A DNA stretch of 64,000 nt from a virus. The stretch lies in the IMG/VR virus record IMGVR_UViG_3300027770_000039, positions 46,974 through 110,973 of that record; one strand, given 5' to 3'. Each line of letters begins with the position of its first letter. The stretch's first letter is position 1. Under the pieces are notes generated by a model, which saw only the letters and a list, made by a program, of their open reading frames with translations, did no database searches and was not told the origin of the DNA. Shown here in pieces: positions 1 through 64,000 of the stretch. The position numbers and the translations under genes are program-made.

Positions 1-598
1 TTGCTTTTAATGCCTTGTTAAATAGCTCACGAGAAACTCCAGCTCCAGCTCCAGCTACAACTCGGCCATTGGCCTTAGATTTAGCTACAACTCCTTGGAA
101 TGCCTTGTACAGTGCATCTGATCCGCTGCCAACACCATTAAGGATTACATCCTCAATGTCGTTTCCTGCTTGTGTTGCCATCAATCGTGCAATGTGATCT
201 TCTAGATCTGCACCCTCAATGTTGTCTTCTAGAGACTCAGTTGAAAGCTCCCAGTCTAGGCGCAATTTCTTTGTTGTCAAAGAAATCTTTGAGAAAGTAA
301 CTGCTGCGTTTGAAGCAGTGTCATCTCCTTCTGTTGCAAGTTTCATAAGCTTTTCGCCTACTGACATGCGGTCAATTTCTGCAGTGTCTGCTCTCATTCG
401 AACGGTACGTGCGACTTTTCCAATTACGGTTGCATCGAACATATAGTCTAAGAAGCGAGCTGACTGTTCTGGGTTAAGTAAACCACCGTTTCCGTTTTCG
501 GAACCAGCGTGTGTACCTGTACCACCAGTAGTGGACGCAAAAGTACTTGTTGCTGTTGTACCAGCTGCGATTGTCTTTTCTAATGTTTCATTGCTCAT
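1..598 (-). CDS. Major capsid protein (HK97-fold), N-terminal part, runs off the window
   Basis: Not in the ORF track; read manually from ATG 598 with AAGGAG RBS: MSNETLEKTIAAG...GGLLNPEQSARFLDYMFD...LSTESLEDNIEGADLEDHIARLMATQAGNDIED. Lies downstream of protease and portal. Confidence 0.85.
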   Translation of the reverse strand, partial: MSNETLEKTIAAGTTATSTFASTTGGTGTHAGSENGNGGLLNPEQSARFLDYMFDATVIGKVARTVRMRADTAEIDRMSVGEKLMKLATEGDDTASNAAVTFSKISLTTKKLRLDWELSTESLEDNIEGADLEDHIARLMATQAGNDIEDVILNGVGSGSDALYKAFQGVVAKSKANGRVVAGAGAGVSRELFNKALKA

Positions 599-619
599 TA
601 TTTTATTTCTCCTTATTTC

Positions 620-1930
620 TTACTTTATTAGTTCGTTTACGGAACCGAGGAAAGAACCGTTCCATTTTGATTTTTGGACTTTTACTTCCCTAGACCCGCC
701 AAGGTCTGAGGACTTCTTAATTGCAGTCTCTGATTCTACTGCATCGACACGCTTTTCTACTCCATCAATCGTGTTTCTGATGTTCTCAACAGTTTTGCTG
801 AGCTCTGAGTGTTGTTCTGCCAACTCTGTAATTTTGCTTTCTACGCTTTTGCTTAAAATTTCAACTGCATTTTTAATAGTTGTAACTTGTGCTGCGTTTT
901 CTTCTGAAGCTTTGTTTAGAGTTTCTGAGAAAAAGCCTTTTAAATCACCTAACATTTTTGCAAAATCAGGTTTTTCAACAACAATCTCATCAGAGATGTC
1001 TGTTGCTTTTTCAACGATTTCGGCAGAAGCATCTACTAATACGTCTTCTGTAATAGCTTTTTCAATTGTTGCTTCTGCAACAACTTCTACTTCTACTGCT
1101 GCGGTTTCTTCAACCACTGCGGTTTCTGTGTTTTCTGACACTTCATTACCTCCTTGTGCGTTTGCCTGTTTTGCGATTGTTTGTGTTTCAGGCAACGTTA
1201 ATCTTGACTTCTTAAATGAAGCAAGAATCTTTTCTATTTCTTTTGCTTTGTTTATATCATCAGTTTCTACCCAGCCAATTAGACTTGCTTGCTTGCCAGT
1301 TACTGGGGAATTGAATTCAGCGTCTGTTGACATAAATACAGAGTCGCTGTCTTCACAATAAAAAATATTTTCTGTTTTTAAGTTTGTAGAAATTCCTTTA
1401 AAAATTAATTGTCCATTCATTTTTTCAATAGATAGAATATTGCACAATTCATTTGCTGGAGAATCTACTACTGACAGCTCCATTAAAGCATACTCTTTAA
1501 TAAATCTAACTGTTTGCCCAGTTGCTTTGTTTACTTGATTGTCAGACTCTTTAATCTTTCCACCAATTGAAAATCCTGCAAGTGTTCCGTCTAGAATTTT
1601 TTCCCATGTATCTTGTGCGCCTTTTGAAATGTATGCATCTACATATACTCCACTATAAAAATCATTTGACTTTGGATCATAAAATGTTTCTGGTTTAAAA
1701 GAAACCATTTTGCCTACAGCGTTAGGACCATGCATCTCTCTAATGTTGCCACGGAATCTTTCAAAAGCTCTCATGCTTGCTTCTGCTGTAACTACATCTC
1801 CTGTTTGATCTACGTTGTCTAAAGTAGCAAAACCAGAGACGGTTCTTTTCTCTCGATCAACCTTTGTAAAAGGGACCGATAGGCTAATATTATCTCCATT
1901 GCTGGACCAATAAGATTTTTCAATATTCAT
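620..1930 (-). CDS. HK97-type prohead protease with C-terminal acidic/coiled-coil scaffold region
   Basis: VSGFATLDNVDQTGD, REMH, GFSIGG and ELSVVDSPAN motifs. Likely start MNIEKS at 1930 (ORF open to 1966). Confidence 0.85.
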   Translation of the reverse strand: MNIEKSYWSSNGDNISLSVPFTKVDREKRTVSGFATLDNVDQTGDVVTAEASMRAFERFRGNIREMHGPNAVGKMVSFKPETFYDPKSNDFYSGVYVDAYISKGAQDTWEKILDGTLAGFSIGGKIKESDNQVNKATGQTVRFIKEYALMELSVVDSPANELCNILSIEKMNGQLIFKGISTNLKTENIFYCEDSDSVFMSTDAEFNSPVTGKQASLIGWVETDDINKAKEIEKILASFKKSRLTLPETQTIAKQANAQGGNEVSENTETAVVEETAAVEVEVVAEATIEKAITEDVLVDASAEIVEKATDISDEIVVEKPDFAKMLGDLKGFFSETLNKASEENAAQVTTIKNAVEILSKSVESKITELAEQHSELSKTVENIRNTIDGVEKRVDAVESETAIKKSSDLGGSREVKVQKSKWNGSFLGSVNELIK

Positions 1931-1984
1931 ATGCCTAATTTTATAACGGTATTGTATATAAGGCAAATACTGGTTGCCTAATAA

Positions 1985-3574
1985 TTATTCGGTGACTCTT
2001 CCCCCACCTTTTTCATTTCTGCCCTCCCCAGAATTATCTGGTGAGTTGGCAGATCTTTCCTGAGTTCTTTTTCTAGAATTTAGGGCTTGTGCGGTTTGCT
2101 CAGATTTCTCCTGAGCTTTTAAATCTACAACCTGATCCCCGCCATCTCGAGGAATCATTCCCTTCCTAATTCTAACTTCGTTAGGGGTAATTACCTGCAT
2201 TCTTAAATATCTTTCATCAATTTTAGACTGGGTGTCTTCGTCTGTTAAAGTTAATTCATTAAACTTTAGCATTACCGCATCTGTTTTTTCTAATATAATT
2301 CTATTTAATTTTTTCTCTAAAATGTCTTGTGCTGGTCTACACACCTGCTCCTTAAACATTTTATCTGCGTCTCTTGCAGAGGCTAAACTAATTCCTTCTG
2401 GAACTCCTATTTTATTTATTGGAACTCTGTGGGCTAAAAGAATTTCGTCTCTGTTGGACTTACGATACACGTTAAATGATGATTCCTGGGTTCCAGCTTC
2501 AATTGGCTCCATTTTAAATTCAACTTTTGAATCTGGGCTATCTGCTGGAAGTGGGACATACAAGGACCTATGATTTTTTCCTTTTAATCCAACTTGGAAA
2601 AATTCTAAAAGTTTACGCTCTGACTCTGGAGAGAGCTTGGCTCCCTTAACGGTAATAATATATCTAGGTACGGCTTTGTTTTCAAAATAGTCTAAATTAT
2701 ACTTACCAGCAAATTCATTTCCTGCAGTTGCGTTTTGTGCAGAAACAATATCTGGCAATCCATAATAATTGTTCATTGGTGTGTATTTCTTTAAATGAAT
2801 AATTTCATTTGGTCTATCTGATCCATCTGCAATAGGATTTGGTGTTTCTAAATCTGCAAAGTTTCTAAAGAACACTGCCTTTCCATAAAGAAGCTGAATG
2901 AATCCGTCCCTTAGTCTACGAACACGCATGGTTTTTGCTGGTATGTGTCCTATGTATCCAATATTACCTGCAACTGTTCTTCCTATTTCAATAAATCCAT
3001 TTCCAGTTGCCTCTAGGTCAATATAGGCTTTTATTAATGTTTCTGTGAAAGTTTCTTCTTCGTTGGTTTTTTCTAGCCAAGCGTCTAAATCTTGTCTAAG
3101 CTTATTTAACTTCTTTCGAGCTCGATCTAATTGCTTTTGATCTTCAATATTATCTAGAGCATCATTTGCTTTTTTTGTTTCAACAAAAGTATACCCAAGT
3201 CCAACAATGTTGGCAACCTTTGCGTTAATTGCTGCATAGTTGTATGGTGAAATTTCATAAATTTTAGAAAGATATTCCATGTTATATGTTGGCTCAACCA
3301 GGTCAAACATTGCGTAACCAGTAACTGCTTGCTGCATGAGGTTCTGTTGTGTGGCTGTTCCGTCTTGACCAACAAATCTTTTTGATAACTCTCTAGACAT
3401 TTTTCTACGAAAGTTATTGCCCAAACCCTGAACTTTCTTTAATTCTGATTCTGTTATATTGAATGGGTCGCTGTCTAGAACAGGGGCTTTGTTATGAAAT
3501 CTAGAAAAGTCTGACGAGTCTGAAATATCTATGTTTTGAACAAAACTATTGTCTTCGTTTAGAAATTCTATCAT
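1985..3574 (-). CDS. Portal protein
   Basis: 529 aa with DLEATGNGFIE, EIIHLK..YYGLP, YFENKAVP, HRVP and ITPNEVR motifs; upstream of the protease. Confidence 0.9.
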   Translation of the reverse strand: MIEFLNEDNSFVQNIDISDSSDFSRFHNKAPVLDSDPFNITESELKKVQGLGNNFRRKMSRELSKRFVGQDGTATQQNLMQQAVTGYAMFDLVEPTYNMEYLSKIYEISPYNYAAINAKVANIVGLGYTFVETKKANDALDNIEDQKQLDRARKKLNKLRQDLDAWLEKTNEEETFTETLIKAYIDLEATGNGFIEIGRTVAGNIGYIGHIPAKTMRVRRLRDGFIQLLYGKAVFFRNFADLETPNPIADGSDRPNEIIHLKKYTPMNNYYGLPDIVSAQNATAGNEFAGKYNLDYFENKAVPRYIITVKGAKLSPESERKLLEFFQVGLKGKNHRSLYVPLPADSPDSKVEFKMEPIEAGTQESSFNVYRKSNRDEILLAHRVPINKIGVPEGISLASARDADKMFKEQVCRPAQDILEKKLNRIILEKTDAVMLKFNELTLTDEDTQSKIDERYLRMQVITPNEVRIRKGMIPRDGGDQVVDLKAQEKSEQTAQALNSRKRTQERSANSPDNSGEGRNEKGGGRVTE

Positions 3575-3915
3575 TTGGATTTTCCTTGTCTTAACGCTTT
3601 CATTTCATCTTTATAGCTTCCAACGTCTAAAGCATCTGGGACTAATCCCCACTCTAATCTTTGTTTTTGATGCTCAAATTCTTCGTCATCTATCTTCCTT
3701 CTATTTGATAAAAATAAAGGGCTGCCTTCATAAATTCCATAAGATCTGGCTTCTCTTGCAAGAGCATCAATTCTTGATCTATTTCCTTTTAATGAGGTAA
3801 TTGAAAGATAGTTGCCATCATCGTCTCCAACCCATCTTCCGTCAGGCATCTCCCAGACGTATATCCCTAGAGTTGTTTCTTCTACAGACGTTTGTTTAAA
3901 GTTTTTTATATCCAT
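3571..3915 (-). CDS. Hypothetical head-module protein
   Basis: 114-aa ORF overlapping the portal start by 4 nt. Confidence 0.7.
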   Translation of the reverse strand: MDIKNFKQTSVEETTLGIYVWEMPDGRWVGDDDGNYLSITSLKGNRSRIDALAREARSYGIYEGSPLFLSNRRKIDDEEFEHQKQRLEWGLVPDALDVGSYKDEMKALRQGKSK

Positions 3916-3978
3916 TGTTCCCTAAGTTTACCATTATTTCAAAATAAAGTCCAGATCTTTGCCATATTCTAAATATAT

Positions 3979-5679
3979 TTAAATATTTTGTACCACTATC
4001 CAGTCAGAATTGAAATAATCAACCGACAGCTCTGACATTTTACCTAGCTGATCTTCAATAATTGTACCTTGGGAAGATACATATTTATTAAAATGATCCT
4101 GAACTTTTTCGGCACTCAGGGCTGATTCATAAGTAGCCAAATTCTGATATAGGCTTTGCCCTCCCAAAACGCTAGATTTATTAATAGAAATTTCTCCATA
4201 TATGCTATTTTCAAAAACAATAACAACGTGGTAAAGAGAATCTTTTAAAAACAAATTATTTATATTAGTCTGGCTTGTCTTATCTACCCCATTAACGTAT
4301 ATCTTGGATATATTGCTTTTAGATATTGTATTGCTTGACCAAGTAAGGCTACTTGCGCTGTACCCGCTTGTAGCAACAGATGTAACCAACCCTCCATTTT
4401 GAATAGAATACGGTGTATAAAAAAACTCTATCGATTTTGTTGGGGTTGTCGTATTTATATAAAACGATGAAAGATTTTTTAAGCTGATGCCGTTTCTGTT
4501 ATCTGTAGAAAGTATTTCATATTTGTTATTGCTTACAGGGATGTCTTGCTGGCTGGCTATATAATTAGAGGAATTTTTTGAATAAATTTTTTGATTATTG
4601 TAAAAGCTTATGGATAAAAATTTTAAGGATGGAAGGTATACGCTATCGTCTGATGTTGTAAAATAAACCCTAATATATAAATTTCTTGTTTGACTAAAAG
4701 AGCTTAATGAATACTGGGGTACGGGTTGGCCATTAACGCAAGATTGATAGTTTTGTCCATCTATACTTACCGAAACAGATATTCCATTATCCCCGTCCCA
4801 TTCAATTCTTGAAGAGTTCATTTCTGGTCCGCTTGGGATTGTAATAAAATCCTCAATAACAATAGACTGTGAATCTCCGTTTCCCTTTACAACACCGATA
4901 AATTCTTTTTGAGAGTTATAGTATAAATTATTATCGTTAATAAAATACTGCCATGATTTATTGGCTGGATAGGAATAAGAATACTTTGTTGAAATTGATT
5001 TATCTGTAAGTTCAAAAAAATTACCTTGGTCTGGGTAAACTATTTGAGTAGGGCTTAAAGATTTATTTTCTAAATAATGAGATAAAACCTGATCTTTAGT
5101 CAAAGAATTTCTATAAAAAGATACACAATTTAAGAGCATATAGTCTAAACTATTATTAACTGGTCCTGACTTCATTGTAATAGATTGATTTGAAAAAGAA
5201 AACCCAGACAGATCTTTTTCTGCTTCTATCTTTCCATCTATATACAGTATAATTTTATTCTTATTGTATACTGCAACTATATATATAGATTTTTTTAAGA
5301 AAGGAACAGTGTACTCTATATGCTTTGTACCTATTGAAAATACTATATTACCTTTTTTATAAAATAGTCCTATATCATTAGAAGAGTCTCCTACAATTGG
5401 TATTTCTAAAGAAGAGGTAGTATTTACCCTAACCCAGCATTCTATAGAAAATTGATCATCGGAAAAATTTTTAGTCGCAATTCCATCTATATCTATGTAG
5501 GTAATGGCGGCAGTTCCAGAAAGTTTTGAAGAGTTTTCTGCACCAATAACTAGTGGTAAATTTGTGTTATCTACCGATCCGAATATTGATACCTGATTGT
5601 CAAATCCAGAAATATCATCTGTTCCGCTTGGCCAAAAAGCCAGCGGGTTGTCTGATAAAACTCTAAGATTATACGACAT
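3979..5679 (-). CDS. LamG/concanavalin-like domain virion protein
   Basis: SDNPLAFW, FSIECWV, YIVAVY..LYIDGK and YHVVIVF LamG-like strands; leaderless start (TACAAT-6nt-ATG). Confidence 0.7.
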   Translation of the reverse strand: MSYNLRVLSDNPLAFWPSGTDDISGFDNQVSIFGSVDNTNLPLVIGAENSSKLSGTAAITYIDIDGIATKNFSDDQFSIECWVRVNTTSSLEIPIVGDSSNDIGLFYKKGNIVFSIGTKHIEYTVPFLKKSIYIVAVYNKNKIILYIDGKIEAEKDLSGFSFSNQSITMKSGPVNNSLDYMLLNCVSFYRNSLTKDQVLSHYLENKSLSPTQIVYPDQGNFFELTDKSISTKYSYSYPANKSWQYFINDNNLYYNSQKEFIGVVKGNGDSQSIVIEDFITIPSGPEMNSSRIEWDGDNGISVSVSIDGQNYQSCVNGQPVPQYSLSSFSQTRNLYIRVYFTTSDDSVYLPSLKFLSISFYNNQKIYSKNSSNYIASQQDIPVSNNKYEILSTDNRNGISLKNLSSFYINTTTPTKSIEFFYTPYSIQNGGLVTSVATSGYSASSLTWSSNTISKSNISKIYVNGVDKTSQTNINNLFLKDSLYHVVIVFENSIYGEISINKSSVLGGQSLYQNLATYESALSAEKVQDHFNKYVSSQGTIIEDQLGKMSELSVDYFNSDWIVVQNI

Positions 5680-5704
5680 GATTAAATTGTACCATCAAGG
5701 AATT

Positions 5705-6394
5705 TTAATATCCGCCCACGTGAAAGACCTGGCCCGACAAGCTGGAAGACTTTTCGTCAAAAAGTAACTCTACTAGATTTGCTATATCGGTTACAGTATA
5801 CTCTTTCGGAACAACTTGACCTAGTAATAAAGTTTGAAAATAAATTTCTGGCATAAATTTTGTAAATCTAGTTCTTATTGGTCCTGGGGCTATACAGTTT
5901 GGCCTAATTTTAGTACCGCATACTTGTTTAGCTAAAGACCTTGTGTATGTTTCTAAAGCTGCTTTTGATGCTGAATACATAGACTCTGAATTTATTTGAT
6001 GCGCCGCTAAGCTTGATATGTTAACTATTGGAGTATGTTTCTCTGGGTCTACAAGAGCAAGAAATTTAGATATAACATTATAGGGACCTAAAACGTTGAC
6101 ATTCATCATTTGCTCAACTTGTGGAAAAATTTCTCCATAAGCGGGTGATGGCCAGTAAGCACCAGCACAGTTTACAATTCCAGAAATAACAATATTTCTT
6201 TCTTTAATTGATTTAAATAAACTTTCTAGTTTTTCCTGATCAACAATATCTGTTTGTATGTACTCAAAGGTATCGCTATTATCAGAGTTTCTGACGTGCC
6301 TTCCAACTCCAATAACTTCGTGCCCTAAAGAGACTAGCCTTTTGGCAACTTCATTTCCAATTCCTCTGACTGCTCCTACTACTAAAACCGTCAT
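5705..6394 (-). CDS. Short-chain dehydrogenase/reductase
   Basis: GAVRGIG, NCAG, NISS, YSASK and PG motifs. Confidence 0.9.
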   Translation of the reverse strand: MTVLVVGAVRGIGNEVAKRLVSLGHEVIGVGRHVRNSDNSDTFEYIQTDIVDQEKLESLFKSIKERNIVISGIVNCAGAYWPSPAYGEIFPQVEQMMNVNVLGPYNVISKFLALVDPEKHTPIVNISSLAAHQINSESMYSASKAALETYTRSLAKQVCGTKIRPNCIAPGPIRTRFTKFMPEIYFQTLLLGQVVPKEYTVTDIANLVELLFDEKSSSLSGQVFHVGGY

Positions 6395-7044
6395 TCTGTG
6401 CCATCCGAATAGTATGGCTTAGATCTATTGTGATACCAATTTGGAAGAGCGTATCTAATTCCAGAAGTTATTGCCGATACTTCGTGGACGTATATGTAAT
6501 TAGAAGGGAAGAACAATAAACTTCCTGCTTCTGGTTTTAAACTTACACCTGCATGTTCAAATTTAATATTTCCTCCTTCGTAATCATCGTTTAAATAAAG
6601 AAGTGCTGATAAAACTCTGCTGCTAATTCCGTGGTCAGAATGTGCTGGCAAAAAGCCAGATTCCTTATACTTTAAAAGATGCATTGTTTTTTCTCTTGAT
6701 TTAATATTTTTTTGAGAGTATGGATAAATAGAAAAATAGTCTTGCAATCCTTTTTCTAATGCCCCAAATAAAACATCTGATATTTCTTTTTGTTCTTGAT
6801 AAAATAGATCATCTTTTGAAATATCTTCAGATTTTGGGATAAACTTTTGCCAACAAAAAACAGTTTTTTCTTTTCCGCCGTGATCGTAATCCCAGGGTTG
6901 CCAGCCTCTTACATAAAGAGAATTGTATCCAACAGACTCACTTCTTTTTATTTCTAAATCTTCAATTTTTTTAATTAGAGACTTAGGGTCTGGTATTATA
7001 TTTTTATAATAAGCCATTCCTAGGGAAAGAATTTCTCTATTCAT
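6391..7044 (-). CDS. 2OG-Fe(II) oxygenase, prolyl-4-hydroxylase-like
   Basis: HSD...YLNDDYEGG...FFPS..HEV...RY. Confidence 0.9.
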   Translation of the reverse strand: MNREILSLGMAYYKNIIPDPKSLIKKIEDLEIKRSESVGYNSLYVRGWQPWDYDHGGKEKTVFCWQKFIPKSEDISKDDLFYQEQKEISDVLFGALEKGLQDYFSIYPYSQKNIKSREKTMHLLKYKESGFLPAHSDHGISSRVLSALLYLNDDYEGGNIKFEHAGVSLKPEAGSLLFFPSNYIYVHEVSAITSGIRYALPNWYHNRSKPYYSDGTE

Positions 7045-7592
7045 TAAAATACTCCAAAATCTGGGTCGGCAAAGTCCATCTTTGTGGATTGCATGTAAAG
7101 CGCAGTAAATCTATTTCCTTTAGTTATTTCTTTTACTCCGTGCAGATAATCATATTTATTTCCTGGGAAAAAAATAGCTGATAGGGATTTTGGTCTGTGC
7201 TCAAAATTTTGTTTAGGAAAATAGATTTCTCCACCTTCATAATCATCGTTTAAGTAAATTACAGTGCTGTATTCTATAAATGGTTCTTTTTCAATTGCAT
7301 CAATATGAGGACTTCCACTTTGCCCTGGTTGCCACCATGATCCAAAAGCCTTGGTAACAATTACATTATCTTTTAAATTAAAAAATTCTTTTTGTATATG
7401 GTTTGCTCTTACTGAATATTTTTTAAGAATATCCATTACTCTATTATTGTATGGAAAAGCAGTTCCACCATTTCTATCTTTATAATACTCTGGGTACGGG
7501 TTTCTTTTTGAAGGAGATTGCATCTCTTCTATCAGGGCAAATGCATCTTGTTCTGATATAAAATCTTCTACAATTTTTATCATGCTGTTCAA
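7044..7592 (-). CDS. 2OG-Fe(II) oxygenase, prolyl-4-hydroxylase-like
   Basis: HID...YLNDDYEGGEIYF...HGV...RFT. Confidence 0.9.
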   Translation of the reverse strand: MNSMIKIVEDFISEQDAFALIEEMQSPSKRNPYPEYYKDRNGGTAFPYNNRVMDILKKYSVRANHIQKEFFNLKDNVIVTKAFGSWWQPGQSGSPHIDAIEKEPFIEYSTVIYLNDDYEGGEIYFPKQNFEHRPKSLSAIFFPGNKYDYLHGVKEITKGNRFTALYMQSTKMDFADPDFGVF

Positions 7593-8410
7593 TTTATTAC
7601 TCCTTTAAAGTTTAAATATCTTTCTCCGCCAACTTTGTCTGTTAATGAACCAGAAGGATCATACAAAACATCGTTTGTTGAAAATGGTAGACTTGATATT
7701 TCTAATCCAAACACCTGTTTAATGCTGGAACTCCATTTACTCACAAACTCATTATACCCGTGATATATAGAAAAAGGCAAATATTCGACCTTATCTAACT
7801 CAATTGTTTTATTTTTAAAAAAAGTTGTAGGAAGGGCAAAGATTTTTGTAAAATTAAAATATATAGCTAAATGTTCTCTTTCTCCATGATATTTTAAATA
7901 ACCTGGCAATTTGTTATATAAAAAAGACTTAGATTTTGTAAAAATAAAATCTTTATCTATATATTTTGTCAATGTGTCTTCAGAGATAGGCTCTTTTTTA
8001 TATGAAACAATAAATGGGTTTTCTAAATATGGTATAAGTCTGTGATTTCCAGAAATTATACAATCTTCATTGAGGCTGAGTAGTTCTATTTTTTGAACTA
8101 GATCTTCGTCCCAATTTTTATTTAGGCTTACCCCATCTCCAATTAGCAAAAAGTATTCTTTTTTGAAAAGTCTATACCCTTCTTGTTTATGCAAAATTGG
8201 GCTTTTAATGCTATCCCATTTTACATATTTGTAATAAATTTTTACATTTGAATAGTTAGACTTTAAACTTTTTTTTCTATCAATATTGTTTTGATCAATT
8301 ATATAAAAAAATAAATTGTTTAATCCACTGGAATTTTCTATATTTTTTTCAACTAATTCTATTAAATCTTTATTTTGAAAAGAATACAAAACTATGCCAA
8401 TATCTTTCAT
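7589..8410 (-). CDS. Glycosyltransferase-like protein (GT-A; resembles the GT60/GlcNAc-transferase pattern)
   Basis: IVLYSFQN..IIDQ..YFLLIGD...NWDEDL..YHGE pattern; the DxD-like motif is degenerate. Confidence 0.5.
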   Translation of the reverse strand: MKDIGIVLYSFQNKDLIELVEKNIENSSGLNNLFFYIIDQNNIDRKKSLKSNYSNVKIYYKYVKWDSIKSPILHKQEGYRLFKKEYFLLIGDGVSLNKNWDEDLVQKIELLSLNEDCIISGNHRLIPYLENPFIVSYKKEPISEDTLTKYIDKDFIFTKSKSFLYNKLPGYLKYHGEREHLAIYFNFTKIFALPTTFFKNKTIELDKVEYLPFSIYHGYNEFVSKWSSSIKQVFGLEISSLPFSTNDVLYDPSGSLTDKVGGERYLNFKGVIN

Positions 8411-9087
8411 TCAAACAGATCCGTAAAAATACTATCTTCATTCATTGGTCCCTTTGGAACTAATATAATATCATAGGCAATTGTCATTCTTGGCTCATCC
8501 CCGTACCAGTCGTCTCTGCCATGTGGGTTGCCAGTTTCTGATAAAATAGCTCTATTGTTTTTATTAATATTTTCAAAAATATCTTTATTGTTGATTTTAT
8601 AATAAGTAATCGAAGGTTCTGCTTTTACGCAGTAGAATCCATGTAGCTGTGGAAATCCTGAACCGTCCATATGGTCGTGGAAAAACGAACTGTCTTTTCT
8701 TGGGTCTACCGAATGGACGTTGTTAATTATTTTTTTATCTAAATTAAACCAACCATGGGTAATAAATTTTGACGAATTGTCGTTATAGCCATAGTACTCG
8801 CAAGCTTCTCTTGTCATGTCAGCAATAGCTTCTTTTAACTTTTTTATTTCTGGGTTGTCAAATTCCCAAATATTATACCTGTCACTATTTTTTGTAGCAA
8901 TAGCATCCAGAATTCCTGGGTCTTGAGCTAGGGCTTTATTTAAGCCTTCTCCCATTTCTTTCCTTGCCTGTTCAACTAATTCATTATTTTTTTCTAACAA
9001 AAAACTATAAAGATTTTCTAAATTATTATCTAAAGTTCTTTCAAAAAATTTATGATCTTTTTTTTCTTTCATAGAAGTGGTATCCAA
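8407..9087 (-). CDS. 2OG-Fe(II) oxygenase-like protein (paralog of 9069..9719)
   Basis: GWFN..HDH..HGFYCV..PH..PRMTIAYD. Confidence 0.75.
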   Translation of the reverse strand: MDTTSMKEKKDHKFFERTLDNNLENLYSFLLEKNNELVEQARKEMGEGLNKALAQDPGILDAIATKNSDRYNIWEFDNPEIKKLKEAIADMTREACEYYGYNDNSSKFITHGWFNLDKKIINNVHSVDPRKDSSFFHDHMDGSGFPQLHGFYCVKAEPSITYYKINNKDIFENINKNNRAILSETGNPHGRDDWYGDEPRMTIAYDIILVPKGPMNEDSIFTDLFE

Positions 9088-9719
9088 TGCTGAGGACTTG
9101 CTTTTGCCTCAATGATAGAATTTAATGGCATAATATCATAAGCAATTGTAATTCTTGGTCCTTCCCAGTCCCAACTTCCCATAGCATGAGGGTGACCCAT
9201 TTCTGAAACAATCATTCTGTTATCTATATTGTGATTTTCAGTTTCTTTTTCAAAAACTTTGTAATAAGTAATTGATGGTTCTGCTTTTACGCAATAAAAT
9301 CCGTGAAAATAAGGAGCATAAGGACCTCCATGATCGTGCCAATCTAGTTTTCCAACTTCTGCATAATTTATGTTAAACCATCCTTGCACCATGTATTGCT
9401 GTTTATCAAAATCAATATCATAATAAGAACAAGCTTCTTTTATTACATCAGAAAGCTCTTTATACAGTTTGTAAATTCCTGGATGATAAAATTGAAAAAC
9501 ATTGTAGTCTCTCCATTTTATAGTAGAAACACTACCAGACTCTTTCCAATAGTCTGACTTGCCCACTTCTGTAATACCTTTAATGCTTAAATTTTCAATT
9601 TTAGAATATTGATCTTGTAAAAATAAAGACAAATCTTGTAAATCATTATCTAAAATCCTTTCAAAAAACTTGTGAGGTTTTCCGCTAGGTTTATTTTTTC
9701 CAGATAGGAAGTATTCCAT
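9069..9719 (-). CDS. 2OG-Fe(II) oxygenase-like protein
   Basis: GWFN..HDH..HGFYCV..HPH..PRITIAYD. Confidence 0.75.
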   Translation of the reverse strand: MEYFLSGKNKPSGKPHKFFERILDNDLQDLSLFLQDQYSKIENLSIKGITEVGKSDYWKESGSVSTIKWRDYNVFQFYHPGIYKLYKELSDVIKEACSYYDIDFDKQQYMVQGWFNINYAEVGKLDWHDHGGPYAPYFHGFYCVKAEPSITYYKVFEKETENHNIDNRMIVSEMGHPHAMGSWDWEGPRITIAYDIMPLNSIIEAKASPQHWIPLL

Positions 9720-10472
9720 TTATTTCTCTTTTCTTGTGTAGTTTTTTCTTTTCCATATAAAATCTTTATAATATGAATATATTGATATTCTTCTTTTTTC
9801 TTCTTTGATTTTTTTTACCACTATGTCTTCTTTGGAGTAATCCAATGACATTTCCCAGTTTTCTCTTTTAAATGGAAAAACTTGAAATATAGGCGTTCCT
9901 TTTTTAATAGTTCCCATAAAATTTCTTTTTAGAAAAAATGCTGTAAATACTGGTGCGTTCCATTCATCGGAGTCTATAACTCCAGAAAGAGTGGTAAATG
10001 GAAGATCATGTCTATTGTGTGGGTGTGTAATTAAAATAGAATACCCTGGTGGAGTTTCGCAATGCCAAGGAATTTTCCAGCCATAATGCATTGGATGGTG
10101 TTCATGTGGAACTGCAACTTCTATCATGTTTCTTTTATCTACTAGCATAAAATTATTTGTATTTTTAATAGAAGGAAACCCATTTTTATCTAAACTTACC
10201 TCAATATCATCTTCTAGGCAAAACATATAACCTGCTGTTAAGGAATCAAAAAATGGCATACATAATTTAGTAGAGCCAGCGCTACCGTCTGTTCCTCTAT
10301 CATTTACTGGAAACAACCTTAGCAAATCATTTGAGGTTTGAAATCTGGAAAGCTTTTTATACCACTCTGGCAAATTATTTATGGCAGGAGAGGGTGCGTC
10401 ATAGTCTTTTGGTTCAAAATTAAGATTAACCTCTGCTGGGGTGAATTTAATTATTAAATTATTATCACTCAT
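9720..10472 (-). CDS. Conserved phage protein (DUF6065-like), paralog of 11148..11879
   Basis: LPEWYK, KxCxxxFDSxTxGY, TxPGYS, GxIDxD, GTPIxQxxPFKRxxW. Confidence 0.65.
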   Translation of the reverse strand: MSDNNLIIKFTPAEVNLNFEPKDYDAPSPAINNLPEWYKKLSRFQTSNDLLRLFPVNDRGTDGSAGSTKLCMPFFDSLTAGYMFCLEDDIEVSLDKNGFPSIKNTNNFMLVDKRNMIEVAVPHEHHPMHYGWKIPWHCETPPGYSILITHPHNRHDLPFTTLSGVIDSDEWNAPVFTAFFLKRNFMGTIKKGTPIFQVFPFKRENWEMSLDYSKEDIVVKKIKEEKRRISIYSYYKDFIWKRKNYTRKEK

Positions 10473-11172
10473 TAATAATTTTTTTAATAACCTTTTCTGT
10501 AGCTTTTATAGAAATATAAAATAGTGGAGTATTTCTCTCTATTAACCTTATTTGTTTTTCATTAGATAAAAAACAAAAATCTATAAAAGTTGGTTCCTTT
10601 ATTATATCATTATTATTAGTTTTTTCAAAGGTCCCACTAGTCTCAATAATGCATATTACTGGGTCTTTTTTAATATTTTTTATACTATACTCTGCATCGC
10701 AATCAACAATCCATGGTACATATATCTTAAAAATTCTGTCCGAAACTTGTTTAAAATTATTTTTATTTAACAAGTCTTTAAAGCTTTCAATAGACAAAAA
10801 TGATGGATAAAACTGCCTAACCATAGATTTTTCAGATGCATAAAATATACTAGAAACCTGTTTATTGCTTGTTGGATGTCCTTGCCAAAGAATATCTGAA
10901 TAATTCTTGTATATTAGATTTATCTCATTTTTAGAAACTATCTCTATTTCTGGTTTGATTCCAAAATTATCTACATATAAATTTATTGGTTTTAAAACAT
11001 TATTTTTATATTTTTTTAAAACTTGATCCCAGGTTGCCCAATCATAAAAAACGTTGCATTCTTTTAAAATATCTTTAAAACTCATTGAAGACATCTCTAG
11101 CCAAGAATTAGATTCAAATGGTGCCCTTAATATGGGAAACGTTTTATTTATCGAAATATCTTTTTTGACCAC
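10465..11172 (-). CDS. Hypothetical protein, possibly a distant DUF6065-like member
   Basis: 235-aa ORF overlapping both neighbours; FKIYVPW and IERNTPLF resemble the neighbouring paralogs. Confidence 0.55.
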   Translation of the reverse strand: MVKKDISINKTFPILRAPFESNSWLEMSSMSFKDILKECNVFYDWATWDQVLKKYKNNVLKPINLYVDNFGIKPEIEIVSKNEINLIYKNYSDILWQGHPTSNKQVSSIFYASEKSMVRQFYPSFLSIESFKDLLNKNNFKQVSDRIFKIYVPWIVDCDAEYSIKNIKKDPVICIIETSGTFEKTNNNDIIKEPTFIDFCFLSNEKQIRLIERNTPLFYISIKATEKVIKKIINE

Positions 11173-11879
11173 ATTTTTTTCCTATAACCATTTCTAAAAA
11201 CTGATCTAACCGAAAGTTGCTGGGCTCTAATTTGTGTATCAGAATCTTTTTCTTTATTAAGCGAGCTTTCCCAATCATCTCTCTTAAAAGGAATAATTTG
11301 AATAATTGGAGTGCCTTGTTCAATTACTCCTTTAAATCCTTTTTCTACAAAAAAAGACAAATAACCATCAGAAGCGTATTTATCTGTGTCTATCAACCCT
11401 GGGATAGCTTGTAGAGGGCTTTTTTCTCCGTGCATTGGGTTTATAAACAAACAACTATACCCTGGCTCTGTTCTGGCAACCCACATTGGATGTATTCTTA
11501 TAACTTGCTTATGAAAATTATTAGGAATAGGGTATTCTTTTATTTGTTCAGATAAATGATGAGCTAATAAAAATTTTTGAAACTCTCTTGTATCATTTGG
11601 AATATCAATTTTTAAAATATCTCCTGTAGCATCTATGCTTAAATCCATAGGGCAAAGTAAGTAATATCCAAAAGTCATAGAATCAAAAACAGCTTGACAT
11701 TTTTTTACTGTTAAAAGCATATTTCCGCTATGAACAGATGTATCATCATTTAAATAGCTTTTTTGTTTTTTCCACCACTCTGGAAGCAATGAAGATACCG
11801 ATTGAGGATTTGGGAATATTTTTTCAAGTCCTCTATACTTTGGAAGAAATTCAATCTTTATCAAACTAATGGAATCCAT
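11148..11879 (-). CDS. Conserved phage protein (DUF6065-like)
   Basis: LPEWWK, KKCQAVFDSMTFGY, TEPGYS, GLIDTD, GTPIIQIIPFKRDDW. Confidence 0.65.
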   Translation of the reverse strand: MDSISLIKIEFLPKYRGLEKIFPNPQSVSSLLPEWWKKQKSYLNDDTSVHSGNMLLTVKKCQAVFDSMTFGYYLLCPMDLSIDATGDILKIDIPNDTREFQKFLLAHHLSEQIKEYPIPNNFHKQVIRIHPMWVARTEPGYSCLFINPMHGEKSPLQAIPGLIDTDKYASDGYLSFFVEKGFKGVIEQGTPIIQIIPFKRDDWESSLNKEKDSDTQIRAQQLSVRSVFRNGYRKKMWSKKIFR

Positions 11880-12421
11880 TTCTGATAGTATTGTCTGTGC
11901 AAATTTTGTAATGTAGATACAGAAAAATATAAAAACATACTATCTTTATTTATTGTATCACAAAAATCTATTATATCTCCTTTATCAAATAGAATTAAGG
12001 TACCTTCTGGCGTATCTATTTCTTTTTCATTAATTATCATTTTATTGTTATTGCTTTTAATTACATATATCCCAGAAAAATTTAACCTTGTTCTATCTGG
12101 AGTTGTCACCAAAAAATTGTTGACAGATTGATCTAGTAAATTTCCTAATAAATAGTAATAATTATTTTCAAAGTTTATTTTGTTTTTTTTGCACTCTTCT
12201 TTAATAATTTTAGATATTTCTAAATATAATTTGTATATTTCTTTATGGTACATTCCAAAAAAATTAAAAGTTTTATAATCAATTAAAGAAATTTTTTTTG
12301 TTTTAATTTTTGTTCTGACTCCCCATTTTGCAGAACCTACTTCTTCATACATTGAGTCAATCATATCTTTATATTGTTTATATAAGAATTCGTTTCTAAT
12401 GTTTTCTAGTTTTGTTATCAT
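11861..12421 (-). CDS. Degenerate paralog of the 9069..9719 oxygenase lacking metal ligands
   Basis: Shares YHxxIYKLYxE(I/L)SxxIKExC and the C-terminal QxWIPL; no HDH or HPH. Confidence 0.6.
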   Translation of the reverse strand: MITKLENIRNEFLYKQYKDMIDSMYEEVGSAKWGVRTKIKTKKISLIDYKTFNFFGMYHKEIYKLYLEISKIIKEECKKNKINFENNYYYLLGNLLDQSVNNFLVTTPDRTRLNFSGIYVIKSNNNKMIINEKEIDTPEGTLILFDKGDIIDFCDTINKDSMFLYFSVSTLQNLHRQYYQKWIPLV

Positions 12422-12426
12422 AATTT

Positions 12427-13068
12427 TTATTTCTCTAAAATTTCATTTGGGTTTTTTTCGTAAGGTCTGAGAGAATGCCAAGTTGCTGGTAAAATAGGAT
12501 CTTTAAAGTGCTCTAAGTCTGGCTCTGTAATAATTTCTTTTGATTCTCCCAAAATTATATTTTCATTTTTTTTATTTTTTGATCTTTTAAACCTTAAAGC
12601 TAATATTAATTTAGCTGATTGTTTATGCATAGCAGATCCAGTTTTGCTTGCAGAAACACCTTGTCTAACTCTAACATTATACTTTGCCCACCAAACAGTA
12701 TATCCCAATATGGCCAATGAAATATTTATTTTTTTTCTTCTATAATAAGGCTGGCAGTAAACTCTATTTATCACAGCATCTTTACATTTTTTTATATTAT
12801 CATTTTGTATGTTTGAAATGTCTATCCATGAAGTAGGATATTCGTTATTTATAAAATTAGAAAATATTAATGTTCCAGAAGGATTTTTATCATTAAGGTA
12901 AAGGCATTCTATGCCTTTGTTTCCATTTACGTCTTGCATTAAAGTCCATTGAATCCAAGAACCTTTTATATACTTAGGGTATTTTCTAAATATTGGAAAA
13001 ATAAAACCTTTTGTTGATTTTGCACCAACAAATCCCATATTGTAAATATGCTTAACTAAATTAAGCAT
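12427..13068 (-). CDS. GNAT-like acetyltransferase (tentative)
   Basis: INRVYCQPYYRRKKI resembles GNAT motif A. Start 13068 avoids overlap with the upstream gene. Confidence 0.45.
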   Translation of the reverse strand: MLNLVKHIYNMGFVGAKSTKGFIFPIFRKYPKYIKGSWIQWTLMQDVNGNKGIECLYLNDKNPSGTLIFSNFINNEYPTSWIDISNIQNDNIKKCKDAVINRVYCQPYYRRKKINISLAILGYTVWWAKYNVRVRQGVSASKTGSAMHKQSAKLILALRFKRSKNKKNENIILGESKEIITEPDLEHFKDPILPATWHSLRPYEKNPNEILEK

Positions 13069-13073
13069 GCTTA

Positions 13074-14390
13074 TTAGGCAGGGGTTGTAGGGTCGGTGTC
13101 TCCTGCTGTAGAGTCTTTCCATTGCTGGTAAAGTACCTCTAGAGATTCAGAAACGCTTTGGTTTGGCTCAGTAATAACGTTAGGTGATGTTATGTCTAGT
13201 CTAACTGAGTCGTGGACTAAAGAGTTGTCTGTAAAGAATACGTCATAAGGCTCTGTGTTAATAGTAATAACTAACTCTGGTCCCTCTGAAACTCTTAGCT
13301 CAATAATTGGCTGCCAATCATTGAATGTTGGAGAGTAGATTAAATCTGTTTCTACAATTTCATTAGCTGAAATAAATCTTGCTATTCCATCTCTTTTGGT
13401 TAGAACCCAGTGTGTATTTGTATATTTATTTCCGTTAATTACATAAGTGGTCATTGCAATGTTTGCTGAAATAGACACCACTGTTGTTTCAATATCAGTA
13501 TTAATTTGTGGGGCAGCAGATGACCAAGATTCAATAATTTCTTCTAGTCCTACTCCGTCCATTGGCAAATCATCAATTGCTGCTGAGTACAGAATATCTC
13601 CTGCAGAAACGTTGTGAGCTAACACAAGACCTTCAGGAACCTTTGAATGAATTAATGTATCTGCTCCAATTGATTTTCCTGGTGTAAAGCCGAACGGGGT
13701 GAAGCCGAACGGGGTGAAGCCGAACGGGGTGAAGCCGAACGGGGTAAAGCCGAACGGTGCAAAGCTGAATGGGGTTGTAGTAATATTTCCTGAATAATTA
13801 GACCATGCTCCATTTCCATTAGCATTTCTAGCCCGCACTCTAAAGTTCCAAACAAAGTCATTGTTTTGGCTTGCAAAATCTACGCTGTTTGTTCCAACTG
13901 CTACGGTCTTATTGTCGTCTCCGCCTCCACCATTATCTTCTAAATAATAATCAATAATTGCTGATCCACCGTCTGCTGGTGTTGACCAGGAAGCTCTATT
14001 GTTTTGTGCTCCATTGTTTGCTGCTGACGGAGTTGAAATTGTATCAGGCACTGTTGTTGCAGTAATGCTATTAGACGCAGCAGATGCTGGCGAGTTTCCA
14101 ACTGCATTTGTTGCTATAACTGTAAATGTGTATGCTGTATTTGATTGTAGACCAGTTACAGACAGGGGAGATGATGCTCCTGACGCAGTGTATGATCCTG
14201 GAGAGGATGTTACTGTGTATGATGTGGCTGCAGGTGAGTCTTCTGGTAAAGAAAACGTTACATCAGCACGTCCATTATTGAATGCACGACCTGAACCTAC
14301 ATCTGTTGCGGCTACTGACGTTGGTGCTTTTGGCTCCAAAAAGTCATTTGATGCCTGTGCCTTTTTACCGAATTTCTTACCTGCTGCCAT
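13074..14390 (-). CDS. Virion-associated protein: 2x FN3 + (PFGFT)n repeat + Hint (intein-like) domain
   Basis: FN3 motifs (VTGLQSNTAYTFTVIATNAVG; FRVRARNANG). Hint runs SIGADT...TNTH...EPYDVFFTDNSLVHD/S (13673-13209). Confidence 0.8.
   Translation of the reverse strand: MAAGKKFGKKAQASNDFLEPKAPTSVAATDVGSGRAFNNGRADVTFSLPEDSPAATSYTVTSSPGSYTASGASSPLSVTGLQSNTAYTFTVIATNAVGNSPASAASNSITATTVPDTISTPSAANNGAQNNRASWSTPADGGSAIIDYYLEDNGGGGDDNKTVAVGTNSVDFASQNNDFVWNFRVRARNANGNGAWSNYSGNITTTPFSFAPFGFTPFGFTPFGFTPFGFTPFGFTPGKSIGADTLIHSKVPEGLVLAHNVSAGDILYSAAIDDLPMDGVGLEEIIESWSSAAPQINTDIETTVVSISANIAMTTYVINGNKYTNTHWVLTKRDGIARFISANEIVETDLIYSPTFNDWQPIIELRVSEGPELVITINTEPYDVFFTDNSLVHDSVRLDITSPNVITEPNQSVSESLEVLYQQWKDSTAGDTDPTTPA
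13683..13772 (-). repeat. 15-bp tandem repeat encoding PFSFA(PFGFT)5
   Basis: CCGTTCGGCTTYACC units visible directly; GC-rich for this genome. Confidence 0.95.
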
Positions 14391-14422
14391 TTTGAATCTC
14401 CTTTTTCCTATTTAAATTTCTA

Positions 14423-16126
14423 TTACGCCATCAAGTCGCCGTAGACAACCCATGTATTTGCTGCTCTCTTAAAGAGAGTTGCAGATGACCAGGTTGTACG
14501 AAGTTTCAAACCAGGTGTTGCGTTAACAGTTACTCCACCAGCACCTGCAATTGTAACCTGACCAGTTGATGTCTGAAGGATATCAATAGAGGTTCCGACT
14601 GGGAAGTTTAGTGTTGCATCTGTTGGAATTGTAAGTGTTAGTGCTGAAGATGATCCCATTTCAATTAAGTCATCTCTTTCAGTTAATGCTGAAAGTGTAT
14701 AAGATGCTGTCTTCTGAATGATTGGTGTCCGTGATGGTACACCTTCCATTGTTTGTGTTCCGTCTGTAAATGCTACACCTGAAGCAGAGGCTGTAATTAA
14801 TCCTGTTGCTGTAATTGCTGGTGCTGTTACTGTACCAGTAAATGTTGGTGAAGCAATTGGTGACTTTGTAGCAATTGAGTTTGTAATTGTTGTTGAGAAT
14901 GATGCGTCATTTCCAAGAGCAGTTGCTAACTCATTAAGAGTATCAAGTACTGCAGGTGCTGATGCTACAAGGTTTGAAACTGCTGTTCCTACGAATGCTG
15001 TAGTTGCAACCTGTGTAGTTGATGTTCCTGCTGTTGCAGTTGGGGCAGTTGGTACACCAGTAAGTGCTGGTGAAGCAAGTGGTGCCTTTAGATCAAGTGC
15101 TGTCTGCGCTGCAGTTGAAACTGGCTTTGCTGTGTCTGCAGTATTATCAACATTTCCAAGACCAACCATTGACTTTGTAATACCAGAAACTGTTCCAGTG
15201 AAAGTTGGTGAGGCAAGGTCAGCCTTAAGTGCCAATCCTGAGTTAACAGTTGCAGTTAATGCTAATGCTGATGTGTCTGAAATACCGTGTACGCTTGTTG
15301 TATCTGCGGTGTGGGTATCTAAATTTGTTGCTGCTGTGGTAGCGGCAGCTGTAATTGCTGCTGCTCTAGCAGTTGCTTCTGCTGTAATTGCTGCGCCTCT
15401 AGCAGTTGCTTCTGCTGCGACTGCACCAGTAACATAAGTTTGATTTGCTAATACTGATGTGTCTGCAATTCCGTGTACAGATGTAGTATCATTGTTGTGA
15501 GCAGTAATTTCAGTATTGACATAGTTCATTGTTGCCAATGCTGTCATGTCTGCTACTCCGTGAACGTTTGTGCTAACCTGACCGTGTGTTGCAATTCCTG
15601 CGACTGTCTGTGTTTGAATATCGTCTACATATTTCTTAGTTGATGCATCATAATCTAATGTAGGTGTTGCAAGACCTGTGATTTTGCTATTACCCATTGC
15701 AATAGCGCCAGTCATTGTTCCGCCAGATTTTGGTAATCTAGTATTTATGCTAGTATTCATTGTAGTTACAAAATTTGCGTCATCATTGATGGCTGCTGCT
15801 AACTCGTTAAGAGTATCTAGTACTCCAGGAGCTGCGTCAATTACATTTCCTAATTGATTAATCGGCACCTGTCCTTGTGCATCTAGTGATGCTACTCCGT
15901 TGGCAACGCCTCTATCGGCTACCTCAAGATAGTCTCCAAGTGTATTTGTTAAATCTGAAGGAACAACGTTTGCATAAGCTAGGGATGTCCAAGCAGTAGA
16001 ACCTGTTCCAATTTTAGTTTTTCTAGTATCTGACTCTACGCCCATTTCTCCTGCGGCTAGAGTTGGATTTGCTGAAGTCCATTGTGCTGCGGTACCTCTG
16101 CGAATTTGAATTCTTACTGTTGACAT
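14423..16126 (-). CDS. Tail fibre protein with Mtd-N-like N-terminus
   Basis: IQIRRGTAAQWTSANPTLAAGEMGVE; fibre repeats ASPxxTG.PTAPT..TTQVATTA and LDTLNELA. Confidence 0.8.
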   Translation of the reverse strand: MSTVRIQIRRGTAAQWTSANPTLAAGEMGVESDTRKTKIGTGSTAWTSLAYANVVPSDLTNTLGDYLEVADRGVANGVASLDAQGQVPINQLGNVIDAAPGVLDTLNELAAAINDDANFVTTMNTSINTRLPKSGGTMTGAIAMGNSKITGLATPTLDYDASTKKYVDDIQTQTVAGIATHGQVSTNVHGVADMTALATMNYVNTEITAHNNDTTSVHGIADTSVLANQTYVTGAVAAEATARGAAITAEATARAAAITAAATTAATNLDTHTADTTSVHGISDTSALALTATVNSGLALKADLASPTFTGTVSGITKSMVGLGNVDNTADTAKPVSTAAQTALDLKAPLASPALTGVPTAPTATAGTSTTQVATTAFVGTAVSNLVASAPAVLDTLNELATALGNDASFSTTITNSIATKSPIASPTFTGTVTAPAITATGLITASASGVAFTDGTQTMEGVPSRTPIIQKTASYTLSALTERDDLIEMGSSSALTLTIPTDATLNFPVGTSIDILQTSTGQVTIAGAGGVTVNATPGLKLRTTWSSATLFKRAANTWVVYGDLMA

Positions 16127-16178
16127 TTTATTCCCCTTTTACTGCTTTAGTTATGATATATTATATCATTTTTTTTTG

Positions 16179-16538
16179 TTATGCTATTGAACCTGAATCA
16201 AAAACAAGTTGAAATGAAGAGGTAGAGGGATCTCCACCACTAGCTACACCAGTTGTGCCTGAATTGTCTACTCCGTTGGCTTGAACTGTGTATATAGGCT
16301 CTCCATCATAATCGATTGCCAGACCAAGGTCCATAAATGAAATTTCTTCAGATAAGTCTGGGATATCTGTTGCAAGTGCAACGTTAACCCAAGTATTATC
16401 TAATTGAATTTGTAATTTATTTGATGCTGTATCGAATCTTAAAGGGGTTGTTCCTAGTATGACTGAAGACTGGAATGTGGCAGATCCTGCGACATTGAGT
16501 CCGTTCTTTATTCTAAAGTTTTTATCTGTTGTTGCCAT
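16179..16538 (-). CDS. Virion structural protein
   Basis: MATTDKNFRIKNGL N-terminus is shared with 16607..17893. Confidence 0.6.
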   Translation of the reverse strand: MATTDKNFRIKNGLNVAGSATFQSSVILGTTPLRFDTASNKLQIQLDNTWVNVALATDIPDLSEEISFMDLGLAIDYDGEPIYTVQANGVDNSGTTGVASGGDPSTSSFQLVFDSGSIA

Positions 16539-16606
16539 TTAAGTTCACATATCCCCTAATTGTTTTTTTGGGGAGATTTCAGGCTCTCCCCTGGCCCTTT
16601 ATTTAA

Positions 16607-17893
16607 TTATTTAATCAATGTTCCAACTACAACAACTTCAGTGTTATTGTTTGCTGGGGTTACACGAATTCTTACATCTGAGCCAGAATAATCTGCAGTT
16701 ACTGCAGCTAACTCTGTTCCGTTTGAATATGTAATTCCATATTCAGAAACTGCTACGTTGTTAGAAGTATCAAGTGTAACTACTAGGTCTGATACCTGAG
16801 TGTGGCTACCATTTTTTGCTTTAACTACAAGCTTAGCGCTTCTGTAATCTGCTGCTGCCCATGAGATAGCAGTTGTTGCTGCAGCGGTTACAATATTTCC
16901 AGTTGTTGCTGCAACTTGCTTGGCAACAGAGTTGTAATTAATTGATGTAAATGCTGTAGTTCCGTTTTGCTGTGCTGTATTAGCTGCTGCTGCAGTTGCT
17001 TCTGCTGCTGCTTGAGCTGCGTTAGCTTTAGTTGTAGCATCTGAGGCTGCTGCAGACTGTGCTGCGTTAGCTTTAGTTGTAGCATCTGAGGCTGCTGCTG
17101 ATGTTGCTGCAGTTTGTGCTGCATCTGCTGCTGCCTTTGCATATGCAGTTGTTGCAACCTGAGTTGTATTTGTTCCTGCTGCTGCGGTTGGTGCAGTTGG
17201 TGTTCCAGTCAATGCTGGTGATGCTAGAGGAGCTTTTGTTCCTAGAGCTGTTGTAATAGTTGTTGTATAGTTAGCGTCATCATTAATTGCTGCTGCAAGT
17301 TCATTTAATGTATTAAGAAGGTCTGGTGCGCCGTCTACTAATGTACTTACTGCTGATGAAATTGCTGTATTACGGTTTGAAACCTCTGTGCTAATTGCAG
17401 ATGAAAGAGCGGATGCTGCTGTTGCTTCTGCTGCTGCTTGAGCTGCGTTGGCCTTTGAAGTAGCGTCTGCTGCTGCAGTTGCTACTGATGCTGCGTCACC
17501 TGATACTCTAAGTGCTGCTTCTGCTGCTACCTTAGTGGTTGCGTCTGATGCTGCAGTTGTTACTGATGCTGCGTCACCTGATACTCTAAGTGCTGCTTCT
17601 GCTGCTACCTTAGTGGTTGCGTCTGATGCTGCTGCAGAAATTGCTGCTGATTGAGCAGATGAAGCTGATCCATAAGCATCAAATACGCTAGCCTTTACTG
17701 TAAGATTTCCTGCACCATCAACTGCAAATGTTCCTGCGTCTACGGATTTTACAAGAGTGGCTCCTCCAACAAGGTTAAGGATGTAGGCATTTCCGCCTGT
17801 TTCTGTAAGTATATTTTGGCCATTGATTGTACCTGTTGCGCCTTCAACTACAAGACCTGATTTGATTCTAAAGTTTTTTACTACTGTTGCCAT
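16607..17893 (-). CDS. Ala-rich tail fibre-like protein
   Basis: AASDATTK repeats, LNTLNELAAAINDD and KAPLASPALTGTPTAPT modules. Confidence 0.75.
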   Translation of the reverse strand: MATVVKNFRIKSGLVVEGATGTINGQNILTETGGNAYILNLVGGATLVKSVDAGTFAVDGAGNLTVKASVFDAYGSASSAQSAAISAAASDATTKVAAEAALRVSGDAASVTTAASDATTKVAAEAALRVSGDAASVATAAADATSKANAAQAAAEATAASALSSAISTEVSNRNTAISSAVSTLVDGAPDLLNTLNELAAAINDDANYTTTITTALGTKAPLASPALTGTPTAPTAAAGTNTTQVATTAYAKAAADAAQTAATSAAASDATTKANAAQSAAASDATTKANAAQAAAEATAAAANTAQQNGTTAFTSINYNSVAKQVAATTGNIVTAAATTAISWAAADYRSAKLVVKAKNGSHTQVSDLVVTLDTSNNVAVSEYGITYSNGTELAAVTADYSGSDVRIRVTPANNNTEVVVVGTLIK

Positions 17894-17913
17894 TTTTTAT
17901 CCCCTTTTACTGC

Positions 17914-18483
17914 TTATATTTTTATTGCTGTTCTAATATATCTTGCAGTAACTGCTGTACTCGTTGGAGTTACGCATAGCCCTATTATACCTGAATTTTC
18001 TTCAAATGTAACATTTGCAAGAGAACTACTTGTGTTAGAAATAATGTTTGACTGCGAGATGTTTATGTCGGTTCCATCATTAAGAACTAAAATGTCTGAT
18101 GTTTCATAAAGACTTCCTCTGGAAAGCTGTAACTGATAGTTTACTGTCCTGAAAGCTGTTTTTGAAAATGTATCTAATGTTGTTTTGTTTTCTATACCAC
18201 TTACAGTTAAATCGTTGTTTCCTTCAAGGCCTAAAAGAGTAACTGTTTCGTTAGTGGTATTGGACAAGTTTGAAAGTGTTGTCTGTACCGCTGCTACTTT
18301 GTACTGAATTGAGTTTACGTCTGTTGAGCCATTTATACCAACTTTTGCTTCAAGTGCTTCAATAGCATCATTGGCATTTATATGTTGATCTGCGTGTGAA
18401 GGACTTGCTAAACTGCTTGTGCTTGTCGGGTTTGTTAAAGTGTCTAAGCTTGTTGGGAAACTAGTTGCCAATTGTGCCACCAT
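17914..18483 (-). CDS. Virion structural protein
   Basis: FPTSLD..HADQH..NDAIEALEAKVG N-terminus; in tail module. Confidence 0.6.
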   Translation of the reverse strand: MVAQLATSFPTSLDTLTNPTSTSSLASPSHADQHINANDAIEALEAKVGINGSTDVNSIQYKVAAVQTTLSNLSNTTNETVTLLGLEGNNDLTVSGIENKTTLDTFSKTAFRTVNYQLQLSRGSLYETSDILVLNDGTDINISQSNIISNTSSSLANVTFEENSGIIGLCVTPTSTAVTARYIRTAIKI

Positions 18484-18811
18484 CCATTGTTACTGCATTA
18501 TTTATTATGTTTAGCTGAGAGTCTGGGACTCCGCCGTCATACCCAATTATAACAGGGTTTTGTTCTTCAATTATTGAATTTTCATTTATTGTTTCAAAAT
18601 CTAATTCGTTTACGTCTACTGTATGTACGTTACCATCATAGTCGTGTGTGTGTGGCAAAAAAGACAGATCTCTTGTTAAAGAAACCCACCCATTTCCATC
18701 ATGTATCTTTAAGGCTCTGTCAGTTAAATTAAAAAACAAGTCTCCCATGCTTCCCTGTGGATCGGAAGCAAGAGAAACTATGTTTAATAAAGATTTAACC
18801 TTTTTAGACAT
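18461..18811 (-). CDS. Virion structural protein
   Basis: GDLFFN..LKIHDG..W motif; context. Confidence 0.55.
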   Translation of the reverse strand: MSKKVKSLLNIVSLASDPQGSMGDLFFNLTDRALKIHDGNGWVSLTRDLSFLPHTHDYDGNVHTVDVNELDFETINENSIIEEQNPVIIGYDGGVPDSQLNIINNAVTMDGGTIGN

Positions 18812-18812
18812 T

Positions 18813-19880
18813 TTAGCCTACTACAACAACTCTATATTGACTGGCTGTAGGGGCTGAAGCAAATCCTATTGATACTATATCTAAAGTTGAGTGTGTTGTA
18901 TCTACAATAACTTCTTCTTTACTTGATATGTCATAAACAGTGACTGCTACGTCTCTTGTGTTTAAGAAATGAGATACTTGAAAAACAGTTGAAGACCCAT
19001 CTCCAATTGTTTCTGAGTACTTTCTTGCAATTGCATGGTAAGGTGCTCCAGTGCTACCAAGTTTCCATTGATCTGCGGTTTCGTCCCAAAGAATTTCTGC
19101 GTCTGGGGCACTTCCTCTTTCTACAACTATTCCAGCATCTACAGTAGGTGCGCCTGTTGCATTGCTGTTAAGCTTTACCTTATTATCTTCAATATTAATC
19201 TGTGTTGTATTTACAGAGTTTACTGTTCCTATTACATTTAGATTTCCGCCTACCTGTAAGTTTCCAGTAATTTCAACATCATTTGGAAGACCAATTGTTA
19301 CAGCAGATGTTTCTGATCCTGAGCCAGTAACTTCAATTTCATTAACTGTACCAGCAATTGTTGCTATATAGTTTCCAGTTGTGTCTGATCCCAATGCAAC
19401 AGAATTTGGCTGAATTGTGGTTGTAATTGTAACATTGCCAAGATTTGTCATTGTAGCTGAGCCAGATACATCTCCAGAAAGAGTTATTACTGGATCTGGA
19501 ATGCTTATTTCGCTAGCAGATGTTAACCTACCTTGTGCATCAACTGTAAATGATGGAATAGAGGATGCTGACCCATATGTTCCAGCGGTAACCGCTGTGT
19601 TGTCTAGGTCTATTGTTGTTTCGCCAGTGGTGTCGTTATATGAGGCAGTTAATGATTGCCCACCAACTACATATTGACCAATTGCGTCTTGAATTACTTC
19701 TAATGAACCAGAAGTTGAGATCCAGTTTGTTCCATCAAAAAAGTATAAAATATTATTTGATGTATTAAAATAAATCTGTCCTGATACTGGTGACGATGGT
19801 GCGCTTGCTAAATTTTGAACTCTAGCATTTAAAAGTTCATTTTTATTTAGATCAAGATTTACTACAAATTTTCTTGCCAT
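18813..19880 (-). CDS. Tail fibre/virion protein
   Basis: QNLASAPSSPVSGQIYFNT, VTAGTYG..FTVDAQGRLT, HFLNTRDV motifs. Confidence 0.7.
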   Translation of the reverse strand: MARKFVVNLDLNKNELLNARVQNLASAPSSPVSGQIYFNTSNNILYFFDGTNWISTSGSLEVIQDAIGQYVVGGQSLTASYNDTTGETTIDLDNTAVTAGTYGSASSIPSFTVDAQGRLTSASEISIPDPVITLSGDVSGSATMTNLGNVTITTTIQPNSVALGSDTTGNYIATIAGTVNEIEVTGSGSETSAVTIGLPNDVEITGNLQVGGNLNVIGTVNSVNTTQINIEDNKVKLNSNATGAPTVDAGIVVERGSAPDAEILWDETADQWKLGSTGAPYHAIARKYSETIGDGSSTVFQVSHFLNTRDVAVTVYDISSKEEVIVDTTHSTLDIVSIGFASAPTASQYRVVVVG

Positions 19881-19892
19881 TTTGTTTCTCCT

Positions 19893-20342
19893 TTATGACA
19901 GATATGCTGTCCCTGAAAATGGTTGAGCCATTCTCAGCGTTATTTTATTTAAACTATTGTAATCCACTTCAGTTTCTACAATATCGCCTGAACTAGCTTT
20001 TACTGTTACGTTTGGGCTAAATCCAAGATTGTGCTGTATTTCTATGGAGTATGATCCTTGCAATAAAACAAGATTTTGTAAAGACCAAGAACTAGAAAAA
20101 GAAAACTCTCCTGGAGTTTGAACTAAGGTTACTTGCTGAGCATTACTCCAAGACAAATCATTAAGTTTTGGTCCATAGAATTTTGTTGTAACAATATCAT
20201 AATAGAAATCTCCAGTTGTACCCAAATTGTTTGAAGGTGCTCCAGAGCCATTTAATATTGTTCTTCCAGCAGGTCCTTGTGGTCCTGGGGAACTAACAAC
20301 TACTTGATTTTTTACTCCTGATATAAATACTTGCTCTGCCAT
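19893..20342 (-). CDS. Virion structural protein
   Basis: PGPQGPAG, GAPSNNLGTTGDFY, HNLGFSPNVTV. Confidence 0.65.
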   Translation of the reverse strand: MAEQVFISGVKNQVVVSSPGPQGPAGRTILNGSGAPSNNLGTTGDFYYDIVTTKFYGPKLNDLSWSNAQQVTLVQTPGEFSFSSSWSLQNLVLLQGSYSIEIQHNLGFSPNVTVKASSGDIVETEVDYNSLNKITLRMAQPFSGTAYLS

Positions 20343-20689
20343 CAGATGGTTACCGATCTGCTAAGAGATATAAAGCCTTCAAGTAGTTTTATTTTATTCA
20401 AATTGCTATCTGTAACCATTATGTCATATGATGATTTTGGATAAAATAACTTGCTTGTTTGTGTTGGTGTCATCTTAATTGTTAGCTTACCGTTAGTGGG
20501 GTCTATTACAATTCCGCCAGATGGCGATGTTAGGGTAAAAGCTAATTTAGTTCCGCCTTTTAAATCACGGACTTGCATTTTTGCAGAAGCGCCAGTTAGA
20601 TCTATGGGATTTCCATCTTGATCTTGATAAATTGCTTCAAACGTGTGGGTTGTGTTTTGATCCACTTCCCAATTTTTTTGTCCTGCCAT
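20342..20689 (-). CDS. Virion protein (BppU-N/baseplate-like)
   Basis: PIDLTGASAKMQVR..YDIMV..LLEG motif. Confidence 0.6.
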   Translation of the reverse strand: MAGQKNWEVDQNTTHTFEAIYQDQDGNPIDLTGASAKMQVRDLKGGTKLAFTLTSPSGGIVIDPTNGKLTIKMTPTQTSKLFYPKSSYDIMVTDSNLNKIKLLEGFISLSRSVTI

Positions 20690-20760
20690 TTGCTAGTACT
20701 CCTAAATAGGAAAACTCCTATGCCAATTTTAGCACAGGAGCTATCCCAATCGAGTAAGAT

Positions 20761-20985
20761 TTACTTCTTGGTGAATCCAAAAGCTAGTTCATTTGGATTT
20801 AACGCCTTCAAGATAACGGGGGCACAAGCTGCAATTCCGCCCATCAAAAGGTCTCTAGGGTTTGTGTTCCCTGTCATGTACAAGGCAATTGCCGCACCTA
20901 AGAAGTGGCGGCCATAACTTGCTAGTGCTGCTAGAATTTTTTCTTGCATTTCTAATAGTCCATTCTGTTTAAGATCTTTTTTCAT
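20761..20985 (-). CDS. Small membrane protein (holin-like)
   Basis: Two hydrophobic segments, ALNPN...FG tail, AGGAGG RBS. Confidence 0.5.
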   Translation of the reverse strand: MKKDLKQNGLLEMQEKILAALASYGRHFLGAAIALYMTGNTNPRDLLMGGIAACAPVILKALNPNELAFGFTKK

Positions 20986-21233
20986 TTAGATCCTCCTATT
21001 TCTGAGCATTGCGCTCAGCAATTTTGGGGTTTAACCCAATTATATTATACTACCATAAATAGATATTGACAAGCCTGCCTAGTGTCCAGTCAGGGATCTC
21101 CAGCCTTGTAGAATTAAACTATTTACTATATATATAGAAAAAAGATTAAAAATAATTTCAGGAACAATATAAAAATTACTTTTACCGACAGGTTTTTCTA
21201 AAAAAATCTTGTAAGATGTCTTAGAATCTAGCC

Positions 21234-23168
21234 TCATGAAGAAATATCTACTAGCTCGCAGTTTCCGTCTGAGCTACAGGCAAGAGTGGCATTTGTAGAT
21301 GTGCCATCTTCTGTTTCGTAAAAATACAAGTCTGCCCATCTAATTTCTTTAGGCATTTTTGCAACCAGGTCTTCATATTCTAATTTAGAAACTTCTTGAT
21401 ACGGAGCCTGCTTGTATGAGTGATCAGACATGGGCAAAAAAGATATACCAGAGACTTCATCAAAGTTTTTATATACCCAAGCTCCTACTTCCATCCATTC
21501 ATCTTCTTTTACTGAAACTGTGATAGATGGCTTATGCTCACACCATGCACGTTGGTAAACTAACCAAATATTTAAGTGTTCAATTGCCGTCAAATCTTTT
21601 CTAACCACAGCCCCGTCTGGAGCTTTTATTGGAAACGAAAATACATAGGTGTCGTTTGGCTTCATAACGTCATCCTCTACTGGAATCCCAACTTCTTTTA
21701 AAAATGTAGATATTGGGTCTCCTTTTGAGCCACGAACTGTTCTAATGTAATACGGAGAATGCCAAGCATGCATTCCTGAAGATACTCCAACTAATTGAGA
21801 TACTGTTCCCGATGGCTTTACACATGTAATAGCAGCAGACTCTGGAATTCCAAGATTTCCTGCCTCTTTTTTATTTGTCTTTCTAGCTTTTTCTCTAAGA
21901 GTCATTAAAAATGCTTCTAAAGACACCAAGTCTTCTTTTCCAGACATAAACTGATGACCAAATTGTCCAGTCAGAGATACCCCTAGTAATCTTTCCTCTT
22001 CTGTGTTATCTTTCCAAATTTTACGAAGGTACTTAAAATTAGTAAGAGTAGACTGCCATGTTCCAAGAATTGTTGCTAGTTCTACTTTACGCTCAATATC
22101 TTTTTTTGTATCTTTTTCACGTAGTACGACTTCTGAAAGATTACAAAACTGATAAGGACGTAAAATAATTTCTGAACAAGGGTTAGTTCCGTAGTGTATA
22201 TCTGGATCTCTTCTTCCATACTTGGCTGCCTGGGCTTGAGCTGCGGCCACATTGTATATACCTCGTTCTCCTGATTTTGAATCATATAAGGATTTCCATT
22301 CTGCAATAAATTGTTCCATCTCTGGTTTACGAGAATACGCAACAGAGTTATTTGAAAGAGCACGTTGTCCATTATGCTCCCACCAATTACCAGTTTTTGC
22401 TTGTGCCATTTCAATATCATTAATATTAGAAAGAGAAATTAATGCAGACCTTCTAACTCCACCAACTACCACAATTTCTCCAATCTTACACATAATGTCA
22501 TGTGCCTCAATTGGTTTAAATGATCTACCTGCTGCAGATTTAAATTTTGCAATTGTAAAATCAAACAAGTTAACTAATGGCTGTGGTCCTGATGACCTAC
22601 CACCCATAGTTTTAAGTCTTGCGCCAGCGGGACGAAGTTTGCTTACATCAATTGAAGGAACTTGACCAGACCAAAGAAGTGCAAGCAATTCACGAAACGC
22701 TTTTGCCCAACCAGACTTAGAATCTTCAACAATAATTACTGTTGTAGACTTTTCAAAAGATTCTGGAATCGCTGGAAGCTTATTAATGTATTTATACTCA
22801 ACGGAAAATCCTACTCCCGTTCCACACATAAGTATATACATTGTCTCGTCAAATGATCGTGGAGAATCTACTGGTATAAACGAACAGTTATATCCTGCAA
22901 CATGGTCTCTATCTAAAGCAGGTCCTGCTGTCATTACAGATCTCATTGATGGCATTACATCACGATTGTAAACAGATTCTTTTAATTCTTTTAATAAATT
23001 TGGTTCTGGGACGTAGCCATTGTTGTCTTTAAGATACTTTATCATGTAGTCAAAATATCTATCTACTGTTTCTGCCCATGTCTCACGACGGTTTTCTTCT
23101 GAAATCCATCTTGCATAACGAGACAATGCAATAAAATTTTCATATGGGTTTTCAATAATTTTTGACAT
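21234..23168 (-). CDS. nrdJ: Class II (AdoCbl-dependent) ribonucleotide reductase
   Basis: PSMR, YNCS, GTGVG, GGVRRSA, TNPCSEI, CVKPSGTVSQL and C-terminal Cys pair. Confidence 0.92.
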   Translation of the reverse strand: MSKIIENPYENFIALSRYARWISEENRRETWAETVDRYFDYMIKYLKDNNGYVPEPNLLKELKESVYNRDVMPSMRSVMTAGPALDRDHVAGYNCSFIPVDSPRSFDETMYILMCGTGVGFSVEYKYINKLPAIPESFEKSTTVIIVEDSKSGWAKAFRELLALLWSGQVPSIDVSKLRPAGARLKTMGGRSSGPQPLVNLFDFTIAKFKSAAGRSFKPIEAHDIMCKIGEIVVVGGVRRSALISLSNINDIEMAQAKTGNWWEHNGQRALSNNSVAYSRKPEMEQFIAEWKSLYDSKSGERGIYNVAAAQAQAAKYGRRDPDIHYGTNPCSEIILRPYQFCNLSEVVLREKDTKKDIERKVELATILGTWQSTLTNFKYLRKIWKDNTEEERLLGVSLTGQFGHQFMSGKEDLVSLEAFLMTLREKARKTNKKEAGNLGIPESAAITCVKPSGTVSQLVGVSSGMHAWHSPYYIRTVRGSKGDPISTFLKEVGIPVEDDVMKPNDTYVFSFPIKAPDGAVVRKDLTAIEHLNIWLVYQRAWCEHKPSITVSVKEDEWMEVGAWVYKNFDEVSGISFLPMSDHSYKQAPYQEVSKLEYEDLVAKMPKEIRWADLYFYETEDGTSTNATLACSSDGNCELVDISS

Positions 23169-23364
23169 ATATACCTTTTTCTTCGCTTAGCGTTTGATTA
23201 TTTTTGGATGAGGTCTAAGTGTATCAAACTTTATTTATAAAAAGAAGTGTTTATAAGTTTTTTAAAAAATTATTATTACTCAACTAAAACAATGTTTAAT
23301 AACTTAAATAGTTATATATAAACGCTAAATCATTACTTTACACAAAAAATATTAGTTGACTAGA

Positions 23365-23394
23365 TTGACTTATTCTTGTTTCTAATGGTATTAT
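23365..23394 (+). promoter_or_regulatory. sigmaA-type promoter for the lysozyme-like gene
   Basis: TTGACT-18-TATTAT with extended TG; AGGAGG RBS before 23421. Confidence 0.6.
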
Positions 23395-23420
23395 TATAGT
23401 TCGTTATCTCTAAAGGAGGA

Positions 23421-23978
23421 ATGCCAATGGAGAAAATTAAAGAACGTTTGAGTGATGTAGTCCATAACTGGATGGCAATAGGAGTAGTAGTACTATTTTT
23501 ATTTTCCGTTCAACCAGGGCCTACGGCTTCTCAAGCTTTAACTGTAGAAATACAAAAAACTGAAAAACAACTAAAAAGAGAAATACTAGATAAGTTCAGC
23601 AATGAAACTTATAAGCACTCTCAAATTCTTTCCCCAGAAGATTTAAAAGATTTGCTGTGGGCTGTTGGATTTGAAGGAGCTAGTTTAAAAACAGCTTGGT
23701 CTGTTGCAAGGGTAGAATCAAACGGGAGACCGCTTGCTCTAAACGACAACAAATCGACTGGAGATAAATCTTACGGAATTTTTCAAATTAATATGCTAGG
23801 GGAACTTGGCGTAGACAGATTAGAAAAATTTAATTTAGTTTCAAATAAGGAATTATTTGATCCAGTAACAAACGCAGAGATAACGTATTTTATGACTAAG
23901 GGCGGTAAAGATTGGTCATCATGGTCTGCTTCGACAGGCAAAGCCCAGGATATTGTAAAAGATTTCCCTAAACAATAA
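23421..23978 (+). CDS. Secreted lysozyme-like/lytic transglycosylase
   Basis: N-terminal TM segment; ARVESNG, SYGIFQIN, LFDPVTNA and WSSW motifs. Confidence 0.85.
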   Translation: MPMEKIKERLSDVVHNWMAIGVVVLFLFSVQPGPTASQALTVEIQKTEKQLKREILDKFSNETYKHSQILSPEDLKDLLWAVGFEGASLKTAWSVARVESNGRPLALNDNKSTGDKSYGIFQINMLGELGVDRLEKFNLVSNKELFDPVTNAEITYFMTKGGKDWSSWSASTGKAQDIVKDFPKQ

Positions 23979-23987
23979 GGAGCCATA

Positions 23988-24206
23988 TTGAAAAAGATAC
24001 AAATCGTATCTAAATATATAGCCCTATCGGAAGAAGGCCTTGTTCCTAGACTTGAATGTCCTATGGATCAAGGCTTTCTTATGCCTAATGTAGATTTAAA
24101 TGATAGAATATATTTATACTGCCTTTCTTGCAGTTACAAAACAACAATTGGGAGTAACCGTTATGAATCTATTGAAAAACTTGTTAAATCAAGAAGTTCC
24201 TACTGA
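23988..24206 (+). CDS. Small Zn-ribbon protein
   Basis: CPMD...CLSC; AAGGAG RBS. Confidence 0.6.
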   Translation: MKKIQIVSKYIALSEEGLVPRLECPMDQGFLMPNVDLNDRIYLYCLSCSYKTTIGSNRYESIEKLVKSRSSY

Positions 24207-24274
24207 CGGTGGTCAAATAAAAGAAACAGACTCTATGGGTCGAGAAATATTTTGGCTAGACATAGGTAGACCCA

Positions 24275-24490
24275 ATGAATGAAGAAAAAGAGCCTTCTCA
24301 AAACTTAGAAGATAACCTTCCAATGGTTAATTATATTATGTTGCACAGGATATATGATTTATTAGTGCTAATATCGAAATCAGTTGCTGAGCCAGAAGAA
24401 GTTCAAAAAATGATTGACTATCACGAAAAAGGTTTTTTGCTTGGACCCGTTCCTTCTTTTACTTCTGTAGATAGCAATGAAGATGTCTAA
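24275..24490 (+). CDS. Hypothetical protein
   Basis: 71-aa ORF in operon context. Confidence 0.6.
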   Translation: MNEEKEPSQNLEDNLPMVNYIMLHRIYDLLVLISKSVAEPEEVQKMIDYHEKGFLLGPVPSFTSVDSNEDV

Positions 24491-25919
24491 AAAAAATCTA
24501 GTAAACATACCTCCTTTTTTTTATTTTCCAAAAAATATGTTTTATCTAAAACCAATGACTTTAAAAACTTTAAAGAAAAGAAATTTATTAGAAAAAATAC
24601 CCAAGATAATTAAATTAAAAGCTAACTACCATATTAACCAAGGAAATAGAGCAAAAAATTTATTAAAAATATTAAAAAAACATGGAGAAATTGTTTCTTT
24701 TTTTGTAAATAAGGAACTTTACATTACAGCTTTTTCCCCAGAAGCTGCATACCAAGTATCTGTTGCTCAAAAAGATAACTTTTCAAAAGGTAGAGGCTGG
24801 AATAGAATTAGAAAATTTGGTGGCGAAGGCATGTTAACACTAGAAGAGCCTACCCATTCTGAAAGAAGAAATATTGCGCAGCCGAGCTTAAATTATAAAA
24901 AAATACAAAAAGATTATTTTGACATTATGTGTGACAAATCTGAAAACAAAATGATTGATTGGCAAAGAAATAAAAAAATAGAAGTACATACTGAAATGGT
25001 GCATTTAACTCTTGAAATAGTTTGTCAATCTCTATTTGGCATTGATTTTAAAGAAAAAACTTCTTTTGTTAAAAAACATATGGATATCTGTGTGACAAAC
25101 GGAGAAAGAACGGTGTCTCCTCTACTTCATAGATTTGATCATACTAATTTACCAATCTTTAAACAATTTAGAGAATCTTCAATTGAGCTATACAACTTTG
25201 TTCAAAAAACTATTGATGAAAGAATTAAAAATCCTATAGAGTCAAACGATTTATTAAGTGTTTTTATAAAATCATACCAAGATCCAGAAAGCAATTTATC
25301 TTTATCTGACATAAATAATGAAATATTAACAATGCTACTGGCTGGGTTTGAAACTACGGCAAATGCTTTATCTTTTGCAATATGTAACATAAATGATAAT
25401 CCTAAATACCTTGATCTTCTTAAAGAAGAAGCAAAAGAAATACTTTCAAAAAGAAATGATGATAATTTTATAGAATTAGTATCTAACGCAAAAATTTGCT
25501 CATCTATAATTAAAGAAACTTTGCGAATTTATCCTCCTCTTTGGATACAGCCAAGATTTTGCAAAAAAGATTCTATAATTGACGGTTATTTTTTTCCACA
25601 AGGATCCAATATTGTTTTAAGCTCTTATCCTATTCACAATAACCCTAAAATATATGAAAGTCCAGAAAAATTTATGCCAGAAAGATGGACTAAAGACTTT
25701 GAAACAAATCTTCCAAGAGGTTCGTACTTTCCATTTGGAATGGGATCTAGAAAATGCATAGGAGATATGTTTGCTATGCTAGAAATGAAAGTAATTTTAT
25801 TAAATATATTTGGAAACTTTGATTTAAATACAAAGAAAAAAAATCCAGGTGGTCAATCACACGTTTCATACAGACCTTTAAAAAAAATAAAAGCTACAAT
25901 TAAACCTATTGACTTATAA
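24477..25919 (+). CDS. Cytochrome P450
   Basis: I-helix AGFETT, K-helix ETLR, PERW and heme-binding FGMGSRKCIG. Confidence 0.95.
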   Translation: MKMSKKNLVNIPPFFYFPKNMFYLKPMTLKTLKKRNLLEKIPKIIKLKANYHINQGNRAKNLLKILKKHGEIVSFFVNKELYITAFSPEAAYQVSVAQKDNFSKGRGWNRIRKFGGEGMLTLEEPTHSERRNIAQPSLNYKKIQKDYFDIMCDKSENKMIDWQRNKKIEVHTEMVHLTLEIVCQSLFGIDFKEKTSFVKKHMDICVTNGERTVSPLLHRFDHTNLPIFKQFRESSIELYNFVQKTIDERIKNPIESNDLLSVFIKSYQDPESNLSLSDINNEILTMLLAGFETTANALSFAICNINDNPKYLDLLKEEAKEILSKRNDDNFIELVSNAKICSSIIKETLRIYPPLWIQPRFCKKDSIIDGYFFPQGSNIVLSSYPIHNNPKIYESPEKFMPERWTKDFETNLPRGSYFPFGMGSRKCIGDMFAMLEMKVILLNIFGNFDLNTKKKNPGGQSHVSYRPLKKIKATIKPIDL

Positions 25920-25943
25920 ATTAAAATATTTTACTATTGCATA

Positions 25944-26026
25944 GATGCAAGCTTACGGTTTGCAGTTGCGTTCTTTTAGAATGCATTAAGCCCAGACGGA
26001 CCCGCCTCTGTCTGGGTTTATATTTT
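25944..26026 (+). ncRNA. Candidate three-hairpin small RNA with its own promoter
   Basis: TTGACT(25909)-17-TACTAT(25932). Hairpins at 25946-64, 25967-85 and 25987-26020, then a T-rich tail; no ORF. Confidence 0.55.
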
Positions 26027-26047
26027 ATTAGGGTGTATAATTAATTC

Positions 26048-26209
26048 ATGAGCCCAAGATATTTTTCTAAATTTACCAATAACCCCTCTTCTGAAGGCGG
26101 TTGGTATCATTTTACTGGTGCAAACTTCAAGCCAGGGGACCCTGAGTATAACATGTATATAAAATTTAAATTATTTAAGTATAAATTTAAAAAATTATTT
26201 AGAAAATAG
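26048..26209 (+). CDS. 53-aa leaderless hypothetical protein
   Basis: TATAAT-6nt-ATG; MSPRYFSKF...KKLFRK. Confidence 0.5.
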   Translation: MSPRYFSKFTNNPSSEGGWYHFTGANFKPGDPEYNMYIKFKLFKYKFKKLFRK

Positions 26210-26295
26210 CTTTACCTAAACCTGCAGATTAGCCCTCTTAAGCCTTTGAGAGCCGTTTTAAGACAATTTTATACACATCTGTCACCTATTTGCCA

Positions 26296-27045
26296 TTAAG
26301 AGGATTTAGACGCCTTAAACTCATTTTCAAATTGTTTACACATATTCGTAATTTCATCATACATTTCTGTAATTTCTAAAAAATTTTCTTTTTCTAAGTT
26401 TTCTTTAATTGTAAAAAACAATTTAGCCTTATTATAAATTTTAGGCTTTTCTTCTGGTACGGCATTAGTGTACCCTGGATGAGATAATGGGTGAACTCGT
26501 ATTTCTTTTCTTGCTTTTTCTAAAAATTTATCACAATCTTCATTAGAAAGAGAAAGATCTTTTCCTAACAGTGCTTTTGTGAAAAAATTAATATCTGACG
26601 TAACCTGGTCGAAAGTAAAGACATTAAGATTTTTAAAATTATCTAGTGTCGCTTTGGCATACCCTTTATATATCTGTATCTGGGCATATATGTGTTCGTC
26701 CATATTAAAGTCAGGGATTTCTGCTGCAATAACAACCCCGTTAGATACAGTATCTCCAGCTCCCCCATACGTTTTAGTAATTACTGAAGATATAACATCT
26801 TTAGGGTTTCTTACAACAGTAACCTGTTTTATTGTGTCATAAATTCCATACAATGACATGATGTTGTTAGATCTTGATACAAAGTTATTGTCAAAAGACG
26901 GGATAGGGCTAGTGTTAATTGTATTTATATTAGAATCTAGAGGATTTCCTCCTCTACGGTTAATACTTTTTGCTAATAGGTATTGTGACCAAGTAGATCC
27001 ACTTCTAGGCATAGAGTTAATTATTATTTGATTGTATTTATACAT
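26296..27045 (-). CDS. Sulfotransferase-family protein
   Basis: 5'-PSB SMPRSGSTW and 3'-PB VRNPKDVISS. Confidence 0.75.
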   Translation of the reverse strand: MYKYNQIIINSMPRSGSTWSQYLLAKSINRRGGNPLDSNINTINTSPIPSFDNNFVSRSNNIMSLYGIYDTIKQVTVVRNPKDVISSVITKTYGGAGDTVSNGVVIAAEIPDFNMDEHIYAQIQIYKGYAKATLDNFKNLNVFTFDQVTSDINFFTKALLGKDLSLSNEDCDKFLEKARKEIRVHPLSHPGYTNAVPEEKPKIYNKAKLFFTIKENLEKENFLEITEMYDEITNMCKQFENEFKASKSS

Positions 27046-27769
27046 TATATCTCTTATATTCTCGGTCTAGTGAATCGTCGAAAAAGAGAGTGAATTTGGA
27101 TATTTCATGTTCTCCTAATTTCTTGCCACTTAGATCAATTCCTTTTCGATAAAGTCCAGTACCCCTACCAAGTTCTGTCTGACTATCTACATATGCATGT
27201 TGATCTTCAGGTGGAAAGTCCTCTAACATTCTTTCATTATATTTAACAGTAATTTTACTATTATTAAGTGCGGCGGCGGAAAAGGGCATAAATGCTGCTA
27301 TTTGTGTATATGCAGGTATAGTTATTTTCTTATTAGGTTCGGTTAACCTCAAAGTAATTTCCCATGCACCTTTAAAAAAGGAGGTGGAAAGAAGTGTTGT
27401 ATATACCTGAAATCCTTCATAGAACTTATTAGGAATAGGATAGGCCAACATGCTAGTATTCTTATCTGTCTTAAATCTAAGTCCTGTAGATATAGCTAAT
27501 GTGGCCCAACCTCTATGTTTATGTATCCAAGTATCTCCAGAATGTACTGTAATTCCATGATTTTCTTCTGAGTCATATGTCCCATCCCAGGTAAAGGAGA
27601 TATCTTCTGGAAATGATATGCCATACCCCATCTGGTTAGCCAATGTCATAGGCATACATCTGTATACTGCATCAAATGGAAGATTATCCATCCAATCTCT
27701 CTGTACTGGAAGAGGAGAAATTATTCCAGATCCCCCGCCTTTTAATTTATAAACTTCAACCTCGTACAT
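27038..27769 (-). CDS. DUF6065-like protein
   Basis: RDWMD...YRCMPMTLANQMG..ISFTWDG. Confidence 0.65.
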   Translation of the reverse strand: MYEVEVYKLKGGGSGIISPLPVQRDWMDNLPFDAVYRCMPMTLANQMGYGISFPEDISFTWDGTYDSEENHGITVHSGDTWIHKHRGWATLAISTGLRFKTDKNTSMLAYPIPNKFYEGFQVYTTLLSTSFFKGAWEITLRLTEPNKKITIPAYTQIAAFMPFSAAALNNSKITVKYNERMLEDFPPEDQHAYVDSQTELGRGTGLYRKGIDLSGKKLGEHEISKFTLFFDDSLDREYKRYNV

Positions 27770-27970
27770 TTAAACCAATACGTAGGATAGAAATATGTAA
27801 GCAAATCCAAAGATAAGCATACTTGCAACTAGCTTCTTATAAATAGTACCCATCCCATCATTATACAATATTAGACTATATATAGCTATATAATCCTAGT
27901 TGACTAGAATATATATACCAACATTACAAGAAAAAAGATTACTCCTATGGTTATATAATCTGCTTTGCCA

Positions 27971-28504
27971 TTATTCATTAATTTCAGTTACCTTAAAATT
28001 GTCCCAAACAACAAATGCAGTTACAGGTCTTACTTTTTTGTTTTTACTAGGCTGATGATGATTCCAATAACATAAATCTTGCTTATTAGCAGTTTCTATA
28101 GCTTCCTCTTCACTATTAGCCATAACTTCAATTTCATAAGATTCTTCCGTTTTGCATAAAACTTTATAGGACTTGCTTCCTTCTCCAAATTTCTGTCTTG
28201 GATCTACTAAAAACGTATATTCAAAAAATTTTCCTTTTAATACTTCAAATTTAAGTTTTTCATTAAAAAGTATAGATCCACCTTCACATACGGATGTAAT
28301 TTTGTCTCCAGTTTCTTCTGGAAATACCACGCTAAAATTATCTTCTCTAGCTACTAAAGCTTTTATATAAAAAGGATCTTTATTTTCATAACGATACATG
28401 TATTTACTTATTACCGTTTGTTGGATTTTCATCATAACTTCTAGATTATCTTCTAAGTTTAAGCCATGGAAGGTATTAACATTTGTTACTATGCACTCTT
28501 CCAT
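27971..28504 (-). CDS. Hypothetical protein
   Basis: 177 aa with GAAGGA RBS; C-terminal EVMANSEEEAIE motif. Confidence 0.6.
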   Translation of the reverse strand: MEECIVTNVNTFHGLNLEDNLEVMMKIQQTVISKYMYRYENKDPFYIKALVAREDNFSVVFPEETGDKITSVCEGGSILFNEKLKFEVLKGKFFEYTFLVDPRQKFGEGSKSYKVLCKTEESYEIEVMANSEEEAIETANKQDLCYWNHHQPSKNKKVRPVTAFVVWDNFKVTEINE

Positions 28505-28760
28505 ATATTTCCTTCTATGCTTTATGTTTTCTGTGTATTTTCCAGAATTGGAGCATAGGAACCCCTACACCCCTTAAAAATTAAAGAGTATCCCCGAAAC
28601 TGGCACTAGGTTGTAAACCCGCAATTAATCGGTTCCTGCTTTGCTTAATGACTTTTCCGTCATTGTATGCACCTGAAGTTTAACCCCTTGATATTATCTC
28701 CGAAAACTGTTCAAGGTTATCATGATAGCATTTAAAATATTTCTAGGTCAAGGATATTTA

Positions 28761-29051
28761 TTATTTATTTTTAGGAATTAAAGTCTGAGGTCCTTCTGTA
28801 CCAAATAAAGATTTTTTAATAGGAACACAGTTAGGTACCTGTCGACCATTTTTATCTTTCATGCCTACCTGCTTGTATCCGCTCCAACAAGCCTTTTGCA
28901 TATTGTCCCATTTGTCTTCTTCTTCGTTATCTGACTCATAATCTTCGGATTTATACATATTGTCATGGCCTTTGCACATTTTCATATCACAGCCACCGCT
29001 TGCCTTGCACGCCATGCAGCCATTACACTTACAGCTTATTGTATTATCCAT
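28761..29051 (-). CDS. Cys-rich hypothetical protein
   Basis: Leaderless (TATAAT-5nt-ATG); CWSGYKQVGMK..VPNCVP motif. Confidence 0.6.
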   Translation of the reverse strand: MDNTISCKCNGCMACKASGGCDMKMCKGHDNMYKSEDYESDNEEEDKWDNMQKACWSGYKQVGMKDKNGRQVPNCVPIKKSLFGTEGPQTLIPKNK

Positions 29052-29345
29052 AATTAAATTATAGCATTATTAATTTTAAGATCTTAGATATATAATCTTA
29101 GTCGACTAGTATTTTAGATTTCATAAAATGTTAATATATTTTTAATTTGTATGATACACCCCTGCGAGATGTCCGATATGCCCCATTAGTGCGACCATAT
29201 GTGATGTAACTCATATGGTTTTAGCAAAGTTTTTTTTAATTTGTCCGACATGTCCGATTTGTGAGTGGCAAATTGTCAGTCCCCCCTGTTAGGATTATAG
29301 TATAAAGAAAGTAAGAAACTCTTACTAAAGAAAGGCGGTAATCTA

Positions 29346-31973
29346 ATGAACGATTATCTAGACTATATGGACGAAATCTACGAGGAACTCGTAGAGGAAT
29401 TCGGACACGAAATTGAGTCCGTGTGTGAGCATAATCACACTAACGCCTAACGGCGTGTCGCTTGATAATGTCAGTCTAATCTGATAGTCTTGCGACATAC
29501 AAATTAAATAAAGAATTAGAGCGTGAGCCTAGCAAATAATCCGAAAGGTGAGCCTAGCAAATAACCGCTCAATAACCAACTAACAACTAACGAAAAGGAT
29601 AGAAAATAAAATGACAATAACATACTCAATATGGGACGGCGCTCAACTACTAGGCGTTGATTTCAAGGCTACTAGCGCCGATGAAATGAATAAGGTCGTA
29701 GCAGACCTACAAAAAGTTTCTAAAAATGTTGTAGCACATATGCGAAAGGTGGAAATGTAATGATGACTAAATGGGATACTATTCAGGCAGATGTAAGCGA
29801 TGCTTATGCTTATCTTGATGAAGAAGAAGCCTATAATAAGGCACTAGAAGAAGGCTTAGTAATAGGCTCTACCGAATATGACGAAGATGAATTATCTAAA
29901 TCATTAACATTAGATTGGGAGGCATACGAATAATGAACTTAGAATTGTTATTAGATAGCGAATACTTTTCGCTATACATTAACGGGCTTTGGCCTAATGG
30001 TGTCGGTATAGATATCCCGACATGGCTACTAGTTGGCTCTATTGCTTTTGTTTATTCTATCGTATTACTTAGAAGAGATAAATGAAATCACAATTAGAGA
30101 AAGAAATCGAAATAAAAGAAAGTTTCGACCAGATGTTAGATGATAGTTATCCCGATGTAAAAATCGGATACTCAACATTTACCGCCTCCGAAATACTTTT
30201 TAATTGCGACCCTATCGCTTACCAAATGGGATTAGTAGAGCATGAAGATTATTTAGCAGAAATGGAAAATGAATAATGGAAAACGGCGCAGATAAGTTAG
30301 CTAACCAATTTAAAAATTCGGTTGAGTTAGATCACCTAACCGAAATACAATTAAAAATGGTTGAAGAAATTTTACTAAATAAATTTGGTAAAAAAATAAA
30401 ATAAATAACGGCGTGTCGGCTTGACAAAATCGGAAGCGCCCACAAAAGCTGTGGGGGCATTTTGTGATTTAAGACACACTATAAAAAAACCCCGAATCCT
30501 GCGGCGTGTCGATTTGACAGACAATTCGGACATTTAGGTGTGATTAACAACACACTGCTTGAGCGTCTCATTATTTGGAATTACTGGAAAGTAACATGAA
30601 ATTGTCGGTGGCTTCCGCTATAATTGCGGTATAACGAAAGGAAGTGGCTAACAATGGCTAACTTATACACAATAGAAAACTTGCTAATTGGCAAGACTTA
30701 CAAATCAACAACTTTGCGTGGAGAAATTATCTCAGCAGAGAAATCTCCTCACCCAATTTGGTATGGTGATAATACCGAAGCCTATTTGGTAGAAATTAAC
30801 GCTGGAACTTTCCGCAATAAATTCCGCACAATAGCGGTGAAAGTTGGTGAGTAATAATGGGATACATTGAAATTTTCACCATGAATTCTGAGGGTGCTGG
30901 GTGGCTTGACCTCTCAGATATTCCCGCCGAAACTTTATTAGAATTGGAAATCGGATTATTTCAGGAAGGTGCGCTCTAGGGCGTGTCTATCCCGAAATTG
31001 TCGGTGGCTTAGGCTATAATTACATTAACAACAACGAAAGGAAAACTAAAGTGGGAAATATACTAGAAATACTTGCCGTATCTTGTGATGAGTGTGGCGG
31101 TGCTGGCTTCGTATTTTGGGGCGATGAAAACAATTACGATGTAGAGAGTTGCGATTGCGCTCTAGAAATGTGGGGTATCTAATGTATAGACTAGATACTT
31201 ACTATGATGGCGAATTAGAATATACACACAAATTCGCTGACGCATTACAAGCATTTGAGGCTTTTGCAAAATGTTATGATGTCGGATTTGCTAAAGAATT
31301 CGCAACATATAATTTATCTTTGCCAACGGGCAAAATGTATACTAAAAACTTTAATCGGATTGGATTGGTGTCGCAGAAATGATGACCCGAAAAGATTATA
31401 TTGCTACTGCTGAAATATTAAAATATATTAGCAATAAAACTCACCCTGCTGTTTTTTCTAAAACCGTTCATGACTTTGCGGAGATGTTTGCAAAAGATAA
31501 TGAGCGATTTGATGTAACAAAATTTCATGAAGCGAGTGGGTATCGTGTTCCTAACTTCTCTTCAAAATAAAGTAAAACGAATTCAGGAATTGCGCCGTAG
31601 TAATGCGGCGCAACCTGTTCGCAATAAAAAAAAATACACACGCAAAATAAAACATAAAAAATCTGATCTAATTTAATTGTGGATAGCTAACAACGCGGTC
31701 GGGCGTGTCGCGCCCACAAGGGTGCGGGGTCGGGCGTGTCCTTAAGAGTGTGATTAAAAACACCCTGAAAGCTGGGGTGTTTTGTAATAAATGTCAGTCA
31801 ACCCTGATATACTATCAACTCAAACAACGAAAGGTCAACTCATGAATGATATTAACTCATGCTACTGTACTAACTATTCTATTTGCACAATTTGTGTAAT
31901 GGGATATTACCGTGATGAAACATTCGACTATATGGAAACACGTATGGCCGATGCGGAAATGGGGGATTTATAA
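29346..31973 (+). CDS. Array of small early-type ORFs (29346-29450, 29611-29760, 29760-29933, 29933-30085, 30082-30276, 30654-30854, 31051-31182, 31182-31382, 31379-31570, 31842-31973)
   Basis: Each follows an RBS or couples via TAATG/ATGA. Many are acidic; 31051 has CxxCxGxG. Confidence 0.65.
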
Positions 31974-32002
31974 TGTCGGACCCAACTGTTATAATTACTC
32001 CC

Positions 32003-32722
32003 ATGAAATTAAAAAGATCTAATGATCGCAAAGTCGCTAACCTTGTTACAAAGAATGGCAAGCAAGCAGCAATTGCTAATACTTTTGGCCTGCCTGCAGG
32101 TAAGTCATACTCATGCCCTGGCGCAACTACTATTTGTGAGACTGTTTGCTATGCGGGAAAATTAGAAAAACTTTATAAGGCTGTTAAGGCTAATCTGCTG
32201 CACAATTGGGAATTGTTACGCAATGCGGATAATGACACAATGGTGCGTTTATTGGATGAGATGATCATAGAATTTGTTGCCGATTGTGATAAGAAGAATG
32301 CGCCTAAGTTATTCCGTATCCACTGGGATGGCGATTTTTTTAATGATACTTATACCTATGCCTGGAAGACTATTATCGAAAAGCATTCCGATATTCAATT
32401 TTGGGTGTACACGCGGGTAAAAGACGCAGCGCTTATTCTAAAAGATATATCTAATCTATCTTTATATTATTCTACGGATGATGATAATAAAGAGATCGGC
32501 CATGAACTAAAAGTAAATGAAGGAATTCGCCTTGCTTACTTAGGAAAGACTTTTGCGCTTACCGAAAGTACAATGAAAGAATTGACGGGTAAGCCTGGCG
32601 CTAAATGTCCTGAGAATATGAAAAGTATTCCGCTTATCTCAAGCGCAGGCAGTGCGTGTGTATCATGCGGCTTATGTGTTTATGGTAAAGCAGATATTAG
32701 ATTTAGTGCTAGTAAAAAATAA
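32003..32722 (+). CDS. GP88-family protein (radical-SAM-like Cys motif)
   Basis: FGLPAG..SCPGAT..C...CYA, FRIHWDGDF, FWVYTR; leaderless start 7 nt after TATAAT. Confidence 0.75.
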   Translation: MKLKRSNDRKVANLVTKNGKQAAIANTFGLPAGKSYSCPGATTICETVCYAGKLEKLYKAVKANLLHNWELLRNADNDTMVRLLDEMIIEFVADCDKKNAPKLFRIHWDGDFFNDTYTYAWKTIIEKHSDIQFWVYTRVKDAALILKDISNLSLYYSTDDDNKEIGHELKVNEGIRLAYLGKTFALTESTMKELTGKPGAKCPENMKSIPLISSAGSACVSCGLCVYGKADIRFSASKK

Positions 32723-33016
32723 ACAGAAAAGGTATAATATACTATGGAATTAATTGGAGCGCTAATTGGATTCTTTTTTGTTTTGTTTTTAATTTTTCCC
32801 CCTTTAATTTTTTTATTTGTTTTATTATATACAAAACCTGATATAGATAACAACGGGCTTAGCGGGGAACAATAGCGCCGAAGCTGCGCCCACAAGGGTA
32901 CGGGGTCGGGCGTGTCGTTACGGGTGTGATGTAAAACACCCCGAAACCCTACAGATATGTAAAGAATTGTCGGTGTATTGTGGTAAAATACTCTTATCCA
33001 ACAACGAAAGGCTCTA

Positions 33017-34806
33017 ATGAAAACACTAGAACACTCTCTTAGATTTATTACAGAGTTAGATGAAACTAATCCAACCGCACAACGATTACTAGCATTAGAT
33101 ACAACTACGCAGGCACTATTATTAGAAGCCATGCTACACAATTTACTTGTTCCTGATATTATGCCACTTATAGATAATCTAAACTCAGGCAATTCTTACG
33201 CAACACTAAAGGTTGTGAAATAATGTTAGCAACTGCCATCGGAATACTTGACGCAACCAAAGATAGTATTTTTGACGATGAAATTATGGGATTAGCAGGC
33301 GAACTCCATGAACGCAGAAATGAACTATCAGATGAAACTTTTGCTAAGTATTTATTTATGTATTCCACAGCCCTATCTAGCAAAGTAGCCGACCTAGTAA
33401 CTAAGGTCTGCCTAAGCAAAGAGGAAATGTCGGTGCTATGCGCTACAATAGACGAAATGGACAACCTATCAGAAACTATACTAGAAGAGGATAAATAAAT
33501 GGGAAGCATAACAGCACTAGGAATACAGGATACAGTTTTGGATTTAGAAACACAATTACTCTATCACTTAAAGGGTAATCATTACCCTCCCGTTCCAGCT
33601 GAAATGGTAAAGCCTTGTATAGATGCCATTGACGCATACTACGATAATGATTTTGATCGAGAGATAGATATGCCTAAAGTAAATGATTTTCAGATTACCT
33701 ATAAGGGAAGCCTTACCGCACCAGCGTGGGCTATCGTAGAGCAACACCACCTAGAGTTTTGGCTGCCTGAATGTGATTAACCTCACACAATAACTTTCTC
33801 AAATAATGAGATGCGGATACTAAATGTCGGTGGTGTCCGCTATAATACTACTAACAACAAACGAAAGGAAACAAATGACCAACTCAACACTAGAGGTCGG
33901 ACAGACCTACACAACTACAACCAGTAATGTTGTAGGTATTATCAAAGCAATAGACAACCACCCAAGCGGTGTAAGTCGTATCTTGCTTGATGTAAATGGC
34001 AAAGAGCGTTGGACAAGTCTAACTAACTAAGCGTAAGGCGGATACCGCTTGTCGGTGGTATCCGCTATAATAAACCCACCTAACGAAAGGAAACACAAAT
34101 GGCAAGAGGCAAAGCAATACAGGTAAAAATACCTACTGCTAAGGTTATCAAAGCCTTAGAAACAAGATTAGCCAAACTAGAGGCTGATTACACAAAGCAA
34201 GATGAAAATGAAGCAAAGTTCCAAAAGAAATTGGAAGCATGGAAAAAAGATATTGGGAAGTGGGCTATTGCTAATTTCTCAAAGGCGCAAGACCTACGCA
34301 CCAACTATCGCCAATGGAACAAAACTCTCAATGTTGATTTTGATATTGTAGTAAGCGAAAAGGATTTTCCTGCTGAACCAGTAAAGGACTACGAGCAAAT
34401 CCATCAGCACTCTTATCGTGAGATGAAAGACGAAATGGAAAATGCTATCCGTATTCTTAAAATGACCGATGAGGAAACAGTTAGCGCAAGCACCTATAAC
34501 GCTATTGCTCGTTATCTCTAAATAACAGATGGGGGCTAGACAAAATCTAGCCCCCTATGTTATACTTTTTATCCCTACTAACAAAGGAACAAAATGCGAT
34601 ATAGATTAGAAATCTATGATGCTAATAAATCTCACGACATTTCCATACCACTTGCTGAAAGTATCAACTATCCAAAAATTGCTAACATAGTTAAGCAAAA
34701 TATAAAAAACTTTCAGGGTGATGTAAAAGCATATGTATTTGATGTAACTAATAATAAAAAGATCACAGCGGCGTATTTCCCAGAAGAAATTCATTCACTA
34801 ATCTAA
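33017..34806 (+). CDS. Small early ORFs (33017-33223, 33223-33498, 33499-33780, 33875-34030, 34099-34521, 34594-34806)
   Basis: ORF track plus AAAGG-type RBSs and stop/start coupling. Confidence 0.7.
34531..34555 (+). terminator. Hairpin GGGGGCTAGA-CAAAA-TCTAGCCCCC
   Basis: Perfect inverted repeat after the stop at 34521. Confidence 0.6.
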
Positions 34807-34810
34807 AGCT

Positions 34811-34840
34811 TGGGGCGGGTTTTTATGTTTTCCCGCCCCA
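34811..34840 (+). terminator. Hairpin TGGGGCGGG...CCCGCCCCA
   Basis: Inverted repeat after the stop at 34806. Confidence 0.6.
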
Positions 34841-34982
34841 TCTTCCCATGCGCCCAACCTTGGGGACTTATCCACAGCCTTACGGAAATCTGTGGAAAAC
34901 CCCTGAAACCTGATGTAAAATAAGATAGACAATGTCAGTGCCAACTGTTATAATAAACCTAACAAACAAACGAAAGGATAAA

Positions 34983-35990
34983 ATGGCTCATAATCTAGAA
35001 GTGCAAGATGGTGAAGTAGCATTTGCGTTACGTGGCGCACCTGCTTGGCACAATCTTGCAAATCGCATTTTCGCTCAAGATGAAAATGTAACTACCGCAA
35101 CAATGCTTGAAGAAGCAAAGTTAAATAACTGGAATGTTCGCTTGTCGGACGTTGCAGATCACATCCCTAACACATGGAGAAATACATCAGATAATTTCTA
35201 TGTGATTCGTGATAACCCATTTGATCAAGGCACTGATGTTCTATCAGTTGTTGGAAAGCGATACAAGACTGTTCAGAATGAAGAGTTATTTCAATTCGCC
35301 GACAACGTTTTAGACAATGGCGATGCAAAATGGGAATCTGCTGGCTCAATTAAAAAGGGCAAAGTTGTATTCGGCTCATTGGATATTCCTCGTGAAATCG
35401 TATTAGACCCACAAGGTGTTAACGATAGAACTAAGTTATATTTAATCGTATGGACATCACACGACGGCTCAGTTGCCGTTCAAGCAGCAATCACACCTGT
35501 TCGTGTTGTCTGCCAAAATACTCTTAACCTTGCAATGAAGGGCGCTAAGCAATCTTTCAAGATTCGCCACACACAAACTGCTGAAGGCAGAATTGTGCAA
35601 GCCCGTCAAGCATTGGGATTAACATTTGCGTATGCAGATGAATTTCAAAAGCAAGCACAAGAGTTATTTACTCAATCAGTTACCGATAAGCAATTCTCGG
35701 ATTTGATTCGCAATCTATACCCAAAGCCTGAGTCAGATGTTAAAGGCGCATTGAAGAAGTGGGAGAATAAGGTTGTTCTAATTGATGACCTTTATCATAA
35801 CTCACCAACTAATTCTACAATCAAGGGAACTGCTTGGGGTGCATTTAATGCACTAACTGAGCGTTTAGATTATTACCGCACATCACGCACTGGTAATACT
35901 GAATCGCTAAATGCTGGCGCAAGTGGGTTCGACCCAATTTTAACTGCAGAGAAAAATAAAATTCTCAAAGCAGTTAAAGCCTTAGCCTAA
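34983..35990 (+). CDS. DUF932 family protein
   Basis: AWHNL, VGKRY..VQNEE.F, TSHDGS, TPVRVVCQNTL, IRHT, GTAWGAFNALTE. Confidence 0.85.
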   Translation: MAHNLEVQDGEVAFALRGAPAWHNLANRIFAQDENVTTATMLEEAKLNNWNVRLSDVADHIPNTWRNTSDNFYVIRDNPFDQGTDVLSVVGKRYKTVQNEELFQFADNVLDNGDAKWESAGSIKKGKVVFGSLDIPREIVLDPQGVNDRTKLYLIVWTSHDGSVAVQAAITPVRVVCQNTLNLAMKGAKQSFKIRHTQTAEGRIVQARQALGLTFAYADEFQKQAQELFTQSVTDKQFSDLIRNLYPKPESDVKGALKKWENKVVLIDDLYHNSPTNSTIKGTAWGAFNALTERLDYYRTSRTGNTESLNAGASGFDPILTAEKNKILKAVKALA

Positions 35991-35996
35991 ATAAAT

Positions 35997-36019
35997 GGGG
36001 CCCGAAAGGGCCCCGTTTC
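35997..36019 (+). terminator. GGGGCCC-GAAA-GGGCCCC hairpin
   Basis: GNRA hairpin plus T tail after the DUF932 stop. Confidence 0.65.
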
Positions 36020-36021
36020 TT

Positions 36022-36095
36022 GGTCCATTAGCTCAGCTGGTTAGAGCGCTACCCTGTCACGGTAGAGGCCGACGGTTCAAGTCCGTTATGGATCG
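36022..36095 (+). tRNA. tRNA-Asp (GTC)
   Basis: Acceptor GGTCCAT/ATGGATC, anticodon arm CTACC-CTGTCAC-GGTAG, TTCAAGT T-loop. Confidence 0.9.
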
Positions 36096-36099
36096 CAAA

Positions 36100-36173
36100 G
36101 TGCCATTAGCTTAGTTGGTTAAAGCCCCGAACTCATAATTCGGTAATCGTAGGTTCAAGTCCTACATGGCACA
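36100..36173 (+). tRNA. tRNA-CAT (Ile2 or elongator Met)
   Basis: Acceptor GTGCCAT/ATGGCAC; CCGAA-CTCATAA-TTCGG; C4:G69 and C5:G68 as in Ile2. Confidence 0.85.
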
Positions 36174-36296
36174 CAAGCTGCGCCCAACCTTAGAGGCTCG
36201 ATCAACGCTTTACGGGTGTTATATAAAATCCCCCAAAACCTATTGCAAATGTCAGTAGCCTCTGCTACAATTACGACATTCAACGAAAGGAATAAT

Positions 36297-37070
36297 ATGC
36301 CAAATTGGGTATATAACACATTAACGATACAAGGTCCAAAGTCTGAAATTGATTCTATTAAGGATAGACTTAATAAGCCGTTTACTTTAGCACAAGAGAA
36401 TCATGGTATGGGAGATATTACTCCTAATGGTTTCCCCACCAAAATTAAAGAGGTTACTTATAGTAATCCTGTTTTTGCTTTCTTTAATATCCACTCATAT
36501 AAAGATGAAGGTATTACTGATGAAGAGTATGCCTGCCAGCCTGACCGTTCAGGTCTTGACTTAAATGACCCTGATTGGTTCCGCAAATCTGTTGAGTTTG
36601 CTAAGACTCAGAAAGATTGGTATTCATGGAATCAATCTAACTGGGGAACTAAATGGGATGTAGCCGTATCAGATGATGACAAATATCCTGAAACCGAATT
36701 GCTTGAACACAAGTCTGAAGGTGATGATAACTGGCTTCTATATAAATACGAGACTGCTTGGTCACCTGCTGTAACTATCTTAACTAAACTATCTAATCTT
36801 GTTCCGAACTCCCTTCTCACATTAGAGTTTGAGGAAGAGACAGGCTGGGGTGGGGAATATGAGATTGTTCGTGGCGAAGTAAAAGAATTGGCAGAATGGG
36901 ATAACCGTTGCTATGCTTGCCAATCTTATGACACATTAAGTTATTGTGAAAATGACTGTGGCGAATTCTGTTCATCTTGTAATCAAGGCTCATGGCAGGA
37001 TGCAGAGGCAATGGAAAAATGTCAGACCCACATGGTACTATTAACCACTACCGAAACGAAAGGAAACTAA
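36297..37070 (+). CDS. DUF1281/YubB ferredoxin-like domain protein
   Basis: MPNWVYN, NWGTKWD, ETAWSP; C-terminal Cys cluster. Confidence 0.75.
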   Translation: MPNWVYNTLTIQGPKSEIDSIKDRLNKPFTLAQENHGMGDITPNGFPTKIKEVTYSNPVFAFFNIHSYKDEGITDEEYACQPDRSGLDLNDPDWFRKSVEFAKTQKDWYSWNQSNWGTKWDVAVSDDDKYPETELLEHKSEGDDNWLLYKYETAWSPAVTILTKLSNLVPNSLLTLEFEEETGWGGEYEIVRGEVKELAEWDNRCYACQSYDTLSYCENDCGEFCSSCNQGSWQDAEAMEKCQTHMVLLTTTETKGN

Positions 37071-37071
37071 C

Positions 37072-38518
37072 ATGGAAGACACATACGGAGCAACAGTAAC
37101 ACCTGCTGTACCTGCTACATACAATCCTAGTGCACTTGTGCAATACAAGTTTATTGAAGGAGAAAATGTAACATATCCAATTGCTAAAGTTACAGACTTA
37201 GAATGGGACCTAGAACAAGGTCGACGTTCTCGTGATAACTTTAACGAACTTAAAGGTACAGTTAATGAATTAGAAGAACTTCTAGTTGAACTGTATAATC
37301 CTAATTATACAAAAGAAGAAGCGCTGCAACAAATTGCAGAACTATTTGGATTTGAACTATCAAAGACAGTTACCATAACTGGAACTATTAACTTTGAAGT
37401 AATAATGCAAGTACCACTTGATGAGGTTGAAGATTTTGATGCTCATTACAAACTTGGCGATGAACTTTCTTTAACATCTTACAATGGCGATGTTGAAGTT
37501 AATGATTGGTCAATCGAAAGCACAGATGTGGATTGGAACTAATGTACTTTGAACTTACCGCACCCGATAGGCTGTCAATGGAGATGGCCTATTGGGATGC
37601 ACAAATAATCGGACTAGACCCAACTGCAATGTCACCGTTGACTTTCAATGTTGGAACTGGTAGTATTGAGAAAGTAAGTAAGATTCGTGACAAGTATAAT
37701 TTAACTGAAAGTTATACCTCAGACTACGAACCTACTGGATACACTAGGAGATAATATGTCAGATTACAAAGATGGTTTTGACGACGGGTATAAATTTGCT
37801 CGTGAAGAGATTATCGAAAAGCTATCAGAGATTGATATTAATGATATTGATTCCTGGATTTTAGATCGTCTAGCAGAAATGATGGAAGGTAATCAACTGT
37901 GATGGCTGAAGATGTATCCCCAGTTTATTATTGCGATAGCTGCAGCGTAGCCCGTGCATCATATCTAATTAAACTATTAGATGGTGAACTGGCATTTTGC
38001 ACACATCATTATAATAAATCTAAAAAGGCCCTTGACGAAAAGGCCTATGAAGTGGTAGAATTAAATAAAACGGAAGAGTCACCTAAACTAAAAGAAATGG
38101 CGGAATAGCAATGGGAGATAGAGCAAACTTTGGATTCGTTCAACCGAACGGACAAACAATTGTATTATACGGTCACTGGGCAGGACATCAAATGCTAGGT
38201 AAATTAGCGGACGCTGTCATTGCTGCGAGACCACGCTGGAATGATTCATCATATGCAACACGTATCGCTATTAGCAATATCATTGCTGATCAGTGGAATA
38301 TGGAAACTGGATGGGGCCTATACGTAAATGAGATTGGCGACAATGAACATAAGATTGCCATCATTGATTGGGACCAGCAAACATTCAGTCTTCATGAGCA
38401 TACGGATGCACGAGATCCTTTAAACAAAGTCCGTGGCATGAATAACAAAGCGCTCTTCACAATGGACCTAACTTCATTCTGTGAGAAGTATGCATTGGAA
38501 AGATTACTAGTAGTTTAA
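37072..38518 (+). CDS. Operon of hypothetical proteins (37072-37542, 37542-37754, ~37756-37902, 37899-38108, 38111-38518)
   Basis: Tightly coupled ORFs; 37899 has CxxC..FCxHH. Confidence 0.65.
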
Positions 38519-38527
38519 ATTTAGAAG

Positions 38528-38643
38528 AACGAATGGTGCATCTCCTTTAGATGCTAAGTAAGGCAGGCTTTCCTTTCGTTGAGGTCCTAGCAGCCATTCA
38601 TCCTAAACCCCTATGACCCTTCTGGCATGGGGGTTTAGCTTTG
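38528..38643 (+). ncRNA. Candidate structured sRNA with anti-RBS loops, ending in a terminator
   Basis: Closing stem GAATGG/CCATTC; hairpin loops CCTTT and CCTTTCGTT; terminator CTAAACCCC/GGGGTTTAG. Confidence 0.6.
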
Positions 38644-38809
38644 CGCTCACGGGTGAGGGTAGCATATGCTCTTTACGGAAGTCAAATTTATTTTCCTGAA
38701 ATCCTAGCATATGGACAAAGCTGGGCTCATGTGGTGTGAATCACACGGATATAGCCTATACAATGTCAGTGGTATGTTATATAATTAAGGTCCTAGCGAA
38801 AGGAAATAT

Positions 38810-40038
38810 ATGTCATTCTTGGAGAATGAAAACCAAATGGTGATAGACGCAGAATATTCTTATATTGGAGAACAACTGGTCGAAGACTGGACTAACTCTA
38901 ATTTAGATGAAGGTCAACTATTTGCAGATTTTAGATTTGCTGAAATGTGTGAGAGTAATTATCTAAAGGGTAGATTTAATCAGTTTTATGATTTAAAACC
39001 CGAAGACCAATACTATGTAGAATGGGATGAGGAAGCATAATGTTAGGTTATACATATAAAGATATACAAGCATTTGGTAATAGTCTTACTTGGGCTATTG
39101 ATACCGCCAAATCTCAGGGTGAAGAACAACAGTATAAACAATTATTAATTGTATGGGATTTTTTTGAAGGTCTACTAGCAGAAGGGTATATAGATGAGAA
39201 CACATACTACGGATAAGTTAATAGAATATATGAATATTCATTTAATTAGTCTTAATCAAGACTTAGATAAGGATTTGAATGTTGAATCTAAGATAAATAT
39301 CCAAGGACAAATTATGGCTATAGAACATCTATTGGAGGTATATAATGAGTTATAAGGATACTCTATTGGAACCCCGCCTTCAAAAACTGGTGGACCTGGG
39401 GGAATCAGGCACTGACATTCTGCACGGGGAATTAAAGAACCTTATGCTGGAAGCAGAGACTCAGCTTGATTATGCTACCAAAGCTGAGGAAGAATCAGAG
39501 GAAGCAATGGACTCTATGGAAAGAAGGTATTGGGAAGGCCAACTAGAGGCATTGACAGAATGCTATATATTGACGTATAATTTAACCTTCGCCATAAATG
39601 AAAGGATTATATCCCGTGGATGACATTCAGTATGACAGAGGACAAAAAATTAAAATGCAGTTGGACCAAATGGTCAATACTTTAAATGGCATGGATGTTT
39701 CATTGTCACTAGTATGGCTTTGGACATGGGATTTAATTAGAGATAAATATGATCAATACTCTAAGGACGATCTTTATAGCGATTTAACAATTACTGATGG
39801 GACAACCCTTGATACTATCTGGGATAAATTATGGTCTCAGGTTCCCGCCTCATTTACTCTGGAGTATGGCGCAGAGTACATAGATGAGGCTATAACAGAC
39901 TGGATGTTAGACAACGGCTTCCTTACTGTGCTAGATGATGACGGCTGGCTGAATGACGATGAAGACATAGTAGATCTAACTGCAGAGGAAGAGACAGCAA
40001 TGATTGAAGGATTAGTTAATCTAAACGAGATCCCATAA
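38810..40038 (+). CDS. Acidic small ORFs (38810-39040, ~39039-39218, ~39188-39344, 39345-39623, ~39616-40038)
   Basis: Coupled ORFs downstream of the promoter at 38764. Confidence 0.6.
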
Positions 40039-40164
40039 ACTTGTGGGCAAGGGGGCATAGCATAGTTTTTACGAGGCTATATACAAATCCCCCAATTTAT
40101 GATAAAATATAAGAAAAGCTTTCTGATCTTCAAGGCGGAGCTCAGATTTATCGAAAGGCAACAA

Positions 40165-40311
40165 ATGACAACAAAACGTGAATATCTAAAAAGCAAGGGC
40201 ATTACAGTTGGTCGCCGTGGTCGCTTCTCAGGAGCTGCCAAGGTTGTGTTAGCGGAAGCTGACAAGAACGGTATGAAGTTTACAGCCGAAGTCCCAACAA
40301 AGACTAAGTAA
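40165..40311 (+). CDS. Lsr2-like DNA-binding (AT-hook) mini-protein
   Basis: REYLKSKGITVGRRGRFS resembles the Lsr2 C-terminal RxWA..G..V..RGR motif; CGAAAGG RBS. Confidence 0.6.
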   Translation: MTTKREYLKSKGITVGRRGRFSGAAKVVLAEADKNGMKFTAEVPTKTK

Positions 40312-40394
40312 ACAAACTAACATTGGGAGGGGTTGAGAGAACGTGCTCTTGACCTTTCCCAACCTTTTTGATAAAATCTTAATGAGAGGCGGAC

Positions 40395-40664
40395 ATGGGT
40401 AAAAGAACAGACGAAGATAAAATAGCAGAACAGTTACAAGAAGTTCTAGACAATCATTGGTTCAACCCTTCTATATGTGCCAGTGTAATTGTAAATAGAT
40501 TTCCATTATATACGCAAGACAGATTAATGGATTTAATGAAAGAAATTATTAAAGAGCAGGCTTCTAAGTTCCGACCTTATTGGGAGGAAGGAGTAACTTC
40601 CGAAGCAATTATGCTAGCAAGTCATCTTGCTGAGGTTATAGAAATGCATGAGCCCCTGGCATGA
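40395..40664 (+). CDS. Hypothetical protein
   Basis: 89-aa ORF with GAGGCGG RBS. Confidence 0.6.
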   Translation: MGKRTDEDKIAEQLQEVLDNHWFNPSICASVIVNRFPLYTQDRLMDLMKEIIKEQASKFRPYWEEGVTSEAIMLASHLAEVIEMHEPLA

Positions 40665-41643
40665 CCGAAAAAGTCAAAGCTGGCAAGGATCGAAAGAAAG
40701 CTAATCATTCTTTAAGGACATTCCGTAAATGGAAGAAAAATGAGGCGGCTAAGAAACAAGCAGAAATAGATAGATACAATAATCTATGTGGTCCAGTAAC
40801 CATAACATATATAAGTAAATAAACATACATCTGGGATATATGCCTGATATGTACCATTGGTACACATTGGGTTATATGTCCCATTTGTTGTATATAGCTA
40901 AGGGCAGAATGTTGTCTTTACGATAAGGTATAAAAAATCCTGGAAAATATCTCAGAATATATAATAAATGTATATTAATTTAAAGAAACATATATAGAAT
41001 ATAACAAAATATATATAAAATATGGCAGAATATGTGGGCAAAATTTCCACTTTACGAGACATGTTTAAATATCCTGGAACACATTTATATAACATATATA
41101 TAACATATGGCCCAAAGCTCTTGACAATATGGGTAATATATGCCATGTGGGGCAATGTGGAGCATTACGGGGCTAAGTGGGGATCGCTCAATTACATGTA
41201 TATCTATCTAAGTATATATTGATAACATTTACGTTATAATTAATAGCATTTACTTTGATAGATCTCTGATGAATATGGCTCTAAAAGGTCATATAAGGCT
41301 ATTAGAGAGGGTATAAAGTTCGGGGGGATATAGGAATTAGGAGCATATTTTAGCCAATTAGAATGGAGCTTCTCCAGTATCTTTGGCTATACGTAATTGC
41401 TCTCTACCCCATGCATGGAATATGTCTATCTGATTCTGGGTATATAAGCACATCTGACATAGTGAATATACTAGATCGCCTTTGGTATATAGGAAGAGTT
41501 CTTTATCTATATAACATACATTGCATTCCATGGCTTCCCCGCTTTTTATTTATCTGATCTAAATAGCTCGATTACTCCACCTATGATAGCAATGGCTGAT
41601 ATACCTAACATTAGATAGATCCAATATACGTATAGAATAGCCA

Positions 41644-41835
41644 TTATTTACAATTCATACAGTAATATGGAGCACGTAGGTGATCTATACCGACATATCC
41701 TGATTTAGCACATTTGTAACATGTAGCTTTAACTATATTAGGATCTCCAAAATCTACCCATTTGATCCGTGTATCTCTGGTGTAAAATACCTTAGTTGCA
41801 TACCATGTAATGGCTATTAGTAGTAGTTCTATCAT
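41644..41835 (-). CDS. Small TM + Zn-finger protein
   Basis: CYKC...CMNC; AAAGGCGGG RBS. Confidence 0.55.
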   Translation of the reverse strand: MIELLLIAITWYATKVFYTRDTRIKWVDFGDPNIVKATCYKCAKSGYVGIDHLRAPYYCMNCK

Positions 41836-42022
41836 TGTTCCCGCCTTTCAACAATTATGAGTGCATCCACAATCTGGACACTCTCCCCCTGGAGCAGCAT
41901 TACAATCATCGCACCAGTCTGGTGGATTTTGCTTATATCCTGGTATCTTTATTTCAGTCATATAATATATTATACTATATCTATATTATTTTAGTCAACT
42001 ACTTTATATGTACTAAATATTG

Positions 42023-42093
42023 CTTCAGGTGTAGGAATCGGACCTACATTATCAGTTTCGGAAACTGCTCTACGACCATTATAGGAACCTGAA
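42023..42093 (-). tRNA. tRNA-Arg (CCG)
   Basis: Acceptor TTCAGGT/ACCTGAA; anticodon loop TTCCGAA; T-arm GTAGG-TCCGATT-CCTAC (atypical T-loop). Confidence 0.75.
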
Positions 42094-42523
42094 ATTATTT
42101 AGTTTCCTATGATGATAATCCTTTAAATGAGTGACATTCACATACGCCTACTACATCATATTTCTTTTCATCAACTTTAGCTATATCGCTATATTTAGCT
42201 TTACTCTGACAGTAATGACACTTCTCTGTCTCTTCCGTTTTTTCCAGAAATATCTCAAAATTATCTAATATGCCCATAGTAACCATTATAGCATAATATG
42301 GTCAACGTAGTTGACTGAAAACTATCTACTTTTCGCCGCACTTTTAATCGTGGAATATAGATCATTATTCTTTTATAATTGATCTATCTATTCTTCGTAT
42401 CTCGTATGAGCATACAGGGCATTCACCTATTACTAAATAATTTTTAGACTCTAGCTGAGTTATTGCGTTGACTTGGCCAGAGACTACCTTTTTACAATAT
42501 TTGCAGTAAGCCTTGGTTATAAT

Positions 42524-42910
42524 TTAAATTACTTCCTGGCCAGATTTTTCAACTACAAATCCGTTCTCTCTATCAAAAAGAACATAGTCTAAAGACTTAA
42601 CGTCAAAGTATGTTTTAAACAAAGCTATTACTTTTTCAAAATCTAGTTCACCGCATGTATATAGATCAAACTGGATTAGGCCTGGACGCTCCTCGTCCCA
42701 GATATGGAATGCAGCATGGCTTGTTTCAATCATAACAACACCAGTAAGGCCTCTGTTTCCTTCTTTGTTTACATATGAGGTAAATGGTCCCTTTATGATT
42801 TTCATATCTACAGACTCAATAAGATCTTTTAAGAAATCAATTCCCTGCTGCTCAGACCTAACTGGGTCTGATATTCTTGCATTTACTAATAGATGTTTGT
42901 GATATATCAT
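42524..42910 (-). CDS. speD: S-adenosylmethionine decarboxylase proenzyme
   Basis: GLTGVVMIETSHAAFHIW..DLYTCG. Confidence 0.85.
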   Translation of the reverse strand: MIYHKHLLVNARISDPVRSEQQGIDFLKDLIESVDMKIIKGPFTSYVNKEGNRGLTGVVMIETSHAAFHIWDEERPGLIQFDLYTCGELDFEKVIALFKTYFDVKSLDYVLFDRENGFVVEKSGQEVI

Positions 42911-43564
42911 TTATCTGCCTGTCCTAAAAATTCACTATTCCATAGATTGGACAGTGATTCATTGCCAATGTCATCAAAGTAGTATCTCTTTTTTTCTGGG
43001 CTGTAGATCCAGCCTTTCCATAAACCAGTTTCTTCTTCCGCCCATGTTAGATTGGTTGGAGTTTCATTTATAGCATTATCAAATTCTTTCATTAATGACT
43101 CGCTCATATGCCGTTGTCTTCCATATACTTTAAACGCTCTTCGTATTTTTCCCAATATGGCACCCCGCTTGCATCGTAGTCAGATCCTAGTCTATCTAGC
43201 ATCTCTTTATTTTCTGCAGAAATACTTTTGATCTTTTTTCTTAATAACTCTAATTTTTTAAAATCTTTGCAATTTTGACAAAGAGCTGTGTCAAAATCTT
43301 CAAAAGATATAGAAACTTTTGTCCAGCAGTTGTAGCACAAGTAATCCATTGATTTTATTTTCAATCTTCGCCCTCAATCTCTTCAGCCAGCGACTCAATA
43401 TCTTCATCAATTAAGTCTTTAAATTTTTTATAAAAAGATTTACTTAATTTTTCTACTTCTTCTATTATCCAGTAAAGCTCTTCTTCACTAAAATCATCAA
43501 TATGATCCAGTATAAAGTCATCTACTAAATTTAAGGTTTCATTTCTTAAATCAAAATTAAACAT
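42907..43564 (-). CDS. Three small hypothetical ORFs (42907-~43107, 43104-~43349, 43361-43564)
   Basis: Coupled ORFs; one has CxxC/CxxC. Confidence 0.55.
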
Positions 43565-43596
43565 AATATAATTATACTATTATTTGCTAGTAAAGG

Positions 43597-44139
43597 TCAA
43601 CTATAGTCTTGAACAATTATTTGTGAGGGCAGGCTGGTATGTATATCAAACTTAGCAGACACTTCAATAGCTTTGTTTGCCGATAAAATTGCGTCTTCTA
43701 TGGTGTCTATCTTTTGACCCATCACGTAGCCTATGGCTATATTTTTTCCGCTTCCAGTTCCATATACCTTGTAGTCACTTTTGCTTATAGAAAAATCTGG
43801 GCCTATGTCGAATATTTTACCTTTTACTGATATTAAGAAATTAAAGTCTGCTTCATCATGAGACCAGTCGTAATTTGCTTTCTTTAAGCATTTCATCATT
43901 GAGGGAATCATTTTGTTTACCACCCACGTATTAATATCTCCAGATATCTTAGGGGGTTTCCATGAGTATGCAATTATGTCCCCAGGTCTTGCATCTCCCC
44001 TTAACCCAACAATTAGATCTTTATATTTAATTAGCTTTGGGGTATCTTGGCTTACCATCTTAAAGTTATCATCTGTAATCTGGCTGTCTGCTGCCATGAC
44101 CGACCAACAGCATCCTTCTATGCCTACTATAGTTGTCAA
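43597..44139 (-). CDS. Ntn-hydrolase (HslV/proteasome beta-like) protease
   Basis: N-terminal TTIVG, AADSQ, GTGSG, D..T. Confidence 0.8.
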   Translation of the reverse strand: MTTIVGIEGCCWSVMAADSQITDDNFKMVSQDTPKLIKYKDLIVGLRGDARPGDIIAYSWKPPKISGDINTWVVNKMIPSMMKCLKKANYDWSHDEADFNFLISVKGKIFDIGPDFSISKSDYKVYGTGSGKNIAIGYVMGQKIDTIEDAILSANKAIEVSAKFDIHTSLPSQIIVQDYS

Positions 44140-44446
44140 CAGTTTTTAATATCTGTTATTATAGCCTCACCAAGCTCTTTGGTAAAATGGACATGACTCT
44201 CAGACAGTTTCTCAAATGCTGGAAAAAGAATGTTTATAATTTTGTTTTTAATTATTGTTTCATAATTTGACAAAATCTGTTCTGCTTTTAAAAATTGTTC
44301 ATCTTCCATTTATTCCTCCTTGTTACAGTATTTTATTGAATTATCACATATTGGGTATTCGGCAGATCCTTCACAATTACAGGCTTTAGATATGCTTATT
44401 CCTTTTTTTATTAAAGACTCTTTAACAATCTGTGGTATGTCTTTTG

Positions 44447-45061
44447 TCATGTTTTTGATTTATCATTCCACCAACGAACATTATTCCCACTATGTTTTCC
44501 AGCATTAGTTGAGTTTCCAGTAAGCATAATTCTTAAAAGAGCTGGCAACTGATATCTTGGCTGGTCCGATCCAGATGTTACAAAAAAATCAATTAATCCT
44601 TTTAAAACATAATATGTTGTTAAAGAATATAGGTTTGGTTTTTCTTGACAATTATAGTCAAAAGCAATTAGCTGGTATTTATCATGTAAAAAAATAATTT
44701 CATCAAGATTATGTGTTTTTTGTAAATTATCTAGCCATGCCTGTTCTTTATGACTTATTGCATAAATATTAGAATTTAAACGCTTTCCATAATCTTTTTT
44801 ATTTTGATTTAAAACCTTTAAATCTCTTATAGAATCTGGTGAATCTGCATTAAAAAAATGCAAAATTGTTGGTTCGCTAAAGTTTACCCAATCTTCATTT
44901 ACAATAAATAAAGGAGCTTCCGTTCCTAGCGATGGATTAAACTTTGGATTATACGAATGCTTTAAGACACCAGCAATATCTATTCCGTGTCGGATAGGCA
45001 TTTGCAAATCGTTACTTTCTTTTTTGCTTAACCGAATAGATTCAGCTTCGGCAGGATTCAA
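44447..45061 (-). CDS. Degenerate redoxin-like protein (tentative)
   Basis: LGTEAPLF...ILHFFNADSPDS resembles an AhpC/TSA fold without the Cys motif. Confidence 0.4.
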   Translation of the reverse strand: MNPAEAESIRLSKKESNDLQMPIRHGIDIAGVLKHSYNPKFNPSLGTEAPLFIVNEDWVNFSEPTILHFFNADSPDSIRDLKVLNQNKKDYGKRLNSNIYAISHKEQAWLDNLQKTHNLDEIIFLHDKYQLIAFDYNCQEKPNLYSLTTYYVLKGLIDFFVTSGSDQPRYQLPALLRIMLTGNSTNAGKHSGNNVRWWNDKSKT

Positions 45062-45544
45062 TTAAGGTCTCCAACCTCTTAGCAACAATGAAAGTTCATA
45101 AAATCTTTTATTTTCTTGAGCCCAAGCTATTTTATTATCTTTTACTAAATAATCAGGGAAACCAAGTTTTTCATCATCACCAGTTCCGATAGCCGATGCT
45201 TCTTCTTCAGCATTAGTTATTCCTTTGTACAAAACTGATTTATAATTTGCTTGAATAGACTGATCTAAATCGTAAACATCATGTACATTATTTAATCCAA
45301 CTAATCCTGGGACTGTTGATTTAAATGCTTGAACATCTTCTTCGTTATTATCCCAAACTAAACAAATCTTTATATCTTTAATTGTATTTTCAGTCATTGC
45401 TTGCACTAAAGACCTGCTTTTTCCATTTGCATTTGGCCTAGCAATTCTTCCCATAAACAAAACAAGGGCTTCCTCATTAGAATTTTGAGATAACCAATCA
45501 AATTGTGGTGCAGCATCTCCTACGCTTAACATATCTTTATTCAT
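45062..45544 (-). CDS. Degenerate AhpC/TSA-like protein (tentative)
   Basis: LSVGDAAPQF N-terminus; no peroxidatic Cys motif. Confidence 0.45.
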   Translation of the reverse strand: MNKDMLSVGDAAPQFDWLSQNSNEEALVLFMGRIARPNANGKSRSLVQAMTENTIKDIKICLVWDNNEEDVQAFKSTVPGLVGLNNVHDVYDLDQSIQANYKSVLYKGITNAEEEASAIGTGDDEKLGFPDYLVKDNKIAWAQENKRFYELSLLLRGWRP

Positions 45545-45599
45545 AAATTAAATCTCCTTTAGGTTTTGACCTACACTAATTATATATTAAAAATCAACC

Positions 45600-46517
45600 T
45601 TAGTCAATAGAGCAGTCTAGTATTACTTTGCCATAGGTCTTCCTGCTAAGTATATCATAATGCGCCTTAGAAGCCTCTTCAAGTGGATATTTAAAATCTG
45701 TGTATGTCTTAAGCAGACCCTTTTCAACTAAAGAAAATAATAGATTTACAGTATCAATAAATTTAGACGGCTCATCAAAACAATTATGTAGCCAGAATCC
45801 AGAAACAGTTTTAGACCCACTCATTAATATTTTAGGATCAACAAGATTTATGGGATAATTATTAAAATTTTCATCTGCCATTCCATAAATTACAAGTCTT
45901 CCAAAATTTTTTAATAAAGACAAGTCCCTCCCTATGTCTGATCCAGACATGTTTAAAATTACATCAAATTTTTTATTATGTATATTAGTTTTAACTCCCA
46001 TTTCATTAAAAATTTTAATGACGGAATCTTTTGTGGATGTTGAATAAACATCAGCATTCAGCATTTTGGCCAGCTGAATAGCAATTGATCCTACACCACT
46101 GCCACCAGAATAGATTAAAACACTTTCTCCACTTTTAACATTTCCTATGGTATTTATTAAATGCCAAGCAGAAGATCCTTGTATAAAAACGTGCAAAGCC
46201 TGCGAAAACGAGATGCTGTCTGGAATTTCTAATGTTAAATTTTTCCAAAGATTGGCTTTAGCTGCGTAGCTTCCAGATGGACATATTCCAATTACTCTTT
46301 TTTTATTTTTATCAAAACCTGCCGCTTCACCACCAGGAATAAATGGAGTTCTTGATGTCATTAAGTATGTATTTTTTATTTGATGAGTGTCTGCAAAATT
46401 TACTCCAATTTCTTTTACATCAATTAAAGTATGCCCTGGCATTTCTTTTAAATCTGCAACTTCTTGAAATAACATTGAATCTGGCCCACCAAATTCTTTT
46501 ACTATTATTGCCTTCAT
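45600..46517 (-). CDS. NADPH:quinone oxidoreductase (zeta-crystallin/MDR)
   Basis: FGGPD, GVNFAD, PGGEAAG, GSGVGSIAIQLAK, AH...GKVIL. Confidence 0.9.
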   Translation of the reverse strand: MKAIIVKEFGGPDSMLFQEVADLKEMPGHTLIDVKEIGVNFADTHQIKNTYLMTSRTPFIPGGEAAGFDKNKKRVIGICPSGSYAAKANLWKNLTLEIPDSISFSQALHVFIQGSSAWHLINTIGNVKSGESVLIYSGGSGVGSIAIQLAKMLNADVYSTSTKDSVIKIFNEMGVKTNIHNKKFDVILNMSGSDIGRDLSLLKNFGRLVIYGMADENFNNYPINLVDPKILMSGSKTVSGFWLHNCFDEPSKFIDTVNLLFSLVEKGLLKTYTDFKYPLEEASKAHYDILSRKTYGKVILDCSID

Positions 46518-46534
46518 TTTATTCCTTTTTTTCT

Positions 46535-47134
46535 TTATAGGGTTTTTGGAAGTATGTCAATGACCAAATGTATTCTGTCTGTCAGTCCATCGTTACGAAC
46601 AGAGTGCAAATTGCTTTTATTTATTTCCCAGCATTCGCCAACTTTCATAAACTTTTTAGTATTGCCATTTGTAAAAGATGTTTTTTCATTAGTTGTTAAT
46701 ACAATATGATATCTTTTTGTTTCTTTTGAATATTTTAAAAAATCAACGCTTACACTGTTATCTGAATAATCTCTATGCTCTGGAATTGAAGTTTGCGGCA
46801 AAAGATTAGAAAGAGCAATGCTGCCATGGATCTTTCCAGGATTAATTGATTCCAAATATCTTGCAATAGGTTTCACTAAATCCCATAATTCTTGGTCCTT
46901 GCTTACAATTTTTGGACTTAATGGCTTTTTATTTACAATAGCTTGTCTTATTATAGTAGACAAATGACCAAATCCAACTTCTGCAATTTGATAACTAGAA
47001 GTCCAAAGAAAATAATTATCTTTGGTCCCGTCAAAATGTTCTTTTGGCAGAGTTAAAACTTTTTTGGACAATTTTTCTATATCAAAATTTGCAATAAAAT
47101 TAAAATCAAAATCCTTAAATTCTTCTTTTTTCAT
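46535..47134 (-). CDS. Asp/Asn beta-hydroxylase-like 2OG-Fe(II) oxygenase
   Basis: IPEHRD, RYHIVL, GECWEIN..HSVRN..DRIHLVID; leaderless start 47134. Confidence 0.8.
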   Translation of the reverse strand: MKKEEFKDFDFNFIANFDIEKLSKKVLTLPKEHFDGTKDNYFLWTSSYQIAEVGFGHLSTIIRQAIVNKKPLSPKIVSKDQELWDLVKPIARYLESINPGKIHGSIALSNLLPQTSIPEHRDYSDNSVSVDFLKYSKETKRYHIVLTTNEKTSFTNGNTKKFMKVGECWEINKSNLHSVRNDGLTDRIHLVIDILPKTL

Positions 47135-47169
47135 ATAATTAATTATATCATATATGCTATAATATTGAA

Positions 47170-47880
47170 ATGCATAATTTAGAGCAAGATAGCTCATCTT
47201 CTAATTTTTTTCAACATATATCTAAAAATCAATTAAAAAAAACTAATGTTTATTCTACTAGAGAAGATTTTTTATTAGAAAATTTAAAACAAAAATCAAG
47301 AATTATTGAAATTGGTACCCTAGCGGGAGATTTTGCCTATCACATTTTAACAGAATATGATCCAGAATATTTGCTTTTAGTTGACATATTTGGTCAAGAA
47401 GATGTCGGCGTTTATGTAAACAAAATACAACCAGAAAAAAGATTTACCCCAGAAAATCATAAAGACTGGGTTTTTAAAAGATTTGAAAAATACAAAAACG
47501 TTGAAGTTAAATGGTCTAGGGGCTTTGAAGCTCTTTCAAATTATCATAAAACTTTATCAAAAAATTCTTCTTGGGACTCAAGTGATAATTTATTTGACTT
47601 TATATATTTAGACTCAAATCATAATTTCTCAAATGTTTTAAGAGAACTGCTTTCAGCGGAGCCTTTAATTAAAGTGGGCGGTGTTATTGGAATTAATGAC
47701 TATATGCTTAACGGAATTTTTACTGAGGAGATATTTAATAATTCAGAATGGAAAGACGTTTCTTACGGAACAATGCAGGGGGCTAGTTTTTTCTTAAATA
47801 AGTTTCCCAATTGGCACGTTATGTCTATTGCTTTAAATGGTGCTGGGAACATGGATTTGTTTTTACAAAAAGAATCATGA
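47170..47880 (+). CDS. SAM-dependent methyltransferase (Methyltransf_24-like)
   Basis: IEIGTLAG, LVD, FDFIYLDSNH, GGVIGINDY. Confidence 0.8.
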   Translation: MHNLEQDSSSSNFFQHISKNQLKKTNVYSTREDFLLENLKQKSRIIEIGTLAGDFAYHILTEYDPEYLLLVDIFGQEDVGVYVNKIQPEKRFTPENHKDWVFKRFEKYKNVEVKWSRGFEALSNYHKTLSKNSSWDSSDNLFDFIYLDSNHNFSNVLRELLSAEPLIKVGGVIGINDYMLNGIFTEEIFNNSEWKDVSYGTMQGASFFLNKFPNWHVMSIALNGAGNMDLFLQKES

Positions 47881-48099
47881 CCTATTAATTAAACGTTTTT
47901 GATATTTTTTTATAACAATACTAATTAGTGATAAAAATACTAAATACGTAAAAATAATAAAATTCTTAATTTTATTCAATTACTTGTGTTTTTTCGCATC
48001 TCAGGCAAACTAAATAAGTTTTTCCTGTAAATGGACATGAGGATTCTAATGGCTTATGTCCTATTATCAAGCATTTTAAATTACTAAAAAATTGTATTT

Positions 48100-49380
48100 T
48101 CATAAATTATCATTTTTTCTAAATTCTATTAAATCTTCATAAAGTTTTTGATCAACTTGTTTAAAATTTTGCAATAATGGTTCAACTATCCTAGGAGTTA
48201 TATTATATAAAGCAATATGTAAATTTTTTGACAACCTATTTTTAGCTTCAGAATCTATCATATTGTAAAAACTTTTAGCAAATCTATATATGCTGTTATT
48301 AGCCTTTTCTTTTTCATACTTATAATATAATTTTCCATCTACAAAAGTAGTTAATTCTTTGGCAACATGCTTTGATATTGGATTTATATCTACTCCATTA
48401 AGTCTACTTTTTTGAACTAATGGGTAGGTTGTAATTCTATCTAGCAGACCGCCATCTGGCGACAATCCTATACCTTGAGTAACATTAGAAGGAGACCATG
48501 CCATTTTTTCAATGTCTAGCCATTGATGATATTCGCTGTTATTTATTTCTACAATTCCCAATTCTATTAATGGAAATTCATTATGTGGCCAAACATTATT
48601 CATTCTAAATATATTAAAATCAAATAAGTCATCATTATCAGCTGGTATAACTTGTGCATACATTTTCCATTTTGGAAAATTATTATTTTTAATAGATTCA
48701 TAAAAATCTTTAGTGTAATAATGAGGGTAGTTTAGAGATACACGCTGAGCTTCTTCGTCAGACATGTATTCATTTCCCTGCATTGTTTTAAAATGAAATT
48801 TAACCCAATACCTTTGCTTTTCTGAATTAATAAAAGAAAAAGTGTTTACTCCATAACCATTCATGTTTCTCCATGTTTTAGGAATGCCACGATCTCCCCA
48901 AGTCATTAATATATTGTGAGTTGAGCCAGGATTTTGTCCAAACCAATTCCATCTTTCTTCATTTTCAAGCATTCCAGAAGCGTAGTTAACTTGTTGTGAG
49001 CTATGAAATCTTTTAATTTCTTTTCTATCAATTACGTACTGTATAGGTACATTTAAACCAACAACATCAAAAATTCCATCATCTTCTGATTCAAATCTAA
49101 TTGAATACCCTCTAGTGTCCCTATATGTTTCAGAAGTTCCATGTTGAGAGGAAGTGCTAGATAATCTTAACATTACTTTAAATTTTTTGCCAATTTGTGT
49201 AAAAAAATCTGAGGTGGTGTATTCTGATATATCATTAGTGCAAACAAATGATCCACCAAAACCAGATCCATTGCCATGAAAAATTCTTTCTTTAGAAAAT
49301 CCGTCTTTATAAAATTGATTCATTTGTGCTGCTGGTATAGCTACCATTGGATTTAAAGATAAAGCTTCAGAAGGATTCAA
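48100..49380 (-). CDS. Heme catalase-family protein, divergent
   Basis: ERIFHGNGSG, DTRG, SDRG-like WGDRGIP..WRNMNGYGVNTF, WVKFHFK, proximal RITTYP. Confidence 0.85.
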   Translation of the reverse strand: MNPSEALSLNPMVAIPAAQMNQFYKDGFSKERIFHGNGSGFGGSFVCTNDISEYTTSDFFTQIGKKFKVMLRLSSTSSQHGTSETYRDTRGYSIRFESEDDGIFDVVGLNVPIQYVIDRKEIKRFHSSQQVNYASGMLENEERWNWFGQNPGSTHNILMTWGDRGIPKTWRNMNGYGVNTFSFINSEKQRYWVKFHFKTMQGNEYMSDEEAQRVSLNYPHYYTKDFYESIKNNNFPKWKMYAQVIPADNDDLFDFNIFRMNNVWPHNEFPLIELGIVEINNSEYHQWLDIEKMAWSPSNVTQGIGLSPDGGLLDRITTYPLVQKSRLNGVDINPISKHVAKELTTFVDGKLYYKYEKEKANNSIYRFAKSFYNMIDSEAKNRLSKNLHIALYNITPRIVEPLLQNFKQVDQKLYEDLIEFRKNDNL

Positions 49381-49396
49381 AGCAGCTCCCCTTAAT

Positions 49397-49603
49397 TTAA
49401 ACTTTCTTTGTTCGTTTTGCTGGTTTACCTAATCCCAAAATTGTCTCTCTTCTTATACCATGCCTATTTCTGTCAACTTTAAGAGATGTTTTAGAATAAT
49501 TTGGTTTAGGCTTTCCTTGTGTAGGATTTTTTCTTGGAACGTTACTAGAAGTTACGGCTGAAGTTTTGGGTTCGCTTGCTGGTGTATTTTCTACGTTAGA
49601 CAT
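49397..49603 (-). CDS. Small basic protein
   Basis: 68-aa K/R-rich ORF. Confidence 0.55.
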   Translation of the reverse strand: MSNVENTPASEPKTSAVTSSNVPRKNPTQGKPKPNYSKTSLKVDRNRHGIRRETILGLGKPAKRTKKV

Positions 49604-49945
49604 TTTTATTTACTTTGTCCCTAGAATAAGATTTTCCCAAAAAAAATGAAGAAATCATTAATAGACCAATCACTAATGAATGCCAAAAATAAAAACTGTT
49701 CATTTAGAATCTTTCTTTTTTTGTTTTACAGCACGCTTTTCTTTAAGAGTCATTTTTGGCTCTTTTTTCTTATTAACGTTACCCTTTTGTTCTTTATTTG
49801 CCATTAATAAATTGTCTTGTCTGCTCTGGCGTTGAGGTCATGCTTAAATTTAAGCCTGACTCACCGTCTCTTGAAACATCTATAACTGGAGCAGGAACAA
49901 TTCCTGTTTCGCTTCCAACTGATTCGCATCCGCATTCAATACACA

Positions 49946-50248
49946 TTATTGTTTGTTCCTACTAAACCAAGAATTTGCCCAAAAATCTACTTTTTCGTCT
50001 ATTGATGGTGTTACTGGTTGCACTGAAGTTACCGCTTCTACAACTGGCGCTTCTACAACTGGCGCTTCTACAACTGGCGCTTCTACAACTGGCGCTTCTA
50101 CAACTGGCGCTTCTACAACTGGCGCTTCTACAACTGGCATTGTTGGCTGTGTTTCTGCTAATAGCGCTGCGTTAGCTGCTAATAGCGCTGCGTTAGCTGC
50201 TGCTAGTTGTTCCGCTGTTGGTTCGTTTACATTTAAGTTATCTGACAC
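49946..50248 (-). CDS. Low-complexity protein with (PVVEA)7
   Basis: ORF track. Confidence 0.6.
   Translation of the reverse strand: MSDNLNVNEPTAEQLAAANAALLAANAALLAETQPTMPVVEAPVVEAPVVEAPVVEAPVVEAPVVEAPVVEAVTSVQPVTPSIDEKVDFWANSWFSRNKQ
50034..50138. repeat. 7 x 15-bp perfect tandem repeat GCTTCTACAACTGGC
   Basis: Directly visible. Confidence 0.95.
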
Positions 50249-50568
50249 GACTATTTACCGTTGTTTCCAACGCCAGATCCATCTTGTGTTGACTTATCTG
50301 TTGATGGGAAAGCTGATGCAGGATCTGCAGCGTATTGCTCACCATTCCATGTTGATGCTGCTTCTACCTTTGGTGATGTAAAACCGTTTAAATCTTTTCC
50401 GTCTGACATTTTTTCTCCTATAGTTTGTATTTAGATGGGGATATAGGTCCATCTATCCCCTTATTATAGCATTTAGTTGATTAAGATTTGTAAGATTTTA
50501 TATAGCAAGATTCGCAAATATATCCGTCTTTTGTTATTCTAGAAGCATTATTTTGGCAGTCTTTTACG

Positions 50569-51321
50569 CTACAATTCATTATTTTTTGATTGATCCCTTT
50601 CTTTTGCCCACCTAAATAGGTCTGCAAGTTTTTCGGTATGATTGGTATTATGATCAGAATCTCCAAAAACTTTATTATGCTCATCCGTATAGTGTTTAAG
50701 ATATTTACTGATCTCTTCAGATTGTCCATCTAAAGAAGGTATTTCTTTATCATTGTCAATAAAGCTATAAAATAGCATAATTAGAAATTCTTCCTCTTTA
50801 AATTTTTTAGGAGTTCTCCAGTGTATTGATAAATTATTATCAAAAATTAAACATTGATTATTTTTTAAAACATATTCTTTTAAATTTACAGATATTGGCC
50901 ACTCGGTGTTTCCGTCTAATTGATAATCTACTATAAATACGGCTTTACTTGGAGTATCAAAATGCGGCCTAAGTGTTGGTTCCCCAAATTCAGAAGAATA
51001 TTTAACTATAGAAACATACTCAAATTCACAATTTGGATTTATTTTTTTTGCAGATTCTTCTGCTTTTTGCCAAAATTCTTTTGGAAAATCATTTGGCCCT
51101 AAATTTAAAAAAGTTTTTCCTGCTAAAGGATCTAATTTTATTACTTGAAAATGGTCGTTTCTTATTTCTTTTTTAAAATCAAGGCCTATATTTTTTTTAT
51201 CATAATACAATTTTTTCCATTTTAAATCAATCCATTTTATTAAATTTTCTTTATTATCTTTTTCTAAAAAATTTTCAATTATTGTAGATTCAATTGAATT
51301 GTATAAAAATTTATTTTCCAT
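50569..51321 (-). CDS. 2OG-Fe(II) oxygenase
   Basis: PHFD..DYQL..W..HWR; paralog of 58208..58804. Confidence 0.75.
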   Translation of the reverse strand: MENKFLYNSIESTIIENFLEKDNKENLIKWIDLKWKKLYYDKKNIGLDFKKEIRNDHFQVIKLDPLAGKTFLNLGPNDFPKEFWQKAEESAKKINPNCEFEYVSIVKYSSEFGEPTLRPHFDTPSKAVFIVDYQLDGNTEWPISVNLKEYVLKNNQCLIFDNNLSIHWRTPKKFKEEEFLIMLFYSFIDNDKEIPSLDGQSEEISKYLKHYTDEHNKVFGDSDHNTNHTEKLADLFRWAKERDQSKNNEL

Positions 51322-51390
51322 ATTACTTAATAATACCATTAAAGTTAAAAAGAGGCAAGGCCTGAGCCCTGCCCCTTTTAATTAAATTAA

Positions 51391-52401
51391 TTACTTAATC
51401 CAATTTACCTTTAGCTTAGGAAACTTTACGTTCCACTTTTTAGCCAAAGCATTGAATTGAGACTTTAAAGATGCAACAATTGCTTTTAAAGACTCATTTT
51501 CTGCTTTTAAAGTTGCAGTAGATGAATCTGCTGCTGCTTTATCTGCTGCACGACCAGCTTTTTCTGCTGCAAGTGCTGAATTAGCAACTGCTAACTCTGC
51601 ATTCTTTGCTGATAGTTCTGATACAACATCACGTACTACAATTGTAGCGCTTACAGACCCTATTGGTGCTGATAAGCCTGTTACGGCTGTTGCTACTGTT
51701 GCGTATGCAACTACTGTTACTGAACCAGTGGCAGGCATTGCTACTGTCTGCTCTTTTGTTCCAAGTGTTGCTGTTGCTGAGTCAGTTGTTAGCGCTGTTG
51801 ACAGTGCTGTTCCAGAGCTTGAAACCAAAGTATTAATTGTGGCTCCACTCTTTAGATTTCCAAATACATCGTATCCAGATACCTTAAGAACTTGTGACGT
51901 ACCCGCTGCTGCTGATGCTGGAGCAGACAAAGTAATTGAGTTCAAAGCACCTGCGGTACCTTGTACATAATAAACTGTTGTTGTTCCTGCACGAGTAATA
52001 GATACTGATCCTACTGCTGTACTTTTAGTATATACATAAAAGTCTGCTGCGGTTCCAGTTCCTGTTGCAATTGATAGCGTTGATGTTCCAGATGCTGCTG
52101 TTACTGCTGAACCAGTTGCTGCAAGAGCAGGTACAAGAGTTGCGTTTACTGCAACTGCTGTTACTATTGTTCCTGCGTCTACTGACGTTACAGCAATCTT
52201 TAATGCATCTGCTGCATCTACACTGTTATCTGCTGGCACTGGTAGTGATACAGGAGTTGTTACTACTGTTCCACCCGTTGCTGCAGATCCCGCCACTGTT
52301 AGTGTGACAGTTCCAGCGTTAGCATTTGCTGCTGGCGATACAAGCATTGTGCTAGTCAGGGCTGCAGCGATGATTAGCGATACTTTTTTAAATGATTTCA
52401 T
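51391..52401 (-). CDS. Secreted Ala/Thr-rich surface (S-layer-like) protein
   Basis: Signal peptide MKSFKKVSLIIAAAL..ANA; beta-rich body; C-terminal coiled coil. Confidence 0.65.
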   Translation of the reverse strand: MKSFKKVSLIIAAALTSTMLVSPAANANAGTVTLTVAGSAATGGTVVTTPVSLPVPADNSVDAADALKIAVTSVDAGTIVTAVAVNATLVPALAATGSAVTAASGTSTLSIATGTGTAADFYVYTKSTAVGSVSITRAGTTTVYYVQGTAGALNSITLSAPASAAAGTSQVLKVSGYDVFGNLKSGATINTLVSSSGTALSTALTTDSATATLGTKEQTVAMPATGSVTVVAYATVATAVTGLSAPIGSVSATIVVRDVVSELSAKNAELAVANSALAAEKAGRAADKAAADSSTATLKAENESLKAIVASLKSQFNALAKKWNVKFPKLKVNWIK

Positions 52402-52768
52402 TTAATTTATTCTCCTCTACTCTATTATCTATTTGATAACAGAATCCTATTGTTGGACATATATATTATACCCTATACTTATAAACGTTTAAGTCAACCA
52501 AATGTCGCTTTTATTCATCTATAAATTTAACATGAAAACTACAGGGATCGTTACCCTCATCCCAGTCAATCATTTCAGCATCTGTGAGTGGGGGACCTTC
52601 GTGTGTATTACAAAATATTTTAGTCACCCAGTTTTTTTCAAGGCCGTACTCATACCAGTCAGAAGCGTTTTTAAATTTATTACCCATTAGTATATAAACT
52701 TTTCTTTTTTCTTAATAGCCTTTTTAATTTTTCTTTTTCTATAAAATTTAATTAAAAAAAATAAATTT

Positions 52769-53674
52769 TTAATCATTAAATAAACCCCTTTTTTCAATTT
52801 CTTTAACAAAACATTCTTTCCAATATTCATGAACAACATCACCATTATGCCCATCTCGTTTTTTTAAAGCATTTTTTGGTAATTTTAGCGTGGGATATTT
52901 TTCTTCTATAAACTGTTCTAATGCAACTCCCTTATCTATTGGAAAAAAATTTCTAAGATGATCATCGTATAAAATCAAATTATTATTTTCTGCGTTGTCC
53001 CATGTAGAATACAAAATCTTAATGCTATTAGCTTTACAGTAACTTTGAAAAATTTTCCATCCTACTCCAAATTCTATAAATTGCTTTCTATGTTCATTAA
53101 TATCAAAACTATTTTCTTTTTTATGTGGACTATTTTTATAACCAGTATCAACATATTTTTGATCATATGTCCAAATTTGTGCATCTTTATTGAAATAATA
53201 ATTTCTTCCAATATTTGGAAGTAATACAAAAAAATGCGTTGGCTTGCCGTACCTATTAGAATACTCAATTAAACTTAAAGCTATCTTATGCCAACCGTTT
53301 CCAGATTTTCCAAGAGAATAATAACCGCCAATATCATAATTTTCTTTTAACTTTGAATATAATTTATGCGACCAAGATTGCTCTAAGTTGCCCCCTACAC
53401 CTTCTGTTTCTGAACATCCACCAAAAACTACATGGTACTTTGAATTATACGGTCCAAATTCATCACATCTAAAAAAATCTGAATTGTACATATATGTCAC
53501 GGTTCCATCGTCTACGCCTAATTCTAATTCAAATGGAGTAGCAGTAAAAATTCTTTTATTAATTTCTTCTTGTGTAAGGTTCCGAAACCATGTTTTATCA
53601 AAATCATTTGAAAACACATCACCTACACCAGAGCTTTGTTTTACTGTCTCGATACCAAAATCTATTCTATGCAT
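52769..53674 (-). CDS. SGNH-like hypothetical protein (paralog of 59535..60284)
   Basis: FRCDEF..FGGCSETEG..W..LGKSG..DGH. Confidence 0.55.
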   Translation of the reverse strand: MHRIDFGIETVKQSSGVGDVFSNDFDKTWFRNLTQEEINKRIFTATPFELELGVDDGTVTYMYNSDFFRCDEFGPYNSKYHVVFGGCSETEGVGGNLEQSWSHKLYSKLKENYDIGGYYSLGKSGNGWHKIALSLIEYSNRYGKPTHFFVLLPNIGRNYYFNKDAQIWTYDQKYVDTGYKNSPHKKENSFDINEHRKQFIEFGVGWKIFQSYCKANSIKILYSTWDNAENNNLILYDDHLRNFFPIDKGVALEQFIEEKYPTLKLPKNALKKRDGHNGDVVHEYWKECFVKEIEKRGLFND

Positions 53675-54368
53675 TGGAATTCCTTAAGTATATATCATAA
53701 AATCCTAATTGGTGTAAAGCTATTCCGTCTACCGACCATCCTTTGTTTAAAAATAAAAATTCATTAACTGATTGGTAAGTTCCATAACTAGTGTCTTCAA
53801 TAATTCCATCATATATCAAGTAATCGTTTAATCCTATAATGCCACCTGGCTTAATAAGATTTTTAATAATTTCTAAAAGTTCTTGAATTTTTTTTCTATC
53901 ATTAACTATATCAACATATACATAGTCAAACTTTTTATTTATTTCCTTAGTAGTCCTTACGGCATCACCAGAAATTATATGAACATTTTCATATTTTAAA
54001 AATTCTTTTTTTATAAAATCTTCATGACTATTTTTATCATAACCCTGAATATGTCTAGGGTGGCACTTACAACTACCAAACTTTCTTTCAGACCAGCATA
54101 GTTGATCTTGATCATATCTATCTAGCAAATATATAGAAGAGGGGTTTAAATTTTCTGCAATTATTTTTGAATAATAACCCCATGCAACCCCAATTTCCAT
54201 ATAATCTAAACCTTGTGGCAAGGTTTTAATATAGGTTTCTCTATTAGAAAAAAGTTTTGATTTATCGAGCTGAGATTGATCTATAAGTACAGCGGACTCA
54301 ATTTGTTCTGGGGGTATGGGGTAGTTTTGAACTCCCTTAATGTTTGATGGCCCAGGAACAAAAGGCAT
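53667..54368 (-). CDS. SAM-dependent methyltransferase (paralog of 47170..47880)
   Basis: MEIGVAWG, FDYVYVD, GGIIGLNDY, YGT. Confidence 0.8.
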   Translation of the reverse strand: MPFVPGPSNIKGVQNYPIPPEQIESAVLIDQSQLDKSKLFSNRETYIKTLPQGLDYMEIGVAWGYYSKIIAENLNPSSIYLLDRYDQDQLCWSERKFGSCKCHPRHIQGYDKNSHEDFIKKEFLKYENVHIISGDAVRTTKEINKKFDYVYVDIVNDRKKIQELLEIIKNLIKPGGIIGLNDYLIYDGIIEDTSYGTYQSVNEFLFLNKGWSVDGIALHQLGFYDIYLRNSNA

Positions 54369-54574
54369 TATTTATCCTTAAGTTCTTCCGCTGCTTCGTT
54401 AAACTTTGACATAAATGTTTGAATTACCCAAAATGCGGTTTCTCCAGAATTTTGTGCCATTGCTTTAGAGGCCTCTTCTGTTCTATCTTCAATAGCAAGG
54501 GCGTTGTACCATTTCTGGTACAACTCCTCACCAATTTCTTTGATAATTTCCTCTAATACGGTAATCTTATCCAA
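54368..54574 (-). CDS. Hypothetical protein
   Basis: 68-aa coupled ORF. Confidence 0.6.
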   Translation of the reverse strand: MDKITVLEEIIKEIGEELYQKWYNALAIEDRTEEASKAMAQNSGETAFWVIQTFMSKFNEAAEELKDK

Positions 54575-55727
54575 GGTCAGACACCATTTTTGTATATTTT
54601 GCTTTGGTGTCTAAAATTAATTTAGCCTTAGATTCATTTAGATTAAGTAAAGCAAGTTGATGTTCTTTTTCTATCCTAACAATTTCATCATTAAATGATT
54701 TGTTTATTGAATCTATTAGCTGTTGCTTTGTTGGTCCCGCTGCAACTACTGGTGCTGCAACTTGTGAGCTGACACCCGTTCCTTGGCAGGTTCCAACACG
54801 AATTGGGCTTGTTGGCATAACGTTACCTTGCTGACCTCTTGCGCCTTTAGTAAACTTAGAATTACACACAATAGATTGCATAATTTCATTGTAATTAGAC
54901 TTAGGGTTATTTAAAACAGCGCCAGCCCAAACTGTTCCAGCAACAATTGCTGAAATAGAGGATCCTGAGCCATTTTTTATTGATCCGTTTGGATTTGTAA
55001 TCGGCATTGCTCCTAAAGCGTAAAAATCTAATAGATTAGCATCGTAGTTAGAAAAATTACTTAGTTCTCCATATTGGTCTGACATGGAAACAGAAACAGA
55101 CTCTGCAATACATGACGGCCAAGCAATTCTTTTATAGTCTCTATTATTTCCTGCTGCAAAAAATACTGGTACTTGTTTTAGAAGCAGGTTTTTTATTGAA
55201 GGTGTTACTGAATTATCTGACGGGCAGTAATTTACTTGAGGATTTTCTACCAAAGAATAATTTGCTTGAGCCATGGCAACGCTTTTAATGTTAAACTTTT
55301 CAGCGTTTAAATTAACCCATTCAAGAGCTTTGGACAAAGTATTGAAACCAGCATCTTGTCTTTGAGATGTTCCAGGAACATTACCAATAATCCTAATAAA
55401 AACTATCTTAACGTTTGGATTTATAGTTACAGAAACAGAAGCCATTTGAGTTCCATGATCAAATCCACCTGCAGACATAATATCTACTGGAAGCTGTGCG
55501 GATCCAGGACCTTCCATAAATGATTTTCCGTTTGGACAACTATTCCATTCCATGATACATACTTCATGCACAACCTTGTCTTTAAAAATTGGCAGAGAGC
55601 TGTTTAAAGCGGTATCTAGAATTGCTATTGCAGGCACAGTGTTTGCTTGTGCCGTAGGTGCCACCTGAATTAAGGTGGAGGCAGAGAGAGTTACAGCGAC
55701 TAGCGCTCTTATTATTTTTTTATTCAT
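54567..55727 (-). CDS. Secreted subtilisin-family (S8) peptidase
   Basis: Signal peptide; ILDT, HGT, AAGN, GSS (catalytic Ser). Confidence 0.85.
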   Translation of the reverse strand: MNKKIIRALVAVTLSASTLIQVAPTAQANTVPAIAILDTALNSSLPIFKDKVVHEVCIMEWNSCPNGKSFMEGPGSAQLPVDIMSAGGFDHGTQMASVSVTINPNVKIVFIRIIGNVPGTSQRQDAGFNTLSKALEWVNLNAEKFNIKSVAMAQANYSLVENPQVNYCPSDNSVTPSIKNLLLKQVPVFFAAGNNRDYKRIAWPSCIAESVSVSMSDQYGELSNFSNYDANLLDFYALGAMPITNPNGSIKNGSGSSISAIVAGTVWAGAVLNNPKSNYNEIMQSIVCNSKFTKGARGQQGNVMPTSPIRVGTCQGTGVSSQVAAPVVAAGPTKQQLIDSINKSFNDEIVRIEKEHQLALLNLNESKAKLILDTKAKYTKMVSDLG

Positions 55728-55928
55728 TTCTATATTGTACTAAAATACTAAAATCCTGTCAAGAGTTTTTGTCTAATCTCCTCTTGTACCACTTTCCAGC
55801 GTCTAGTTCTGGTTGTGATAGATTGTTTGCCTCTAATAAAGTTATCAGCATGTTGTTTAAAAGATCTATCTCAAACTCAATTTTGATTAATTGAAGTTCT
55901 AGCAATCGGATTCTTTCGCTTTTTCTCA

Positions 55929-56141
55929 TTAAATCTTATCCTTATCTATAGGGGTGGGAGCAGTTGCCAGACTTCCACAAGCTGAACATTGCATATCCAA
56001 AAAGTAAGTTGCAATGTCGTAATCAACAAAAACTACTTTAAGGTTCCAAACAAAGCAACCACAAGGGCAAACATGTGTAGGGTATCCTCGTAAATCCATG
56101 GCACTACTATAATCTTTTGGATTCAATTCGTTAATGTCCAT
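55929..56141 (-). CDS. Zn-ribbon protein
   Basis: CPCG...CSACG; leaderless. Confidence 0.65.
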   Translation of the reverse strand: MDINELNPKDYSSAMDLRGYPTHVCPCGCFVWNLKVVFVDYDIATYFLDMQCSACGSLATAPTPIDKDKI

Positions 56142-56156
56142 ACAGTTTATTATACT

Positions 56157-56726
56157 CTAAACTTCAATTATTGTAAAGGGTGGTCTTACCGACATATTAA
56201 ATTTTGCAGCGGCTTCTAGTGCTAGCCTTACTCTTTTACGTGGAGTCTTAATGGCTGGAGTTGAATAGAATGATCCTAAAGATATTTCTTGTCCCGCTCC
56301 TTCTGCCATGTAAGGAACATCAGCTTCCCCAATATGAAAATCTGTATCCATTACAAAAATTCTACCAGCACCTTGAACAGCAATAATAAATACTCCACCT
56401 TCATCGCCGTCCTCCGTAGAACCTGGATTTTGATTACCATAGCCATGCTCTTTAAACAACTCTTTTATTGATTCTACAAACTTAGTTCTCATAAACTTAT
56501 CTAAATTTTTAAACCCAACGTTAGGCTTGTAAAGCGGAGGGGTCCAACTATATTGTAAAATTTGACCCATCCTAAAACTGTCTACGAACCCAATTCCAAA
56601 TTGACCTACTTTAAAAACTTTTGGATCTACTCTTTGAAAGATTAATCCTGTTTTTTCATCAGATGCAGCAGAGTCGCCACCTAGGAGGACTTTATTTTCA
56701 TGGATTAGGGCTACGATTGCAGTCAT
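56157..56726 (-). CDS. Second Ntn-hydrolase/proteasome beta-like protein
   Basis: TAIVAL, GGDSA, PKVF, EGAG, ALEAAAKF. Confidence 0.75.
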   Translation of the reverse strand: MTAIVALIHENKVLLGGDSAASDEKTGLIFQRVDPKVFKVGQFGIGFVDSFRMGQILQYSWTPPLYKPNVGFKNLDKFMRTKFVESIKELFKEHGYGNQNPGSTEDGDEGGVFIIAVQGAGRIFVMDTDFHIGEADVPYMAEGAGQEISLGSFYSTPAIKTPRKRVRLALEAAAKFNMSVRPPFTIIEV

Positions 56727-56751
56727 ATCTAGAATTATACTAAATTTAAAA

Positions 56752-57693
56752 TTATGTGTCCAGTTTGTAAGGGGATATTGATTCTAGCTCAAATAATGCT
56801 TGATCTAATTCAGACTTTAATAAGATTAACTCTTCTATAGCCTGATAATATTTATCTTTCCATTCAGTTAATTCTTTTTCTATTTTGTATAACTCAATTT
56901 TAAGGTCTTTTATTTCTAATTTTAAATGATCTTCTTCTCTTTCTTGCCGTCTAATTTTATCTTTTTTAATGTCCCTAAGACTTGCAATAAGGGCAGTTCC
57001 AACTCCTGATACTAATGCTGCTAGGAGAGCTAACGTTACTTGGCTAATGTTAAATGAATTCACTATACATAATTATATCATCTAAATTGACCTAAACAAT
57101 AACCTCTGTCGCTGCAATTTCTTTTCCAATATATCTCTTTTTTAATATGTATTCCTTAATATGATCTAATCCATTTTGACGACCAGATAAAATTATAACC
57201 CATCTAGGCTCAAATTTTGAATCTATACACGTCTCACAAATAAACAAATTAATAGTAAGAAGAGCAGATTTTCTTATCACTAAGTTGTTTTTACTTTTAT
57301 TACATGAATAACAAAGAATTTTTTCCATTTTATTCTCCCCCTTTTTTGTCTATGTAGAAATTTTCTACATAGGCTAATCTTAAATTTTTACATAATGTTT
57401 GCACTTTGTTTTCCTTCTAACTCGCATCTTACACCGTAAGACTCTATAATCTTTTTTATTTTTGATACATAATCAATAACTATTTCTTTTTTGATCCCAT
57501 CAAATTGTAAAAAATTATCTTCGTATAACCTTAGTGCCAAAAAGTCTGGATATTTAACTATATCCATTAGCAGCATTGATGGCCTTTTAATGCTATGAAC
57601 CGCTTTTTTCATTTCTTCTGTATAAAAGACTGGTTTGTTTGGTTCGCCCGTCCACTGATTTATTCCATATTTAAAGAAATTTTTATCAGACAT
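56752..57693 (-). CDS. Three ORFs: TM/coiled-coil (56752-57063), Zn-finger (57092-57328), hypothetical (57388-57693)
   Basis: ORF track; CYSC..CETC. Confidence 0.6.
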
Positions 57694-57994
57694 GTTTTAC
57701 CTTAAGCCTTTTCCAAATTTCTTTAGTCTTGTGGGTATTTTTTGTTTTATCTACAGACCCAGAATTTAAATAAACTCCACCCCAAACTCCATGTTCATTA
57801 TTTTTTATTGCGTAATCGTAGCACATTTTTATTACTGGGCAGGACAGACATGCCTCATCAATATTTTTTGCAATATTGTAATCAATCTCATATTTTTCAT
57901 AAAATAAATTAGTTTCCATACCCCTGCAGGCACCTAAATGCCACCAGTTTAAATCTTCTTTATCTATTCCAAGACTATTTAAAATATTTGACAT
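57686..57994 (-). CDS. whiB: WhiB-family Fe-S transcription factor
   Basis: W...ACRG...C..CPV..C...GVWGG. Confidence 0.92.
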   Translation of the reverse strand: MSNILNSLGIDKEDLNWWHLGACRGMETNLFYEKYEIDYNIAKNIDEACLSCPVIKMCYDYAIKNNEHGVWGGVYLNSGSVDKTKNTHKTKEIWKRLKVKHV

Positions 57995-58208
57995 AATCTT
58001 TCTTGATCACCCACATTCCATTTTTAGATACAGTAACTTTTTCAACAATACCCCAAGAGTTGTCAAGGTACATTCCTTTTTTGTTACCCCACCCATTAAT
58101 ATTTTTTTTCCAAATATTTACAGTATAGTTATTCCAAAAACCTTTATTAAATTTAGAATTAAATTTTTTAAAAAAAATTTCGACTCCCTTTTCGTTTAAA
58201 AATAACAT
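57975..58208 (-). CDS. Hypothetical protein
   Basis: Coupled ORF; likely start MLFLNE. Confidence 0.55.
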   Translation of the reverse strand: MLFLNEKGVEIFFKKFNSKFNKGFWNNYTVNIWKKNINGWGNKKGMYLDNSWGIVEKVTVSKNGMWVIKKDYVKYFK

Positions 58209-58804
58209 TATCGTCTTTCCATTTCCCACAGTTTTAAGTAATAGTTAGACTTAATTTTCATGTTAGTTTTATGGGACTGTTTGATATCATCTGAATTTGG
58301 ATCACATAGGTGTGCAAATATCATGTCTAAATACTCTCCTTTAGCAAAAGTTCTTTTTTCTCTCCAATGAACTTCATGAGTTCCAGAAAAAATTAATGCT
58401 TGATTATCTTGAAGTATATATTTTTCTTTTTCAACAACGATTGGCCAGTCCCCAACAATAAATTTTTTAAGCTGAACATCTAATGTTAAGACCTCTTTGT
58501 CAAACGCTACGTCATAATGTGGACTTAGAGATGGGTTAACTCCCGTGTCTAAGGTATATCTACAAAATTGAATTCCTAATATCTTTAAATTTTTACCAGA
58601 ATTTTCAAATGCTTTTTTTTCAACATTGTCCCATAAATCAGAATCTCCAGACTCTCTCATATCAAAAGCAGGAATATAATACAGTTGCTGTCCTACTTTT
58701 TTATTATTAACAATTTTTTCAATAGGACATGAGTCAACATATTCATAAATTTTATTTATTTGAGATTCAGAAAAAAAATTACTTATAATTCTACTGTTTT
58801 CCAT
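58208..58804 (-). CDS. 2OG-Fe(II) oxygenase
   Basis: PHYD..LDVQL..W..HWRE. Confidence 0.75.
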   Translation of the reverse strand: MENSRIISNFFSESQINKIYEYVDSCPIEKIVNNKKVGQQLYYIPAFDMRESGDSDLWDNVEKKAFENSGKNLKILGIQFCRYTLDTGVNPSLSPHYDVAFDKEVLTLDVQLKKFIVGDWPIVVEKEKYILQDNQALIFSGTHEVHWREKRTFAKGEYLDMIFAHLCDPNSDDIKQSHKTNMKIKSNYYLKLWEMERR

Positions 58805-59538
58805 TAGTAGGTATCCAAGTGTTTATCTGGATCTCCAGGATTTATCCACAATCCCTTTGAGTCATTAAAGTCATATTTATTTAAAACTGTTTTACTTAAA
58901 TCTTTAAAAACACCTTCATTGTCTTTATCTGCAAAAGAAAATGTATACCATATGGGCATTGTGTATCTTACTCCCGAAGTAACCTTGGTAACTTCATGCT
59001 GATACACGGTTGGAAAAAGTATTAGTGTCCCAGGCTTTGGCTTTATGTCTACTCCATAAGAAGGGAATACAATTCTTCCGCCCTCATAGTCTTCACCAGG
59101 GTACATTAGGCCTGCAATATTTAATTTATAGTAAGAAGATTTTTCTACTGGCTCCCCGTTTGGGTGCAAGCAATCTGTGTGTAAAGCTGAAGCCATTCCA
59201 ACTCTCCATTTAACAAAGTGCAATGAATTCCATGGCTCTGGTGCAACTTCTAGATTGTACTTATCCATGTAATGTTTTTTAATCTCTGCATAGATCTTGT
59301 CCTGATACTTATTCTGTAAAGCATAAACGGTTCTGTTTTCTTGCTTTACACGAGAAAATCTTATATCTTTACCACCAGAAAAATTTGCATCATCTTTGTA
59401 TTGATCTAGATACTGTAAGATTAATTCACGATCTGATTTTTCTAAAAAGTCTTCAATTATAATAATATTTGATGGGTCTTGTCCTATCTTTTCGTAATTT
59501 GTTTTATACGGTTCCCATGTTTTGGCATCTAAGCTCAT
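58804..59538 (-). CDS. 2OG-Fe(II) oxygenase, prolyl-4-hydroxylase-like
   Basis: HTD..DYEGG..LFP..HEV..RYT. Confidence 0.85.
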   Translation of the reverse strand: MSLDAKTWEPYKTNYEKIGQDPSNIIIIEDFLEKSDRELILQYLDQYKDDANFSGGKDIRFSRVKQENRTVYALQNKYQDKIYAEIKKHYMDKYNLEVAPEPWNSLHFVKWRVGMASALHTDCLHPNGEPVEKSSYYKLNIAGLMYPGEDYEGGRIVFPSYGVDIKPKPGTLILFPTVYQHEVTKVTSGVRYTMPIWYTFSFADKDNEGVFKDLSKTVLNKYDFNDSKGLWINPGDPDKHLDTY

Positions 59539-60284
59539 TTGTTCTCCTTTTTTATTAAATTATTTGAGAAAAAATCATATATATTTTGCTGGTTATACAG
59601 CTCATCTTTAGAATTTACAAAGAATTTAAAATCATGTTCGTTTAAAAATTTATTAGTTTCTCCACACCAAGAAGTCCAAACTAAATTTATTCCAACTTGA
59701 TCACAATATTGTTCAAATGCTCTCATCGTATGAAGATATCGAATAGCTAAAAGTTGCATTGGCAAGTTGTTAGGAACGCTTGCTATGTTATGCTCTTTTC
59801 CTTCATTTACTTCTGGCCTGTACTGGTAAAATATTTTTGGCTTATATATCTGGTGTTCTTCCCAAAACCCTAAATCTCTTATCATTTCTGGGGCTAGCAA
59901 ACAGATGTTTTTTGGGTTACCAATACTTTTAAAATACTTATACAAATTTGGAACTATTTTATGTACAGAAGCTCCAGGATAAGATAGGTTAGCAAAAGTT
60001 TCTGCTCCAAAATCTTTGAATATTTTGTATGCCCAACCATCTTCTTCTTTTATATCCATAGGAATAGTTCTTTCGCAACCCGCAAAAATGATTTCTTCTG
60101 GCTGACCTAAAACAAAATCGTCACACCTTAAGCTATAATTATTTTTTCTATATTCTGCTTTACTGTCTTCGTGACCTGGTATCATCCATGTTGGATGGTT
60201 TTCTACCATAGGCTCAATTTTATTAGATATCCAAACAGAGTGTTTCTGCTTTAAGTCTTGCGATTGCTCTAAATATGACTTCAA
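59535..60284 (-). CDS. SGNH-like hypothetical protein
   Basis: LRCDDF..FAGCERT..W..NLSYPG. Confidence 0.5.
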   Translation of the reverse strand: MKSYLEQSQDLKQKHSVWISNKIEPMVENHPTWMIPGHEDSKAEYRKNNYSLRCDDFVLGQPEEIIFAGCERTIPMDIKEEDGWAYKIFKDFGAETFANLSYPGASVHKIVPNLYKYFKSIGNPKNICLLAPEMIRDLGFWEEHQIYKPKIFYQYRPEVNEGKEHNIASVPNNLPMQLLAIRYLHTMRAFEQYCDQVGINLVWTSWCGETNKFLNEHDFKFFVNSKDELYNQQNIYDFFSNNLIKKENK

Positions 60285-60369
60285 TTACACTCCGTTTATT
60301 TAATTACTAGTCTAATTGTACAGTAGTTAATGAGTGTTTGTCAATCCTTTTTTTATTTTTTGTCATATA

Positions 60370-60942
60370 TTATTTGCCACAAGTTGGGCATTTTTTGACA
60401 ACGGATTTAGAAGATTTTTCTTTTGTTTTATTGATTGATGTTCCTTCAAATTTAGGTCGACCAAATCCTACAATAGACACAAGAATTCCCTTTTTATTTT
60501 TCTTATAGGCACGAAGTTTTTTACAGCATTCTCCACCATTTCGCTGGCTGCCTTTAGCATCTCCAGATGTATTTCCTTCTACGCACCAAACGGTTCCGTC
60601 TTCATTGTCTTTTACAACAATACCAACGTGAGAAATTCTGTCTACGCCATCTGATGGAAAATCAAAATATGCAATATCTCCTGCTTCTGGATCTGCAATA
60701 TCTGTATCAATCCATTGCCCAGCTTTTTTAAATGCAGCTGCGCCACCTGGAGTATAAACTGTATTGGGTATTTTTACTCCTGCTTCATTTCCACACCAGT
60801 TAACAAATGATCCACACCATGGCTGGAAGTCTGCTTTTGTATATTTACCGTACTTAGTTTCATTATCTTTTGGTCCTTCAATGTATCCAACTTCAGCAAG
60901 TGCTACTTCAACAAGCTTATCTGCTGTTCCTTTATCTGACAT
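60370..60942 (-). CDS. CHAP-domain amidase (endolysin)
   Basis: PWCGSFV, GDIAYF, SHVGIV, EGNT. Confidence 0.85.
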   Translation of the reverse strand: MSDKGTADKLVEVALAEVGYIEGPKDNETKYGKYTKADFQPWCGSFVNWCGNEAGVKIPNTVYTPGGAAAFKKAGQWIDTDIADPEAGDIAYFDFPSDGVDRISHVGIVVKDNEDGTVWCVEGNTSGDAKGSQRNGGECCKKLRAYKKNKKGILVSIVGFGRPKFEGTSINKTKEKSSKSVVKKCPTCGK

Positions 60943-61148
60943 TATTTTACCTTACTCCCAAATTTTGCCCATACTCTTTCGTGAATAAAATATCCAAGGG
61001 CTTCCCAACCTATATATATCAGTGCTCCAAGGCTTGCGTATTCCCACTCACTAGTAAATAGATAAATAACTCCAGCAACACCTACAAGGTGAAAAGTTTC
61101 CCAACTTAATGTTTTAATAAGTGTTTTTTTAGTTGAATCTTTAGACAT
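60942..61148 (-). CDS. DUF2061-like small membrane protein
   Basis: IKTLSW...YFIHERVW. Confidence 0.65.
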   Translation of the reverse strand: MSKDSTKKTLIKTLSWETFHLVGVAGVIYLFTSEWEYASLGALIYIGWEALGYFIHERVWAKFGSKVK

Positions 61149-61555
61149 TATTTGTCCCAATTCGTGTCTACTGGTTGTTCCTCTGGCATAGCACCATCAG
61201 GCTTGTTCAATCTACGTGCTTTTGCTTCATCAATTTCTGATTCTAATTTTTTGTCTGCTTGTGTATTTTTTGCGTCAACTTCTTTATTAGCAATTTGTGC
61301 TGCCATTACATCTTTTGCTCCAGATGATCCAATTAGTAACCCAGCAAGTGTTCCTGTAATAAATGTTGCAACGCTTCCAAGAACGTTAAAGAACATTTTA
61401 TCGTTTTCTGATTGACCAGTAACTGGCTGTGTAACAAATATTAACGCATACATAATTCCTGTTGCTGTAATAAATAGAATTGATCCTAGAGTTATACCTA
61501 AAATAAATTTAAGTCTTGCGTCTAAGTCTTGCGGTGATAATCTTTCTTTAGCCAT
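61148..61555 (-). CDS. Two-TM membrane protein
   Basis: Two hydrophobic helices and a charged tail. Confidence 0.65.
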   Translation of the reverse strand: MAKERLSPQDLDARLKFILGITLGSILFITATGIMYALIFVTQPVTGQSENDKMFFNVLGSVATFITGTLAGLLIGSSGAKDVMAAQIANKEVDAKNTQADKKLESEIDEAKARRLNKPDGAMPEEQPVDTNWDK

Positions 61556-61745
61556 TTATTGGCTCCTTAATCTCTACTAAGTCTTCTGGACAAGCCCCGT
61601 TAGCTGTACAGATTGGTGGTTTGCACTCTGCTGATTCCCAATTCATTGGATCTTGACATGGATAACGATAATGACCGTCATACTTGCATCCAGATAATGA
61701 TAGCATTATTAAGCCAAATAAAGCAATGGGAATTAATTTTTTCAT
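61548..61745 (-). CDS. Small Cys-rich lipoprotein
   Basis: Lipobox LSGC; four further Cys; leaderless start. Confidence 0.7.
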   Translation of the reverse strand: MKKLIPIALFGLIMLSLSGCKYDGHYRYPCQDPMNWESAECKPPICTANGACPEDLVEIKEPING

Positions 61746-61761
61746 ATCCCAATTATATCAT

Positions 61762-61953
61762 TTATTCGTCTTTTTCTGATTTTTCTCTTATTCCAATGGT
61801 TAAAAACCATAGGGCTACTGAGGCTATAGTTACATAACCTACTACTGTTTTTGCGCTGCCCTCAAGTACTACCCAGGCTACAAAAAATCCTAGGAATGTA
61901 AAGTTTTCATTTAGGGCCGCAAAGCCCCATTTTTTTAACCAGTTCATATTCAT
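61762..61953 (-). CDS. Small membrane protein
   Basis: Two TM segments, following the large surface protein. Confidence 0.55.
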   Translation of the reverse strand: MNMNWLKKWGFAALNENFTFLGFFVAWVVLEGSAKTVVGYVTIASVALWFLTIGIREKSEKDE

Positions 61954-61954
61954 A

Positions 61955-64000
61955 TTATACCTTCCTTCTATATGCTGTGCCAAGAACTATCTGGCCAGCT
62001 ATTATTGTTACAACTACTATATCTTCTGCTTTTTCACGTTCTGGTATAGACATATCGGCACCTATATTAATCAGTGCCTTGCCTAATTCACATTTTTGTT
62101 CTTCTGTTAAGCCTTCAATTGCTTCATCTGGATTAAAACATGTAGCAATTGCGTTTGCTAAAGCTGCTGGACTTTCTAATACAAGTAGTGCAGAAGCAAC
62201 TTCTGCCTGAATAACTACTGGATTGCCGTTAGCATCTTCTCTTACTTCTACTGGAAGTGTTGGTGGAAGGTCACGATACTCAAGTCCTGCTGCTTCTATG
62301 TTGGCAGCAGTTACTGGCGCTCCATCTGCTGCTGTAATCAATACCTCTGAAACTAAATCTTTTTCTGCTAATGTAAAAGAACCATCTTGAGTTAGCGCAT
62401 CAGATAAATTATTTACTTCTGAAGTAGTAATATCTCCATCTGCAGATAATGCATCTACAATTAACTTTGCTTCATTTGTAGATAGCCCGCCTTCGGACAC
62501 AAGTGCTGCAACTAGTGATGTAACTTCTGAGTTTGTAACTACTCCATCAGAATTAAGAGCATCTAAAACTAAGGCTGATTCATTTGCGCTTAATGTTCCA
62601 TCTGAGATTAACTGGTCAGTTAATGTGCTTATTTCTGAAGATGTTATCTCTCCATCAGACATTAATGCATCTAATACTGCTTCTGCATCTGCTGCTGTTA
62701 AATTACCGTCAGCAATTAGATCTTCTACAACTGAAATAATTTCTTCGACAGTTAGTGGTGGTAATTCTTCAATAGCGGGAGGTTGAGGTTCTTCGGCAGG
62801 AGGTTCTTCAACTACAACAGGAGGTTCTTCAACTACAACAGGAGGTTCTTCAACTACAACAGGAGGTTCTTCAACTACAATAGGAGGTTCTTCAACTACA
62901 ACAGGAGGCTCAGGTTCTACCATTGGAGGTTCTTCAGCAGGTGCAGGTGTAGGTTGAATTGCTCCGCCACCATTTAAGTTTGCACCTTGTGGTGCTGGTA
63001 CAGAAATAACAGTTTCAGTATATTGACTTACAGGTCCAGACCAGTTAGCAACTCTAACAGTATAAGTAGCGCCTTCTGTCAAACCACTCAACTGAATAGA
63101 TGCAGGAGCGCCATCAGTATTTAATGTTTGTCCCTCATATGGATTTTCTGCATCAGGATCTTCAGTTACTACTTGATAGAACCAAGTGTTTGCTGTATAT
63201 CCTTGAGGTAAGGATGGAGTAATGGTTGCGGTAGTACCTGCAACAATTGGAGTTGAAATTATTGGGGCAGGGGTTGGAATGTTGTTATTAATTGCAGTAA
63301 CTAATTGACTTGATTTAGTGTTTAATGATGACTGAAGAGAGGTTTTTGTTGATACCGCTGAGTTCACGGTATTAGTTAAAGATGTTGTGTTAATAGCATT
63401 TATTGCTGACGTGTTTGTAGTATTCTGGGCAACGACTGGGGTAAGGCTTGAGTTTAATTGTGCAATGGTTATATTTGCTGCGTCAACCGCTGCCTGAACT
63501 GTTGAAGTATTTGGATCTACATAAGGTGTAAAAGCAGGACCTTGACTTATTTGTCCAGCAAATCCAGCACCAGAATTAGTGTCTGTAATATTAATTACTG
63601 CGCCACCAGTTGTTTGTCTGTAATTAAATCTTGCTTGGTTTGGAATTGGTCCATTAGCAGTTACATCTGCAATCCATGCACCATTACTTGGGTTTACATC
63701 AGCATTAAATCTTACTTGAACCATTTGTGTTGAAGCATCCTGTTGTGGATAAGGTCTAAGATCCCATGCAATATCTAAACTTGTTCCAGTAGTTGCATAA
63801 GTAATACCTGTTCCTGTGCTCCATGTTGTCCAGTCCCATCCAGCAATAGATACGGATGGAGCATTTGGAGTTGAATAGTAATTTGATCCTTCATTCACTC
63901 CAAATGTTATTGTTGCATTAGAGCCTACATAAACATTGTTATAAACAGTGCCACCCATTTGCATTCCAAATGGAAGATTCATTCTAACCCCAGCATCATC
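61955..64000 (-). CDS. Large membrane-anchored surface protein (FN3, EEPPVVV linker, acidic DG repeats); 5' end outside the window
   Basis: Frame stays open past 63982 (DDAGVRMNLPF); C-terminal hydrophobic anchor plus RRK. Confidence 0.7.
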   Translation of the reverse strand, partial: DDAGVRMNLPFGMQMGGTVYNNVYVGSNATITFGVNEGSNYYSTPNAPSVSIAGWDWTTWSTGTGITYATTGTSLDIAWDLRPYPQQDASTQMVQVRFNADVNPSNGAWIADVTANGPIPNQARFNYRQTTGGAVINITDTNSGAGFAGQISQGPAFTPYVDPNTSTVQAAVDAANITIAQLNSSLTPVVAQNTTNTSAINAINTTSLTNTVNSAVSTKTSLQSSLNTKSSQLVTAINNNIPTPAPIISTPIVAGTTATITPSLPQGYTANTWFYQVVTEDPDAENPYEGQTLNTDGAPASIQLSGLTEGATYTVRVANWSGPVSQYTETVISVPAPQGANLNGGGAIQPTPAPAEEPPMVEPEPPVVVEEPPIVVEEPPVVVEEPPVVVEEPPVVVEEPPAEEPQPPAIEELPPLTVEEIISVVEDLIADGNLTAADAEAVLDALMSDGEITSSEISTLTDQLISDGTLSANESALVLDALNSDGVVTNSEVTSLVAALVSEGGLSTNEAKLIVDALSADGDITTSEVNNLSDALTQDGSFTLAEKDLVSEVLITAADGAPVTAANIEAAGLEYRDLPPTLPVEVREDANGNPVVIQAEVASALLVLESPAALANAIATCFNPDEAIEGLTEEQKCELGKALINIGADMSIPEREKAEDIVVVTIIAGQIVLGTAYRRKV
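62798..62902. repeat. 5 x 21-bp tandem repeat encoding VVVEEPP
   Basis: AGGAGGTTCTTCAACTACAAC units, one with a single substitution. Confidence 0.95.

What the first reader, a model, noticed from the sequence alone, without database searches (positions are those of the whole stretch)
5705..14390. FN3-(PFGFT)n-Hint protein followed by an operon of tailoring enzymes: possible virion peptide-modification (RiPP-like) system
Seen: gene 14390-13074 has two FN3 domains, then PFSFA(PFGFT)5PGK, then a Hint domain starting immediately. Ten closely coupled genes follow inside the virion module: GNAT-like, a dead oxygenase paralog, 2-3 DUF6065-like, two HDH-type oxygenases, GT-like, two P4H-like oxygenases and an SDR. 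Established: Hint domains self-cleave at their N-terminus; P4H-type enzymes hydroxylate Pro; GT60 enzymes glycosylate hydroxyproline (Dictyostelium Skp1 pathway). Inference: autoprocessing would expose a Pro/Phe repeat that these enzymes hydroxylate, glycosylate or acylate, giving a decorated fibre tip or released modified peptides.
Basis: partly seen in the sequence, partly recalled or inferred. Interest (0 to 1): 0.82.

Follow-up and report, generated by a model that had tools for sequence, protein, structure and literature searches.

The report
Self-cleaving phage repeat protein with hydroxylase cassette
An uncultured 111-kb lake phage encodes a fibre-type protein that ends in a conserved Pro-Phe-Gly-Phe-Thr repeat capped by an intein-like self-processing domain. 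It is followed by eleven co-transcribed genes dominated by protein-hydroxylase-type and glycosyltransferase-type enzymes, so the repeat is a testable candidate substrate, though no chemistry has been shown.

Summary
Gene 13074-14390 (minus strand) encodes 2 FN3 domains, PFSFA(PFGFT)5 (aa 207-236), an intein/BIL-type Hint domain (Ser240, TNTH327, His393-Asp394|Ser395) and a 44-aa tail. Eleven tightly coupled genes follow, not ten.

What I refined:
- The "DUF6065-like" proteins have a dUTPase/dCTP-deaminase fold. In several virus lineages they sit beside ribonucleotide reductase, so they probably handle a nucleotide rather than a peptide.
- The "HDH" proteins are 2OG-oxygenase (DSBH) folds.
- I and J are intact P4H-type oxygenases.
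- The GT family's nearest Pfam model is the Skp1 hydroxyproline GlcNAc-transferase (GT60).

In about 110 related lake-phage loci the repeat gene is directly followed by genes from the same few families. The peptide repeat is conserved despite synonymous codon drift. Some relatives lack Hint and end right after the repeat. (FFPP)n relatives carry 4-9 P4H-like genes, against 0-2, once 4, for PFGFT relatives.

My best reading (about 0.42) is that Hint self-removal exposes a repeat that the hydroxylase/glycosyl cassette decorates. "RiPP-like released peptides" is not supported. All the evidence is comparative and rests on few independent events. The scan has found this module before in other related genomes.

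The parts
14423..16126 (-). Fibre-type protein with an Mtd_N domain, directly upstream of REP (context)
   Evidence: Pfam Mtd_N 3.5e-15. It is syntenic in the related loci.
13074..14390 (-). REP: a 438-aa protein made of a conserved N-terminal segment, 2 FN3 domains, the (PFGFT) repeat, a Hint domain and a 44-aa tail
   Evidence: More than 400 metagenome homologues exist, on contigs of 104-116 kb.
13776..14333 (-). Two FN3 domains (about aa 20-205)
   Evidence: Pfam fn3 4e-12, two stretches. phrog_6977 'minor tail protein'.
13683..13772 (-). Repeat PFSFA(PFGFT)5, aa 207-236
   Evidence: The peptide is conserved in relatives while copy number varies from 2 to 20 and codons vary synonymously.
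13209..13673 (-). Hint (intein/BIL-like) domain, aa 240-394: Ser1, TNTH (block B), ...LVHD, then Ser+1
   Evidence: The profile hits inteins and BIL in the PDB. Relatives hit Pfam Intein_splicing and Hint_2. K239, S240, H327, H393, D394 and S395 are invariant in A1.
13077..13208 (-). 44-aa C-terminal tail after the Hint domain, with a conserved LxxLYQQW motif
   Evidence: Alignments A1 and A4. The tail is present only in the Ser1/His-Asp-Ser clade.
12427..13068 (-). A: 213-aa protein of unknown function, weakly GNAT-like
   Evidence: The start is set by alignment A7. Acetyltransf_1 matches 3 of 13 relatives, best E 1.2e-3. No PDB match.
11861..12421 (-). B: degenerate paralog of F/G that lacks the metal-binding and 2OG-binding residues
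   Evidence: Relatives' B, F and G regions cross-match at 27-31% identity in tblastn. By eye on the sequences, the His and Arg that are conserved in F/G are absent from B.
11148..11879 (-). C: DUF6065-like protein with a dUTPase/dCTP-deaminase fold
   Evidence: phrog_7084 1e-43. AF2 pLDDT 89.6. Foldseek top hits are dUTPases. The VIA top 22 rows are all dUTPase, dCTP deaminase or viral dUTPase-related proteins, Z 9.6-5.8, then 4.7.
10465..11172 (-). D: possible degenerate DUF6065 paralog
   Evidence: hhalign of A8 against A2: probability 28%, E 6e-4. No Pfam family is credible.
9720..10472 (-). E: second DUF6065-like (dUTPase-fold family) protein
   Evidence: phrog_7084 1.7e-32. It aligns with C in A2, with invariant D79, D164, D166 and Q194 (numbering of C).
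9069..9719 (-). F: 2OG/Fe(II)-oxygenase-fold protein ('HDH' type, like 2OG-FeII_Oxy_5)
   Evidence: AF2 pLDDT 92.7. Foldseek: 3bvc and 2rg4, then prolyl hydroxylases including Dictyostelium PhyA. ESM features 0.96 to PF13759 clusters. His139, His178 and Arg189 are invariant; His128 and His130 are conserved in at least 90% of sequences.
8407..9087 (-). G: paralog of F
   Evidence: 37% identical to F in alignment A3; 38-39% cross-matches in relatives.
7589..8410 (-). H: GT-A-type glycosyltransferase-like protein. The family's nearest model is Pfam GlcNAc (GT60, the Skp1 Hyp GlcNAc-transferase)
   Evidence: 9 of 16 family members hit PF11397 and two exceed the cut-off (29.2 and 24.2 bits against 21). 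The window's own copy gives no hit. One distant homologue carries PF00535.
7044..7592 (-). I: P4H-type 2OG-Fe(II) oxygenase
   Evidence: phrog_61 2OG oxygenase. HxD...H...R is invariant in A5. The profile hits P3H1, the B. anthracis and PBCV-1 P4H and PHD2.
6391..7044 (-). J: P4H-type 2OG-Fe(II) oxygenase
   Evidence: Pfam 2OG-FeII_Oxy_3, 54.8 bits.
5705..6394 (-). K: short-chain dehydrogenase/reductase
   Evidence: Pfam adh_short, 124 bits. The glycine-rich N-terminus and YSASK are seen.
3979..5679 (-). LamG/ConA-like 566-aa protein between the cassette and the portal (context)
   Evidence: Pfam Laminin_G_3 8.3e-9; portal at 1985-3574.

Best explanation
REP is a fibre-type virion protein made as a precursor. 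Its C-terminal Hint domain performs an N-O acyl shift at Lys239|Ser240 and removes itself, with or without the 44-aa tail. The mature protein is then FN3-FN3-(PFGFT)5-PGK, with the repeat at its free C-terminal end. The eleven genes translated from the same late transcript form a protein side-chain modification cassette. Two P4H-type oxygenases (I, J) and two Oxy_5-like 2OG oxygenases (F, G) hydroxylate residues of the repeat, Pro first and perhaps Phe. The GT60-like transferase (H) adds a sugar to hydroxyproline or Thr. The SDR (K) and the weakly GNAT-like A tailor the sugar or its nucleotide donor. The dUTPase-fold proteins (C, E, perhaps D) bind or hydrolyse a nucleotide or nucleotide-sugar rather than the peptide. 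B is a catalytically dead paralog, possibly a scaffold.

Shown: the domain and fold assignments, the conserved catalytic residues, the operon layout, the synteny and the selection on the peptide. Inferred: that cleavage happens, that REP is in the virion, and every enzyme-substrate link.
For: 1. The Hint assignment rests on profile matches and conserved motifs. Distant relatives start with a canonical Cys1 ('C[IV]HEDTL') and end '...LVHNK*', so they have no C-extein to splice. Other relatives lack Hint and stop 2-4 residues after the repeat, which mimics the cleaved product.
2. Junctions from REP through K overlap or leave gaps of 25 nt or less. No convincing terminator lies on the coding strand.
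3. In all related loci with downstream DNA, the main repeat gene (the copy behind the t1-t2-Mtd fibre genes) is followed at once by genes of the same few families, despite much gain, loss and duplication. A second, separate cassette of repeat/Hint gene and then a P4H-like gene lies upstream in several relatives.
4. I and J keep HxD...H...R. Their best solved relatives are protein prolyl hydroxylases.
5. The H family matches the GT60 model, whose known members put GlcNAc on Hyp of Skp1 or on Thr (PMC6939170). Relatives add an Asp/Asn beta-hydroxylase-type gene.
6. PFGFT is kept at the peptide level while codons drift.
7. Enzyme content goes with repeat type. (FFPP)n cassettes have 4-9 P4H-like and 0-1 Oxy_5-like genes. 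PFGFT/FGAFG cassettes have 0-2 (once 4) P4H-like and 0-4 Oxy_5-like genes. A Pro-free GF(H/Y) repeat has no P4H-like gene.
8. There is a precedent: the chlorovirus PBCV-1 P4H acts on Pro-containing peptides (PMC7019647).
Against: - No chemistry has been shown and the phage is uncultured.
- All loci belong to one phage lineage, so adjacency and the repeat-type pattern may reflect only two or three ancestral events.
- Over 70 non-redundant cassettes, %Pro and the P4H-like count do not correlate (Spearman 0.005). Poly-Pro relatives have only 0-1 P4H-like genes.
- Twelve non-redundant second-copy repeat genes have no enzyme gene next to them.
- In distant relatives the P4H-like gene is separated from REP by an RNR gene.
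- DUF6065/dUTPase-fold genes occur without any repeat protein in haloviruses and a cyanophage.
- The window's own H does not reach the GT60 model, and only one Asp of a DxD-like motif is conserved.
- The genome carries other oxidative cargo (P450, catalase), so an accessory-gene island is plausible.
- For PBCV-1, hydroxyproline was not found in virions (PMC7019647).
Confidence: 0.42

Rival explanations
1. The cassette is accessory cargo unrelated to REP, acting on nucleotides or on the host. It sits in an inherited hotspot between the fibre genes, RNR and the portal. The dUTPase-fold proteins and oxygenases act on nucleotides, nucleotide-sugars, DNA bases or host metabolites.
For: - C has a dUTPase fold with a GxIDxD motif like dUTPase motif III.
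- DUF6065 genes lie beside RNR in halovirus HRTV-5, in cyanophage S-RIM4 and in the 'C-only' relatives. A third copy in this genome lies 4 kb from RNR, next to sulfotransferase-like and P450 genes.
- The genome has no canonical dUTPase, whereas its relative BillNye has one.
- The cassette is more AT-rich (GC 0.23-0.37) than REP (0.42).
- Cyanophages carry orphan Oxy_5-type oxygenases without such repeats.
Against: - The genes at this position always come from the same few families rather than random cargo.
- They are translationally coupled inside the late structural operon.
- The nearest characterised relatives of I, J and H act on polypeptides.
- The Pfam dUTPase model does not detect C or E. 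In the one local hhalign match to a real dUTPase, which was not significant, its motif II 'PRS' lies opposite 'PMH' in C.
Confidence: 0.28
2. The cassette modifies other virion proteins rather than the REP repeat. Candidates are the Mtd-type fibre, the LamG protein and, in relatives, collagen-like fibres.
For: - Relatives carry a fibre with collagen repeats and a Peptidase_S74 chaperone inside the same block. X-Pro-Gly is the classic P4H site.
- Several fibre-type genes flank the cassette.
Against: - The window has no collagen-like gene in the block.
- REP is the one constant upstream neighbour. Its repeat type, not the flanking fibres, goes with enzyme content.
Confidence: 0.13
3. This is a true RiPP-like system: the repeat is excised and released as a modified peptide natural product.
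For: - The layout is a repeat 'core' next to tailoring-type enzymes.
- A dead paralog (B) could act as a recognition scaffold. This is inference only.
Against: - Hint cuts only on the C-terminal side, so the repeat stays attached to two FN3 domains.
- The Pfam scans of the cassette genes named no protease, transporter or known recognition-element family.
- The N-terminus is a conserved fibre-type segment.
Confidence: 0.03
4. In this clade the Hint domain does more than hydrolytic self-removal. Either it splices (Ser1, His-Asp, Ser+1) and joins the 44-aa tail to the repeat, or it transfers the repeat's C-terminus to another nucleophile as Hedgehog does. This rival concerns the Hint step only and is compatible with the best explanation.
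For: - All class-1 splicing elements are present. Asp can replace the terminal Asn (PMC4031507).
- Ser395 and the tail motif LxxLYQQW are conserved in this clade.
- Nucleophile and terminal residue co-vary: with Ser1 the terminal residue is Asp or Glu in about 70 proteins, and with Cys1 it is Asn in about 8-10. This suggests that the C-terminal residue is functional.
Against: - No homologue has the repeat fused directly to the tail.
- Relatives end 'HNK*' or 'FDR..*' with 1-6 residues after Hint, and Hint-less forms end at the repeat.
Confidence: 0.15

Closest known systems
Bacterial intein-like (BIL) domains, for example PDB 2lwy, and mini-inteins
   Same: A Hint domain of about 155 aa without an endonuclease. 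It has an N-terminal Ser/Cys, an (S/T)xxH block B and a C-terminal His-Asn/Asp. It sits near the C-terminus of a variable, non-housekeeping protein. The profile match is E 1.7e-5 to 8.5e-7.
   Different: It always follows a conserved aromatic/Pro repeat in phage fibre-type proteins. In this clade it has Ser1 and a terminal Asp. No activity has been tested.
Chlorovirus PBCV-1 prolyl 4-hydroxylase
   Same: [quoted passage not shown] The I/J profile hits its structure 5c5t.
   Different: Here there are two P4H-type and two Oxy_5-type enzymes, a GT, an SDR and others, in one operon directly behind a single repeat gene. The repeat has one Pro in five residues. The host is a bacterium.
Skp1 hydroxyproline glycosylation pathway of Dictyostelium and Toxoplasma (PhyA plus Gnt1/GT60)
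   Same: A P4H-type hydroxylase is paired with a GT whose family matches the GT60 'GlcNAc' model (PMC6939170). PhyA is among the structural neighbours of F.
   Different: The window's own GT is below threshold for the model. The target would be a repeat rather than a single Pro. No downstream GT74, GT2 or GT77 enzymes are present.
C-terminal intramolecular chaperone domains of phage fibres and tailspikes (Peptidase_S74, endosialidase type)
   Same: A C-terminal domain of a fibre protein that removes itself after folding. Such an S74 fibre occurs in the same block in relatives.
   Different: The fold and chemistry differ: a Hint acyl shift rather than the S74 chaperone's own cleavage chemistry (from general knowledge, a Ser-Lys dyad). 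A chaperone role for Hint here is only an analogy.
Trimeric dUTPases and dCTP deaminases (for proteins C and E)
   Same: The fold: VIA Z 9.6-5.8 over 104-141 aligned residues, with all top 22 rows from this superfamily. There is also a GxIDxD motif and a conserved Gln.
   Different: C and E are about 100 residues longer and are not detected by Pfam PF00692. A dUTPase-type motif II or V is not evident. The function is unknown.

Membership tests
Hint superfamily (intein / BIL / Hedgehog autoprocessing domains), REP aa 240-394 | [quoted passage not shown] | tested here: met
   Ser240 is invariant in 21 close homologues. It is Cys in distant ones.
Hint superfamily (intein / BIL / Hedgehog autoprocessing domains), REP aa 240-394 | Block B (T/S)xxH | tested here: met
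   TNTH at 324-327, with H327 invariant. A few Cys1 relatives have SxxQ.
Hint superfamily (intein / BIL / Hedgehog autoprocessing domains), REP aa 240-394 | Significant profile similarity to known Hint domains | tested here: met
   The A4 profile against PDB sequences gives 9hth 6.7e-7, 6riz 8.5e-7 and 2lwy 1.7e-5. Pfam Intein_splicing matches 8 of 26 and Hint_2 4 of 26 members. The window protein alone gives no Pfam Hint hit.
Hint superfamily (intein / BIL / Hedgehog autoprocessing domains), REP aa 240-394 | HINT fold | not tested
Hint superfamily (intein / BIL / Hedgehog autoprocessing domains), REP aa 240-394 | Autoprocessing activity | not testable with these tools
   Needs expression and mass measurement.
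Canonical splicing intein | C-terminal His-Asn followed by a Cys/Ser/Thr +1 nucleophile | tested here: inconclusive
   The protein has His393-Asp394|Ser395. Asp-ended inteins are known (PMC4031507), but relatives end HNK* or FDR..*.
Canonical splicing intein | Inserted in a conserved host protein whose intein-free alleles have contiguous exteins | tested here: not met
   Hint-less homologues stop after the repeat. None joins the repeat to the tail.
P4H-type 2OG-Fe(II) oxygenases (I, J) | HxD...H iron triad and a basic residue that binds 2OG | tested here: met
   H96, D98, H151 and R161 (numbering of I) are invariant in 25 sequences.
P4H-type 2OG-Fe(II) oxygenases (I, J) | Match to the family model or to solved members | tested here: met
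   J scores 54.8 bits on 2OG-FeII_Oxy_3 against a cut-off of 27. The A5 profile hits P3H1 at 2.3e-12, the B. anthracis P4H at 1e-10 and the PBCV-1 P4H at 5e-6.
P4H-type 2OG-Fe(II) oxygenases (I, J) | Hydroxylation of peptidyl proline | not testable with these tools
   Needs an enzyme assay.
2OG-FeII_Oxy_5 (PF13759) family (F, G) | DSBH fold with a His-rich metal site and an Arg | tested here: met
   AF2 pLDDT 92.7; Foldseek hits 3bvc, 2rg4 and prolyl hydroxylases. H139, H178 and R189 are invariant; H128 and H130 are conserved in at least 90%.
2OG-FeII_Oxy_5 (PF13759) family (F, G) | Match to the Pfam model | tested here: not met
   None of 44 members hits PF13759 at E <= 0.1. Only language-model features point to it (0.96). 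F and G are therefore filed as 'like', not as members.
GT60 / Pfam GlcNAc (PF11397) polypeptide GlcNAc-transferases (H) | Match to the family model | tested here: inconclusive
   The window's H gives no hit. Of 16 homologues, 9 hit and 2 are above the cut-off (29.2 and 24.2 bits against 21).
GT60 / Pfam GlcNAc (PF11397) polypeptide GlcNAc-transferases (H) | DxD-type metal/nucleotide-sugar motif of GT-A enzymes | tested here: inconclusive
   Only one Asp (D92, in 'GDxV') is nearly invariant. This was judged by eye.
dUTPase / dCTP deaminase superfamily (C, E) | Fold | tested here: met
   Z 9.6-5.8 for 22 superfamily members, and the next unrelated row is at 4.7.
dUTPase / dCTP deaminase superfamily (C, E) | The five conserved dUTPase motifs, or a match to PF00692 | tested here: inconclusive
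   PF00692 finds nothing in the genome. A motif III-like GxIDxD and a motif IV-like Gln are conserved. Motifs II and V are not evident. The reading is by eye.
RiPP biosynthetic system | A short precursor with leader or follower and core, and a dedicated protease and/or exporter | tested here: not met
   The precursor has 438 aa with two FN3 domains. No peptidase or transporter family was found among the 11 genes.
Short-chain dehydrogenases/reductases (K) | Rossmann glycine motif, catalytic YxxxK and a match to the family model | tested here: met
   adh_short 124 bits. GAVRGIG and YSASK are seen.

The most novel reading that the evidence does not exclude
The Hint domain may work like Hedgehog. 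The ester formed at Lys239-Ser240 would be resolved not by water but by a nucleophile on the host envelope, on another virion protein or on a small molecule. The hydroxylated or glycosylated aromatic repeat would then become covalently tethered. The cassette, including the dUTPase-fold proteins, would make or activate the adduct. That would be a phage-encoded, self-contained protein-ligation and decoration system.
Probability: 0.08. Interest if true: 0.88.

Novelty: new variant of a known kind. Interest (0 to 1): 0.62.

Why it matters
Phage and cyanophage genomes hold many 2OG-Fe(II) oxygenases, and this lineage holds several DUF6065 genes. I know of no substrate for either, and a full-text search for DUF6065 found no paper.

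This module puts P4H-type and Oxy_5-type oxygenases and a GT60-like transferase directly behind one repeat protein. That protein is conserved at the peptide level and is a cheap candidate substrate to synthesise, so the question becomes testable at the bench.

The module would also add a new setting for Hint domains, as removable caps on phage fibre repeats. It gives DUF6065 a fold (dUTPase-like) and a recurring genomic partner (RNR).

The module is widespread in lake metagenomes: more than 400 homologues, and DNA runs from several freshwater studies hold large shares of the stretch.

Tried and rejected
- Complex prediction of I with REP aa 198-245 gave no answer: score 0.02 against a mark of 0.32. 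This is neither for nor against binding.
- Megablast of the region against the phage records found nothing. tblastn with REP gave only an FN3 hit. tblastn with F gave nothing.
- PDB sequence-profile searches for C/E, F/G, A and H gave nothing credible.
- hhalign of F/G against I/J, of C/E against I/J and of C/E against the BillNye dUTPase gave nothing significant.
- NCBIfam added nothing.
- Searches with the H and A profiles found only the same phage group, without useful names.
- The genome-contig scan gave two real hits on short phage-like contigs binned with Chitinophagaceae MAGs. Three other hits are spurious frames in GC-rich genomes. I draw no host conclusion from this.
- The promoter/terminator scan was uninformative.
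- A first attempt to measure the %Pro of the tract from HMM coordinates was misplaced. It was replaced by an entropy-based tract.
- Literature searches for DUF6065 and for Hint in tail fibres found nothing relevant.
- Contigs of two lake metatranscriptome studies cover REP and, in one run, G-F-E. DNA carry-over cannot be excluded, depth cannot rank genes, and uncovered parts mean nothing.
- I considered DNA hypermodification (oxygenase plus GT plus dUTPase-like). It ranks low because I and J are P4H-type; Tet_JBP scores only 16.7 bits.

Full report
**Setting.** The window is the right-hand 64 kb of a complete 110,973-bp virus record with terminal repeats. GC is 0.35. DNA runs from several freshwater studies hold large shares of the stretch. 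The portal is 58% identical to that of Streptomyces phages of the Stanwilliamsviridae. BillNye shows the same layout: RNR, then a large protein, a small gene, the portal, the protease and the major capsid protein. All genes discussed here lie on the minus strand.

**The repeat protein (REP, 13074-14390).** The translation shows these parts:
- a conserved N-terminal segment;
- two FN3 domains (Pfam);
- PFSFA(PFGFT)5 at aa 207-236;
- P-G-K, then a 155-aa domain from Ser240 to Asp394;
- a 44-aa tail (numbering).

The DNA of the repeat is a 15-nt tandem array of 5.9 copies. More than 400 homologues exist in metagenomes, many on contigs of 104-116 kb. In an alignment of 21 of them the repeat is kept letter for letter while copy number varies. 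K239, S240, H327, H393, D394 and S395 are invariant. Across IMG/VR loci the number of units runs from 2 to about 20. The codons used for P, F, G, F and T vary freely within and between arrays. Selection therefore acts on the peptide and not on the DNA.

**The C-terminal domain is a Hint domain.**
- Pfam does not see it on this protein alone.
- A profile of 26 diverse C-domains hits a DNA-polymerase intein, the gp41-1 intein and a bacterial intein-like domain among PDB sequences (E 6.7e-7 to 1.7e-5).
- Eight members hit Intein_splicing and four hit Hint_2.
- The more distant members start with the textbook 'C[IV]HEDTL' and end '...LVHNK' at the stop codon.
- Nucleophile and terminal residue co-vary. 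With Ser1 the terminal residue is Asp (rarely Glu), and with Cys1 it is Asn.
- Inteins that end in Asp or Gln are known and can still cyclise (PMC4031507).

Three observations favour self-removal over splicing. Relatives have only 1-6 residues after the Hint domain. No homologue joins the repeat directly to the tail. Several relatives have no Hint at all and stop 2-4 residues after the repeat (for example '...PFGFSPPFR*'). In the window's clade Ser+1 and the tail motif LxxLYQQW are conserved, so splicing or a Hedgehog-like transfer cannot be excluded.

**The eleven genes behind REP.** Junctions overlap or leave at most 25 nt.

| Gene | Coordinates | Reading |
|---|---|---|
| A | 12427-13068 (start corrected by alignment) | only weakly GNAT-like |
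| B | 11861-12421 | paralog of F/G without their conserved His and Arg |
| C, E | 11148-11879, 9720-10472 | strong phrog_7084 matches, weak DUF6065 matches; dUTPase/dCTP-deaminase fold |
| D | 10465-11172 | at best a degenerate paralog of C/E |
| F, G | 9069-9719, 8407-9087 | 2OG-oxygenase (DSBH) fold |
| H | 7589-8410 | GT-A-like; the family's nearest model is GT60 |
| I, J | 7044-7592, 6391-7044 | P4H-type 2OG oxygenases |
| K | 5705-6394 | ordinary SDR |

- **C and E.** The AlphaFold model of C (pLDDT 89.6) has a dUTPase/dCTP-deaminase fold. Foldseek's best hits are dUTPases. In an all-against-representatives search the top 22 rows are all dUTPases, dCTP deaminases or viral dUTPase-related proteins (Z 9.6-5.8), and the next row is at 4.7. 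A GxIDxD motif and a Gln recall dUTPase motifs III and IV. The Pfam dUTPase model finds nothing, and motifs II and V are not evident.
- **F and G.** The model of F (pLDDT 92.7) has a 2OG-oxygenase fold. It is nearest to two uncharacterised marine proteins and then to prolyl hydroxylases, including Dictyostelium PhyA.
- **H.** Nine of 16 relatives hit Pfam 'GlcNAc' (PF11397, the Skp1 hydroxyproline GlcNAc-transferase family, GT60). Two are above the cut-off, although the window's own copy is not. GT60 enzymes add GlcNAc to Hyp of Skp1 or to Thr of trypanosome mucins (PMC6939170).
- **I and J.** They keep an invariant HxD...H...R. Their profile hits P3H1, the B. anthracis and PBCV-1 P4H and PHD2.

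**Comparative evidence.**
- Two IMG/VR scans, one seeded by the repeat and one by the Hint domain, gave about 110 distinct loci.
- With family HMMs built here, every main repeat gene (the copy behind the t1-t2-Mtd fibre genes) that has downstream DNA is followed at once by genes drawn from the same small set. The set is DUF6065-like, Oxy_5-like, P4H-like, GT, A and SDR. Relatives add a TP_methylase, an Asp/Asn beta-hydroxylase-type gene or a collagen/S74 fibre.
- The smallest versions have only one DUF6065-like or one Oxy_5-like gene before an RNR gene, often with a P4H-like gene after the RNR gene.
- A second cassette (short fibre, repeat/Hint protein, P4H-like gene) lies some kilobases upstream in several relatives.
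- Repeat chemistry and enzyme content go together:

| Repeat type | Non-redundant cassettes | P4H-like genes | Oxy_5-like genes |
|---|---|---|---|
| (FFPP)n | 6 | 4-9 | 0-1 |
| PFGFT/FGAFG | 43 | 0-2 (once 4) | 0-4 |
| GF(H/Y), no Pro | 1 | 0 | 1 |
| poly-Pro (690-aa proteins) | 5 | 0-1 | 1 |

There is no simple monotonic law. The Spearman correlation of %Pro with the P4H-like count is 0.005 over 70 cassettes. The number of independent evolutionary events is small. Earlier notes of this scan on related genomes reported a proline-dependent pattern. My test supports a difference by repeat type but not a dose relation.

**What speaks against a REP-centred reading.**
- DUF6065/dUTPase-fold genes occur next to RNR in haloviruses and in cyanophage S-RIM4. 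The phage collection shows no match to the REP Hint domain.
- This genome has a third, canonical DUF6065 gene (27038-27769). It overlaps a sulfotransferase-like gene and lies near a P450 and a class II RNR.
- The genome lacks a canonical dUTPase, whereas BillNye has one.
- These proteins therefore most likely handle a nucleotide, and their place in the cassette may reflect nucleotide-sugar supply or mere neighbourhood with RNR.
- The genome also carries a catalase and a P450, so oxidative accessory genes are common in it.

**Verdict.** A self-processing repeat protein followed by a coherent protein-hydroxylation/glycosylation-type cassette is real and widespread. The repeat is the likeliest substrate (about 0.42). 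'RiPP-like released peptides' is not supported, and the DUF6065 genes should not be counted as peptide-tailoring enzymes. Nothing in the searched literature describes this module. The scan has met it before in other related genomes.

Noticed in passing
window 24477-25919 (+): The phage encodes a full-length cytochrome P450 (Pfam p450 3.9e-72). This is unusual cargo for a phage.
   Followed up: no
window 48100-49380 (-): The phage encodes a catalase (Pfam Catalase 1e-86).
   Followed up: no
window 26296-27769 (-): A third, canonical DUF6065 gene (27038-27769, 73 bits) overlaps a sulfotransferase-like gene (26296-27045). It lies about 4 kb from a class II RNR (21234-23168). DUF6065 also neighbours RNR in halovirus HRTV-5, in cyanophage S-RIM4 and in distant relatives of this phage.
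   Followed up: partly
whole genome G000: The Pfam dUTPase model finds nothing in the 111-kb genome, while the related Streptomyces phage BillNye has a canonical dUTPase. The dUTPase-fold DUF6065 proteins may stand in for it.
   Followed up: partly
L002:16821-17528, also L006, L007, L010: Close relatives (about 92% identity) carry an extra TP_methylase-family gene between H and I. The window lacks it.
   Followed up: no
L040:12693-13298; L012:18768-19946: Relatives add an Asp/Asn beta-hydroxylase-type gene (PF05118, 2e-12) inside the cassette. They also add a fibre with collagen repeats and a Peptidase_S74 self-cleaving chaperone between the SDR and the LamG gene.
   Followed up: no
Hint domains of loci L001-L153: There is near-perfect co-variation. 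With Ser1 the terminal residue is Asp or Glu, and with Cys1 it is Asn. Some Cys1 forms have SxxQ instead of SxxH in block B.
   Followed up: partly
L082, L083: Two short phage-like contigs (GC 0.34) with REP homologues are binned in Chitinophagaceae MAGs. The portal and genome layout, by contrast, resemble actinophages (Stanwilliamsviridae). The host is unresolved.
   Followed up: no
L049:976-1926, L050:982-1933: In a second cassette, the repeat part (121 aa) and the Hint part (192 aa) are separate adjacent ORFs followed by a P4H-like gene. This may be a split or frameshifted form.
   Followed up: no
L126-L133: In 690-aa Cys-rich proteins with long poly-Pro tracts, the same Hint domain with the same A plus dead-Oxy_5 gene pair behind it follows the tract. 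The A/B pair is thus the most widely kept neighbour of Hint-capped proteins.
   Followed up: partly

Follow-up and report, generated by a model that had tools for sequence, protein, structure and literature searches.

A conserved structured RNA of lake phages whose loop complements a tag in early-gene leaders: a candidate antisense regulator of early translation

Does the spacer behind an early phage operon encode an RNA, and could such an RNA act on the early genes around it? The window (the whole 64,000-nt stretch analysed) is part of a virus record of 110,973 bp with 35% G+C and direct terminal repeats. In it, a spacer of 291 bp separates the stop codon (38516-38518) of a 135-aa gene (38111-38518, phrog_31860) from gene 38810, and the element studied here lies in the first part of this spacer. 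A sequence-only reading had proposed that this stretch is free of open reading frames, folds into a three-way junction followed by a terminator and presents the reverse complement of a ribosome-binding site shared by the early genes, whose translation it could switch off. Indeed, the stretch is ORF-free, and just a 6-codon ORF lies behind the motif on the minus strand, which leaves no minus-strand gene that would use it as a ribosome-binding site. The element is explained by no ORF, tRNA or Rfam family. ARAGORN and Rfam gave no tRNA or tmRNA at the element, and Rfam searches at the gathering threshold and at E up to 10, run on the window, five relatives and a Streptomyces-phage element described below, found only tRNAs. 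The best chance match was rnk_pseudo (16 bits against a gathering score of 55), with no riboswitch or cis-regulator family among the matches. A blastn comparison of positions 37500-39500 with cultured phages gave no match.

The three-way junction (38531-38599) and the terminator hairpin behind it form the minimum-free-energy fold at -42.7 kcal/mol (z = -3.9, with equally good folding in one of 200 shuffles), and this agrees with the closing stem, two hairpins and terminator first read from the letters. All parts lie on the + strand. The closing stem P1 pairs GAATGGT (38531-38537), whose GGT is invariant in the family, with GCCATTC (38593-38599), at which GCAGCC is invariant, and it shows compensatory changes at four of its seven pairs. 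P2 (GCATCT-CCTTT-AGATGC, 38538-38554) is a shortened version of the long P2 of most relatives, with a stem base that covaries (GC/CG/AU) and an unconserved loop. The proposal that this first hairpin offers a second anti-Shine-Dalgarno sequence, TCTCCTTT, was not supported, as the loop reads CCATA, CCTCT, ACTCT, ACTCA or CTTCT in the nearest relatives and most others have a long, different P2. P2 is followed by J2/3 (TAAGTAAG, 38555-38562), a conserved single-stranded junction of 8 nt with TAA-TAA in every copy. P3 (GCAGG ... CCTAGC, 38563-38591) has a large loop and an inner stem that covaries, for instance as AGG/CCT, ATCGG/CCGAT and AGAGTTC/GAACCTCT. Here lies a lineage-specific stretch of 13 nt, TTTCCTTTCGTTG (38569-38581), the complement of the early-leader sequence CAACGAAAGGAAA, and within it the family octamer CTTTCGTT (38573-38580), the proposed seed, which includes a UUCG turn of the YUNR type. 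The element closes with an intrinsic terminator (38603-38643), composed of a G+C-rich hairpin of 13-15 bp (38603-38638) and then TTTAGCTTTG, in which the T-run is interrupted. Exposure of the anti-leader stretch by the second hairpin, as claimed before, is borne out for UCGUU (predicted unpaired probability in the window 0.91-0.99) and not for the CCUU on its 5' side (0.18-0.34). This CCUU is placed in a weak predicted 4-bp helix with GAGG, leaving half of the 13-mer helical in the window.

Related loci were gathered from lake metagenome viruses via flanking proteins, and in nearly all of these 137 loci the element comes directly after the 135-aa gene; in relatives, this gene is always found directly upstream of the RNA. 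At least 98 distinct elements were obtained from related lake-phage contigs. A first alignment of 59 copies gave a consensus junction with compensatory changes at 9 of 17 pairs, and such changes are present in all three stems. A covariance model, R1, recovered 75 further copies among 100 pattern matches. In the alignment of these 75 copies, pairing holds for 95% of cells (78% in shuffles), and the covariation score is 0.439 against 0.13, a value attained by none of 500 shuffles, slid controls giving at most 0.074. The 75-copy alignment was fitted to the model and so favours the structure, while the 59-copy alignment was not so fitted. Strong covariation is seen in both, as expected if the fold across homologous contigs is that of a conserved structured RNA. 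The invariant positions are GGUG, the C..CU/AG of P2, UAA-UAA-GC, CUUUCGUU in the P3 loop and GCAGCC. The octamer CUUUCGUU is shared by 97 of the 98 distinct elements, in searches that largely required it, and its mean predicted unpaired probability is 0.66, compared with 0.42 for the whole RNA. Within the 111-kb genome, the window element is the sole match of R1 (68.2 bits, E 2.4e-14), a model built with the same sequence included. Beyond the phages, a pattern scan of 185,579 species genomes, with 100 of the 120 resulting rows scored with R1, yielded chance matches except for a misbinned phage contig (L218); a match in Mobiluncus (26.5 bits) was rejected, being within a coding sequence and lacking GCAGCC. 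The family is absent from Rfam 15, and a literature search found no paper describing the RNA. From these results, the element is almost certainly a conserved small RNA gene.

Covariation also reaches into the junction. The last base of P2 (38554) and the fourth base of J2/3 (38558) co-vary, as C..G in 66 distinct elements, U..A in 33, U..C in 2 and A..A in 1, which hints at tertiary or alternative pairing within the junction. Two other ideas were abandoned. A pseudoknot between J2/3 (UAAGUAAA) and UUUACUUA of the P3 loop fails, since the G-to-A change in J2/3 goes without any matching change in the loop, and an apparent mimicry of the 16S 3' domain (GGUGCGGCU, AAGUCGU) involves letters that fall in covarying stems and are unconserved.

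What, then, does the P3 loop match? On the + strand between 30.6 and 39.6 kb, AACGAAAGGA is found in 8 exact (30633-37055) and 4 one-mismatch copies, each 5-9 nt before a start codon, and its sole minus-strand copy is the element itself. These 13 matches compare with 4.4 expected, and none of 100 shuffles gets that many. The exact 10-mer is limited, in the genome, to 8 early ribosome sites and the antisense copy in the RNA. The predicted targets, all on the + strand, are the tags of genes 30654 (30633-30642), 31051 (31033-31042), 33875 (33860-33869), 34099 (34082-34091), 34983 (34969-34978), 36297 (36282-36291, the best predicted duplex) and 37072 (37055-37064), together with the leader of gene 38810 (AAGGTCCTAGCGAAAGGAAAT, 38788-38808), which holds a one-mismatch tag and gives the second-best predicted duplex. 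The complementarity of 38569-38581 to early ribosome-binding sites, 13 of 13 nt for gene 31051, was confirmed as an exact match. By cofold energy, two early leaders rank top and the remaining early leaders are not separable from late ribosome sites. Besides, GGTCCTAGC of the P3 3' strand (38584-38592) recurs directly before the GAAAGG of gene 38810 (38790-38798); this repeat is also present in one relative (L015) and absent from most.

The motif does lie before early starts, as the sequence-only reading had it, and it is not a ribosome-binding site alone: it belongs to a promoter-leader cassette (29273-38808) consisting of aaTGTC(A/G)GTgg, 9 nt, TATAAT, an A/C-rich leader of 8-15 nt, AACGAAAGGA, 5-9 nt and ATG. 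Since the tag follows TATAAT by 8-15 nt, it stands at the extreme 5' end of short leaders. Late genes have AAGGAG-type sites without the tag. The same region also holds ordinary TTGACA-17/18-TATAAT promoters (e.g., 39552-39581). In many relatives, the gene after the RNA, which encodes a protein starting MPNW, has the leader ATATC-AACGAAAG-GATAT (L006:3723, L007:3316, L016:3718 and others), a hairpin that would present the 8-nt tag in its loop, so that a loop-loop contact is possible.

The fixed distance between tag and -10 in every cassette could also be read at the DNA level, with AACGAAAGG as the operator of a DNA-binding protein and the RNA gene merely holding an inverted copy. This we regard as extremely improbable. 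Covarying stems enclose the loop with the inverted copy, a sign of selection on the RNA, and a DNA site would be indifferent to strand, whereas the tag is one-stranded: 101 related loci (830 kb) hold 400 copies of AACGAAAG on the strand of the RNA and 3 on the other, against about 16 expected (an enrichment of about 25-fold). The enrichment is confined to this strand and to positions before early start codons, and AACGAAAG is the word most over-represented in the leaders. It is exactly complemented by the P3 octamer, in line with the earlier claim that the loop is antisense to a ribosome-site word shared by the early genes.

How far does this match extend? Immediately 5' of the octamer, 48 of the 98 distinct elements have C, 29 have A and 21 have U, with ribosome sites staying GAAAGG; opposite the second G of GAAAGG, about half of the family offers A or U. 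A co-variation of loop and ribosome site between relatives had been named as a check on the idea; for extensions past the 8-mer it was not found, the score being 1.194 against 1.193 after permutation (P = 0.53; loops shuffled among contigs within orthologous gene groups). Hence, the match of 13 of 13 is lineage-specific, and the match at the level of the family is 8 nt.

The presence or absence of the RNA is more informative about the tag. Syntenic loci of at least 6 kb were found via a 76-aa protein, hence blindly with respect to the RNA. The 40 loci with the loop have a mean of 2.7 tags, and CGAAAGG makes up 108 of their 188 GAAAGG sites; in the 10 loci without the RNA, the mean is 0.8 and the share is 5 of 55 (Mann-Whitney P = 9e-5 and Fisher P = 4e-11, uncorrected for relatedness). 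Likewise, a complete relative of 107.7 kb without an R1 match has a single AACGAAAG, compared with 7-14 in four relatives with the RNA, and its early leaders read A(A/C)AGAAAGG (AAGAAAGG). Thus, where the RNA is missing, GAAAGG is kept while sites preceded by C drop, and only the AAC tag is lost. The suggestion that the uniform leader motif acts as an address tag fits this co-occurrence, RNA-less relatives lacking AAC(G) yet having GAAAGG. Two exceptional elements are also informative. In L067 (1944-2015), the P3 loop is unrelated and the anti-tag ACCCUUUCGG / CCCUUUCGG / ACCCUUUC(GG) is found in the apical loop of P2, in a phage whose leaders keep AACGAAAG. In L070, the scaffold is kept and P3 is cut to GCGC-UUAG-GCGC; the locus has no tag, and the 18.7-kb contig has 3.

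We give about an even chance to the following explanation, a trans-acting antisense sRNA that would mask early ribosome-binding sites by pairing with early leaders. The P3 loop CUUUCGUU of this phage-encoded sRNA (13 nt in the source phage) would pair with the AACGAAAG(GA) tag, which stands at the 5' end of short early leaders and overlaps the Shine-Dalgarno sequence GAAAGGA. Such pairing would keep 30S subunits off the early mRNAs and reduce translation of the early genes as a set. Counting against this explanation are the missing co-variation of the extensions, the helix that takes up half of the 13-mer in the window, the cofold energies, the unrelated P3 loop of the Streptomyces-phage homologues described below and the 3 tags in the contig of L070, and the co-occurrence statistics are uncorrected for relatedness. 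Accumulation of the RNA, its pairing in vivo and its effect are read here from sequence; we infer repression, rather than protection or activation, because the target of the loop overlaps the ribosome site.

The origin of the transcript seems to differ among the phages. In most relatives, an extended -10 promoter, TATG(G/A)TATAAT (TATGGTATAAT or TATGATATAAT), lies before the element, usually followed by a small 5' hairpin (ATAGGCCnnnnGCCTAT type), and a hairpin with a T-run, unrelated in sequence, lies behind it; several relatives have no terminator. On these features, the element of most relatives is a self-standing gene of about 150 nt, and the RNA would run from its own promoter to its own terminator. 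In the window and in two relatives (L002 and L003), which form a clade with a short P2, P1 starts 12 nt past the stop codon. The intervening 38519-38530 (+ strand) lacks the extended -10 promoter and 5' hairpin of most relatives, and just weak TAnnnT matches (TAGTTT, TAAATT) are present. With no evident promoter of its own, the window RNA is probably made as the 3' end of the upstream operon (36297-38518), which is the simplest explanation, unless a weak TAnnnT drives its transcription. Two studies supplied RNA-library contigs that link the 135-aa gene to the element (38282-38568 and 38415-38599); DNA carry-over is possible in them, and they are compatible with an origin as the 3' end of that operon. 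These data are contigs that give no ends, strand or usable depth, and their uncovered parts are uninformative. As the 3' end of an early operon, the RNA of the source phage would constitute a built-in negative feedback.

This arrangement also bears on a cis-acting role, in which the element would be a 3'-UTR stabiliser, or an attenuator or riboswitch-like aptamer controlling terminator read-through into gene 38810. Riboswitches are commonly laid out as a three-way junction with a terminator directly behind it, and the missing promoter and the contigs that link the element to its upstream gene speak in the same direction. We nevertheless hold this role to be quite improbable, considering that most relatives have an own promoter for the element, that the downstream gene is served by a promoter and an upstream control region of its own, that terminator sequences vary without a conserved anti-terminator pairing and are lacking in several relatives, and that no Rfam family matches.

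More distant phages were also compared. The best cultured homologues of a 335-aa early protein belong to phages of Streptomyces, Mycobacterium, Microbacterium, Arthrobacter and Gordonia (at least 558 of 639 records). As its homologues are mainly in actinobacterial phages, the host is likely an actinobacterium. The source phage is probably lytic. Streptomyces phage Jay2Jay gave one match to R1 with its copy in the other terminal repeat (26.8 bits, E 4.5e-4). This element (KM652554.1, 776-843, copy at 122869-122936; L380:2770-2837; minus strand) is unannotated, lies in the terminal repeat, and is on the same strand as, and downstream of, the homologue of the 335-aa protein. It is the best-conserved block of unannotated spacer in 83 cultured Streptomyces phages of the BE cluster, of which 11 representatives form a three-way junction with compensatory changes at 9 of 23 pairs. 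The 5' half, GGGU-CCCCUAUCAGUC...GGCGAGGGGUUAAAUA, is almost identical to that of one lake-phage subclass (z 5), and P1-P2-J2/3 agrees with the lake-phage scaffold. Unlike in lake phages, the loop of P3 reads A(A/U)GGUCGG, and an invariant tail, ACCUUUCAAU, follows P1. The BE-cluster element is a distant homologue of the lake-phage scaffold, and since the scaffold is common to both phage groups and the loop is not, the scaffold is older than the anti-leader loop. Three early leaders of Jay2Jay begin with CAUCGAAAGGG, and the match of the tail is 6 nt only (GAAAGG). A candidate common leader in this phage, TTGAAAGG, was discarded, being just the complement of the element itself and one other site. 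Upstream of the Jay2Jay element lies a TTGACA-17-TAACAT promoter.

An older scaffold leaves room for a second function. In the alternative that follows from this, the main role lies in the conserved scaffold, which would bind or titrate some phage or host factor, such as a protein, with the loop match being secondary or a by-product. The junction sequences GGUG, UAAGUAAR-GC and UAGCAGCC, together with the co-variation within J2/3, are conserved beyond the needs of a plain antisense RNA, and such over-conservation weighs against a pairing role by itself and points to a further partner. The strictness of the C..G / U..A exchange, the near letter-for-letter agreement of P1-P2-J2/3 in the BE cluster despite a different P3 loop and the constant position next to the same 135-aa gene agree with this. 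A main role of this kind nevertheless appears rather unlikely, as it leaves unexplained both the loss of the AAC tag in RNA-less relatives and the reappearance of the anti-tag in the P2 loop of L067. Nor does the neighbouring gene offer a partner: its 135-aa product, though confidently modelled (pLDDT 86), matched neither a Pfam family nor, at E up to 0.001, a PDB fold, and it was dropped as RNA-binding candidate for this reason. We consider possible, though less likely than not, a broader scheme in which an old actinophage scaffold would carry a short anti-leader strand in its P3 loop, P2 loop or 3' tail, matching an AAC address before the ribosome site of every early unit and switching a whole temporal class.

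Given a likely actinobacterial host, GAAAGGA fits the 16S 3' tail, which is CCUCCUUUCU in actinobacteria. Hence a further alternative, in which the loop mimics this 16S 3' end and pairs with GAAAGG-type Shine-Dalgarno sequences generally, those of the host included, as a shut-off factor or global modulator; its action would extend to GAAAGGAGG sites without the AAC tag. UCCUUUC is common to the loop and to the 16S tail, the lake-phage loop has nothing but a single-stranded CUUUC in common with the tail ACCUUUCAAU of the Streptomyces phages, and the host is very probably an actinobacterium. We find this distinctly unlikely all the same. The invariant part of the loop extends into GUU, which is absent in 16S and pairs with the AAC of the tag, variation in the loop falls on the bases that would face the GG of the ribosome site, and tag and RNA co-occur. 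The GUU within the invariant octamer likewise upholds the earlier statement that the loop goes beyond the 16S anti-Shine-Dalgarno sequence.

Among known systems, the c4 RNA of phages P1 and P7 (Rfam C4, RF01695) comes nearest to the proposed antisense sRNA; the loops of this small folded phage RNA block translation by pairing where ribosomes bind on a phage mRNA, a function that needs the fold presenting the complementary loops (PMC12197685). Both are folded phage RNAs with a loop complementary to a phage ribosome-binding site. However, the element has no sequence or structure match to the C4 model even at E up to 10 and is not a C4 member, and c4 acts on one operon (ant) in lysogenic immunity, whereas about 10 early units of a probably lytic phage with an actinobacterial host would be concerned here. 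In kissing-loop antisense RNAs (CopA/CopT, Sok/hok, RNA-OUT/IN), the likeness resides in the UUCG, which fits YUNR, and in the leader hairpin that shows the 8-mer in many relatives; these RNAs are cis-encoded opposite their targets, whereas the element is trans-encoded, its match is 8-13 nt long and the leader hairpin is present in some genes only. The C/U-rich hairpin loops of 6C, RsaE and RNAIII pair with Shine-Dalgarno regions independently of a chaperone, and Hfq is not known from actinobacteria. The pyrimidine-rich loop facing a Shine-Dalgarno region is common to these RNAs and the element; they are host-encoded and have other folds, and there is no Rfam match at the element.

Temporal shut-off of phage early genes is known via proteins, and phage antisense RNAs are known for single targets. 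In T4, RegB cuts GGAG and RegA binds near the AUG, and many early mRNAs are silenced together via a short motif of the ribosome-binding site. The analogy is one of logic only, as RegB and RegA are proteins and the agent proposed here is an RNA. If true, one RNA addressing about 10 transcription units by a tag fused to the ribosome-binding site would be a new regulon design and an RNA counterpart of RegA/RegB, in phages of abundant freshwater actinobacteria, and the relatives in Streptomyces phages bring the family within bench reach. New here are the variant lacking a promoter, the negative result for the loop extensions, the comparison of loci with and without the RNA, the seed moved to P2 and the homologues in Streptomyces phages.

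Two other features of the surrounding region were recorded. A tRNA-Asp and a tRNA-Met are found in tandem on the + strand within the early region, as well as a tRNA-Arg(CCG) on the minus strand (window 36022-36174 and 42022-42093). Past the terminator, positions 38644-38770 are conserved more widely than the RNA itself (blastn) and read GCGCTCA..TGAGGGTA-hairpin-TTACGG..GTCAA..TTCCTGAAAT, with the palindrome GTGTGAATCACAC (38733-38745) and next the TGTCAGTGG promoter; this segment looks like an upstream control region repeated ahead of early promoters.
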